Shown here one piece after another: positions 1-64,000 of a DNA stretch of 64,000 nt. The translations under genes and the position numbers were made by a program. Every line of letters begins with the position of its first letter. Position 1 is the stretch's first letter. This DNA comes from Eledone cirrhosa (taxonomy: Eukaryota). The notes under the pieces are model-generated. The model did not search any database and had not been told where the DNA came from. It worked only from the letters and a program-made list of their open reading frames with translations. The stretch is from the NCBI GenBank assembly GCA_964016885.1, contig OZ024742.1:372310001-372374000 (forward strand). The letters run 5' to 3'.

Positions 1-552
1 GCGGCTAATAGTGGTATAAGCTCTCTGAACTTTTTCCATCCAGTTCTGACTCTAGCTACTGTACTTTCAGAGCACCCCCCCCCCCCACTGCTGATTTTGT
101 CACCCAGATAACGGAAGCTGTCCACTATTTCTATAGAACCCTCTGCGCAGTTGAAGGAGCTAGTATTTTGTGGGCACTTGCTGCTACTTATTGCACCAGA
201 GCACTGGCCACATGTAAAATCTATGTTCTTAGTTAGCTTACCTGTGATCCCACTACATCTTTTATGCACCCATACTTTGCATTTGGGACATAAAATGGAG
301 TTTCTACCTACGCCTTTCCTACACACTGAGCATGGCCATTTCCCGGAAGGGACCGCCGCCTTATTTTCTTTCCTACAAACTAGAACTTTAGTCTTAGCCA
401 GGTTAATTTTAAGGCCTTTTGAATCTAGGTCGTGCTTCCATGTTTGGAATTTCTTCTCTAGTTCGGTCATTGATTCAGCTATGAGCGTTAGATCATCTGC
501 GTATAGGAGTTCCCATGGGCAGCCGGTCTTGAACTCCTCTGTTATAGCCTGA
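1..552 (-). mobile_element. RTE-clade LINE fragment (RT C-terminal part with PHD-like insert), cut by window edge
   Basis: Reverse complement closely matches 37520-38070 of the + strand RTE copy (CPWELLYADD, KWPCSVCRKGVG). Confidence 0.9.
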
Positions 553-553
553 A

Positions 554-893
554 ATGTATATATATTTCTGTGTGTATATATATATATTACACACACAGAA
601 ATGTATATATATTTCTGTGTGTGTATATATATATTTCTGTGTGTGTATATATATATATTACACACACAGAAATGTATATATATTTCTGTGTGTGTATATA
701 TATATTTCTGTGTGTATATATATATATTACACACAGAAATGTATATATATTTCTGTGTGTGTATATATATATTTCTGTGTGTATATATATATATTACACA
801 CACAGAAATGTATATATATTTCTGTGTGTGTATATATATATTTCTGTGTGTGTATATATATATATTACACACACAGAAATGTATATATATTTC
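554..893. repeat. ~70-bp self-complementary minisatellite, ~5 copies
   Basis: CAGAAATG recurs at 596, 667, 734, 803, 874. TTTCTGTGTGT and ACACACAGAAA are complementary within each unit. Confidence 0.85.
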
Positions 894-1012
894 TTAGAAC
901 AAAATTATTATTAATGTTTTGCTGTTCATAACAATTGGAATTGAAAAATTACTTTTGAAATTATTAGTTATTTTACTAATGCTTAGATATGTAAAAATGA
1001 AGCAATGTTTCT

Positions 1013-1203
1013 AATAATTGTTTCTACTTTTGGCACAAGGCCAGCAATTACCCAGTACATTACTGGTACTTTATTTTATCGACCCCGTGAGGATGAAAGG
1101 CAAAGTTAACCTCGGCGGTATTTGAACTCAGACCGTAAAGGGACGTAACTCCATGCTATGAAGCATGGTGTCCGACTCTACAGATTCTGCCAATCCACCG
1201 CCC
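1013..1203 (-). mobile_element. tRNA-derived SINE, family 1
   Basis: Reverse complement has A-box-like TGGCAGAATC, B-box GAGTTCAAAT and body GTTAACTTTGCCTTTCATCC...GATAAAATAAAGTACCAGT, repeated many times in the window. Confidence 0.8.
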
Positions 1204-1884
1204 TAATGTATGTACGTAATGAGGGAGTGAGAGGGGAGAGAAAGAAAGGCAGAGGTGAAGTGACAAAGTGACTCTCTCCTCCTCCTCCATCTCCCCATTC
1301 GTCACAGCGATAGAGGGGAGGAATGTTAGTGTGTTACAAAGAGAAAGAGTGAGAGTGAGAGAAACAGACAGACTAAAAGAGAGGGATAGCTGGAGAGAGA
1401 GATAGCAACCACGCGCGCACGTGTTTCCACTGTCGGACAGACAGACAGAGAAATTGCTGGTTATATATATTATAAGGAGATAGATAAATTTCTTTATTAG
1501 CCACAAGGGCACAAAAGAAGGGGACAAATACAAATGGGGAGTTTACATACAGGTATATGAAAATAAAACTATTAATAAAATAACAAATAACAATTGAAAT
1601 CCCCAATAGGAGGGAGGCGTTACACAGGGGTTGTACACACCCCGAAAAAATGTACAACCCTCATCTCCAGCAGCACCAAGAGTGAGTACTCCCTTCCTCT
1701 CTTCCTCTTTTTCCTCAATCTACAGGCTTATATAGAGAGAAGGCCCAACCACTCGGGCCATCTTTGCTACATTCACCCACCTTTTATAACATTTGCTGGG
1801 GTACAGCACCTCTCTCTCCACTCTGATTCTTCTTCCAAAATGATATTTGAATAGATATCTAGAAATAGGTTTGTTAATTCAAAC

Positions 1885-2260
1885 ATCATCATCGTTTATA
1901 TGTCCGGTTTTTTTCCACACTTGCATGGGCTGGATGGGTCCTCAGCGCAGCATCTCTCCACCCATTGCCTTCCTTCATCATCTCTGTGAGTCTCAGTGAT
2001 TTGAGGTCAGCTCTCACAACCTCTGCCCAGGTCTTCCTTGGTCTACCTCTACTCAGACTTCCATTCACTGGGATTTCCTGGAATATCTTCACCCAACAAT
2101 TATCATCCATGTACATCACATGTCCATACCAATGCAGTCCTTTCTCCTGCACACCACCTCGGGTTCCTCTTAAACCCAGCTTCTCCCTCAACTCATTCAA
2201 GTTCTGCTTTTTTCTCACACTTGAATTGCACATCCAACAAAGCATGGTTGTTTCATTTCT
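1885..2260 (-). mobile_element. RTE LINE 3' fragment (old)
   Basis: ORF 1889-2245 (WMCN...LHWYGHVM...RGRPRKTW) followed by an (ATG)n tail. Confidence 0.85.
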
Positions 2261-2339
2261 CGTCTACAGTATCTTTACTAGTGGACAAATATTTGTGAAA
2301 ATTTGCTGTAAACTAAAAAAATAAAATTATCTTTTATAG

Positions 2340-2446
2340 GCATATTATTAAAACCATAATGGAAAACAAATTCCGCAAATTAGCTTTTGATGTGAAAGAA
2401 TTATCTAAGATAATATTACAGTATAACTTGGCCTCAGGTTCAAAAG
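2340..2446 (+). CDS. POLN: DNA polymerase nu-like, internal exon A (HIIKTIMENKFRKLAFDVKELSKIILQYNLASGSK)
   Basis: ttttatag acceptor and AG|gtac donor. Open frame; the phase-1 end matches the next exon. Confidence 0.7.
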
Positions 2447-3310
2447 GTACTCTTTATTTTCTAAAATTATTATATTATACAACTGTTAATTTAAGAAGCA
2501 GGTGGCGGGGAGGGCATTGAAATGCTGGAATCCAAACGTAAATTACAATAATGGTTTCTGATTTAGGCTCAAGGCCAACAATTTTAGGGGAGTGGAAAGT
2601 CAATTGAATTGACCCCAGTGCATTACTGTGCCATATTAAATCATCATCATCATCGTCATTTTTACATCCATTTTTTCACGCTTACATGTGTCGAATGGGT
2701 CCTTTTTAGCGCAGCATCTATCCACTTGTCGCGTTCATTCGTCATGTCCTTTGTGAGTTTCAGCAGTTTGAGGTCATCTCTCACCATTTCCTCCCACCAT
2801 CATCATCATTTAACATCTGTTGATCAAGTTAATACTCAAGTAAAACTACTGGCCATTTAAATGGGCTAGGGGCCTACATCTCATTTACATACATTCCCAC
2901 TCTCTACTGAGTGTATTTCCTCATGGCACCAGCTCCAGGGAGGTTGTTATGTCTTTGAAACAACTGAAGAGTCCTTTAAATCCTTTGTTTGTCAGGTTTT
3001 CTATAGCTAGATACCCTTCCTATCACCAACCACTTGACAGAGTGTATTTATTGTGTAGTTTACCAAAACTAGGGAAATTGTCATGTCTTTGACACAACTG
3101 AAGAGTTCTCCTGACACTTTGTTTTGTCAGGTTTTCTAAGGCTGGATGCCCTTGATAATACAAACCACTTTACAGAGTGTACTGGGTGCATACATCATGT
3201 AGATCACCAACACTAATGAAGCTGTTATGTCTTTCACACAACTTTATCCCAATTTCTTTCTGTATAAAACTTTTCTCCAAAATAGAAACTTGACACAACT
3301 GAAAAGTCCT

Positions 3311-3536
3311 TTAACCCTTTGCGATTTACATTACTCTATATTTACTATTGAATTTTCACAGTAAAGGCTTTACCCTCATATAATTATCTCACAAAATATT
3401 GAATCTATTAGATGTTGATATTATTTTGAGAACAATACCTTAACGTCAGTATGAGTGGACAGTTACAGCCAGTTTGAACAGAAAGAGGTCAGAGAATTCT
3501 GGCCAAATACAGACGGTTTAAATGCTAAAAAGTTAA
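3311..3536. mobile_element. TTAA-flanked MITE (piggyBac-like)
   Basis: TTAACCCTTT...AAAAGTTAA ends. Homologous copies at 4550-4728 and 33044-33215. Confidence 0.65.
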
Positions 3537-4238
3537 CTCTTTAGTGAAAAATGATATTTTGTCCATCTAATTATTGATTAGATTTTAGTAATTAGTTCAA
3601 TATTTAGTAATAGCTAATGTGGACATAGAATGGCTGGATGGTTAAGTTGTCTGCTTTGAAATCTTTAATTCTCCGGTTCAATTCCACTGTGTGGCATCTT
3701 AGACAATTGTTATTTACTGTAGTTTAATGTTGACACATGCCTTGTCAGTGAAACTGGGTAGACAGAAACTATTTGGAAGCCTGTGGAATGGACTGTACAC
3801 GTAATTCAAATAGCCAACTTTGCCACACACTCTTTCTTGCTGAATCTTCCTGAGAATTACTGTATATACTCGAATATCAGCCAAGAAATATGATTAAAAA
3901 GTTGATGGTAAAATGAGAGTTAGATTATATATGCCATTTAAATAATGTGTTGATTAATTTTTAACTACTTCGGCTTATAAACGGGGTTTAGATTTTCACC
4001 TATTTCTCAGTCATAGAATGGGGGGGGGGGGGGGGGGGACTTATATTAGACATTAATTTCATGAGTAGGCTGTTCCATTGATCAAATGATCAAACAACTG
4101 GAACACTCATTGTCGAAACCAACAGAAGTTAATTCCAATAATAGCTTTAGCTTTTATTTTGTAGTTAAAAATACTTTTCTATGGTTTTTGAAATATTTAA
4201 ATTGTATTTGTAGTAATTTAGTCTACTTCTCCTTTCAG

Positions 4239-4357
4239 CTACTTCTAAGTGGAAAGTAATGGATATTAAAGTGGCAGCATGGCTGTTACAGTCAGATAAC
4301 CCACCAACTGAATTTAAAGAAATATTACAATTTGTGGGACTGAAAACAGAAGTTGAT
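4239..4357 (+). CDS. POLN: DNA polymerase nu-like exon B (ATSKWKVMDIKVAAWLLQSDNPPTEFKEILQFVGLKTEVD)
   Basis: cctttcag acceptor, gtgagt donor. The D-x-x-(V/I)-A-A-W-L motif is typical of the degenerate exonuclease domain of POLN/POLQ. Confidence 0.85.
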
Positions 4358-4369
4358 GTGAGTTTATCT

Positions 4370-4548
4370 AACCCTTTAGCATTCACATTACGCCATGCTT
4401 TGACGCATAGAGTTACGGCCCTTGCCATTCTGAGTTCAAATCCCGCCGAGGTTAACTTTGCCCTTCATCCTTACGGGGTCGATAAAATAAAGTACCAGTA
4501 ATACACTGGGTATTTGCTGGCCTTGTGCCAAAAGTAGAAACAATTATT
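4370..4548 (+). mobile_element. SINE family 1 copy
   Basis: GAGTTCAAATCCCGCCGAGGTTAACTTTGCC...CAAAAGTAGAAACAATT. Confidence 0.8.
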
Positions 4549-4756
4549 TTATATATACTATTATATTTTCATCGTAAAGGCTTTACCTCACATAATATCA
4601 AATCTATGAGATTTTGAAAGTATTTATTTTGAGAACAATACCTTAACATCAGTTTGAGCGACCAGTTACAGCCAGTTTCAACAGAATGAAGTAGAGAATT
4701 CTGGCCGGTTTGAACACTAAGGGGTTAAACAAAACTTATAAGATATATGTCTTCTG

Positions 4757-5036
4757 ATTCAACTGTGTATATGTGTAGACTCAGCTGTGTATATGTGTAG
4801 ACTCAGGTGTGTATATGTGTAGACTCAGCTGTGTATATGTGTAGACTCGGCTGTGTATATGTGTAGACTTAGCTGTGTATATGTGTAGACTCAACTGTGT
4901 ATATGTGTAGACTCAGCTGTGTATATGTGTAGACTCAGCTGTGTATATGTGTAGACTCGGCTGTGTATATGTGTAGACTCAGCTGTGTATATGTGTAGAC
5001 TCAGCTGTGTATATACATAGACTGTGTATATGTGTA
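4757..5036. repeat. 22-bp minisatellite (GACTCAGCTGTGTATATGTGTA), ~12 copies
   Basis: Direct tandem repetition. Confidence 0.95.
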
Positions 5037-5285
5037 GTACCAGCAATTTCTGGAGATTTAACCTTGTGATGGACTGATGTCCTGTCCAGTGGGGAGTCTT
5101 GTAGTCTGAGTCACTTCACACCCTGAAACCAGGCAAGCACTGGTCTAACAGGCTCCCTGGCTTCAGGCAGACTTTAGTTTTAGACTTTTTAATTGAATTT
5201 TTTTTCAATTTTTTGATATTTGTACATTATTCTATGTACTACGCATGCACCTTTGATGAGTTGTAGTGCACCGTACACAATAATT

Positions 5286-5455
5286 AGAGGGTCGGACACC
5301 ATGCTTTGTAGCATAGAGTTACGCTCCTTTACGATCTGAGTTCAAATCTCGCCGGGGTTAACTTTGCCTTTCATCCTTACGGGATCGATAAAATAAAGTA
5401 CCAGTAATACACTGGGATAATTGTTGGCCTTGTGCCAAAAGTAGAAACAATTATA
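5286..5455 (+). mobile_element. SINE family 1 copy, preceded by a short CR1 3'-tail remnant (5222-5285)
   Basis: Same body as the other family 1 copies. Confidence 0.75.
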
Positions 5456-5519
5456 TTATTATTTAAATGTGTATTCTACCTTTTCTTGTAATTCTAAACT
5501 TCTCTTTTTTAATATCTAG

Positions 5520-5732
5520 AACCTTCCTCCTAATAACATTGATCTGTTAAAAAGAAATCTAAGCCTTGTGTCCAAAGCCATGTTCCAATTATTTGGAATG
5601 TTGAAAAGAACAGAAATTTGGAGGTTATTCTTCTACGTAGAGATGTACCTTCCTCCATTACTGGCTGAAATGGAATTAAATAAAGTTAAAATTGATGTTA
5701 ATTTGTTGATTAGATTCTCTGGAATTTTACAG
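5520..5732 (+). CDS. POLN: DNA polymerase nu-like exon C (NLPPNNIDLLKRNL...LFFYVEMYLPPLLAEMELNKVKIDVNLLIRFSGILQ)
   Basis: Polypyrimidine-tag acceptor, CAG|gtaact donor, 213 nt, phase 0/0. The LF-x2-VEM-x-L-x3-LA-x-ME motif of family A polymerases is present. Confidence 0.9.
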
Positions 5733-5734
5733 GT

Positions 5735-5797
5735 AACTACTACTACTACTACTACTACTAACTACTACTACTAACACTACCACTACTCCTGCTTCTG

Positions 5798-5830
<33 letters not shown>

Positions 5831-5875
5831 ACACTACTACTACTACTGCTACTAACACTACTACTACTACTACTG

Positions 5876-5929
<54 letters not shown>

Positions 5930-6020
5930 ACACCAATACTACTAACACTACTACTACTACTGCTGCTGCTACTACTACTACTACTACTGTTGCTGCTCCT
6001 GCTACTACTACTTCTTCACC

Positions 6021-6050
<30 letters not shown>
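5735..6050. repeat. (ACT)n then (CAC)n(CAT)n microsatellite
   Basis: Direct. Confidence 0.95.
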
Positions 6051-6051
<1 letters not shown>

Positions 6052-6356
6052 ATCTACTTCCACTCTCCATGTTGACATGGGTTGGACAGTTTATTATTGT
6101 CTAAGACAAGATTGTTTGGATATCATGCCTTTCTTATACATTCCATACTTCTGTATAAGTTTTATTACTGGATACCCTTCCTAATGCCAACCAGTGTACA
6201 GAGTGTACTGGGTGTACTGAATGTACAGAGTGTACTGGGTGCGTTTTATCATAGCTCAGCACATGAGAGGTTGTTATGTTCTCAGCAAGCCTAAAGAGTT
6301 CTCTTTACCTTATGTTGTTTCAGTTTACTTGTCAACCATTTTACAGGTGGTATTGA

Positions 6357-7461
6357 ATGTTGTCATGGCGACAACAGTAGAGAGGTTTAGAACCTATCTC
6401 AGGTATGTTGTCATGGTGACAACAGTAGAGAGGTTTAGAACCTATCTCAGGTATGTTGTCATGGTGACAACAGTAGAGAGGTTTAGAACCTATCTCAGGT
6501 ATGTTGTCATGGTGACAACAGTAGAGAGGTTTAGAACCTATCTCAGGTATGTTGTCATGGTGACAACAGTAGAGAGGTTTAGAACCTATCTCAGGTATGT
6601 TGTCATGGTGACAACAGTAGAGAAGTTTAGAACCTATCTCAGGTATGTTGTCATGGTGACAACAGTAGAGAGGTTTAGAACCTATCTCAGGTATGTTGTC
6701 ATGGTGACAACAGTAGAGAGGTTTAGAACCTATCTCAGGTATGTTGTCATGGTGACAACAGTAGAGAGGTTTAGAACCTATCTCAGGTATGTTGTCATGG
6801 TGACAACAGTAGAGAAGTTTAGAACCTATCTCAGGTATGTTGTCATGGTGACAACAGTAGAGAGGTTTAGAACCTATCTCAGGTATGTTGTCATGGTGAC
6901 AACAGTAGAGAGGTTTAGAACCTATCTCAGGTATGTTGTCATGGTGACAACAGTAGAGAGGTTTAGAACCTATCTCAGGTATGTTGTCATGGTGACAACA
7001 GTAGAGAGGTTTAGAACCTATCTCAGGTATGTTGTCATGGTGACAACAGTAGAGAGGTTTAGAACCTATCTCAGGTATGTTGTCATGGTGACAACAGTAG
7101 AGAGGTTTAGAACCTATCTCAGGTATGTTGTCATGGTGACAACAGTAGAGAAGTTTAGAACCTATCTCAGGTATGTTGTCATGGTGACAACAGTAGAGAG
7201 GTTTAGAACCTATCTCAGGTATGTTGTCATGGTGACAACAGTAGAGAGGTTTAGAACCTATCTCAGGTATGTTGTCATGGTGACAACAGTAGAGAGGTTT
7301 AGAACCTATCTCAGGTATGTTGTCATGGTGACAACAGTAGAGAGGTTTAGAACCTATCTCAGGTATGTTGTCATGGTGACAACAGTAGAGAGGTTTAGAA
7401 CCTATCTCAGGTATGTTGTCATGGTGACAACAGTAGAGAGGTTTAGAACCTATCTCAGGTA
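6357..7461. repeat. 48-bp minisatellite, ~23 near-identical copies, each with two hairpins
   Basis: Unit CAGGTATGTTGTCATGGTGACAACAGTAGAGAGGTTTAGAACCTATCT. Confidence 0.97.
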
Positions 7462-7638
7462 CTAAACCTTACAAAGGAAGGCATCAAGTAGCGGCAGTCT
7501 GTGCTGAGGACCCATGAAACCCATCCAACACATCCAAACCTCTTCAAAAGAAAATGTGAAACAATAATGATGCTGATGATGTTGGTTAGCTATTTTCTCA
7601 TATATTATCACATTCCAATTTCTATTTTATTTATTCAG

Positions 7639-7722
7639 AAAAAATTAGAAAAACTAGAGAAAAGAGCACATGAAGTAGTGGGTCATCAGTTCTGTTTAAA
7701 CAGCCCGTGTCAGTTAAGAGAG
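7639..7722 (+). CDS. POLN: DNA polymerase nu-like exon D (KKLEKLEKRAHEVVGHQFCLNSPCQLRE)
   Basis: ttattcag acceptor, GAG|gtata donor, 84 nt. Thumb motif G-x2-F-x-L-N-S-P-x-Q-L. Confidence 0.9.
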
Positions 7723-7772
7723 GTATAAAGATCATTTTCTTTTAATATCATATTTCAATAACTTTGTTATTT

Positions 7773-10700
7773 AGGGTGTATATATAGAGTATAGAGTGTA
7801 TATATTGAGTATACAGGGTGTATATATAGAGTATAGAGTGTATATATTCAGTATATAGGGTGTATATATAGAGTATAGACTGTATATATTGAGTATACAG
7901 GATGTATATATAGAGTATAGATTGTATATATTGAGTACACAGGGTGTATATATAGAGTATAGAGTGTATATATTGAGTACACAGGGTGTGTATATATAGA
8001 GTATAGAGTGTAGATATTGAGTACACATGGTGTATATATAGAGTATAGAGTGTATATATTGAGTATATAGGGTGTATATATATAGTATAGACTGTATATA
8101 TTGAGTATACAGGGTGTATATATAGAGTATAGAGTGTATGTATTGAGTATACAGGGTGTATATATAGAGCATAGAGTGTATATATTGAGTATACAGGGTG
8201 TATATATAGAGTATAGAGTGTAGATATTGAGTATATAGGGTGTATATATAGAGTATAGAGTGTATATATTGAGTATATAGGGTGTATATATATAGTATAG
8301 ACTGTATATATTGAGTATACAGGGTGTATATATAGAGTATAGAGTGTAGATATTGAGTATATAGGGTGTATATATAGAGTATAGAGTGTATATATTGAGT
8401 ACACAGGGTGTATATATAGAGTATAGAGTGTATATATTGAGTATACAGGGTGTATATATAGAGTATAGAGTGTATATATTGAGTATACAGGGTGTATATA
8501 TAGAGTATAGAGTGTATATATTGAGTACACAGGGTGTATATATAGAGTATAGAGTGTATATATTGAGTATTCAGGGTATATATAGAGAGTATAGAGTGTA
8601 TATATTGAGTATACAGGGTGTATATATAGAGTATAGAGTGTATATATTGAGTACACAAGGTGTATATATAGAGTATAGACTGTATATATTGAGTATACAG
8701 GGTGTATATAGAGAGAATAGAGTGTATATATTGAGTATATAGGGTCTATATATAGAGTATAGAGTGTATATATTGAGTATACAGGGTATATATAGAGAGT
8801 ATAGAGTGTATATATTGAGTACACAAGGTGTATATATAGAGTATAGACTGTATATATTGAGTACACAAGGTGTATATATAGAGTATAGAGTGTATATATT
8901 GAGTATACAGGGTGTATATATAAAGTATAGAGTGTATATATTGAGTATACAGGGTGTATATATAGAGTATAGAGTGTATATATTGAGTACACAGGGTGTG
9001 TATATATAGAGTATAGAGTGTATGTATTGAGTATACAGGGTGTATATAGAGAGCATAGAGTGTACATATTGAGTATACAGGGTGTATATATAGAGTATAG
9101 AGTGTATATATTGAGTATATAGGGTGTATATATAGAGTATAGAGTGTATATATTGAGTACACATGGTGTATATAGAGAGTATAGAGTGTATATATTGAGT
9201 ATACAGGGTGTATATATAGAGTATAGAGTGTATATATTGAGTATACAGGTTGTATATAGAGAGCATAGAGTGTATATATTGAGTATACAGGGTGTATATA
9301 TAGAGTATAGAGTGTATATATTGAGTATACAGGGTATATATATAGAGTATAGAGTGTATATATTGAGTATACAGGGTGTATATATAGAGTATAGAGTGTA
9401 GATATTGAGTATACAGGGTGTATATATAGAGTATAGAGTGTATATATTGAGTAAACAGGGTGTATATATACAGTATAGAGTGTATATATTGAGTATACAG
9501 GGTATATATATAGAGTATAGAGTGTATATATTGAGTATACAGGGTGTATATATAGAGTATAGAGTGTATATATTGAGTATACAGGGTGTATATATAGAGT
9601 ATAGAGTGTATATATTGAGTATACAGGGTATATATATAGAGTATAGAGTGTATATATTGAGTATACAGGGTGTATATATAGAGTATAGAGTGTAGATATT
9701 GAGTATACAGGGTGTATATATAGAGTATAGAGTGTATATATTGAGTAAACAGGGTGTATATATAGAGTATAGAGTGTATATATTGAGTACACAAGGTGTA
9801 TATATAGAGTATAGAGTGTATATATTGAGTATATAGGGTGTATATATAGAGTATAGAGTGTATATATTGAGTATACAGGGTGTATATATATAGAGTATAG
9901 AGTGTATATATTGAGTATATAGGGTGTATATATAGAGTATAGAGTGCATATATTGCGTATACCGGGTGTATATATAGAGTATAGAGTGTATATATTGAGT
10001 ATATAGGGTGTATATATAGAGTATAGAGTGTATATATTGAGTATATAGGGTGTATATATAGAGTATAGAGTGTATATATTGCGTATACAGGGTATATATA
10101 TAGAGTATAGAGTGTATATATTGAGTATACAGGGTATATATAGAGTATAGAGTGTATATATTGAGTATACAGGGTGTATATATAGAGTATAGAGTGTATA
10201 TGTTGAGTATACAGGATATATATAGAGTATAGAGTGTATATATTGAGTATATAGGGTGTATATATAGAGTATAGAGTGTATATATTGAGTATACAGGGTA
10301 TATATAGAGTATAGAGTGTATATATTAAGGATACAGGGTGTATATATAGAGTATAGATTGTATATATTGAGTATATAGGGTATATATAGAGTATAGAGTG
10401 TATATATTGAGTATACAGGGTGTATATAGAGAGTATAGAGTGTATATATTGAGTATATAGGGTGTGTATATAGAGTATAGAGTGTATATATTGAGTATAC
10501 AGGGTGTATATATAGAGTATAGAGTGTATATATTGAGTATATAGGGTGTATATATAGAGTATAGAGTGTATATATTGAGTATATAAGGTGTATATATAGA
10601 GTATAGAGTGTATATATTGAGTATACGGGGTGTATATATAGAGTATAGAGTGTATATATTGAGTATACAGGGTATATATATAGAGAGTATAGAGTGTGTA

Positions 10701-13700
10701 TATTGAGTATACCGGGTGTATATATAGAGTATAGAGTGTATATATTGAGTGTATAGGGTGTATATATAGAGTATAGACTGTATATATTGAGTACACAAGG
10801 TATATATATAGAGTATAGAGTGTATATATTGAGTACATAAGGTGTATATATAGAGTATAGAGTGTATATATTGAGTATATAGGGTGTATATATAGAGTAT
10901 AGAGTGTATATATTAAGGATACAGGGTGTATATATAGAGTATAGATTGTATATATTGAGTATATAGGGTATATATAGAGTATAGAGTGTATATATTGAGT
11001 ATACAGGGTGTATATAGAGAGTATAGAGTGTATATATTGAGTATATAGGGTGTGTATATAGAGTATAGAGTGTATATATTGAGTATACAGGGTGTATATA
11101 TAGAGTATAGAGTGTATATATTGAGTATATAGGGTGTATATATAGAGTATAGAGTGTATATATTGAGTATATAAGGTGTATATATAGAGTATAGAGTGTA
11201 TATATTGAGTATACGGGGTGTATATATAGAGTATAGAGTGTATATATTGAGTATACAGGGTATATATATAGAGAGTATAGAGTGTGTATATTGAGTATAC
11301 CGGGTGTATATATAGAGTATAGAGTGTATATATTGAGTGTATAGGGTGTATATATAGAGTATAGACTGTATATATTGAGTACACAAGGTATATATATAGA
11401 GTATAGAGTGTATATATTGAGTACATAAGGTGTATATATAGAGTATAGAGTGTATATATTGAGTATATAGGGTGTATATATAGAGTATAGAGTGTATATA
11501 TTGAGTATACAGTGTATATATATAGAGTATAGAGTGTATATATTAAGGATACAGGGTGTATATATAGAGTATAGAGTGTATATATTGAGTATATAGGGTG
11601 TGTATATAGAGTATAGAGTGTATATATTAAGTATACAGGGTGTATATATAGAGTATAGAGTGTAGATATTGAGTATACAGGGTGTATATATAGAGTATAG
11701 AGTGTATATATTGAGTACACAAGGTGTATATATAGAGTATAGAGTGTATATATTGAGTACATAAGGTGTATATATAGAGTATAGAGTGTATATATTGAGT
11801 ATATAGGGTGTATATATAGAGTATAGAGTGTATATATTGAGTATACAGGGTATATATATAGAGTATAGAGTGTATATATTAAGGATACAGGGTGTATATA
11901 TAGAGTATAGAGTGTATATATTGAGTATATAGGGTGTGTATATAGAGTATAGAGTGTATATATTGAGTATACAGGGTGTATATATAGAGTATAGAGTGTA
12001 TATATTGAGTATACAGGGTGTATATATAGAGTATAGAGTGTATATATTGAGTATATAGGGTGTATATATAGAGTATAGAGTGTATATATTGAGTATACAG
12101 CGTCTATATATAGAGTATAGAGTGTATATATTGAGTATACAGGGTGTATATATAGAGTATAGAGTGTATATATTGAGTATATAGGGTGTATATATAGAGT
12201 ATAGAGTGTATATATTGAGTATACAGCGTCTATATATAGAGTATAGAGTGTATATATTGAGTATACAGGGTGTATATATAGAGTATAGAGTGTATATATT
12301 GAGTATACAGCGTCTATATATAGAGTATAGAGTGTATATATTGAGTATACAGGGTGTATATATAGAGTATAGAGTGTATATATTGAGTATACAGGTTGTA
12401 TATAGAGAGCATAGAGTGTATATATTGAGTATACAGGGTGTATATATAGAGTATAGAGTGTATATATTGAGTATACAGGGTATATATATAGAGTATAGAG
12501 TGTATATATTGAGTATACAGGGTGTATATATAGAGTATAGAGTGTAGATATTGAGTATACAGGGTGTATATATAGAGTATAGAGTGTATATATTGAGTAA
12601 ACAGGGTGTATATATACAGTATAGAGTGTATATATTGAGTATACAGGGTATATATATAGAGTATAGAGTGTATATATTGAGTATACAGGGTGTATATATA
12701 GAGTATAGAGTGTATATATTGAGTATACAGGGTGTATATATAGAGTATAGAGTGTATATATTGAGTATACAGGGTATATATATAGAGTATAGAGTGTATA
12801 TATTGAGTATACAGGGTGTATATATAGAGTATAGAGTGTAGATATTGAGTATACAGGGTGTATATATAGAGTATAGAGTGTATATATTGAGTAAACAGGG
12901 TGTATATATAGAGTATAGAGTGTATATATTGAGTACACAAGGTGTATATATAGAGTATAGAGTGTATATATTGAGTATATAGGGTGTATATATAGAGTAT
13001 AGAGTGTATATATTGAGTATACAGGGTGTATATATATAGAGTATAGAGTGTATATATTGAGTATATAGGGTGTATATATAGAGTATAGAGTGCATATATT
13101 GCGTATACCGGGTGTATATATAGAGTATAGAGTGTATATATTGAGTATATAGGGTGTATATATAGAGTATAGAGTGTATATATTGAGTATATAGGGTGTA
13201 TATATAGAGTATAGAGTGTATATATTGCGTATACAGGGTATATATATAGAGTATAGAGTGTATATATTGAGTATACAGGGTATATATAGAGTATAGAGTG
13301 TATATATTGAGTATACAGGGTGTATATATAGAGTATAGAGTGTATATGTTGAGTATACAGGATATATATAGAGTATAGAGTGTATATATTGAGTATACAG
13401 GTTGTATATAGAGAGCATAGAGTGTATATATTGAGTATACAGGGTGTATATATAGAGTATAGAGTGTATATATTGAGTATACAGGGTATATATATAGAGT
13501 ATAGAGTGTATATATTGAGTATACAGGGTGTATATATAGAGTATAGAGTGTAGATATTGAGTATACAGGGTGTATATATAGAGTATAGAGTGTATATATT
13601 GAGTAAACAGGGTGTATATATACAGTATAGAGTGTATATATTGAGTATACAGGGTATATATATAGAGTATAGAGTGTATATATTGAGTATACAGGGTGTA

Positions 13701-16700
13701 TATATAGAGTATAGAGTGTATATATTGAGTATACAGGGTGTATATATAGAGTATAGAGTGTATATATTGAGTATACAGGGTATATATATAGAGTATAGAG
13801 TGTATATATTGAGTATACAGGGTGTATATATAGAGTATAGAGTGTAGATATTGAGTATACAGGGTGTATATATAGAGTATAGAGTGTATATATTGAGTAT
13901 ATAGGGTGTATATATAGAGTATAGAGTGCATATATTGCGTATACCGGGTGTATATATAGAGTATAGAGTGTATATATTGAGTATATAGGGTGTATATATA
14001 GAGTATAGAGTGTATATATTGAGTATATAGTGTGTATATATAGAGTATAGAGTGTATATATTGCGTATACAGGGTATATATATAGAGTATAGAGTGTATA
14101 TATTGAGTATACAGGGTATATATAGAGTATAGAGTGTATATATTGAGTATACAGGGTGTATATATAGAGTATAGAGTGTATATGTTGAGTATACAGGATA
14201 TATATAGAGTATAGAGTGTATATATTGAGTATATAGGGTGTATATATAGAGTATAGAGTGTATATATTGAGTATACAGGGTATATATAGAGTATAGAGTG
14301 TATATATTAAGGATACAGGGTGTATATATAGAGTATAGATTGTATATATTGAGTATATAGGGTATATATAGAGTATAGAGTGTATATATTGAGTATACAG
14401 GGTGTATATAGAGAGTATAGAGTGTATATATTGAGTATATAGGGTGTGTATATAGAGTATAGAGTGTATATATTGAGTATACAGGGTGTATATATAGAGT
14501 ATAGAGTGTATATATTGAGTATATAGGGTGTATATATAGAGTATAGAGTGTATATATTGAGTATATAAGGTGTATATATAGAGTATAGAGTGTATATATT
14601 GAGTATACGGGGTGTATATATAGAGTATAGAGTGTATATATTGAGTATACAGGGTATATATATAGAGAGTATAGAGTGTGTATATTGAGTATACCGGGTG
14701 TATATATAGAGTATAGAGTGTATATATTGAGTGTATAGGGTGTATATATAGAGTATAGACTGTATATATTGAGTACACAAGGTATATATATAGAGTATAG
14801 AGTGTATATATTGAGTACATAAGGTGTATATATAGAGTATAGAGTGTATATATTGAGTATATAGGGTGTATATATAGAGTATAGAGTGTATATATTAAGG
14901 ATACAGGGTGTATATATAGAGTATAGATTGTATATATTGAGTATATAGGGTATATATAGAGTATAGAGTGTATATATTGAGTATACAGGGTGTATATAGA
15001 GAGTATAGAGTGTATATATTGAGTATATAGGGTGTGTATATAGAGTATAGAGTGTATATATTGAGTATACAGGGTGTATATATAGAGTATAGAGTGTATA
15101 TATTGAGTATATAGGGTGTATATATAGAGTATAGAGTGTATATATTGAGTATATAAGGTGTATATATAGAGTATAGAGTGTATATATTGAGTATACGGGG
15201 TGTATATATAGAGTATAGAGTGTATATATTGAGTATACAGGGTATATATATAGAGAGTATAGAGTGTGTATATTGAGTATACCGGGTGTATATATAGAGT
15301 ATAGAGTGTATATATTGAGTGTATAGGGTGTATATATAGAGTATAGACTGTATATATTGAGTACACAAGGTATATATATAGAGTATAGAGTGTATATATT
15401 GAGTACATAAGGTGTATATATAGAGTATAGAGTGTATATATTGAGTATATAGGGTGTATATATAGAGTATAGAGTGTATATATTGAGTATACAGGGTATA
15501 TATATAGAGTATAGAGTGTATATATTAAGGATACAGGGTGTATATATAGAGTATAGAGTGTATATATTGAGTATATAGGGTGTGTATATAGAGTATAGAG
15601 TGTATATATTAAGTATACAGGGTGTATATATAGAGTATAGAGTGTAGATATTGAGTATACAGGGTGTATATATAGAGTATAGAGTGTATATATTGAGTAC
15701 ACAAGGTGTATATATAGAGTATAGAGTGTATATATTGAGTACATAAGGTGTATATATAGAGTATAGAGTGTATATATTGAGTATATAGGGTGTATATATA
15801 GAGTATAGAGTGTATATATTGAGTATACAGGGTATATATATAGAGTATAGAGTGTATATATTAAGGATACAGGGTGTATATATAGAGTATAGAGTGTATA
15901 TATTGAGTATATAGGGTGTGTATATAGAGTATAGAGTGTATATATTGAGTATACAGGGTGTATATATAGAGTATAGAGTGTATATATTGAGTATACAGGG
16001 TGTATATATAGAGTATAGAGTGTATATATTGAGTATATAGGGTGTATATATAGAGTATAGAGTGTATATATTGAGTATACAGCGTCTATATATAGAGTAT
16101 AGAGTGTATATATTGAGTATACAGGGTGTATATATAGAGTATAGAGTGTATATATTGAGTATATAGGGTGTATATATAGAGTATAGAGTGTATATATTGA
16201 GTATACAGCGTCTATATATAGAGTATAGAGTGTATATATTGAGTATACAGGGTGTATATATAGAGTATAGAGTGTATATATTGAGTATACAGCGTCTATA
16301 TATAGAGTATAGAGTGTATATATTGAGTATACAGGGTGTATATATAGAGTATAGAATGTATATATTGAGTACACAAGGTGTATATATAGAGTATAGAGTG
16401 TATATATTGAGTATATAGGGTGTATATATAGAGTATAGAGTGTATATATTGAGTATATATGATGTATATATAGAGTATAGAGTGTATATATTGAGTATAC
16501 AGCGTGTATATATAGAGTATAGAATGTATATATTGAGTATATAGGGTGTATATATAGAGTATAGAGTGTATATATTGAGTATACAGGGTATATATAGAGT
16601 ATAGAGTGTATATATTGAGTATATAGGGTGTATATATAGAGTATAGAGTGTATATATTGAGTATACAGGGTCTATATATAGAGTATAGAGTGTATATATT

Positions 16701-19380
16701 GAGTATACAGGGTATATATAGAGTATAGAGTGTATATATTGAGTATACAGGGTGTATATATAGAGTATAGAGTGTATATATTGAGTATATAGGGTGTATA
16801 TATAGAGTAGAGAGTGTATATATTGAGTATACAGGGTGTATATATATAGAGTGTAGAGTGTATATATTGAGTATACAGGGTGTATATATAGAGTATTGAG
16901 TGTATATATTGAGTATATAGGGTGTATATATAGAGTATAGAGTGTAGATATTGAGTATACAGGGTGTATATATAGAGTATAGAGTGTATATATTGAGTAT
17001 ATAGGGTATATATAGAGTATAGAGTGTATATATTGAGTACACAGGATGTATATATAGAGTATAGAGTGTATATATTGAGTATAGAGTGTATATATTGAGT
17101 ATACAGGGTGTATATATATAGAATAAAGAGTGTATATATTGAGTATACAGGGTGTATATATAGAGTATAGAGTGTATATATTGAGTATACAGGGTGTATA
17201 TATAGAGTATAGAGTGTATATATTGAGTATACAGGGTGTATATATAGAGTATAGAGTGTATATATTGAGTATACAGGGTGTATATAGAGTATAGAGTGTA
17301 TATATTGAGTATACAGTGTATATATAGAGTATAGAGTGTATATATTGAGTATACAGTGTCTATATATAGAGTATAGAGTGTATATATTGAGTATACACCC
17401 TATATACTCAATATATACACTCTATAGTCTATATATACACCCTGTATACTCAATATATACACTCTATACTCTATATATACACCCTATATACTCAATATAT
17501 ACACTCTATACTCTATATATACACCCTGTATACTCAATATATACACTCTATACTCTATATATACACCCTGTATACTCAATATATACAGTCTATACTCTAT
17601 ATATATACCCTATATACTCAATATATACACTCTATACTCTATATATACACCCTGTATACTCAATATATACACTCTATACTCTATATATATATACCCTGTA
17701 TACTCAATATATACACTCTATACTCTATATACACACCCTATATACTCAATACATACACTCTATACTCTATATATACACCCTGTATCCTTAATATATACAC
17801 TCTATACTCTATATATACCCTGTATACTCAATATATACACTCTATACTCTATATATACACCATGTGTACTCAATACATACACTCTATACTCTCTATATAC
17901 ACCCTGTATCCTTAATATATACACTCTATACTCTATATATACCCTGTATACTCAATATATACACTCTATACTCTATATATACACCATGTGTACTCAATAT
18001 ATACAGTCTATACTCTATATATACACACTGTATACTCAATATATACACTCTATACTCTATATATACACCCTGTATACTCAATATATACACTCTATACTCT
18101 ATATATACACCATGTATACTCAATATCTACACTCTATACTCTATATATACACCCTGTATACTCAATATATACACTCTATACTCTATATATACACCCTGTA
18201 TACTCAATATATACACTCTATACTCTATATATACACCCTATATACTCAATATATACACTCTATACTCTATATATACACCTTGTGTACTCAATATTTACAC
18301 TCTATACTCTATATATACACCCTATACTCTATATATACACCTTGTGTACTCAATATATACAGTCTATACTCTATATATATACACCCTGTATACTCAATAT
18401 ATACAGTCTATACTCTATATATACACCTTGTGTACTCAATATATACACTCTATACTCTATATATACACACTATATACTCAATATATACACTCTATACTCT
18501 ATATATACACCTTGTGTACTCAATATATACAGTCTATACTCTATATATATACACCCTGTATACTCAATATATACAGTCTATACTCTATATATACACCTTG
18601 TGTACTCAATATATACACTCTATACTCTATATATACACACTATATACTCAATATATACACTCTATACTCTATATATACACCTTGTGTACTCAATATTTAC
18701 ACTCTATACTCTATATATACACCCTATATACTCAATATATACACTCTATACTCTATATATACACCTTGTGTACTCAATATATACACTCTATACTCTCTAT
18801 ATATACACCCTATATACTCAATATATACACTCTATACTCTCTATATACACCCTGTGTACTCAATATATACACTCTATACTCTATATATACACCTTGTGTA
18901 CTCAATATATACACTCTATACTCTCTATATACACCCTGTATACTCAATATATACACTCTATACTCTATATATACACCTTGTGTACTCAATATATACACTC
19001 TATACTCTCTATATACACCCTATATACTCAATATATACACTCTATACTCTCTATATACACCCTGTATACTCAATATATACACTCTATACTCTATATATAC
19101 ACCCTGTGTACTCAATATATACACTCTATACTCTATATATACACTATATACTCAATATATACACTCTATACTCTATATATATACACCCTGTATACTCAAT
19201 ATATACAGTCTATACTCTATATATCCACCCTATATACTCAATATATACACCCTATATACTCTATATACACACTCTATACTCTTTATATTCATCCTGTATA
19301 CTCAATACATACACTCTATACTCTATATATACACTATATACTCTATATATACACTATATACTCTATATATACACTATATA
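7773..19380. repeat. 42-bp satellite array (~11.6 kb) with an orientation switch at ~17395
   Basis: Unit AGGGTGTATATATAGAGTATAGAGTGTATATATTGAGTATAC up to ~17396, then its reverse complement to ~19380. Confidence 0.97.
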
Positions 19381-19911
19381 TGGTGTTGTCCAAGGGAAAG
19401 TCAAAGGCTGATACAGCTTGGCGCCAGTGACGTCACAACTCATTTCTACAACTGAGTAAACTGGAGCAATGTGAAAATAAAGTGTCTTGCTCAAGAACAC
19501 AATGCAACGCCCAACCCGAGAATCAAACTCACAACCTCATGATTGTAAGCCACATGTGTCTTCTTCCTCAACACATGACTCAACCATCTCATTTCATTTC
19601 TCTTTACAACATTCAACACTAATTCTATTCCTATCATCCACTGTAATTCATTATTTATCTTCCTCTCTCTCTCACTGATACTCCACTTATCTAATGGACC
19701 ATTCTCATTTCCATTCTTTCCAGCCTTTTCTGTTGCTCCATGTTCATCACCAATATTTCACACCCATAAATAATGGCACTTCTCACATGTAGCATACACC
19801 TTTCCCTCACCATCAGCTCCATTATGAGTCATTATTTTGTGGTTAACTGCCCTCTCTAGCACAAAGTCTATTTCATATTTTAATTTGAAAAATAAATCTT
19901 TTCAATTTCAG

Positions 19912-20064
19912 GTGTTGTATGATGAATTACACCTTGATAAACAACTGGATAACTCTTTACAAATAAAGAAGACATCTTGTCAACAAAAATCTACCTCTGA
20001 AGTTATGTTGAAGCAGTTTCTTGATATACATCCTCTACCTGCTCTCATATTAGAATACAGACAG
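19912..20064 (+). CDS. POLN: DNA polymerase nu-like exon E (VLYDELHLDKQL...KSTSEVMLKQFLDIHPLPALILEYRQ)
   Basis: tttcag acceptor, CAG|gtaaca donor, 153 nt. STSE and HPLP-x2-ILEYRQ motifs. Confidence 0.92.
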
Positions 20065-20644
20065 GTAACAGCTTTAATAATCATTTTAAAAACTATTAGT
20101 CTTATATAGATCTGACTGGGGGCATGGGGTCCAGTGGTAATTGCTGTGGGTTTGATACCTGGGCTGTGTTGTGCTCTTGAGCAAAGCACTTCATTTCACA
20201 TTGCTCCAGTATACTCAGTTGAAAATGTGTACCAGTAATAGATGGGGGTTTAATCCTGCAATGGACTGGCATCCTGTCCAGGAGGGAGTGTTGTACTCTC
20301 AGTCGCTTCACACCACAGAAGCCAGAATAAGCACTGGACTTCAGGCTCAAGACAAACTTTAGATAGATCTGACTATAAGAGGACTCAGATGCAGTGTGCA
20401 AGAGAGAAGACTACACTGGTATGTACATGTGATGTGCATGAGCAATGATCACTCAGTGAAGAAGTGCCAAGAAATTCTAGTGGAAGGAAGCCACTGTAGA
20501 GGACGACATGCGTGGAGGTGATGAAAGCTGATCTCAAATCACTGAAACCCACAGAGGAGATGATGAAGTAAACAACAAGTGGAGGTATGTTGTGCTGAAA
20601 GAGACCTATCCATCCCATACAAGCATGAAAAAGTGAATGTAAAA

Positions 20645-20830
20645 ATAATTGTTTCTACTTTTGGCACAAGGCCAGCAATTATACCAGTGTATTACTGGTA
20701 CTTTATTTTATCGAGCCCGTAAGGATGAAAGGCAAAGTTAACCTCGGCAGGATTTGAACTCAAAACACAAAGGGCCATAATTCTATGCTGCAAAGCATGT
20801 TGTCTGGTGCTCTACCGATTCTGCCAAACC
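20645..20830 (-). mobile_element. SINE family 1 copy
   Basis: Reverse complement of the family 1 body. Confidence 0.8.
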
Positions 20831-21069
20831 CTTGTAGAAATAATGATAATGATGAGATAAGGCTTCAAATATTGGAACTATTTGTCAACCCTGGTGTAAT
20901 TTGTAACATAGCAGCCTGACATATGACATGTGTAAGTTTGAGTCCCACAGGTGATGCTGTCGACTTGTTTCCATCTCTAGGGGCTAAAATGTCCATCTTG
21001 TAAAAAATCTGCATTGAAGCTGTTAACTTTAACCCTCTCATGAAATACACTCTATTTTAATTAATTAAT

Positions 21070-21706
21070 GAAGATGCTTTGTTGGATGTGCAATGTGTCA
21101 GAGAAAGGCAGAGCTTGGATGAACTGAGGGAGAAACTGGGTTTAAAAGGAATCCGAGAGTGGTGTGCAGGAGAGAAGACTGCATTGGTATGGACATGTGA
21201 TGCACATGAACTTTGATCGATGGGTGAAGAAGTGCCAGGAAATGCCAGTTGAAGGAAGTCGTAGTAGAGGTAGACCAAGAAAGACCTGGGCAGAGGTGAT
21301 GAGAGCTGATCTCAAATTGCTGAGACTCACAGAGATGAAAAAATGTGACAGTGGAGAGATGCTGTGCTGAGAAGGACCTGTCCAATGCATGCCTGGAACA
21401 CAATCAGTGGAGAGATGCTGTGCTGAGAAGGACCTGTCCAATGCATGCCTGGAACACAATCAGTGGAGAGATGCTGTGCTGAGAAGGACCTGTCCAATGC
21501 ATGCCTGGAACACAATCAGTGGAGAGATGCTGTGCTGAGAAGGACCTGTCCAATGCATGCCTGGAACACAATCAGTGGAGAGATGCTGTGCTGAGAAGGA
21601 CCTGTCCAATGCATGCCTGGAACACAATCAGTGGAGAGATGCTGTGCTGAGAAGGACCTGTCCAATGCATGCAACCATGGAAAAATGGGCGTAAAATGAT
21701 GATGAG
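21070..21706 (+). mobile_element. RTE LINE 3' fragment containing a 56-bp tandem expansion
   Basis: ORF 21164 (QERRLHWYGHVM...RGRPRKTW) and an (ATG)n tail. Confidence 0.85.
21349..21672. repeat. 56-bp tandem repeat, ~5.8 copies
   Basis: CAGTGGAGAGATGC starts at 21349, 21405, 21461, 21517, 21573, 21629. Confidence 0.95.
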
Positions 21707-22166
21707 GAATTTTGAGAGATATACTAAACTTATTAATTATTTCATTACCAAGATAGTAACTTAATGTAAGGTTCTTATATAAAATTGTTAGAAGATTTTA
21801 ATTTAAATTGTAAACCTTTAAAATGGGTGCTTTTATTTCATAGGAGCCAGTTTGGACCATGTTAATTAAAGGGTATATTCATTCGAAATTAATTATTCTT
21901 TTTTTTCTTCCCTTCTTGTATTTTAATTAAAGATAATTAAGTGTTTCTATTCTATTTTCTGGTGAGAATAAAAGAATATGAGTTGAAGCAGTTGAAGTGT
22001 TTTTAGTTACAGTATTCACATTAACCCTTTTATTACTATATTTCTAATAAAGGACATCGTCTAATATTAGATTTTATTAGATTATATGATTTTCTATTAA
22101 TTTTGGCAATGAGCAGCAATTCGGAGGTATTTAACTAGTGTTTTCATTATCAAGATGGTGTTTGGG

Positions 22167-22548
22167 GTGGTGGATTGGCAGTATCGGTAGAGCATCGGAC
22201 AACATGCTACACGGTATAGAGTTATGGCCCTTTACGACCTGAGTTCAAATCCCGCCAAGGTAAGCTTTCCCTTTCATCCTTACGGGGATGATAAAATAAA
22301 GTACCAGTAACACACTGGGGTCATTTTAATCAACTTTCCCCTCCCCCAAAATTGTTGGCCTTGTGCCTGAATCAGAAACCAATTGGCAGAATCGGTAGAG
22401 GGTTGGACAATATGCTTTGCAGCATAGAGTTATGGCCCTTTACGATCTGAGTTCAAATCCCGCCGAGGTTAACTTTGCCTTTCATCCTTACGGGGTTGAT
22501 GAAATAAAGTACCAGTAATATACTTATGTCAAAAGTAGAAACAATTAT
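22167..22548 (+). mobile_element. Two adjacent SINE family 1 copies
   Basis: TGGCAG(T/A)ATCGGTAGAG heads at ~22176 and ~22384, each with a B box GAGTTCAAATCC. Confidence 0.8.
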
Positions 22549-22620
22549 TATTATATTCTTCAGTAATATATACTTAGTTTATTGTTTTTAAATACTTGCT
22601 GCTTTTGTTGTTGTTTATAG

Positions 22621-22804
22621 CTACAGAAACTAAAATCTACCTATATTGATGGAATATTATTGTATCAAAGTAACAGCTATATCTCTACCCACTGGGACCA
22701 GATTGCAGCTGCTACTGGTAGGTTGACATCAGCTCAACCTAATATACAAGCTTTCCCTAAAAATATGGTGACTATTGAAAACTATAATGACTCCTATATC
22801 ATTG
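22621..22804 (+). CDS. POLN: DNA polymerase nu-like exon F (LQKLKSTYIDGILL...ISTHWDQIAAATGRLTSAQPNIQAFPK...)
   Basis: tttatag acceptor, G|gtaagc donor. KLKSTY-x-DG and TGRL-x-S-x2-PN-x-Q are hallmark family A polymerase motifs. The W-x-Q before TGRL and the lack of POLQ insertions favour POLN. Confidence 0.92.
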
Positions 22805-22854
22805 GTAAGCATGCTGTTTCTTTTATCATTGCTACATCTAGTTTTAGTTTTTAA

Positions 22855-23745
22855 TAATAATAATAATAATAATGAAATTATTGTGTACAGTGCTCAGGTG
22901 CACTACAACTCATCAAAGGTGCATGCATAGTACATAGAATAATTGTTTCTACTTTAGGCACAAGGCCAGCAATTGTCCAGTGCATTACTGGTACTTTATT
23001 TTATCGACCCCGTAAGGATGAAAGGCAAAGTCAACCTCGGCGGGATTTGAACTCAGATCATAAAGGGACGTAACTATGCTGGAAAGCATGGCGTCCGACC
23101 CTCTACCAATACTGCCAATACATAGAATAATGTACAAATGTCAGGAAAGTGAACAGTGTATGAGTCATAAAATACATGTGTGCATGTGAATGGAGGGGGG
23201 TAGTGTTGGCGAATCTCAGGAAGCATGGAGGTTTTAAAGGATGCAGTGTCCCAGCAGCTAACAACTGATGCAGGTAGTTTGTTCCTAGCGTGAAAAAATG
23301 TTTCCGAAAGTCATGGGAGCTGTTTTCTGACTTTGTGGGCATGCCCACGTGTGTTAGACATATGGAAATCAAACAGGTACCCAAGGTTGTTGTTGGCAAG
23401 ATGGTTAATAATATTGTGGGTGTTTACCAAGTCAGTTGCCAGGCATCGGAGCTTCAATGTATACATGCCCAGAGAAGCAAGGTGTTCAGAGTATGGTAGA
23501 TGCTTGATGGAGGGTATTCGTTTGGTTGCACGTCTCTGTAGAGTTTCCAGGAGGTCAATGTTCTGAGCAAGATAGGGGTTCCAGACTGGTGATGCAAATT
23601 CTAAGTGTGGTTGCACCATAGCCATGTTCAGCTTTAAATAGATAGCTGGAGAGCGGCTGACAAAAGTCTTGCTGAGTGATGCTAAGACACCCTCGGCTTT
23701 CTTGACAATTTTAGAGACGTGCTTCATCCAACGCAAATTGCTGCT
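22855..23745 (-). mobile_element. CR1-clade LINE 3' fragment interrupted by a SINE
   Basis: PHLEFASPVWNPY...QRRATK...NTRGH motifs and a (TTA)n tail. Confidence 0.88.
22944..23118 (-). mobile_element. SINE family 1 inserted in the CR1 3' UTR with a 13-bp TSD
   Basis: TACATAGAATAAT at 22931-22943 and 23119-23131. Confidence 0.88.
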
Positions 23746-23809
23746 GTCCTCATTCTCATTCTTTTTCAACATTTAGAGATTAAAACAATAAAAAAAAACT
23801 TGTATTTAT

Positions 23810-24436
23810 AATAATAATAATAATAATAATGAAATATTGTGTACAGTGCTCAGGTGCACTACAACTCATCAAAAAGTGTATGTATAGTACGTTGGGTAAT
23901 GTACAAACGTCAGGAAAATGAACAGTGCATGAGTCATGATATACACATGTGTGCATGTGTATAGAAGGGATACATCAGGTGTAGTTTTGGTGTATTTTGG
24001 GAAGCATGAGGGTTTTAAAGGATGCAGTGTCTCGGCAGCTAACAACTGATGCAGGTAGTTTGTTCCATGCTTCAGCAACTCTGAGCGTGAAAAAATGTTT
24101 CCGAAAGTCATGGGAGCTGTGCTGTTTTCTGACTTTGTAGGCATGTCCACGTGTGTTAGACACATGGAGATCAAAAAGGTGCTCAGGGTTGTTGTTGGCG
24201 AGATGGTTAATAACTTTGTGGGTGTTTACCAAGTCCATTGCCAGACGTCGGAGCTTCAATGAATCCATACCCAGGGAAGCAAGGCGTTCAGAGTATGGTA
24301 GCTGTCTGATGGAGGGTATGCGCTTGGTTGCACATCTCTGAACAGTTTCCAGGAGGTCAATGTTCTGAGCAAGACAGGGGTTCCAGACTGATGATGCGAA
24401 TTCCAAGTGTGGTTGTACCATAGCTGTATATGTCAT
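23810..24436 (-). mobile_element. Second CR1-clade LINE 3' fragment
   Basis: ORF 23975-24436 (PHLEFASSVWNP...FFTLRVAEAWNKLP) and a (TTA)n tail. Confidence 0.88.
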
Positions 24437-25642
24437 TTATTGAACAAAAGTTATACAATGATAGAAATATTTAAAAAGGGATATAAACAAAATTAAGAAA
24501 TGAAAAAAAAGGAAATGTGTAAATAAGGGCAGATTTGGCTCTATAAGAAATTAAAGAAAAGGATTATCCTATCTACTATACATGTACCTTTGATGAGTTG
24601 TAGTGCACCTGAGCACTACACAATTTTTATTTTTTCCTTTTCATTTTCATTTTCATTACTATAAATGCCATAAATGAGAAGAAAATGAGGGAAGTTAGAG
24701 AAACAGCAGCAACCTCTACACACAGTGGGTTATACATTAGCAACATACTTGCTGGCTGCCACCTACAGCAACCATTATCTAGATGATACTATCCTTCATC
24801 TTTCTGTACCCAAGTATTATCTACCTGCACCCTAGATACCTACTTCAATATTACATTAAATATTGGTTTGTTTCCTTTTATTATCACATGAAAGGGCAAA
24901 GTATGTACTGCTTTTGTTGCTATTTTAATCTACTGCTGGGTATACTCTACCTCCCTCTACAAGCAACATGTAACCTACTCCCCACTTCCTATCATTGCCC
25001 TCCCAATTTGGCCAAGGGCACAAGCACCCTAATTTTGAAAAGTGGTAGTGCTGGTGCTACAATAAAATGTGAGAGAAATGTACTTAGAGAAAGAAAGGGA
25101 ATGTCATTTGTTTAAAGAGAGAAAGTGTGTGTAAGAGAGAAAAGAGGGAGAAGACGTCACCCCCATCTAGTCATATAAAATGATGAAATTGTTGTAAGAA
25201 GTGAAGGGATCTACCTTTGAGCCTCCACTTGTGTCCAGACAGAACTTCCCTGCATGATGCTCACCTGTTTCATGTCTGGCCAGAGAACATAGTAAAACTC
25301 ACTCATTCACACCAGTTATTACAGGATGTCCACACTATATGGACTAAGAGAGAGAGACCTGGCCTACACACTGATGTGGCCCCTCACTTCCAGCAACACC
25401 TCCCCTGCACTTCTGGCTTCCTAGCCCTACAAAACTTATGTTGGTTGATTTTCTTGGGGGTGATTCATGATGACTTTCTCTTACCATATTTCTATGATTT
25501 TCAAATAATTTTGAAAAATAAATCAAGAATTTGAATGGATTTAGTTATATAACTTTCTTATTGTTAAGATGGTATTTGGAATGTAACTTAACAAAGGTTC
25601 TTACATTGAATTATGGAAGGTTTTTAGATAACTATAAACACT

Positions 25643-26215
25643 TTAACCCTTTCATTACTATATGGAGGCACATGGCTTAGTGGTTAGAGCATTGGGCTTG
25701 CAATGGAAAGGTTGTGAGTTCAATTCTCAGACCGGGTGATGTGTTGTTTCCTTGAGCAAGACACTTTATTTCACATTGCTCCAGTTTACTCAGCTGTAGA
25801 AATGAGATGATAGGGACTGGGGTCCCTATCATTCCACTGCAAAAGTGGTCGTGGAGGTGCCACGGCAAAAAAGCACCCAGCACTCACTGTAAATGAGGTT
25901 GGTGTTAGGAAGGGCATCCAGCTGTAAAAATCAAGCCAGTATCAGTTCCCGTCCCACCCTTGCAAGCAGGGAAAAGCGGACGTAAAATGATGATGATGAT
26001 GATGATTTCTAATGAAATAGGCTGCCTATGGTCTTCACATAATTTTGAAAATGCTAAAGAATTTGGATGGATATTGTAATATAATAACTTTCTCATTATT
26101 AAACTGGTGTTTAGAATATAACAAAGATTCTTACATAAAAAGGTTTTAGATAATAAACAGGTTTATATAATAGAACCAGAGCCAGTTTTATGCAGTTTGG
26201 TATCAAAACAGTTAA
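25643..26215. mobile_element. TTAA MITE (second family) split by a SINE
   Basis: TTAACCCTTTCATTACTATA continues after the SINE as TTTCTAATGAAA. The uninterrupted copy is at 22021. Confidence 0.55.
25660..26006 (+). mobile_element. tRNA-derived SINE family 2 with RTE-derived 3' tail
   Basis: A box TGGCTTAGTGG, B box GAGTTCAATTC. The tail matches the RTE 3' UTR and ends in (ATG)n. Confidence 0.88.
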
Positions 26216-27944
26216 TTTAAAACTATTCTACAAAGCTGCTTTCATAATTTCCAGTTTTAACTTTACATAGGTTTTTTTGTTTTTTTTGTTATTTCTCCTA
26301 CTTTCCTTTCCATCTTCAGTATCTTTTTCTTTCCTTCTTCTGCCTAAGTCTACTTTATCACTTTTTTCTTTCCTTTTCTTTCCCAAAATCACATACCCTC
26401 TTTTTTTTCTAACTATTTTGTGATTTCTGCCTAAGTTTACCTTGTCACACCTTTTTTCCCTTTTCTTTTCTTTCTCCAAATCACATACCCTCTTTTTTTC
26501 TTTCTATTTTATGATTTCCTTTGAAGTGTACATATTTAGCACTAAATCACCTAATCAGTAACAAGCTGGGTACCAGTCTATGTGTAAGTAGGGAGCTATT
26601 TTTATACTGGGGGTGGGGTAAGGGGTGCCTCTAGGCAGGGGGAAGACAATAACATTAGGCAGAGGAGAATGAGCATAAGATGGTAAGGGGCATGAAGTAG
26701 TAATTGAGAATATTTACTCTGAAAATCTGATAGCTGTTAATATTAGACCTAGACTCCTGTTTAGAATATTTATGAGAGAACAGTCTAGGTATCGTATGAC
26801 AGTGATGTTTACTCACCAGAATTCAGTGAGAGCAAGGTAGGGTGTGGGAGTCAGGCAGAACTATCATTTATGTTACTAAGACAGTGTTGAGTTGTTTAAC
26901 CCCAGGTCAGATTTGATTCAATAAATATATGATCAAAATGTATTCCAGCTGTGACTATCATGTCATTTCCTGTTGTTGAGTGTGTTTTTTGGTTTATTGG
27001 TTTGGTTCTTTTTTTTTCAAGATTATATTATCCAATATGCTCTTCCCTTTTTTTAAAGACAGTAGGGTGAGACTTTGGGGGAGATGTTACTGCTATTTGA
27101 AGTTGTTGGTTTCACTAAGACAGTGTTCTTTACCTTTTTAATCCAATCATCTCATATATTTTCCTAATAATATATTGTATGTAAGTATGGACCCCCCCCC
27201 CCCTATTGCAGTTGTAGGTGCATTGTAGTAACATACAGAATTTCTAGGCCATTTTTAAACCTGACAGAACCCATCCCTTTCCACGGCTGAACACACCTGA
27301 TTTTTTTCAGAAAAGGAGAGGGAGAGTGATAGAGAGGAAGTGATAAAAAGGGAGAGAGTGGGGAAGAATCGACCCCAGTACTGAACTGATACTTTTTTTT
27401 ATTGATCTCCAAAGAATGGAAGGCAAAGTTGACCTCGGAGAGATAGAACTGTAAATGTGGTTGGTGTTAGGAAGGGCATCCAGCTGTAGAAACCTAGCTA
27501 AAAACAGTTCTATGTGAGCAAGATGCAGTCACTTGACCTAACTTGCTTCAAACGGGACAACCCGTCTAACCCATGCTAGCATGGAAAAATGGACGTTAAA
27601 TGATGATGAACTCAGAATGAATACCACAAAACATTCTACCCAGTGTTCTAACAACTCATCCAATTTGCCCCAATAATATATTGCACCGGTTTACTTCTCT
27701 CTCCTTTTAGAGCATAAGTCCTACTTAGACAAATATTCATTAGGAATATTAAAATAAATGGTGTGTTCAATTATTTACAATGTAAATCTTGGGTACACTA
27801 GAGATGTACTGGGATAACAGGTAGACCAACAGAAAGGGAATACTTTGTATATAAAAGATGTACAGGGGTAATCGACAGGAAGAGCCTCGGGGATATAAAC
27901 CTTTTCCAATCACATGAAGGGTCCATAGAAGTGGTTGATTACTG

Positions 27945-28594
27945 CTGCTATTTAGGTGACACAATTAGCAGAGGAGGAGGGTGCTCGGAGAGTATAATAG
28001 CTAGAATAAGGATAGGATGGAAGAAGTTTAGAGAGCTAATCGCACTGTTGACAACAAAAGGTTTCTCCCTACATACAAAAGGATGACTGCATGATGCCTG
28101 TGTGTGAAGTGCAATGCTGCATGGTAGCGAAACATGGGCAGTGACTGCAGTGGACATGTGGTGCTGCATGGTAGTGAAACATGAGCTGTGACTGCAGAAA
28201 ACGTGTAGACTGTAGAGAAAAGAAGCAACCATGCTTCGTTGGATGTGTAATGTGAATGTGTGAGAAAGGCAAAGGCTTGGATGAACTGAGGGAGAAAGTG
28301 GGTTTACGAGAGGAATCTGAGGTGGTGCGCAAGAGAGAAGATTGCATTGGTTTGGATATGTGTTGTGATGGATGATGATTGATGGGTGAAGAAGTGCCAG
28401 GAAATGCCAGTGCAAGGAGGTGCAATAGAGGTAGACCAAGGAAAATCTGGGCAGTGGTGTTGAGAGCTGATCTCAAATTGTTGAGACTCACATAAGAGAT
28501 GATGAAGGAATGCCACCAGTGGAGTGATGCTGTACTGGAAAGGACCCATCCAAACCATGCATGCGTGGGAAAATAATGACAATGATGATGATGA
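27945..28594 (+). mobile_element. Degenerate RTE LINE 3' fragment
   Basis: YLGDTISRGGGCSESIIARIRIGWKKFREL-like sequence and an ATG tail. Confidence 0.85.
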
Positions 28595-28899
28595 ATGGAG
28601 ATGTTAAATATAAATTATTGCATCAATAAAGAAATAACCAATATTTAATGAATAGTAAGTACTATAACCCATTCATTTGATTGGGTTCCACTGAAGTGTA
28701 TCTCAAATCTATACCCACAAGAGCATTGACACAACATGGGTAAATGGTTAAGAAGTTCCCTTCACAATCATTAAGTCATGGGTTCTTGAGCAAGTGTCAT
28801 TTATCATAGCCTTGGGTTGACCCATATCTTAGTGAAATTGGATAGAAGTATTTCTGAGAGGTTATTAAATACTTAATATATATATTTCTAAATAAGAGT

Positions 28900-29540
28900 G
28901 CACTGCACAGGCTTCCTTGAGGGGACGAATGTCTTGGTATTCGCAGCACTGATTTTCATTCCTGCCGTGTAGCATTCGGCATCAAACCTATCAAGTGCAA
29001 GTCAGAGATCATCTTCTGTCAAGTTAAGTAACACCAGTTTATCTGCAGATTACAACCAACTGATTCTACACCTGCCAGTCTTGATACCCCTTCCAGCCTG
29101 GCTGCACATGTCAACCCTGTTCATAACAATTATGAAGAGGAAAGGTGACAGTAGACACCCTCCTTTGGTGGAGTTTGGCACCCACATTGAATGGTTCCAA
29201 TTTAACATCATTTGTCCAAACACAAGTAATAAGTACTACATCTCAGAGATGAGAGAGCCACTCCAGGTAGAGCTGCTACTTCTCCAAACTGAAAGATCAC
29301 AGTCAGATGCTACAGTCATGTCAAAATGTCTAAGAAAAAATTGCTGGACAGATTTTACAGACAAAACCAACAGGTGGAAGACCCAGGGATAGACTCCGAG
29401 CAAGATGGTTGAATAACATCCATGAGCTTGGCTGGTCTGGCTTGGGGATCCAGCTAGATCAATTGGAGACAGTTGCTTCTGAAAAGACCTGGTATGATGG
29501 TGTGCTTGAGGACTCTGCCCTCACGGCCCTCCCACGAATA
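28900..29540 (-). mobile_element. Degenerate non-LTR RT fragment (RTE-like, different family)
   Basis: Manual translation gives LSPFLFIIVM...SADKLVLL...ALDRFDAEC...GMKIS with stops. Confidence 0.6.
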
Positions 29541-30311
29541 AGTGAGCAAAGAAAAAGGAGAAGAATATGTTAAATTGTTTTTAACTGTAGATTTATATTT
29601 GGTGTGGATTTCATAATTTTATATGCTATGGCATAGCTGTCTCTCTCTCTCTCTTTCTCTCTCTCTAAATATAGCATGGAAAATAGATATAAAGTATGAT
29701 GATGATGAAGAGGATAATGATACTTTCTACATCCAAGTTATATCTCAGTTTAGCTGACTTTTTCTCAGTTAATAGCTTTTTCAAAAAATGTTTGCAAATA
29801 GTTTCGTTTTTTTAATTTTTCTTGTTTACAACTCTATGGTATGGCACTATGTACATTTTGTTTGGAACAGATTCAAAGTTTTTTATCCAATCCTAATAAG
29901 TATTCAAAATTATTCAACATTAATAAAGATTTTGAAACTCGGAGAGTCATTCACCCTAGTAGAAAAATATTTGATCAGAATCTTTTTTTGGGGGATTTTT
30001 ACTGTTCCACAGCTAGATAAAAGGGTTATGAGAGGTATGTCTCTTGATAAGCACATACTGACAGAATAAACACCTTTTTTTTTTACATGATCTTTCCTCA
30101 GTATAGCAAAGACTACATTATAAAAACTGGTTTTCCTCTTTAGTGCTAGAAAATACTTCAGACACAAACACAGCTATAAAACTTTGGTGTAACCCACAAT
30201 GAAGTGCTGCTCCCATATCTAAGACAATTCTGCTGCTAGACATACAGACATCCTAGACTACATCTAAAAATATGACCATCTGACTGATTGGTATAAAGTC
30301 ACTAACATACG

Positions 30312-30705
30312 TCTGGTTCACAGAGATGTCTCTTCTTTCTGGTTCACAGAGATGTCTCTTCTTTCTGGTTCACAGAGATGTCCCTTCTTTCTGGTTCACA
30401 GAGATGTCTCTTCTTTCTGGTTCACAGAGATGTCCCTTCTTTCTGGTTCACAGAGATGTCCCTTCTTTCTGGTTCACAGAGATGTCCCTTCTTTCTGGTT
30501 CACAGAGATGTCCCTTCTTTCTGGTTCACAGAGATGTCCCTTCTTTCTGGTTCACAGATATGTCTCTTCTTTCTGGTTCACAGAGATGTCCCTTCTTTCT
30601 GGTTCACAGAGATGTCCCTTCTTTCTGGTTCACAGAGATGTCCCTTCTTTCTGGTTCACAGAGATGTCCCTTCTTTCTGGTTCACAGAGATGTCCCTTCT
30701 TTCTG
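30312..30705. repeat. 26-bp minisatellite (TCTGGTTCACAGAGATGTCCCTTCTT), ~15 copies
   Basis: Direct tandem repetition. Confidence 0.95.
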
Positions 30706-30984
30706 CTTTTGTTACCAACTGATAGATTATATATTGCCTGCATGAGGGGTGTGATATTGCATGGCAGAGAGACACAGGCAAGTAGAGAGAATATGAAGAG
30801 GTTGGTGAGAAATGAAGCACGCGTGTGTGCATGAACAACAGGGCATGGATGAACTATGAAAAATATTGGGTATAAGAGGAATGAGAGATAGTGTGCAGGA
30901 GAGAAAGTTGTGCTGGTATGGTCATGTGGTATGTTCATCATATGGATGATGTACACTGGATGAAGAAGTGCCAGGAAATACCAG

Positions 30985-32620
30985 TGGTATATATATGTTA
31001 TAGTATATATATATATTATGGTATATATGTTATGGTATGTATATGTTATGGTATATATATATGCTATGGTATATATATATATTATGGTATATGTGTTATA
31101 TTATATATATGTTATAGTATATATATATATATTATGGTATATATGTGTTATAGTATATATATATAAATTATATTATGGTATATGTGTTATGGTATATGTA
31201 TATGTTATGGTATATATATATATATATGTTATGGTATATATATATTATGGTATATATATATGTTATGGTATATATATTATGGTATATATATATTATGGTA
31301 TATATATTATGGTATATATATATTATGGTATATATGTTATGGTATATATATATTATGGTATATATATGTTTATGGTATATATATATTATGGAATATATAT
31401 GTTATGCTATATATATATGTGTTATGGTATATATATATATGTGTTATAGTATATATATATATGTGTTATGGTATATATATTATGGTATATATATGTTTAT
31501 GGTATATATATTATGGTATATATATGTTTATGGTATATATATATTATGGTATATATGTTATGGTATATATATATTATGGTATATATATATTATGGTATAT
31601 ATGTTATGGTATATATATATTATGGTATATATATTATGGTATATATATGTTTATGGTATATATATATTATGGAATATATATGTTATGGTATATATATTAT
31701 GGTATATATGTTATGGTATATATGTTATGGTATATATATTATGGTATATATATGTTATGGTATATATGTTATGGTATATATGTTATGGTATATATGTTAT
31801 GGTATATATATTATGGTATATATGTTATGGTATATATATTATGGTATATATATTATGGTATATATGTTATGGTATATATATTATGGTATATATATGTTAT
31901 GGTATATATGTTATGGTATATATGTTATGGTTATATATATATTATGGTATATATGTTATGGTATATGTGTTATGGTATATGTGTTATGGTATATATATAT
32001 TATGGTAATATATATATTATGGTATATATATGTTATGGTATATATATTATGGTATATATATATTATGGTATATATATTATGGTATATATATATATTATGG
32101 TATATATGTTATGGTATATATATGTTATGGTATATATATGTTATGGTATATATATGTTATGGTATATATATTATGGTATATATGTGTTATGGTATATATA
32201 TGTTATGGTATATATATATTATGGTATGTATATGTTATGGTATATATATGTTATGGTATATATATATTATGGTATATATGTTATGGTATATATATATTAT
32301 GGTATATATATTATGGTATATATATGTCATGGTATATATATATTATGGTTTATATGTTATGGTATATATATGTTATGGTATATATATATTATGGTTTATG
32401 TTATGGTATATATATATTATGGTATATATATTATGGTATATATGTTATGGTATATATATATGTTAAGGTATATATATGTTATGGTATATATGTTATGGTA
32501 TATATATTATGGTATATATATGTTATGGTTTATATATGTTATGGTTATATATGGTATATATATGTTATGGTATATGTGTTATGGTTATATATGGTATATA
32601 TATGTTATGGTATATATATA
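30985..32620. repeat. Degenerate TATGG(TA)n minisatellite following an RTE remnant (30730-30985)
   Basis: TTATGGTATATATA(G) units of variable length, about 15-21 bp. Confidence 0.92.
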
Positions 32621-33043
32621 AATGACTGTTACTTGGGCAGATTCTTTTAGGAAGCCTTACATGGTGAGCACCTCTCACAAAAACTATACCACTCTCCACC
32701 TAATCTTACTGAAACCATCTCTTCAAGGTCGAATTGAGTTTTATCAACATTATCACCACAAGATCACCATGTAAGGTTGCCTCAAAGAATCTGCTCAAGT
32801 TACAGAGTCATCTATGTGTGTGTGTGTATTGAACAATGAAACAATGGGTCGATATCATTGACTAAATGAAGGCCTCTGTATAGCCGCAGTTTACTAACTG
32901 ATAGAAGACAGTGCAGTTCACAACATGGTAAAAGAATGTTGGAGTCTCTAGCATTACTTTTGTTAGTTCCAGTATCAGATGTTTGTCTAAGGTTCTACAC
33001 AACAGGACTGAACCCTAATCTAATTGTTTGTACAGTGAATTCC

Positions 33044-33215
33044 TTAACCCTTTAGTATTTACATTACTCTATATTTACTATTGTATTTTCATGGTGAAGG
33101 CTTTATCTCACATAATATAGAATCTATGACATTTTGATATTATTTATTTTGAGAACAATACCTTAACATCGGTATGAGTCGCCAGTTACAGCCGGTTTAA
33201 ATACTAAAAGGTTAA
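33044..33215. mobile_element. piggyBac-like MITE with TTAA ends
   Basis: TTAACCCTTTAGTATTTA and TAAATACTAAAAGGTTAA form a 17/18 inverted match. Confidence 0.72.
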
Positions 33216-33376
33216 ACTGACCCCAGTGTGTTACTGGTACTTTATTTCATCAACCCTGTAAGGAAGAAAGACAAAGCTAACCTCGGCAGGATTTGAAATC
33301 AGAATGTAAAGGGCTGTAACTCTATGCTGCAAAGCATGTTGTCCGATACTCTACTGATTCTGCCAATCCACTGCCC
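33216..33376 (-). mobile_element. SINE family 1 copy
   Basis: Reverse complement of the family 1 body. Confidence 0.75.
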
Positions 33377-33863
33377 TCATGATGATGATGATTACAGCAG
33401 CTTCTACTCCTCAAACCTGGTTGATCTTTTGCCCCTGCCATTCAGGTTACAGTCAGTTTGAACAGAAAGAGGTGAGGGAATTCTGGCCAGTTACAGCCGG
33501 TTTACATGCAAAAGGGTTAACTCCTCGGTCATGCCTTGATCATTGAAGGATATGATCTTGTTAAAGGAATTGTTCCCAGAACTTGTCAGCTGTATATTAC
33601 TAGGCTGCTCTTCTAGGAAATATATTTACACCTAATTTATTAGTAATATCTATTTTTAGTTGTTGGCTTTAAGTGATGTGTTTATATGTTTATAACTGCA
33701 CATTAACATAAACAACCCACACACATAGATATGACTTCATTATATCTCATCATCATTATCATCATCATCTATATAATGTGTGTGCATGGAAGATGGACGT
33801 TAAACGATGATGATGTGTGCGTGTGTATATGGATGTATATACATATATTTTTATATATGTATG

Positions 33864-33916
<53 letters not shown>

Positions 33917-34079
33917 CCTCTTTACGTTTTTTTTTGTTGTTAATTTATATTTAATTATTGTCATATTTCTGTCATTAAATGAGAGAAATAAGTCAAACTT
34001 AACTCAAATTAGAGACATTTACAGATTAGGACAATCGGATTGGTGAGTTAATATGTGTATACAACAACTACAACCGTAT

Positions 34080-34770
34080 GCGATGGGGCCCACCCACAGC
34101 CCCGGCTGACAGAATGGAGCTGGCCTTTTGCCGTCCCCTCAATCCAGCCCCACCAGCTCAAGCTGGGAAGAGAAGCCTGCAGCGTGCAAGCCATGCTTAA
34201 TGACGTTGTTGAGGGCAGCATGGCGTGGAATGCAGCCAGCACTGTGGTTACAGGAAAGCGGGTGGAGGCCGAAAGAGTCCACGGTGGAACCGTAGCAACA
34301 TTGGTGTGGCTGGCAGATCCGGAGGCCGTGCCTCAGGGAAACGCCGATTCGCAGGCTATGGTTGTCTAGCTGCGTGCCAGTGGAGAAGGAGGGCAGGGCA
34401 TGGAGCCAGGCACCACTGTGGTGTTTGGAAGCCGCCCGAAAACAAGCAAGGAGGTGCTGGTCAAGCTGGCGCGTGAGCCTGTCTGAGGCCAGGCTGCACT
34501 GTATAGCATCCCAAGTGCATTGGGGGCACTTGACGTCAACGGGGGGAGAAGGAGGAGGGACATCTACTGGGCTAAGTCCCAGCCAGTCCCACGTCTCACA
34601 GGCGGCCTCATGTTCTCTGAACACAGAGGGTTCTGTTGTGTTTTGAAGAACCCTTCTGACGAGGACACAGCACGAGGTTATCGACGAAAGATACGCCAGC
34701 AAAGTTAGTGAGATCGGGGACCGGAGGCCAAGGCCGCCATACCTGACAGGTAAAGTGGCCTGTTGCCACC
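34080..34770 (-). mobile_element. Fragment of a restriction-like-endonuclease non-LTR retrotransposon (CRE-like)
   Basis: LPVRYGGLGLRS, SGAWLHALP, a Cys/His knuckle, RH-x2-LN, then GLD*GDGKRP. Confidence 0.75.
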
Positions 34771-34771
34771 A

Positions 34772-34965
34772 TGAGACCTCTGGTGTTACGCAGTAATACA
34801 GAAGACCCAACTTCCCACGGGTATATGCCGAAGTTGAAGCCTATAGACAGTATGCCCCTCCCACGATAAAGTGGTCATGTAGGTGTCACGACAAAAATCA
34901 TCCAGTCGACACTGTAAAGTGGTCGTGTAGGCGCCACAGTATATTGAACGTTAAATGATGATGAT
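34772..34965 (+). mobile_element. RTE LINE extreme 3' fragment
   Basis: Similar to 40640-40800; ends GTTAAATGATGATGAT then (TA)n. Confidence 0.8.
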
Positions 34966-35189
34966 ATATATATATATATATATATAGGAACGAGTAGGAC
35001 CCCGACGGCTGAGCTCAAGCCGTTTTGATGGCTAATTCTGGACTAAAAAAAAAAAAGTTTGTTTTTTAATTTTTTTTTTTTTTTATATATATATATATTT
35101 CTACTCGATACTCTAGCGGATTTTCCAAAACAAATCTTGTATTATTGTTTTATGCTTGTTAAATTATGCCCAAAGTACGGGGATCTTAT

Positions 35190-38100
35190 TTAAACCTTAA
35201 CCTTCTTGCTAACTACTTAAACCTTAACCTTCTCGCTAACTACCCAATATCTTCACCCGCCCCCATGCACCACCATTATTACGTGGGCCAATCATAAGTC
35301 AGAGGCCTATACTATCGCTTACCTGGTCGCCTTTCGATATGATGGATGGACTACGGAATTCTGGAGAGTTGAAAAGAAAAATCTGGACGCTCAGTGACAA
35401 TGCCAAAGATAAAGACAAATTCACCTCATGGACGAGAATGCAAGGACTCCTCCTCTTTGTTTCGGCTGCGGATGGCTAACATAACCCCATCTCCCCCATC
35501 CCCCCTGCGCCCCACCGCTCCCACCCTCCAAACGCAATCCAAAACTTCAGAGTTGGTACCATGAATGTAGGCACCTTAAAGGGTCGCTCTAACGAGGTTG
35601 TAGAAATGCTTGAACATAAGGAGGTCGATGTTTGTTGTATTCAAGAGACCAGGTGGAGGGGTGGGTCTGCTAGATTCATTGTGGGTAAAGAACGATGCTA
35701 TAAGCTTTTCTGGGTGGGAAATGACAATGGGCTGGGTGGAGTAGGAATCATGGTAGCAGAAAAGTGGGCAGATAAGATAATAGACGTAAATAGAGTGAAC
35801 GACAGAATAATTAAAATAAGACTTGTCCTCAATAGAACTATGGTGACAGTAATATCTGCGTACGCACCCCAATCCGGACTGCCCGGCACTATAAAAGACA
35901 GATTCTATATGACACTGATGCTCACTACCTCCCAAATAACCGACAGTGACTATATAATTATTGCAGGCGACCTAAATGGTCACGTTGGACAACATTGTGA
36001 CGGCTATGACGGAATCCATGGAGGCTATGGGTTTGGTACTAGAAATGAGGAAGGCTCCAGAATCCTGGAATTCTGTGACGCAAATAACCTAACTATCTGT
36101 AACACTAACTTAAAAAAATGAGACAATCACTTGATCACCTATAGATCGGGGGAACACACAAGCCAGGTAGATTATATCCTTACCAGGAGACGTGACAGAG
36201 TGTCTGTTGTAAACACTAAATCCCCCCCCCCCCCCTGAAGAATGCACATCTCAACATAGACTCATAATTAGCGACCTCATAGTCAGGACGAGATGTATTC
36301 GACAACAGAAGAGGACTATCCTCAGGAGAAAAATATGGAAATTAAAGGACCCCACAACCAGTCATAAATTTAAAAGCATATTACTTGATGCTTTTGATAG
36401 TAAGGAAGAGCAATTAGAGTCGTACACTATAGAGGAACAGTGGGAATTCCTGAAAGCTAACCTGCTGAAGGCGACAGATGAAACCTGTGGCTGGAGCAGG
36501 CCTATAGGCAGGAGGAGAGTAACATGGTGGTGGAACAGTAAGGTGGAGAGGTCAATCAAGGCCAAGAAGCAGGCTTGGAAAGCATGGCGGGATGGGGGAA
36601 GTAGAGAAGACTATCAAGTGGCCAGGAGGGAAGCTAGGAGACAAGTGTACTTCGCAAGAAGGGAAGCAGAGGAAAGAAAGTTCAAGCATATTCTACAACG
36701 CGAGGACCAAAAACGTGAGGTGTTCAGAATTGCTAGGCAATGTGTCAAGGAAAACAGTGATACTGTCGGGGAGAAGTGTGTCCTAAATGATGATGGTGTA
36801 CTTGCCATCACTGACGCTGATAAGAAGGTAGCTTGGAAGTGTCACTACGAAAGGCTACTAAATGAGGAGAATAATTGGGAGAAAGACAGTCTCCCCCACA
36901 TTGACCCAATAGAGGGACCAGCAGTGCAAGTTGAAGGTAGTATAATAAGTAAGGCGATCAAAGACATGAAGACGGGCAAGGTGGCCGGGCCTTCGGAAAT
37001 AGTTGCCGAAATGCTGAAAGCATCTGGAACGGTGGGACACACTATGGTCACCCGGATAGTAAACCAAATCATACAGAATAGGGTCGTTCCGAAGGACTCG
37101 CGCAGCAGCATCATCATTAACTGCTACAAGGGTAAAGGTGATGCCCTAGATAGGGGAAACTATAAACAGAGAGCAAATTGATCTAGACGAAATGCAGTTC
37201 GGGTTTGTGTCAGGTAAAAGTACAACAGACGCTCTTTTCATTGTACGACAACTACAGGAGAAGTACCTAGCTAAAAGTAAACCCCTATACTTAGCTTTTG
37301 TTGACTTGGAGAAAGCCTTTGACAGAGTACCCCGCTCGATTATCTGGTGGGCCCTTAGAAAACTAGGTGTTGATGAATGGCTTGTGAGAGCTAGACAAGC
37401 CATGTATAAAGAAACAGTCAGCAAGGTTAGAATTAACAACGAATATAGTGAAGAGTTTGGCGTAAAAGTTGGTGTTCATCAGGGCTCCGTCCTTAGCCCC
37501 CTACTATTTATTATTGCCCTTCAGGCTATAACAGAGGAGTTCAAGACCAGCTGCCCATGGGAACTCCTATATGGAGATGATCTAACGCTCATAGCTGAAT
37601 CAATGGCTGAACTAGAGAAGAAATTCCAAACATGAAGCATGGCCTAGAATCAAAAGGCCTTAAAGTTAACTTGTCTAAGACTAAAGTTCTAGTTTGTAGG
37701 AAGGAAAATAAGACACCGGTCCCATCTGGGAAATGGCCATGCTCAGTGTGTAGGAAAGGAGTAGGTAGAAACTCCATTTTATGTCCCAAATGCAAAGTAT
37801 GGGTGCATAAAAGATGTAGTGGGATCACAGGTAAGCTAACTAAGAATATAGATTTTATATGTGGCCGGTGCTCTGGTGCAATAAGTAGCAGCAAGTGCCC
37901 AGAGAATACTAGCTCATTCCATTGCACAGATGGTTCTATAGAAATAGTGGACAGCTTCCGTTACCTGGGTGATAAAATCAGCAGTGGGGGAGGGTACTCT
38001 GAAAGTACAGTAACTAGAGTCAGAACAGGATGGAAAAAGTTCAGAGAGCTTATACCACTATTGGCCGCTAAAGGGTTCTCTCTAAAAATGAAAGGCAGGC

Positions 38101-38908
38101 TGTATGATGCCTGCATACGAACAGCAATGTTACATGGCAGTGAGACCTGGGCATTGTGTGCAGAGGATATACGCAGACTGGAGAGAAACAAAGCTTGCAT
38201 GCTCCGCTGGATGTGTAATAGTAATATACGTGAACGGCAAAGCATAAACGAACTAAGGGAGAAATTAGAAATAAGAGGGATCAGATGCTGTTTACTCGAG
38301 AGAAGACTACGTTGGTATGGTCACGTGATACGCATGAAAGACGTATAAAAAAGTGCAGGGAAATAAAAATAGACGGTAGCCACGGAGTAGGCAGACCCAG
38401 AAAAACCTGGGACGACTTGATAAATTCTGACCTCACACACTTACACCTCTCCAAGACAATGTCACTGGACCGAGAGCTTTGGCGCTACACAGTAATAGAG
38501 AAGACCCGCCTTACCTAATTACAAAGTGAAACCTACTACAGTCAGTAGGCACCTCTAACAAAATACACCCCCGTCCCACTACTCTCACCCCATCCACACC
38601 ACCCCTTTCAATGTAAAGTTATGTTGGTGTCACAACATCCAGCCCGAAACAAATGAGGTCGTGTAGGTGTCATGACAAAAAAAGACACAGTCCACGCTGT
38701 AATGTGGCCGTGTAGGTAACACGGTAAAAACCTCTCAGTTCCACACTGTAAATGTGGTTGGTGTTAGGAAGGGCATCCAGCCGTAGAAAACCCGCCAGAC
38801 AGTCCTATGCGAGCAAGACAACCACTCTTGCCTCAAGTGGGAAAATTCTTGTCCAAACCCATGCAAGCGTGGAATATGGACGTTAAATGATGATGATGAT
38901 GATGATGA

Positions 38909-38911
<3 letters not shown>
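35190..38911 (+). mobile_element. Near full-length decayed RTE LINE (subfamily B)
   Basis: APE (35561-36121), RT fragments to 38518 with frameshifts, an internal deletion near 37165, YGDD in place of YADD, a 3' UTR and a (GAT)n tail. The 5' boundary is approximate. Confidence 0.92.
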
Positions 38912-38993
<82 letters not shown>

Positions 38994-39301
38994 TGAAACA
39001 AAATGAAAACGAAATTTCATTTCTCACTCTTAGTATGGCACTTACTTAAATGTAAGTATGCATGTATACGTACATACATATATGTATATAGACGTACAGT
39101 AGCATGCATATATATATATATACATATATATATACATATGCATACAGGTACACATACATATATGCACGTATCAGTTTAGCGGCGCTTATTATTATTATTA
39201 TAACATCGCTTTGTTCGTTTGTAAACAAACTGAACAGCCTGAATTTATGCCATACGGTGTTAAGGCAACCACGTCACCTTTTTGTTCAACACTGACACAG
39301 G

Positions 39302-39346
39302 AACGATGTACTAGTTTCAAGCTTGTTAGCTATCATCAGCACCGTT
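39302..39346 (-). ncRNA. Minimal type I hammerhead ribozyme motif
   Basis: Exact reverse complement of 39689-39733. Confidence 0.75.
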
Positions 39347-39607
39347 TACCCATCTGCCAGATAGTTGAACGTTCGAAAGTATATACTTTCCTTATGAAAA
39401 TTAACGACTGAGCAGCCTAATTTGCATATTGAGTGAGTTAAATCGGTCAGGCATACCGAAAACGATAAATTGAAACAAATGTATGTACGTATACATGCAT
39501 ACTTACATTTAAGTAAGTGCCATACTAAGAGTGAGAAATGAAATTTCGTTTTCATTTTGTTTCAATTTATCGTTTTCGGGATGCCTGACCGATTTAACTC
39601 ACTCAAT

Positions 39608-39615
39608 ATGCAAAT
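39608..39615 (+). promoter_or_regulatory. Octamer motif ATGCAAAT (mirror copy at 39420-39427)
   Basis: Exact octamer about 75 nt upstream of the hammerhead. Function is unproven. Confidence 0.35.
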
Positions 39616-39688
39616 TAGGCTGCTCAGCCGTTAATTTTCATAAGGAAAGTATATACTTTCGAACGTTCAACTATCTGGCAGATGGGTA

Positions 39689-39733
39689 AACGGTGCTGAT
39701 GATAGCTAACAAGCTTGAAACTAGTACATCGTT
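39689..39733 (+). ncRNA. Minimal type I hammerhead ribozyme motif
   Basis: AACGGTG-CTGATGA-T AGCT AACA AGCT T-GAAA-C TA G-TA|CATCGTT. Stem I is 7 bp, stem III is the palindromic ACTAGT, and the predicted cut is after 39726. Confidence 0.75.
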
Positions 39734-39987
39734 CCTGTGTCAGTGTTGAACAAAAAGGTGACGTGGTTGCCTTAACACCGTATGGCATAAATTCAGGCTG
39801 TTCAGTTTGTTTACAAACGAACAAAGCGACGTTATAATAATAATAATAAGCGCCGCTAAACTGATACGTGCATATATGTATGTGTACCTGTATGCATATG
39901 TATATATATATGTATATATATATATATATATGCATGCTACTGTACGTCTGTATACATATATGTATGTACGTATACATGCATACTTAC

Positions 39988-40039
<52 letters not shown>

Positions 40040-40133
40040 TAATATATATAGATATATATATATATATATAATATATATATTATATATATATTATATATAT
40101 ATATATCTATATAATATATATATATATATATAT

Positions 40134-40993
40134 ATTAGCAACGGAGGTGGGTGCTCAGAAAGTACAATAACTAGGGTAAGAACGGGATGGAAGAAGTTTA
40201 AGGAACTACTACCACTGCTAGCTGCAAAAGGCTTCTCCCTCAGAATGAAAGGCAGACTGTATGATGCGTGTATCCGAACAGCGATGTTGCATGGTAGTGA
40301 GACCTGGGCGCTGAAGGTGGAAGACTTACGTAGATTAGAGAGAAACGAAGCCTGCATGCTCCGATGGATGTGTAACAGTAATATACGTGAACGACAAAGC
40401 ATAAAGGAATTGAGAGAGAGACTGAGCATAAGAGGAATCAAATGCTGCGTGCAGGAGAGGCGGTTACGCTGGTATGGACATGTGATGCGTATGAAGGATG
40501 ACAGCTGCATAAAAAAGTGCAGAGCACTAGAAGTTGATGGAAACCGCGGAGTGGGGAGACCCAAGATGACTTGGGATGAAGTGATAAAAGCCGACCTTAC
40601 CCAACTACACCTCTCAAAGTCAATGACACACGACCGTGACTTCTGGCGTCACGCAGTAATACAGGGTACCCGACCTCCCATGGGTACATGCTGAAGCATA
40701 TAAACAATATGCCCCCCCCCCCCACCGCAAGGTGGTCGTGGAGGTGCCACGGCAAAAAAGCGCCCAGCCCACACTGTAAAGTGGACGTGTAGGCGCCACG
40801 AAAAAGCACCCAGCACTCACTGTAAATGAGGTTGGTGTTAGGAAGGGCATCCAGCTGTAGAAATCAAGCCAGATCAGTTCCTGTATGAGCAAGGCATGGT
40901 CAGCCGACCAGACACTGCCCACAACAGGACAACCCGTCTAACCCATGCTAGCGTGGAAGAACGGACGTAAAACGGTGATGATGATGATGATGA

Positions 40994-40997
<4 letters not shown>
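40134..40997 (+). mobile_element. 5'-truncated young RTE copy (subfamily A) inside (TA)n
   Basis: Nearly identical to the reverse complement of 43983-44845. Confidence 0.95.
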
Positions 40998-41059
<62 letters not shown>

Positions 41060-41065
<6 letters not shown>

Positions 41066-41407
41066 AGGCACATGGCCTAGTGGTTAGGGCATTGGGCTTG
41101 CAATGGAAAGGTTGTGAGTTCAATTCTCAGACCAGGTGATGTGTTGTTTCCTTGAGCAAGACACTTTATTTCACATTGCTCAATTTTACTCAGCTGTAGA
41201 AATGAGATGATAGGGACCCCAGTCGCTATCATTCCACTGCAAAGTGGTCGTGTAGGTGCCGCGGCAAAAAAGCACCCAGCACTCACTGTAAATGAGGTTG
41301 GTGTTAGGAAGGGCATCCAGATTAGAAATCAAGCCAGAATCAGTTCCCATCCGACCCTTGCAAGCAGGGAAAAGCGGACGTAAAATGAAATGATGATGAT
41401 GATGATG

Positions 41408-41409
<2 letters not shown>
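41060..41409 (+). mobile_element. SINE family 2 copy
   Basis: Highly similar to 25660-26006. Confidence 0.88.
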
Positions 41410-41438
<29 letters not shown>

Positions 41439-41576
41439 AATATATTTATATATGTATGTATATATATATATATATTTATAGTGGTAGATAATATGGAAGG
41501 TAATATCCGTAGTGGTAGAGCACTCAGTCCATGGGACGAGTTAGGTAGAAGTGGTTACACAACAGTTAGTTCACCA

Positions 41577-41619
41577 TACCGAGTACATTTGTTTCACCTT
41601 AGAGGATCTTCAGCTCGTA
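41577..41619 (-). ncRNA. Minimal type I hammerhead ribozyme motif
   Basis: Reverse complement reads TACGAG-CTGAAGA-T CC TCTAA GG T-GAAA-C AAAT G-TA|CTCGGTA. Confidence 0.65.
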
Positions 41620-41637
41620 ATAGACATCAATGTCCAT

Positions 41638-41680
41638 TACGAGCTGAGGAGCCGCTAAGGTGAAACAATTGTTCTCGGTA
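41638..41680 (+). ncRNA. Minimal type I hammerhead ribozyme motif
   Basis: TACGAG-CTGAGGA-GCC GCTAA GGT-GAAA-C AATT G-TT|CTCGGTA, with palindromic stem III ACAATTGT. Confidence 0.7.
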
Positions 41681-41789
41681 TGGTGAACTAACTGTTGTGT
41701 AACCACTTCTATATATATTTATATTTTTGTGTGTATATGTGTGTAACATCATCATTGTTTAATGTCCATATATATATACATTATGTCAG

Positions 41790-42250
41790 GTCACTCTTCA
41801 GCACTACTGGTAACATGTAACCCTGTACAAGCTGTGCATGGTCAGGTCATCAGCGACTAAACCAGCAACCCTACCAAGCTTGTTTGGTGAGGAGGAGGAT
41901 TTTGGACACCCTAGGGATGGAAAATTAAATCCATCAATGGGTGGAGGAACTCAGGAGAGTCAACAGCCATCCAATAAAGTTTTTTTTTTGTGGGATGAGA
42001 GGCCCCTAGTCTTCATTAAGCCATCTCTCTAGGAGAAGGTCTCTCTGATATAAAACCTGTGACTTTGTTTGTATCAACGATGTAGACTAGTTCTTTTTGG
42101 ACAAATGCATTTGATGTTCAGAGAGTGGGATTAGCCCCATACAAAGCCTTTCCTCACTTAAAAAAAGCTTCAAACACAGACATCACTTGTTATGTGACAT
42201 TGTCTGTGATGTATGGTATTGCTGGCCACGTCCGTGATTCTCATGCTTAA
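41790..42250 (+). mobile_element. Possible degenerate 5' UTR of an RTE-like element
   Basis: The CTAGGAGAAGG...CTCTGA...AAACC motif is recalled from such UTRs. Weak evidence. Confidence 0.3.
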
Positions 42251-42314
42251 ATATTAAGCGATAGCATTACTCGAAACGAGTTGCAGCCATCATATATATA
42301 TATTGTGTATATAT

Positions 42315-42645
42315 ATCATCTTCATTTTACGTCTGCTTTTCCCTGCTTGCAAGGGTGGGACGGGAACTGATTCTGGCTTGATTTCTACAGCTGGATGCCC
42401 TTCTTAACACCAACCTCATTTACAGTGAGTGCTGGGAGCTTTTTTGCCGTGGCACCTCCACGACCACTTTGCAGTGGAATGATAGGGACCCCAGTCCTAT
42501 CATCTCATTTCTACAGCTGAGTAAACTGGAACAATGTGAAATAAAGTGTCTTGCTCAAGGAAACAACACATCACCCGGTCTGAGAATTGAACTCACAACC
42601 TTTCGATTGCATGGCTCTAACCACTAAACCATGTGCCTCCATATA
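42315..42645 (-). mobile_element. SINE family 2 copy
   Basis: Reverse complement of 25660-26006. Confidence 0.88.
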
Positions 42646-42925
42646 TATATATATACTTATATTTTAATTATGATTGCCACTGCATCTGATAAGCAAATTA
42701 ATCCCAAAGTAGAAGCTGTTGTCATTGATTAAGTTCAGAGCTGGCCATTTGTGAAACACATGTTATGCATAATATACAGATAAAATATGCTAAACTGAAA
42801 CTTCAATCTCTCATTCTTAATATGTATGTGTGTGTATATGTATATATATACATACATATATATATATGTGTATGTATATATACATATATGTATGTATACA
42901 TACATATAGATATATACATATATGC

Positions 42926-42967
<42 letters not shown>

Positions 42968-43564
42968 CATATTTTAAGCCAATCTATTAAAATGTTGCTT
43001 TATTCATCTAATCAACAATGAATATCTCTTCATGTGTGTTTGTATTCATCTGTTATATCATTTATCCCTGACTACGTTGAAGCGAATGTTATTACGAAAT
43101 CTACCAGAATATTATCTCTACTCTACTGGATGTATATGTTTAGTAACTATTAAAGAATACAAGAACATCCCCCATAAACTTCCATTCCATTCTATTCTAG
43201 ACCAGCATTTTTTAAAACTGGTTATGACATTTAACTATGGTATTCCTGGAAGCAGCTGCCTATTTCAGTTCCTACGTTGCGTCTGCTGTTTGCATTCATA
43301 TAATAAAAAGAAAATATATATTTAAAAAAAAAGCCACACACACAGACAAACAAAAAGAACCATTAGTTTATGAGTCATCAGTCAACACTCAGCTTCCGCT
43401 CACACTATACCTCCTTTTCTTCTCTCACTGCTAATCTTTCACTTCACTGTTTACAGCAGCCTTCCTCTTTTATATATTCACTGAAAAATGTCAAAAGTAC
43501 CTGCTGATGCACATTCCTCATTTAGCTGTGAATTTCATTGAGAAAGGGGTGCAATACTTAATGA

Positions 43565-43983
43565 ACAACATTCTATAAACTCTAAATCTCATTCTATATA
43601 ACTCTATAAATCTCATTTTATATAACTCTATAAATCTCATTCTATATAACTCTATAAATCTCATTCTATATGACTCTATAAATCTCATTCTATAAACTCT
43701 AAATCTCATTCTATAAAACTCTAAATCTCATTCTATATAACTCTATAAATCTCTTTCTATATAACTCTAAAAGTCTCATTCTATATAAACTGTAAATCTC
43801 ATTCTATAAACTGTAAATCTCATTCTATAAGCTGTAAATCTCATTCTATATAAACTGTAAATCTCATTCTATAAACTGTAAATCTCATTCTATAAACTGT
43901 AAATCTCATTCTATATAAACTGTAAATCTCATTCTATATAAACTGTAAATCTCATTCTATATAAACTGTAAATCTCATTCTAT
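43565..43983. repeat. Left edge of the 20/22-bp satellite
   Basis: AAACT(C/G)TAAATCTCATTCTAT(AT) units. Confidence 0.92.
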
Positions 43984-46900
43984 CATCATCATCATCATCA
44001 TCACCGTTTTACGTCCGTTCTTCCACGCTAGCATGGGTTAGACGGGTTGTCCTGTTGTGGGCAGTGTCTGGTCGGCTGACCATGCCTTGCTCATACAGGA
44101 ACTGATCTGGCTTGATTTCTACAGCTGGATGCCCTTCCTAACACCAACCTCATTTACAGTGAGTGCTGGGTGCTTTTTCGTGGCGCCTACACGTCCACTT
44201 TACAGTGTGGGCTGGGTGCTTTTTTGCCGTGGCACCTCCACGACCACCTTGCGGTGGGGGGGGGGGGCATATTGTTTATATGCTTCAGCATGTACCCATG
44301 GGAGGTCGGGTACCCTGTATTACTGCGTGACGCCAGAAGTCACGGTCGTGTGTCATTGACTTTGAGAGGTGTAGTTGGGTAAGGTCGGCTTTTATCACCT
44401 CATCCCAAGTCATCTTGGGTCTCCCCACTCCGCGGTTTCCATCAACTTCTAGTGCTCTGCACCTTTTTATGCAGCTGTCATCCTTCATACGCATCACATG
44501 TCCATACCAGCGTAACCGCCTCTCCTGCACGCAGCATTTGATTCCTCTTATGCTCAGTCTCTCTCTCAATTCATTTATGCTTTGTCGTTCACGTATATTA
44601 CTGTTACACATCCATCGGAGCATGCAGGCTTCGTTTCTCTCTAATCTACGTAAGTCTTCCACCTTCAGCGCCCAGGTCTCACTACCATGCAACATCGCTG
44701 TTCGGATACACGCATCATACAGTCTGCCTTTCATTCTGAGGGAGAAGCCTTTTGCAGCTAGCAGTGGTAGTAGTTCCCTAAACTTCTTCCATCCCGTTCT
44801 TACCCTAGTTATTGTACTTTCTGAGCACCCACCTCCGTTGCTAATTCGGTCACCTAGGTAGCAGAAGCTGTCTACTGTTTCTACAGGGCCCTCCCAGAGA
44901 TTGGTGGTACTTGTTTCCTGTGGCTGTTTGCTTGCTGTTTCAGCACAGCTGCTGCATGTGAATCCTACATTCTTAATTAAGCTTCCTGAGATCCCGCTAC
45001 ATCTCTTGTGTACCCATTGTTTGCATTTGGGGCAAAGAATGGAGTTCCTACCTACACCTTTCCTACATACTGAGCAAGGCCATTTCCCTGAGGGGATCTG
45101 GGTTCTGTTTTCTCGTCTACTTATAAGGACCTTAGTCTTTGTCATGTTGACTTTGAGGCCCTTTCTCTCTAGTCCCTGCTTCCAGGTTTGGAATTTATTC
45201 TCTAGTTCTACCATAGATTCAGCTATGAGTGCGAGGTCATCAGCATACAGGAGTTCCCATGGGCATCCGGTCTTAAACTCCTCCGTTATTGCCTGCAGGA
45301 CTATGATGAACAGGAGAGGGCTAAGAACAGAGCCCTGGTGGACCCCAACCTGTACGCGAAATTCCTCGCTATACTCATTGCCAATCCTAACTTTGCTGAC
45401 TGCTCCCCTATACATGGCTTGTACCGCTTTCCCAAGCCATTCATCTACTCCTAGTTTTCTAAGAGCCCACCAGATTACTGCACGTGGAACTCTGTCAAAG
45501 GCTTTCTCAAGGTCGACAAATGCCAAGTAGAGTGGCTTACTTTTAGCTAGGTACTTTTCCTGTAATTGCCTCACAAGGAAGAGCGCATCAGTGGTGCCTT
45601 TCCCTGGAACAAACCCAAATTGCATCTCGTCTATATTCACCCGGTCCCTAATCAGCTGTGCTATAACTCTTTCTGTTACTTTCATGACCTGGTCCATCAA
45701 CTTTATACCTCTATAGTTTCCTCTATCTAGTGCATCGCCTTTACCTTTGTAGCAGTTGACAATGATGCTACTGCACCAATCTTTTGGTATGGCCCCCTCT
45801 AGTATTACCTGGTTAACGATACGTGTGGTTATAGTGTGACCTACAGACCCAGATGCCTTCAGCATCTCGGCAGCTATACCCGATGGACCGGTTGCCTTCC
45901 CTATCTTCATATCTCTGATTGCCTTACTTACTACGCTGCCGCTGACTTGTACTGCTGGTCCCTCTATAGGGTCTACGTGGGGTAGGGTCTCTTCTTCCCA
46001 TGCATTCTCCTCATTTAGTAATCTATCATAATGACTCTTCCATGCATCTTTCTTCTCAGCACTTGTGAGGGCAAGCTCACCTTTATCATTCCGGATACAC
46101 TTCTCTCCAATGACATCACAACTATCTCTGACACACTGCCTCGCAATCTTGAATACCTCCTGTTTCTGGTCCTCACGTTGTAAAACATGCTTGAATTTTC
46201 TATCCTCTGCTTCCCTCCTAGCTAAGTATACTTGTCGCCTAGCTTCCCTCTTGGTCTCTATGTAATGTACCCTGCTCCCCCCGTTCTTCCATTCTTTCCA
46301 TGCCTGTCTCTTGGCCTTGACTGCTTCATCTACCTTATTGTTCCACCACCAAGTCACTCTCCTCCTGCTTGAGGTCTTACTCCAGCCACAAACCTCATCC
46401 GTCGCCTCTAGTAAGTTATTTTTTAGGAACTCCCAGTTCTCTTCTACGTTAAATGTCTCTATCTGTTCTTCTTTACTGTCGTAGGCGTTGAGTAAAATAT
46501 CTTTAAATCTGTTACTGGTTGAGGGGACTTTCAGCTTCCAGATCTTTCTTCTCCAGGTTGGCCTCTGTTTCAGGGCTCGTCTAGTTCTGACCGTGAGGTC
46601 GCTGACAACTAAGCTATGTTGGGATGTACATTCCTCACTAGGGAAGGCTTTTGTGTTTACGACCGTCCATCTGTCACGTCCTCTGATGAGGATAAAATCT
46701 AACTGACTAGAGTGCTCCCCTGATCTATAGGTGATCAGGTGGTTGTCGGGTTTTTTAAAGTTTGTGTTACATATCGACATGTCATTGGCGTCGCAGAATT
46801 CTAGAAGTCTGAATCCTTCCTCATTCCTTGTGCCAACTCCATGGCCTCCATGTACTCTATTGAAGCCGTCGCAGTGTTTACCTACGTGTCCGTTAAAATC

Positions 46901-47643
46901 TCCTGCAATGATTAGGAAGTCCTTGTCGTCTGTTAGAGCAGTAGTGTGTATTAGGGACTCGTAAAACCTATCCTTAAGTTCGTCTGGCAGCCCCGATTGG
47001 GGTGCGTAAGCTGATATTATTGTGGTAATTGTCTTATTCAGGACTAGTCTGAGTTTAATGATTCTTGCATTTACCCTGTACACTGAGATTACTTTATCTA
47101 CCCACTTGTCAGCTAATAGTATACCTACACCACCCATCCCATCGTCATTTCCCACCCAGAAAAATTTGTAGCACTGGCTTTTTCCTACAAGGACTCTAGC
47201 AGACCCTCCTCTCCATCTAGTCTCTTGCACACAGCATACATCAACTTCCTTTCGCTCTAGCATTTCTACGATTTCTCCTGCTCTTCCTTTCATTGAGCCT
47301 ACATTGATGGTACCAACTCGGAGTTTTGGGCATTTGTCGACACTCGTAGGGGAGGGTCTCTGGGTTGGCGCTTCACGTGGGTGCTTGGTAGCTCGCAGAT
47401 TCATATTTCATCTATTGATTCAGAGTTGCTCGTGTATTCCCAGCTCATCCATCCCTAACGGTGGGAAAATTGAGGGCTAGAAGGACAGTGGTGGTGGGGT
47501 AATGGCAGGGTGTGTTGGGATGCGCCAGAGGAGGAGAGAGTTAGTTAGGCAGGTAGTAGCAGCAGCAGCAGTGGAAATGGCATGCTAGGTTTGATTGGTC
47601 GAATAGACTATGGTGGTGTGTGGGGGTGGGGGGGAGGGAAATT
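43984..47643 (-). mobile_element. Full-length intact RTE LINE (subfamily A), ~3.66 kb, inserted in the satellite
   Basis: About 240-bp 5' UTR, single ORF, about 300-bp 3' UTR, (ATG)n tail; the satellite resumes on both sides. Confidence 0.96.
44285..47404 (-). CDS. RTE ORF: APE endonuclease + reverse transcriptase with a PHD-like Zn finger, 1039 aa
   Basis: VQETRW, AYAPQ, GDFNGH, SQH (APE); NYRGIKL, DLEKAFD, GVHQGSVLSP, YADD, FCYLG (RT). No stops. Confidence 0.96.
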   Translation of the reverse strand: MNLRATKHPREAPTQRPSPTSVDKCPKLRVGTINVGSMKGRAGEIVEMLERKEVDVCCVQETRWRGGSARVLVGKSQCYKFFWVGNDDGMGGVGILLADKWVDKVISVYRVNARIIKLRLVLNKTITTIISAYAPQSGLPDELKDRFYESLIHTTALTDDKDFLIIAGDFNGHVGKHCDGFNRVHGGHGVGTRNEEGFRLLEFCDANDMSICNTNFKKPDNHLITYRSGEHSSQLDFILIRGRDRWTVVNTKAFPSEECTSQHSLVVSDLTVRTRRALKQRPTWRRKIWKLKVPSTSNRFKDILLNAYDSKEEQIETFNVEENWEFLKNNLLEATDEVCGWSKTSSRRRVTWWWNNKVDEAVKAKRQAWKEWKNGGSRVHYIETKREARRQVYLARREAEDRKFKHVLQREDQKQEVFKIARQCVRDSCDVIGEKCIRNDKGELALTSAEKKDAWKSHYDRLLNEENAWEEETLPHVDPIEGPAVQVSGSVVSKAIRDMKIGKATGPSGIAAEMLKASGSVGHTITTRIVNQVILEGAIPKDWCSSIIVNCYKGKGDALDRGNYRGIKLMDQVMKVTERVIAQLIRDRVNIDEMQFGFVPGKGTTDALFLVRQLQEKYLAKSKPLYLAFVDLEKAFDRVPRAVIWWALRKLGVDEWLGKAVQAMYRGAVSKVRIGNEYSEEFRVQVGVHQGSVLSPLLFIIVLQAITEEFKTGCPWELLYADDLALIAESMVELENKFQTWKQGLERKGLKVNMTKTKVLISRRENRTQIPSGKWPCSVCRKGVGRNSILCPKCKQWVHKRCSGISGSLIKNVGFTCSSCAETASKQPQETSTTNLWEGPVETVDSFCYLGDRISNGGGCSESTITRVRTGWKKFRELLPLLAAKGFSLRMKGRLYDACIRTAMLHGSETWALKVEDLRRLERNEACMLRWMCNSNIRERQSINELRERLSIRGIKCCVQERRLRWYGHVMRMKDDSCIKRCRALEVDGNRGVGRPKMTWDEVIKADLTQLHLSKSMTHDRDFWRHAVIQGTRPPMGTC

Positions 47644-50600
47644 TAAACTGTAAATCTCATTCTATAAACTGTAAATCTCATTCTATAAACTGTAAATCTC
47701 ATTCTATAGAAACTGTAAATCTCATTCTATATAAACTGTAAATCTTATTCTATAAACTGTAAATCTCTTTCTATATAAACTGTAAATCTCATTCTATAAA
47801 CTGTAAATCTCATTCTATATAAACTGTAAATCTCATTCTATATAAACTGTAAATCTCATTCTATATAAACTGTAAATCTCATTCTATAAACTGTAAAACT
47901 CTTTCCATATAAACTGTAAATCTCATTCTATATGAACTGTAAATCTCTTTTTATATAAACTGTAAATCTCTTTCTATATAAACGGTAAATCTCATTCTAT
48001 AGAAACTGTAAATCTCTTTCTATATAAACTGTAAATCTCATTCTATATAAACTGTAAATCTCTTTCTATATAAACTGTAAATCTCATTCTATAAACTGTA
48101 AATCTCATTCTATAAACTGTAAATCTCATTCTATATAAACTGTAAATCTCATTCTATATAAACTGTAAATCTCATTCTATATAAACTGTAAATGTCATTC
48201 TATATAAACTGTAAATCTCATTCTATATAAACTGTAAATCTCATTCTATATAAACTGTAAATCTCTTTCTATATAAACTGTAAATCTCATTCTATAAACT
48301 GTAAATCTCATTCTATATAAAATGTAAATCTCTTTCTATATAAACTGTAAATCTCATTCTATATAAACTGTGAATCTCATTCTATAAACTGTAAATCTCT
48401 TTCTATATAAACTGTAAATCTCATTCTATATAAGCTGTAAATCTCATTCTATAAACTGTAAATCTCTTTCTATATAAACTGTAAATCTCATTCTATATAA
48501 ACTGTATATATCATTCTATAAACTGTAAATCTCAGTCTATAAACTGTAAATCTCTTTCTATATAAACTGTAAATCTCTTTCTATATGAACTGTAAATCTC
48601 TTTCTATATAAACTGTGAATCTCATTCTATATAAGCTGTAAATCTCATTCTATGAACTGTAAATCTCTTTCTATATAAACTGTAAATCTCATTCTATATA
48701 AACTGTAAATCTCATTCTATAAACTGTAAATCTCTTTCTATATAAACTGTAAATCTCATTCTATATAAACTGTAAATCTCTTTCTATATAAACTGTAAAT
48801 TTCATTCTATAACCTGTAAATCTCTTTCTATATAAACAGTAAATCTCATTCTATATAAACTGTAAATCTCTTTCTATATAAACTGTAAATCTCATTCTAT
48901 ATAAACTGTGAATCTCATTCTATAAACTGTAAATCTCTTTCTATATAAACTGTAAATCTCATTCTATATACACTGTAAATCTCTTTCTATATAAACGGTA
49001 AATCTCATTCTATATAAACTGTAAATCTCATTCTATAAACTGTGAATCCCTTTCTATATAAACTGTAAATCTCGTTCTATATAAGCTGTAAATCTCATTC
49101 TATAAACTGTAAATCTCTTTCTATATAAGCTGTAAATCTCATTCTATATAAACTGTAAATCTCATTCTATAAACTGTAATTCTCATTCTATGAACTGTAA
49201 ATCTCTTTCTATATAAACTGTAAATCTCATTCTATATAAACTGTAAATCTCATTCTATAAACTGTAAATCTCATTCTATATAAACTGTAAATCTCTTTCT
49301 ATATAAACTGTAAATCTCATTCTATATAAACTGTAAATCTCATTCTATCAACTGTAAATCTCTTTCTATATAAACTGTAAATCTCATTCTATATAAGCTG
49401 TAAATCTCATTCTATAAACTGTAAATCTCTTTCTATATAAACTGTAAATCTCATTCTATATAAACTGTATATATCATTCTATAAACTGTAAATCTCAGTC
49501 TATAAACTGTAAATCTCTTTCTATATAAACTGTAAATCTCTTTCTATATGAACTGTAAATCTCTTTCTATATAAACTGTAAATCTCATTCTATATAAGCT
49601 GTAAATCTCATTCTATGAACTGTAAATCTCTTTCTATATAAACTGTAAATCTCATTCTATAAACTGTAAATCTCTTTCTATATAAACTGTAAATCTCATT
49701 CTATATAAACTGTAAATCTCTTTCTATATAAACTGTAAATTTCATTCTATAACCTGTAAATCTCTTTCTATATAAACTGTAAATCTCATTCTATATAAAC
49801 TGTAAATCTCTTTCTATATAAACTGTAAATCTCATTCTATGTAAACTGTGAATCTCATTCTATAAACTGTAAATCTCTTTCTATATAAACTGTAAATCTC
49901 ATTCTATATACACTGTAAATCTCATTCTATATAAACGGTAAATCTCATTCTATATAAACTGTAAATCTCATTCTATAAACTGTGAATCTCTTTCTATATA
50001 AACTGTAAATCTCGTTCTATATAAGCTGTAAATCTCATTCTATAAACTGTAAATCTCTTTCTATATAAGCTGTAAATCTCATTCTATATAAACTGTAAAT
50101 CTCATTCTATAAACTGTAAATCTCATTCTATGAACTGTAAATCTCTTTCTATATAAACTGTAAATCTCATTCTATATAAACTGTAAATCTCATTCTATAA
50201 ACTGTAAATCTCTTTCTGTATAAACTGTAAATCTCATTCTACATAAACTGTAAATCTCTTTCTATATAAACTGTAAATTTCATTCTATAAACTGTAAATC
50301 TCTTTCTATATAAACTGTAAATCTCATCCTATATAAACTGTGAATCTCTTTCTATATAAACTGTAAATCTCATTCTATATAAACTGTGAATCTCATTCTA
50401 TAAACTGTAAATATCTTTCTATATAAACTGTAAATCTCATTCTATATACACTGTAAATCTCTTTCTATATAAACTGTAAATCTCATTCTATATAAACTGT
50501 AAATCTCATTCTATAAACTGTAAATCTCTTTCCATATAAACTGTAAATCTCATTCTATATAAGCTGTAAATCTCATTCTATAAACTGTAAATCTCTTTCT

Positions 50601-53600
50601 ATATAAACTGTAAATCTCATTCTATATAAACTGTGAATCTCATTCTATAAACTGTAAATCTCTTTCTATATAAACTGTAAATCTCATTCTATATACACTG
50701 TAAATCTCATTCTATATAAACTGTAAATCTCATTCTATAAACTGTGAATCTCTTTCTATATAAACTGTAAATCTCGTTCTATATAAGCTGTAAATCTCAT
50801 TCTATAAACTGTAAACCTCTTTCTATATAAGCTGTAAATCTCATTCTATATAAACTGTAAATCTCATTCTATAAACTGTAAATCTCATTCTATGAACTGT
50901 AAATCTCTTTCTATATAAACTGTAAATCTCATTCTATATAAACTGTAAATCTCATTCTATAAACTGTAAATCTCTTTCTGTATAAACTGTAAATCTCATT
51001 CTACATAAACTGTAAATCTCTTTGTATATAAACTGTAAATTTCATTCTATAAACTGTAAATCTCTTTCTATATAAACTGTAAATCTCATCCTATATAAAC
51101 TGTGAATCTCTTTCTATATAAACTGTAAATCTCATTCTATAAACTGTAAATCTCTTTCTATATAAACTGTAAATCTCATTCTATATACACTGTAAATCTC
51201 TTTCTATATAAACTGTAAATCTCATTCTATACAAACTGTAAATCTCATTCTATAAACTGTAAATCTCTTTCCATATAAACTGTAAATCTCATTCTATATA
51301 AGCTGTAAATCTCATTCTATAAACTGTAAATCTCTTTCTATATAAACTGTAAATCTCATTCTATATAAACTGTATATATCATTCTATAAACTGTAAATCT
51401 CATTCTATAAACTGTAAATCTCTTTCTATACAAACTGTAAATATCATTCTATACAAACTGTAAATCTCATTCTATATTAACTGTAAATCTGATTCTATAA
51501 ACTGTAAATCTCTTTCTATATAAACTCTTAATCTCATTCTATATAAACTGTAAATCTCATTCTATAAACTGTAAATCTCATTCTATATAAGCTGTAAATC
51601 TCATTCTATAAACTGTAAAACTATTTCTATATAAACTGTAAATCTCATTCTATATAATCTGTATAAATCATTCTATAAACTGTAAATCTATTTCTATATA
51701 CAGTGTAAATCTCATTCTGTATAAACTGTAAATCTCATTCTATAAACTGTAAATCTCATTCTATATAAACTGTAAATCTCATTCTATAAACTGTAAATCT
51801 CTTTCTATATAAACTGTAAATCTCTTTCTATATAAACTGTAAATCTCATTCTATAAACTGTAAATCTCATTCTATATAAACTGTAAATCTCTTTCTATAT
51901 AAACTGTAAATCTCATTCTATATAAACTGTAAATCTCATTCTATCAACTGTAAATCCCTTTCTATATAAACTGTAAATCTCATTCTATATAAGCTGTAAA
52001 TCTCATTCTATAAACTGTAAATCTCTTTCTATATAAACTGTAAATCTCATTCTATATAAACTGTATATATCATTCTATAAACTGTAAATCTCAGTCTATA
52101 AACTGTAAATCTCTTTCTATATAAACTGTAAATCTCTTTCTATATGAACTGTAAATCTCTTTCTATATAAACTGTGAATCTCATTCTATATAAGCTGTAA
52201 ATCTCATTCTATGAACTGTAAATCTCTTTCTATATAAACTGTAAATCTCATTCTATATAAACTGTAAATCTCATTCTATAAACTGTAAATCTCTTTCTAT
52301 ATAAACTGTAAATCTCATTCTATATAAACTGTAAATCTCTTTCTATATAAACTGTAAATTTCATTCTATAACCTGTAAATCTCTTTCTATATAAACAGTA
52401 AATCTCATTCTATATAAACTGTAAATCTCTTTCTATATAAACTGTAAATCTCATTCTATATAAACTGTGAATCTCATTCTATAAACTGTAAATCTCTTTC
52501 TATATAAACTGTAAATCTCATTCTATATACACTGTAAATCTCTTTCTATATAAACGGTAAATCTCATTCTATATAAACTGTAAATCTCATTCTATAAACT
52601 GTGAATCCCTTTCTATATAAACTGTAAATCTCGTTCTATATAAGCTGTAAATCTCATTCTATAAACTGTAAATCTCTTTCTATATAAGCTGTAAATCTCA
52701 TTCTATATAAACTGTAAATCTCATTCTATAAACTGTAAATCTCATTCTATGAACTGTAAATCTCTTTCTATATAAACTGTAAATCTCATTCTATATAAAC
52801 TGTAAATCTCATTCTATAAACTGTAAATCTCATTCTATATAAACTGTAAATCTCTTTCTATATAAACTGTAAATCTCATTCTATATAAACTGTAAATCTC
52901 ATTCTATCAACTGTAAATCTCTTTCTATATAAACTGTAAATCTCATTCTATATAAGCTGTAAATCTCATTCTATAAACTGTAAATCTCTTTCTATATAAA
53001 CTGTAAATCTCATTCTATATAAACTGTATATATCATTCTATAAACTGTAAATCTCAGTCTATAATCTGTAAATCTCTTTCTATATAAACTGTAAATCTCT
53101 TTCTATATGAACTGTAAATCTGTTTCTATATAAACTGTAAATCTCATTCTATATAAGCTGTAAATCTCATTCTATGAACTGTAAATCTCTTTCTATATAA
53201 ACTGTAAATCTCATTCTATAAACTGTAAATCTCTTTCTATATAAACTGTAAATCTCTTTCTATATAAACTGTAAATTTCATTCTATAACCTGTAAATCTC
53301 TTTCTATATAAACTGTAAATCTCATTCTATATAAACTGTAAATCTCTTTCTATATAAACTGTAAATCTCATTCTATGTAAACTGTGAATCTCATTCTATA
53401 AACTGTAAATCTCTTTCTATATAAACTGTAAATCTCATTCTATATACACTGTAAATCTCTTTCTATATAAACGGTAAATCTCATTCTATATAAACTGTAA
53501 ATCTCATTCTATAAACTGTGAATCTCTTTCTATATAAACTGTAAATCTCGTTCTATATAAGCTGTAAATCTCATTCTATAAACTGTAAATCTCTTTCTAT

Positions 53601-56600
53601 ATAAGCTGTAAATCTCATTCTATATAAACTGTAAATCTCATTCTATAAACTGTAAATCTCATTCTATGAACTGTAAATCTCTTTCTATATAAACTGTAAA
53701 TCTCATTCTATATAAACTGTAAATCTCATTCTATAAACTGTAAATCTCTTTCTGTATAAACTGTAAATCTCATTCTACATAAACTGTAAATCTCTTTCTA
53801 TATAAACTGTAAATTTCATTCTATAAACTGTAAATCTCTTTCTATATAAACTGTAAATCTCATCCTATATAAACTGTGAATCTCTTTCTATATAAACTGT
53901 AAATCTCATTCTATATAAACTGTGAATCTCATTCTATAAACTGTAAATATCTTTCTATATAAACTGTAAATCTCATTCTATATACACTGTAAATCTCTTT
54001 CTATATAAACTGTAAATCTCATTCTATATAAACTGTAAATCTCATTCTATAAACTGTAAATCTCTTTCCATATAAACTGTAAATCTCATTCTATATAAGC
54101 TGTAAATCTCATTCTATAAACTGTAAATCTCTTTCTATATAAACTGTAAATCTCATTCTATATAAACTGTGAATCTCATTCTATAAACTGTAAATCTCTT
54201 TCTATATAAACTGTAAATCTCATTCTATATACACTGTAAATCCCATTCTATATAAACTGTAAATCTCATTCTATAAACTGTGAATCTCTTTCTATATAAA
54301 CTGTAAATCTCGTTCTATATAAGCTGTAAATCTCATTCTATAAACTGTAAATCTCTTTCTATATAAGCTGTAAATCTCATTCTATATAAACTGTAAATCT
54401 CATTCTATAAACTGTAAATCTCATTCTATGAACTGTAAATCTCTTTCTATATAAACTGTAAATCTCATTCTATATAAACTGTAAATCTCATTCTATAAAC
54501 TGTAAATCTCTTTCTGTATAAACTGTAAATCTCATTCTACATAAACTGTAAATCTCTTTGTATATAAACTGTAAATTTCATTCTATAAACTGTAAATCTC
54601 TTTCTATATAAACTGTAAATCTCATCCTATATAAACTGTGAATCTCTTTCTATATAAACTGTAAATCTCATTCTATAAACTGTAAATCTCTTTCTATATA
54701 AACTGTAAATCTCATTCTATATACACTGTAAATCTCTTTCTATATAAACTGTAAATCTCATTCTATACAAACTGTAAATCTCATTCTATAAACTGTAAAT
54801 CTCTTTCCATATAAACTGTAAATCTCATTCTATATAAGCTGTAAATCTCATTCTATAAACTGTAAATCTCTTTCTATATAAACTGTAAATCTCATTCTAT
54901 ATAAACTGTATATATCATTCTATAAACTGTAAATCTCATTCTATAAACTGTAAATCTCTTTCTATACAAACTGTAAATCTCATTCTATATAAACTGTAAA
55001 TCTCATTCTATATTAACTGTAAATCTGATTCTATAAACTGTAAATCTCTTTCTATATAAACTCTTAATCTCATTCTATATAAACTGTAAATCCCATTCTA
55101 TAAACTGTAAATCTCATTCTATATAAGCTGTAAATCTCATTCTATAAACTGTAAAACTATTTCTATATAAACTGTAAATCTCATTCTATATAATCTGTAT
55201 ATATCATTCTATAAACTGTAAATCTATTTCTATATACAGTGTAAATCTCATTCTGTATAAACTGTAAATCTCATTCTATAAACTGTAAATCTCATTCTAT
55301 ATAAACTGTAAATCTCATTCTATAAACTGTAAATCTCTTTCTATATAAACTGTAAATCTCTTTCTATATAAACTGTAAATCTCATTCTATAAACTGTAAA
55401 TCTCATTCTATATAAACTGTAAATCTCTTTCTATATAAACTGTAAATCTCATTCTATATAAACTGTAAATCTCATTCTATCAACTGTAAATCCCTTTCTA
55501 TATAAACTGTAAATCTCATTCTATATAAGCTGTAAATCTCATTCTATAAACTGTAAATCTCTTTCTATATAAACTGTAAATCTCATTCTATATAAACTGT
55601 ATATATCATTCTAAAAACTGTAAATCTCAGTCTATAAACTGTAAATCTCTTTCTATATAAACTGTAAATCTCTTTCTATATGAACTGTAAATCTCTGTCT
55701 ATATAAACTGTGAATCTCATTCTATATAAGCTGTAAATCTCATTTTATGAACTGTAAATCTCATTCTATATAAACTGTAAATCTCTTTCTATATAAACTG
55801 TAAATCTCATTCTATATAAACTGTAAATCTCATTCTATCAACTGTAAATCTCTTTCTATATAAACTGTAAATCTCATTCTATATAAGCTGTAAATCTCAT
55901 TCTATAAACTGTAAATCTCTTTCTATATAAACTGTAAATCTCATTCTATATAAACTGTATATATCATTCTATAAACTGTAAATCTCAGTCTATAATCTGT
56001 AAATCTCTTTCTATATAAACTGTAAATCTCTTTCTATATGAACTGTAAATCTGTTTCTATATAAACTGTAAATCTCATTCTATATAAGCTGTAAATCTCA
56101 TTCTATGAACTGTAAATCTCTTTCTATATAAACTGTAAATCTCATTCTATAAACTGTAAATCTCTTTCTATATAAACTGTAAATCTCTTTCTATATAAAC
56201 TGTAAATTTCATTCTATAACCTGTAAATCTCTTTCTATATAAACTGTAAATCTCATTCTATATAAACTGTAAATCTCTTTCTATATAAACTGTAAATCTC
56301 ATTCTATGTAAACTGTGAATCTCATTCTATAAACTGTAAATCTCTTTCTATATAAACTGTAAATCTCATTCTATATACACTGTAAATCTCTTTCTATATA
56401 AACGGTAAATCTCATTCTATATAAACTGTAAATCTCATTCTATAAACTGTGAATCTCTTTCTATATAAACTGTAAATCTCGTTCTATATAAGCTGTAAAT
56501 CTCATTCTATAAACTGTAAATCTCTTTCTATATAAGCTGTAAATCTCATTCTATATAAACTGTAAATCTCATTCTATAAACTGTAAATCTCATTCTATGA

Positions 56601-59600
56601 ACTGTAAATCTCTTTCTATATAAACTGTAAATCTCATTCTATATAAACTGTAAATCTCATTCTATAAACTGTAAATCTCTTTCTGTATAAACTGTAAATC
56701 TCATTCTACATAAACTGTAAATCTCTTTCTATATAAACTGTAAATTTCATTCTATAAACTGTAAATCTCTTTCTATATAAACTGTAAATCTCATCCTATA
56801 TAAACTGTGAATCTCTTTCTATATAAACTGTAAATCTCATTCTATATAAACTGTGAATCTCATTCTATAAACTGTAAATATCTTTCTATATAAACTGTAA
56901 ATCTCATTCTATATACACTGTAAATCTCTTTCTATATAAACTGTAAATCTCATTCTATATAAACTGTAAATCTCATTCTATAAACTGTAAATCTCTTTCC
57001 ATATAAACTGTAAATCTCATTCTATATAAGCTGTAAATCTCATTCTATAAACTGTAAATCTCTTTCTATATAAACTGTAAATCTCATTCTATATAAACTG
57101 TGAATCTCATTCTATAAACTGTAAATCTCTTTCTATATAAACTGTAAATCTCATTCTATATACACTGTAAATCCCATTCTATATAAACTGTAAATCTCAT
57201 TCTATAAACTGTGAATCTCTTTCTATATAAACTGTAAATCTCGTTCTATATAAGCTGTAAATCTCATTCTATAAACTGTAAATCTCTTTCTATATAAGCT
57301 GTAAATCTCATTCTATATAAACTGTAAATCTCATTCTATAAACTGTAAATCTCATTCTATGAACTGTAAATCTCTTTCTATATAAACTGTAAATCTCATT
57401 CTATATAAACTGTAAACCTCATTCTATAAACTGTAAATCTCTTTCTGTATAAACTGTAAATCTCATTCTACATAAACTGTAAATCTCTTTGTATATAAAC
57501 TGTAAATTTCATTCTATAAACTGTAAATCTCTTTCTATATAAACTGTAAATCTCATCCTATATAAACTGTGAATCTCTTTCTATATAAACTGTAAATCTC
57601 ATTCTATAAACTGTAAATCTCTTTCTATATAAACTGTAAATCTCATTCTATATACACTGTAAATCTCTTTCTATATAAACTGTAAATCTCATTCTATACA
57701 AACTGTAAATCTCATTCTATAAACTGTAAATCTCTTTCCATATAAACTGTAAATCTCATTCTATATAAGCTGTAAATCTCATTCTATAAACTGTAAATCT
57801 CTTTCTATATAAACCGTAAATCTCATTCTATATAAACTGTATATATCATTCTATAAACTGTAAATCTCATTCTATAAACTGTAAATCTCTTTCTATACAA
57901 ACTGTAAATCTCATTCTATATAAACTGTAAATCTCATTCTATATTAACTGTAAATCTGATTCTATAAACTGTAAATCTCTTTCTATATAAACTCTTAATC
58001 TCATTCTATATAAACTGTAAATCCCATTCTATAAACTGTAAATCTCATTCTATATAAGCTGTAAATCTCATTCTATAAACTGTAAAACTATTTCTATATA
58101 AACTGTAAATCTCATTCTATATAATCTGTATATATCATTCTATAAACTGTAAATCTATTTCTATATACAGTGTAAATCTCATTCTGTATAAACTGTAAAT
58201 CTCATTCTATAAACTGTAAATCTCATTCTATATAAACTGTAAATCTCATTCTATAAACTGTAAATCTCTTTCTATATAAACTGTAAATCTCTTTCTATAT
58301 AAACTGTAAATCTCATTCTATAAACTGTAAATCTCATTCTATATAAACTGTAAATCTCTTTCTATATAAACTGTAAATCTCATTCTATATAAACTGTAAA
58401 TCTCATTCTATCAACTGTAAATCCCTTTCTATATAAACTGTAAATCTCATTCTATATAAGCTGTAAATCTCATTCTATAAACTGTAAATCTCTTTCTATA
58501 TAAACTGTAAATCTCATTCTATATAAACTGTATATATCATTCTAAAAACTGTAAATCTCAGTCTATAAACTGTAAATCTCTTTCTATATAAACTGTAAAT
58601 CTCTTTCTATATGAACTGTAAATCTCTGTCTATATAAACTGTGAATCTCATTCTATATAAGCTGTAAATCTCATTTTATGAACTGTAAATCTCTTTCTAT
58701 ATAAACTGTAAATTTCATTCTATATAAACTGTAAATCTCTTTCTATATAAACTGTAAATTTCATTCTATAACCTGTAAATCTCTTTCTATATAAACTGTA
58801 AATCTCATTCTATATAAACTGTAAATCTCTTTCTATATAAACTGTAAATCTCATTCTATATAAACTGTGAATCTCATTCTATAAACTGTAAATCTCTTTC
58901 TATATAAACTGTAAATCTCATTCTATATACACTGTAAATCTCTTTCTATATAAACGGTAAATCTCATTCTATATAAACTGTAAATCTCATTCTATAAACT
59001 GTGAATCTCTTTCTATATAAACTGTAAATCTCGTTCTATATAAGCTGTAAATCTCATTCTATAAACTGTAAAACTCTTTCTATATAAGCTGTAAATCTCA
59101 TTCTATATAAACTGTAAATCTCATTCTATATAAACTGTAAATCTCATTCTATAAACTGTAAATCTCTTTCTGTATAAACTGTAAATCTCATTCTACATAA
59201 ACTGTAAATCTCTTTCTATATAAACTGTAAATTTCATTCTATAAACTGTAAATCTCTTTCTATATAAACTGTAAATCTCATCCTATATAAACTGTGAATC
59301 TCTTTCTATATAAACTGTAAATCTCATTCTATATAAACTGTGAATCTCATTCTATAAACTGTAAATCTCTTTCTATATAAACTGTAAATCTCATTCTATA
59401 TACACTGTAAATCTCTTTCTATATAAACTGTAAATCTCATTCTATATACACTGTAAATCTCTTTCTATATAAACTGTAAATCTCATTCTATATAAACTGT
59501 ATATATCATTCTATAAACTGTAAATCTCATTCTATAAACTGTAAATCTCTTTCTATACAAACTGTAAATCTCATTCTATATAAACTGTAAATCTCATTCT

Positions 59601-62600
59601 ATATTAACTGTAAATCTGATTCTATAAACTGTAAATCTCTTTCTATATAAACTCTTAATCTCATTCTATATAAACTGTAAATCTCATTCTATAAACTGTA
59701 AATCTCATTCTATATAAGCTGTAAATCTCATTCTATAAACTGTAAAACTATTTCTATATAAACTGTAAATCTCATTCTATATAATCTGTATATATCATTC
59801 TATAAACTGTAAATCTCATTCTATAAACTGTAAATCTCTTTCTATATAAACTGTAAATCTCATTCTATATAAACTGTAAATATCTTTCTATATGAACTGT
59901 AAGTCTCATTCTATATAAACTGTAAATCTATTTCTATATAAACTGTAAGTCTCATTCTATATAAACTGTAAATCTCATTCTATATAAACTGTAAATCTCA
60001 TTCTATATAAACTGTAAATCTCATTCTATATAAACTGTAAATCTCTTTCTATATAAACTGTAAATCTCATTCTATATAAACTGTAAATCTCATTCTATAT
60101 AAACTGTAATTCTCATTCTATATTAACTGTAAATCTCATTCTATAAACTGTAAATCTCTTTCTATATAAGCTGTAAATCTCATTCTATATAAACTGTAAA
60201 TCTCATTCTATAAACTGTAAATCTCATTCTATATAAACTGTAAATCTCATTCTATAAACTGTAAATCTCTTTCTATATAAACTGTAAATCTCATTCTATA
60301 TAAACTGTAAATCTCATTCTATAAAATGTAAATCTCTTTCCATATAAACTGTAAATCTCATTCTATATAAGCTGTAAATCTCATTCTATAAACTGTAAAT
60401 CTCTTTCCATATAAACTGTAAATCTCATTCTATATAAACTGTATATATCATTCTTTAAACTGTAAATCTCTTTCTATATAAACTGTAAATCTCATTCTAT
60501 ATAATCTGTATATATCATTCTATAAACTGTAAATCTCATTCTATAAACCGTAAATCTCTTTCTATATAAACTGTAAATCTCATTCTATATAAACTGTAAA
60601 TCTCTTTCTATATAAACTGTAAATCTCATTCTATATAAACTGTATATATCATTCTATAAACTGTAAATCTCATTGTATAAACTGTAAATCTCTTTCTATA
60701 TAAACTGTAAATCTCATTCTATATAAACTGTAAATATCTTTCTATATGAACTGTAAGTCTCATTCTATATAAACTGTAAATCTATTTCTATATAAACTGT
60801 AAGTCCCATTCTATATAAACTGTAAATCTCATTCTATATAAACTGTAAATCTCATTCTATATAAACTGTAAATCTCATTCTATATAAACTGTAAATCTCT
60901 TTCTATATAAACTGTAAATCTCATTCTATATAAACTGTAAATCTCATTCTATATAAACTGTAATTCTCATTCTATATTAAGTGTAAATTTCATTCTATAA
61001 ACTGAAAATCTCTTTCTATATAAACTTTAAATCTCATTCTATATAAACTGTAAATCTCATTCTATAAACTGTAAATCTCTTTCTATATAAACTGTAAATC
61101 TCATTCTATATAAGCTGTAAATCTCATTCTATAAACTGTAAATCTCTTTCTATATAAACTGTAAATCTCATTCTATATAAACTCTATATATCATTCTATA
61201 AGCTGTAACTCTCAGTCTATAAACTGTAAATCTCTTTCTATATAAACTGTAAATCTCTTTCTATATGAACTGTAAATCTCTTTCTATATAAACTGTGAAT
61301 CTCATTCTATATAAGCTGTAAATCTCATTCTATGAACTGTAAATCTCTTTCTATATAAACTGTAAATCTCATTCTATATAAACTGTAAATCTCATTCTAT
61401 AAACTGTAAATCTCTTTCCATATAAACTGTAAATCTCATTCTATATAAACTGTAAATCTCTTTCTATATAAACTGTAAATCTCATTCTATATATACTGTA
61501 AATCTCTTTCTATATAAACTGTAAGTCTCATTCTATATAAACTGTGAATCTCATTCTATAAACTGTAAATCTCTTTCTATATAAACTGTAAATATCATTC
61601 TATATACACTGTAAATCTCTTTCTATATAAACTGTAAATCTCATTCTATATAAACTGTAAATCACATTCTATAAACTGTAAATCTCTTTCTATATAAACT
61701 GTAAATCTCGTTCTATATAAGCTGTAAATCTCATTCTATAAACTGTAAATCTCTTTCTACATAAACTGTAAATCTCATTCTATAAACTGTAAAACTATTT
61801 CTATATAAACTGTAAATCTCATTCTATATAATCTGTATATATCATTCTATAAACTGTAAATCTCATTCTATAAACTGTAAATCTCTTTCTATATAAACTG
61901 TAAATCTCTTTCTATATAAACTGTAAATCTCTTTCTATATAAACTGTAAATCTCATTCTATATAAATTGTATATATCATTCTATAAACTGTAAATCTCAT
62001 TCTATAAACTGTAAATCTCTTTCTATATAAACTGTAAATCTCATTCTATATAAACTGTAAATATCTTTCTATATGAACTGTAAGTCTCATTCTATATAAA
62101 CTGTAAATCTATTTCTATATAAACTGTAAGTCTCATTCTATATAAACTGTAAATCTCATTCTATATAAACTGTAAATCTCATTCTATATAAACTGTAAAT
62201 CTCATTCTATATAAACTGTAAATCTCTTTCTATATAAACTGTAAATCTCATTCTATATAAACTGTAAATCTCATTCTATATAAACTGTAATTCTCATTCT
62301 ATATTAACTGTAAATCTCATTCTATAAACTGTAAATCTCTTTCTATATAAGCTGTAAATCTCATTCTATATAAACTGTAAATCTCATTCTATAAACTGTA
62401 AATCTCATTCTATATAAACTGTAAATCTCATTCTATAAACTGTAAATCTCTTTCTATATAAACTGTAAATCTCATTCTATATAAACTGTAAATCTCATTC
62501 TATAAAATGTAAATCTCTTTCCATATAAACTGTAAATCTCATTCTATATAAGCTGTAAATCTCATTCTATAAACTGTAAATCTCTTTCCATATAAACTGT

Positions 62601-64000
62601 AAATCTCATTCTATATAAACTGTATATATCATTCTTTAAACTGTAAATCTCTTTCTATATAAACTGTAAATCTCATTCTATATAATCTGTATATATCATT
62701 CTATAAACTGTAAATCTCATTCTATAAACCGTAAATATCTTTCTATATAAACTGTAAATCTCATTCTATATAAACTGTAAATCTCTTTCTATATAAACTG
62801 TAAATCTCATTCTATATAAACTGTATATATCATTCTATAAACTGTAAATCTCATTGTATAAACTGTAAATCTCTTTCTATATAAACTGTAAATCTCATTC
62901 TATATAAACTGTAAATATCTTTCTATATGAACTGTAAGTCTCATTCTATATAAACTGTAAATCTATTTCTATATAAACTGTAAGTCCCATTCTATATAAA
63001 CTGTAAATCTCATTCTATATAAACTGTAAATCTCATTCTATATAAACTGTAAATCTCATTCTATATAAACTGTAAATCACATTCTATAAACTGTAAATCT
63101 CTTTCTATATAAACTGTAAATCTCGTTCTATATAAGCTGTAAATCTCATTCTATAAACTGTAAATCTCATTCTATATAAGCTGTAAATCTCATTCTATAA
63201 ACTGTAAAACTATTTCTATATAAACTGTAAATCTCATTCTATATAATCTGTATATATCATTCTATAAACTGTAAATCTCATTCTATAAACTGTAAATCTC
63301 TTTCTATATAAACTGTAAATCTCTTTCTATATAAACTGTAAATCTCTTTCTATATAAACTGTAAATCTCATTCTATATAAATTGTATATATCATTCTATA
63401 AACTGTAAATCTCATTCTATAAACTGTAAATCTCTTTCTATATAAACTGTAAATCTCATTCTATATAAACTGTAAATATCTTTCTATATGAACTGTAAGT
63501 CTCATTCTATATAAACTGTAAATCTATTTCTATATAAACTGTAAGTCTCATTCTATATAAACTGTAAATCTCATTCTATATAAACTGTAAATCTCATTCT
63601 ATATAAACTGTAAATCTCATTCTATATAAACTGTAAATCTCTTTCTATATAAACTGTAAATCTCATTCTATATAAACTGTAAATCTCATTCTATATAAAC
63701 TGTAATTCTCATTCTATATTAACTGTAAATCTCATTCTATAAACTGTAAATCTCTTTCTATATAAGCTGTAAATCTCATTCTATATAAACTGTAAATCTC
63801 ATTCTATAAACTGTATATCTCATTCTATATAAACTGTAAATCTCATTCTATAAACTGTAAATCTCTTTCTATATAAACTGTAAATCTCATTCTATATAAA
63901 CTGTAAATCTCATTCTATAAAATGTAAATCTCTTTCCATATAAACTGTAAATCTCATTCTATATAAGCTGTAAATCTCATTCTATAAACTGTAAATCTCT
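47644..64000. repeat. 20/22-bp satellite array of more than 16 kb with higher-order duplications, running off the window
   Basis: AAACTGTAAATCTC(A/T)TTCTAT(AT) units throughout. Confidence 0.98.

What the first reader, a model, noticed from the sequence alone, without database searches (positions are those of the whole stretch)
41480..41711. Second, unrelated hammerhead fold-back element
Seen: a ~166-bp near-perfect hairpin whose arms each encode a type I hammerhead (+41638-41680, -41577-41619). The few differences between arms fall inside the ribozyme at tolerated positions: N7 (G/A), 10.1, loop II, loop III and H17 (U/A). The invariant core is kept. The flanks share no similarity with the 39-kb element. 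Inference: an independent family with the same head-to-head architecture, and the differences suggest selection on catalysis or two distinct template molecules.
Basis: partly seen in the sequence, partly recalled or inferred. Interest (0 to 1): 0.78.

Follow-up and report, generated by a model that had tools for sequence, protein, structure and literature searches.

The report
Head-to-head stub of Penelope retrotransposon
This hairpin is one of thousands of short copies of a known kind of jumping gene (Hydra-type Penelope): two back-to-back copies of its ribozyme-bearing end, likely made in a single insertion event and now likely decaying; the layout is already published.

Summary
Observation confirmed: 82-nt arms (41546-41627, 41630-41711), six mismatches, a minimal type I hammerhead in each arm, no DNA similarity to the 39-kb element. 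It is not a separate fold-back family or a MITE. A 30-mer of it occurs 5,132 times in the genome, and longer copies run upstream into an RT/endonuclease ORF with the motifs of Hydra-clade Penelope-like elements (PLEs). 51 of 90 unselected loci are head-to-head; 43 of 45 scorable ones pair one end with a 65-nt tail and one without, as here. Inverted truncated copy, one-sided tail and (TA)n target are published, including for a Hydra-clade element. 'Selection on catalysis' is not supported for this copy: the left-arm variant combination is unique in the genome, the loop III change breaks the dimerisation palindrome, and the hairpin is predicted to block ribozyme folding. Arms usually share one source variant (N7: 113 GG, 11 AA, 10 mixed); two templates remain possible here. 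Modest extra: 5' ends pile up within 60 nt at the ribozyme, suggesting run-off at the RNA start after priming from both nicked strands. This scan has reported the same pattern in at least 29 genomes.

The parts
41480..41627 (-). Long arm: 5'-truncated 3' end (pLTR) of a Hydra-clade PLE, ending at the long 3' end (...CTACCACT)
   Evidence: 93% identical to positions 2386-2532 of a natural near-full-length copy, L092
41480..41545 (-). One-sided tail (65 nt in the family); in tandem copies it runs straight into the 5' UTR of the ORF
   Evidence: 43 of 45 scorable fold-backs have it on one arm only
41577..41619 (-). Minimal type I hammerhead, GUA triplet, predicted cut after 41584; loop III palindrome broken by a private change
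41628..41629 (.). Head-to-head junction (2 nt); both arms truncated about 14 nt before C3 of the ribozyme
41630..41711 (+). Short arm: 5'-truncated 3' end of the same PLE family, ending at the short 3' end (...ACCACTTCTA)
   Evidence: 96% identical to positions 2386-2467 of L092
41638..41680 (+). Minimal type I hammerhead, GUU triplet, predicted cut after 41673; palindromic stem/loop III intact
41469..41479 (+). Candidate target-site duplication TATATATTTAT, left copy, inside the (TA)n target
   Evidence: sequence; weak because the run is low-complexity
41712..41722 (+). Candidate target-site duplication, right copy
   Evidence: sequence

Best explanation
The hairpin is a severely 5'-truncated insertion of a Hydra-clade Penelope-like retrotransposon in a (TA)n run: two head-to-head copies of the element's hammerhead-bearing end, one with the tail and one without, likely made when both nicked target strands primed reverse transcription. 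Shown: family, ORF motifs, architecture, the long/short end rule, the target, the decay pattern. Inferred: the endonuclease nicks both strands; one strand primes at the long ACCAC site and the other at the short ACCAC site 65 nt upstream, usually on the same RNA; both cDNAs stop at or near the RNA's 5' end just upstream of the ribozyme and are joined by short microhomology or a few added bases. The hammerhead is the ordinary pLTR ribozyme, copied uncut. In this copy it is a passenger that the antisense arm is predicted to keep from folding.
For: 5,132 exact 30-mer matches, reversed control 0. Longer copies continue into an ORF with RWR, DKT, DIVDFYPSI, YRDDGL, CxCX5C, VYEA..YVG, CxxC and CxH, the Hydra-clade traits in PMC8557442 section 11. 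126 homologues at E<=0.001, top ones 39-49% identical; Atlas neighbours carry RVT_1, GIY-YIG and HTH_animal. 51 of 90 unselected loci are head-to-head; 43 long+short, 1 long+long, 1 short+short, 6 unscorable. 13 of 13 long tandem copies with both ends scorable are also long+short (my tally; the other 19 of 32 regions lacked an inverted arm or a scorable far end). 103 of 129 ends abut (TA)n. Short arms can carry sequence absent from the long arm and the reverse (L107, L111, L125), so in those loci neither arm is a copy of the other. Arms share subfamily sites (N7 25 of 27 vs 13.5 expected; site 2457 39 of 40 vs 23.6) and locus-specific variants (L255, L256, L258). 18 of 22 unselected long arms that reach the ribozyme stop in 2356-2415, against 4 of 26 in the 90 nt before it. 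In vitro, a PLE protein cleaves and extends both strands and starts at two sites bounding the tail (PMC11167929).
Against: No Pfam or PDB sequence match for the ORF itself and no tree against named Hydra proteins, so the clade call rests on motifs. The same in vitro paper saw no difference in start site between strands, so the one-long-one-short rule is not explained by it. Upstream pLTRs of full-length copies do not pile up in 2356-2415 and many extend far beyond it, which a single RNA start does not explain without read-through, template jumps or circles. Shared variants between arms could also come from later gene conversion. N7-mixed loci (10) exceed the control (5 over two sites, p=0.009). 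Some junctions recur, one class with the same orientation in 5 of 5 loci.
Confidence: 0.88

Rival explanations
1. A non-autonomous fold-back element (MITE-like or retrozyme-like) that spreads as a fixed head-to-head unit.
For: Some junction sequences recur at separate loci; AATGGTCCATT has the long arm on the same side in 5 of 5 loci.
Against: Junction gaps run from -5 to +23 nt and arm lengths from tens to over 1,300 nt. Loci with one junction carry different private variants, each shared by its own two arms, and both orientations occur for two junction classes. Copies grade into full ORF-bearing elements.
Confidence: 0.05
2. Self-priming (snap-back): one cDNA or an antisense template folds back and is copied into the second arm, as proposed for rotifer PLEs in PMC3846280.
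For: Both arms often stop at almost the same position; 20 of 51 junctions overlap by 1-5 nt; arms share variants; the paper's argument from palindromic junctions.
Against: In 4 of 40 unselected long+short loci the short arm reaches more than 15 nt further 5' than the long arm; in L125 the arms do not overlap at all. Snap-back does not explain why the second arm ends at a fixed site that is also the only end of solo copies (14 of 37 solos).
Confidence: 0.15
3. This locus was built from two different RNA molecules.
For: Arms differ at N7, a family polymorphism (46 of 94 arms carry the minor base), and N7-mixed loci are about four times the control rate. L110 joins two subfamilies.
Against: Random pairing predicts 28 mixed loci, 10 seen. 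The left-arm combination of changes is unique. Arm divergence here (6 of 82) is reached by 6 of 38 unselected loci.
Confidence: 0.3
4. Both ribozymes in this copy are maintained by selection for cleavage.
For: Core intact in both arms; two changes add a possible pair to stem II (G10.1.U11.1; U-A next to loop II). At family level the only common core variant is at N7, which fits selection on source elements.
Against: Placement of differences is within chance (p=0.12, 0.41); 72 of 94 arms have an intact core anyway; the loop III change drops predicted palindrome pairing from -8.8 to -2.7 kcal/mol; predicted stem I pairing probability is about 1e-37 in the full hairpin.
Confidence: 0.04

Closest known systems
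Hydra-clade EN+ Penelope-like elements (Craig et al. 2021, PMC8557442; passages, section 11 and part 2 of 59 of the supplement read), especially Penelope-13_HM
   Same: Under 3 kb, single ORF, RWK-like, DKT, CxCX5C, CxxC/CxH motifs, C-terminal endonuclease, (TA)n target, 3' hammerhead of the CUGAnGAU...UGAA type. Penelope-13_HM is listed with a 5'-truncated inverted copy and a hammerhead on both strands.
   Different: The hammerhead differs in sequence from all listed Hydra hammerheads, including Hydra-1_oBim (compared by eye). The tail is 65 nt, not 30-40. Copy number is in the thousands, mostly ribozyme-only stubs.
Inverted-pLTR insertion unit of EN+ PLEs (Pen2a_Av, PMC3846280, passages read; Fig. 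2 legend of PMC8557442; D. virilis Penelope, PMC2377424, passages read)
   Same: Adjacent inverted truncated copy, tail on one end only, overlap at the junction, short TSD, AT-rich target.
   Different: Here the insertion has lost the ORF entirely; the long/short rule and the truncation hotspot are counted over many loci.
Minimal PLE hammerheads (Cervera and de la Pena 2014, PMC4209133; passages read) and the PAc ribozyme (PMC11167929; main text read)
   Same: Short helix I, palindromic 15.2-16.2 and loop III, predicted dimeric fold, read through uncut by RT.
   Different: Stem II is only two pairs plus U.U instead of a long helix with G10.1-C11.1; activity untested.
Non-LTR retrozymes (PMC7229834, passages read; bioRxiv 10.64898/2026.07.22.740005, parts 1-2 of 5 read)
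   Same: Non-coding, type I hammerhead, PLE-related.
   Different: Retrozymes are head-to-tail tandem monomers with no ORF. This family has an ORF-bearing master. The 39-kb element fits the retrozyme description better.

Membership tests
Hydra-clade PLE | Single ORF, RT followed by C-terminal GIY-YIG endonuclease, element under 3 kb | tested here: met
   L092 spans 2,634 bp including the upstream pLTR piece; 638-aa natural ORF in L208 and 250-aa C-terminal ORF in L091; Atlas neighbours with RVT_1 and GIY-YIG. No single intact ORF was found among fetched copies; no direct Pfam hit.
Hydra-clade PLE | RWK motif, DKT in place of DKG | tested here: met
   RWR and DKT in L092, L093, L132, L200 translations; RW[KR] and DKT conserved in homologues
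Hydra-clade PLE | CxCX5C linker; CxxC and CxH around conserved E and N; no CCHH | tested here: met
   CSCRKPEAC, CGLC...E...LN...CPH; absence of CCHH judged by eye only
Hydra-clade PLE | (TA)n insertion preference and hammerhead in the 3' repeat | tested here: met
   103 of 129 ends abut (TA)n; hammerhead about 130 nt from the long 3' end
Hydra-clade PLE | Placement inside the Hydra clade in an RT phylogeny | not tested
   No named reference proteins were at hand as usable sequences
Type I minimal hammerhead | CUGANGA, GAAA, UH core with helices I-III | tested here: met
   stem II is weak (2 bp plus U.U, or G.U in the + arm)
Type I minimal hammerhead | Compensatory covariation in helices | tested here: inconclusive
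   1 double change over 13 pairs in up to 262 arms; the family is too uniform to show it
Type I minimal hammerhead | Self-cleavage | not testable with these tools
   needs an assay; 5' ends of full-length copies do not pile up at the predicted cut
MITE / fold-back DNA transposon | Fixed length, symmetric terminal inverted repeats, fixed centre | tested here: not met
   ends are asymmetric, centres and lengths vary, copies grade into an RT ORF
Non-LTR retrozyme | Head-to-tail tandem non-coding monomers, each with a hammerhead | tested here: not met
   tandem copies of this family include the ORF

The most novel reading that the evidence does not exclude
These ribozyme-only fold-backs are fossil records of PLE integration: one RNA is primed twice, from the two nicked strands, at two ACCAC sites 65 nt apart (one per strand, almost without exception), and both cDNAs run off the RNA's start just upstream of the hammerhead and prime each other's second strand. 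That would explain the inverted copy, the one-sided tail and second-strand synthesis together.
Probability: 0.45. Interest if true: 0.45.

Novelty: new member of a known kind. Interest (0 to 1): 0.2.

Why it matters
As an object it is ordinary: a likely dead stub of a known retrotransposon clade in a published layout. Its use is as data on an open step; PMC8557442 names the formation of tandem/inverted PLE insertions as unresolved. The strict long/short pairing, the same-source arms and the truncation hotspot give precise predictions for the existing in vitro PLE system. Four searches of the held library turned up no paper counting these features, but most subscription papers are outside that library, and this scan has reported the same reading in other genomes.

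Tried and rejected
(1) Full-length copies start at the hammerhead cut: suggested by L092 (starts 1 nt after it), rejected because upstream pLTR starts in 30 loci spread from 1616 to beyond 2490. (2) Long arm N7=A with short arm N7=G as a rule (14 vs 2): an ascertainment artefact, since those loci were picked by similarity to this copy; unselected mixed loci show no such bias. (3) Correlated arm lengths: rho 0.44 in the pooled set, 0.18 (p=0.27) in 40 unselected loci; not used. (4) A pile-up at exactly 2386 is partly a reference artefact (L092 has a private base at 2385); redone with seven natural references. (5) Pfam and PDB sequence searches of the ORF gave nothing. (6) The structure prediction had not finished after nine collections, so no fold search was run. 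(8) ADAR hyper-editing at this locus: only one of six differences is A/G, and it is the family polymorphism. (9) The Fisher test printed compares windows of unequal length and is not used. (10) ARAGORN found no tRNA in the flanking SINE-like element.

Full report
Observation. The region holds an inverted repeat with 82-nt arms at 41546-41627 and 41630-41711 and a 2-nt centre. Each arm has CGAG-CUGANGA-stem II-GAAAC-loop-GUH-CUCG. My descriptor finds four such motifs in the whole window, two here and two at 39 kb. Rfam has no hammerhead hit here. The 39-kb element shares no DNA similarity (best 13 nt, E 0.095). The left arm has 66 extra bases at its outer end (41480-41545). Both ends abut (TA)n, with a candidate 11-bp duplication.

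Family. The window lies in a 3.0-Gb genome. A 30-mer of the + arm has 5,132 exact matches, the reversed control none. I took the first 100 listed places, all on one contig, and reduced them to 90 loci by merging partner arms and dropping one near-identical duplicate. Many copies extend upstream through a 3' UTR into an ORF. L092 is a near-full-length natural copy, 4671-7304; positions below are counted in its 2,532-nt body. The window's arms match 2386-2532 and 2386-2467 of it. The ORF carries RWR, DKT, DIVDFYPSI, YRDDGL, CSCRKPEAC, VVYEA..YVG, CGLC and CPH. These fit the Hydra-clade definition in PMC8557442 section 11: RWK, DKT, CxCX5C, CxxC and CxH, under 3 kb, (TA)n target. That DIVDFYPSI and YRDDGL are RT motifs is my recalled knowledge. 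126 homologues were found, one from Apostichopus japonicus, a Hydra host named in that paper; Atlas neighbours carry RVT_1, GIY-YIG and HTH_animal. Against this, Pfam and PDB sequence searches gave no hit, the fold job did not finish, and no phylogeny was run. The published Hydra hammerheads often read CUGAnGAU...UGAA like this one, and Penelope-13_HM is listed with a 5'-truncated inverted copy and a hammerhead on each strand.

Architecture. 51 of 90 unselected loci have a head-to-head junction. 43 pair a long end (2532) with a short end (2467), one is long+long, one short+short, six have an unscorable end (p=3e-11 against 50:50). Among 32 regions around long or full-length copies, the 13 with an inverted arm and a scorable far end are all long+short (my tally). 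Both ends follow an ACCAC motif, and 103 of 129 ends abut (TA)n. Junction gaps run from -5 to +23 nt. Some short junctions recur, but such loci carry different private variants, each shared by the two arms of its own locus, and two junction classes occur in both orientations; one class had the same orientation in 5 of 5. The inverted copy and one-sided tail are published (PMC8557442 Fig. 2 legend; PMC3846280; PMC2377424).

One template or two. In unselected loci the arms agree at subfamily sites: N7 25 of 27 (13.5 expected by shuffling), site 2457 39 of 40 (23.6), site 2395 15 of 16 (8.3). Genome-wide, tight-junction fold-backs are 113 GG, 11 AA and 10 mixed at N7, against 104, 2 and 28 for random pairing. 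The control, G5 or G8 to A in one arm, gives 5 loci over two sites, so mixed N7 is in modest excess (p=0.009) and a minority of loci may have two templates. For this locus, the left-arm combination is unique in the genome and G10.1 occurs in 11 scattered copies with either N7. Four differences are therefore best read as later mutations; N7 and 41622/41635 are undecided. An apparent rule of A in long arms was an artefact of picking loci by similarity to this copy.

Selection on catalysis. Five of six differences within 43 of 82 nt has p=0.12, and none in the 11 core bases p=0.41. In 94 unselected arms core bases differ from the majority at 3.4% against 2.5% in flanks, and 72 keep an intact core. 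Helices show one double change over 13 pairs. N7 is the only common variant in the core, which fits selection on source elements, not on this stub. The loop III change weakens the palindrome that minimal hammerheads are thought to need for dimers (PMC4209133): -8.8 against -2.7 kcal/mol. In a transcript through the whole element the hairpin (-142 kcal/mol) leaves stem I a predicted probability near 1e-37, against 0.24 for the + arm alone and 0.001 for the - arm alone.

Mechanism. 88 of 130 arms that reach the search 30-mer stop in 2356-2415, at a rate about ten times that further upstream. For long arms found through their partner, 4 of 26 stop in the 90 nt before this zone and 18 of the remaining 22 inside it. 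In L107, L111 and L125 each arm holds sequence the other lacks, so both were copied from RNA in those loci. In L125 the long arm is only the tail, and 4 of 9 inverted long arms of full-length copies stop at 2469-2489 (my tally), as if blocked by an enzyme already at the short site. In vitro, a PLE protein cleaves and extends both target strands, starts at two sites that bound the tail, and uses uncut RNA (PMC11167929). D. virilis Penelope starts transcription inside its pLTR. I infer twin priming on one RNA, run-off near the RNA start, and joining of the two cDNAs. A GCGCATGCGC motif just upstream of the zone resembles an NRF1 promoter site (recalled, untested). Against run-off: upstream pLTRs of full-length copies spread from 1616 to beyond 2490. 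No RNA data were available. The self-priming model of PMC3846280 remains a rival for part of the loci.

Papers seen. PMC8557442: passages, section 11, one part of the supplement. PMC11167929: whole main text. PMC3846280, PMC4209133, PMC2377424, PMC7229834: passages. bioRxiv 10.64898/2026.07.22.740005: parts 1-2 of 5. Earlier scan notes: none by sequence; 185 findings in at least 29 genomes hold the same words, several with the same twin-priming and transcript-start reading. I reached that reading before opening them; they gave me PMC3846280.

Verdict. A real feature and a new family member of a known kind, Hydra-clade PLE by motifs (0.88). Interest 0.2.

Noticed in passing
window 38988-39933: The 39-kb element is a young monomer of about 472 nt with a type I hammerhead, 25 matches in the genome, mostly head-to-tail arrays; no family ORF seen in 20 loci; inverted in 3 of them (the window, L229, L230). 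It fits a non-LTR retrozyme.
   Followed up: partly
window 41042-41429 and 42292-42662: The insertion sits in the (TA)n run behind a SINE-like repeat with a weak tRNA-like head (Rfam 19.9 bits, below gathering; ARAGORN none) and a 3' end shared with the local LINEs; an 88% identical inverted copy lies 0.9 kb downstream.
   Followed up: partly
window 44288-47407 (-) and 40134-40998 (+): A 1,040-aa LINE-type ORF (RTE-like by recall) on the minus strand; its 3' 865 bp recur inverted at 99.4% identity 3 kb away; an older copy (73-76%) lies at 35539-38508.
   Followed up: no
window 7773-19374 and 47644-63999: Large satellites: a 42-bp unit that reverses orientation near 17395, and a 23-bp unit of over 700 copies.
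   Followed up: no
L091 6109-8769 (-); L095 838-2043 (+); L223 3-1574 (-): Other PLE-like ORFs beside copies of this family: one of a different type in L091, and Hydra-like ones with CNCR..CPL linkers in L095 and L223.
   Followed up: no
junctions listed; L254-L258: Recurrent non-native junction bases (for example AATCGGATT) look templated from the palindromic GGATCC in stem II, which suggests short template jumps at the joint.
   Followed up: partly
family sites 2378-2395, 2457, 2481, 2526: At least four subfamilies; in two of them a C at 2395 extends stem I by one pair (42 of 216 arms).
   Followed up: partly
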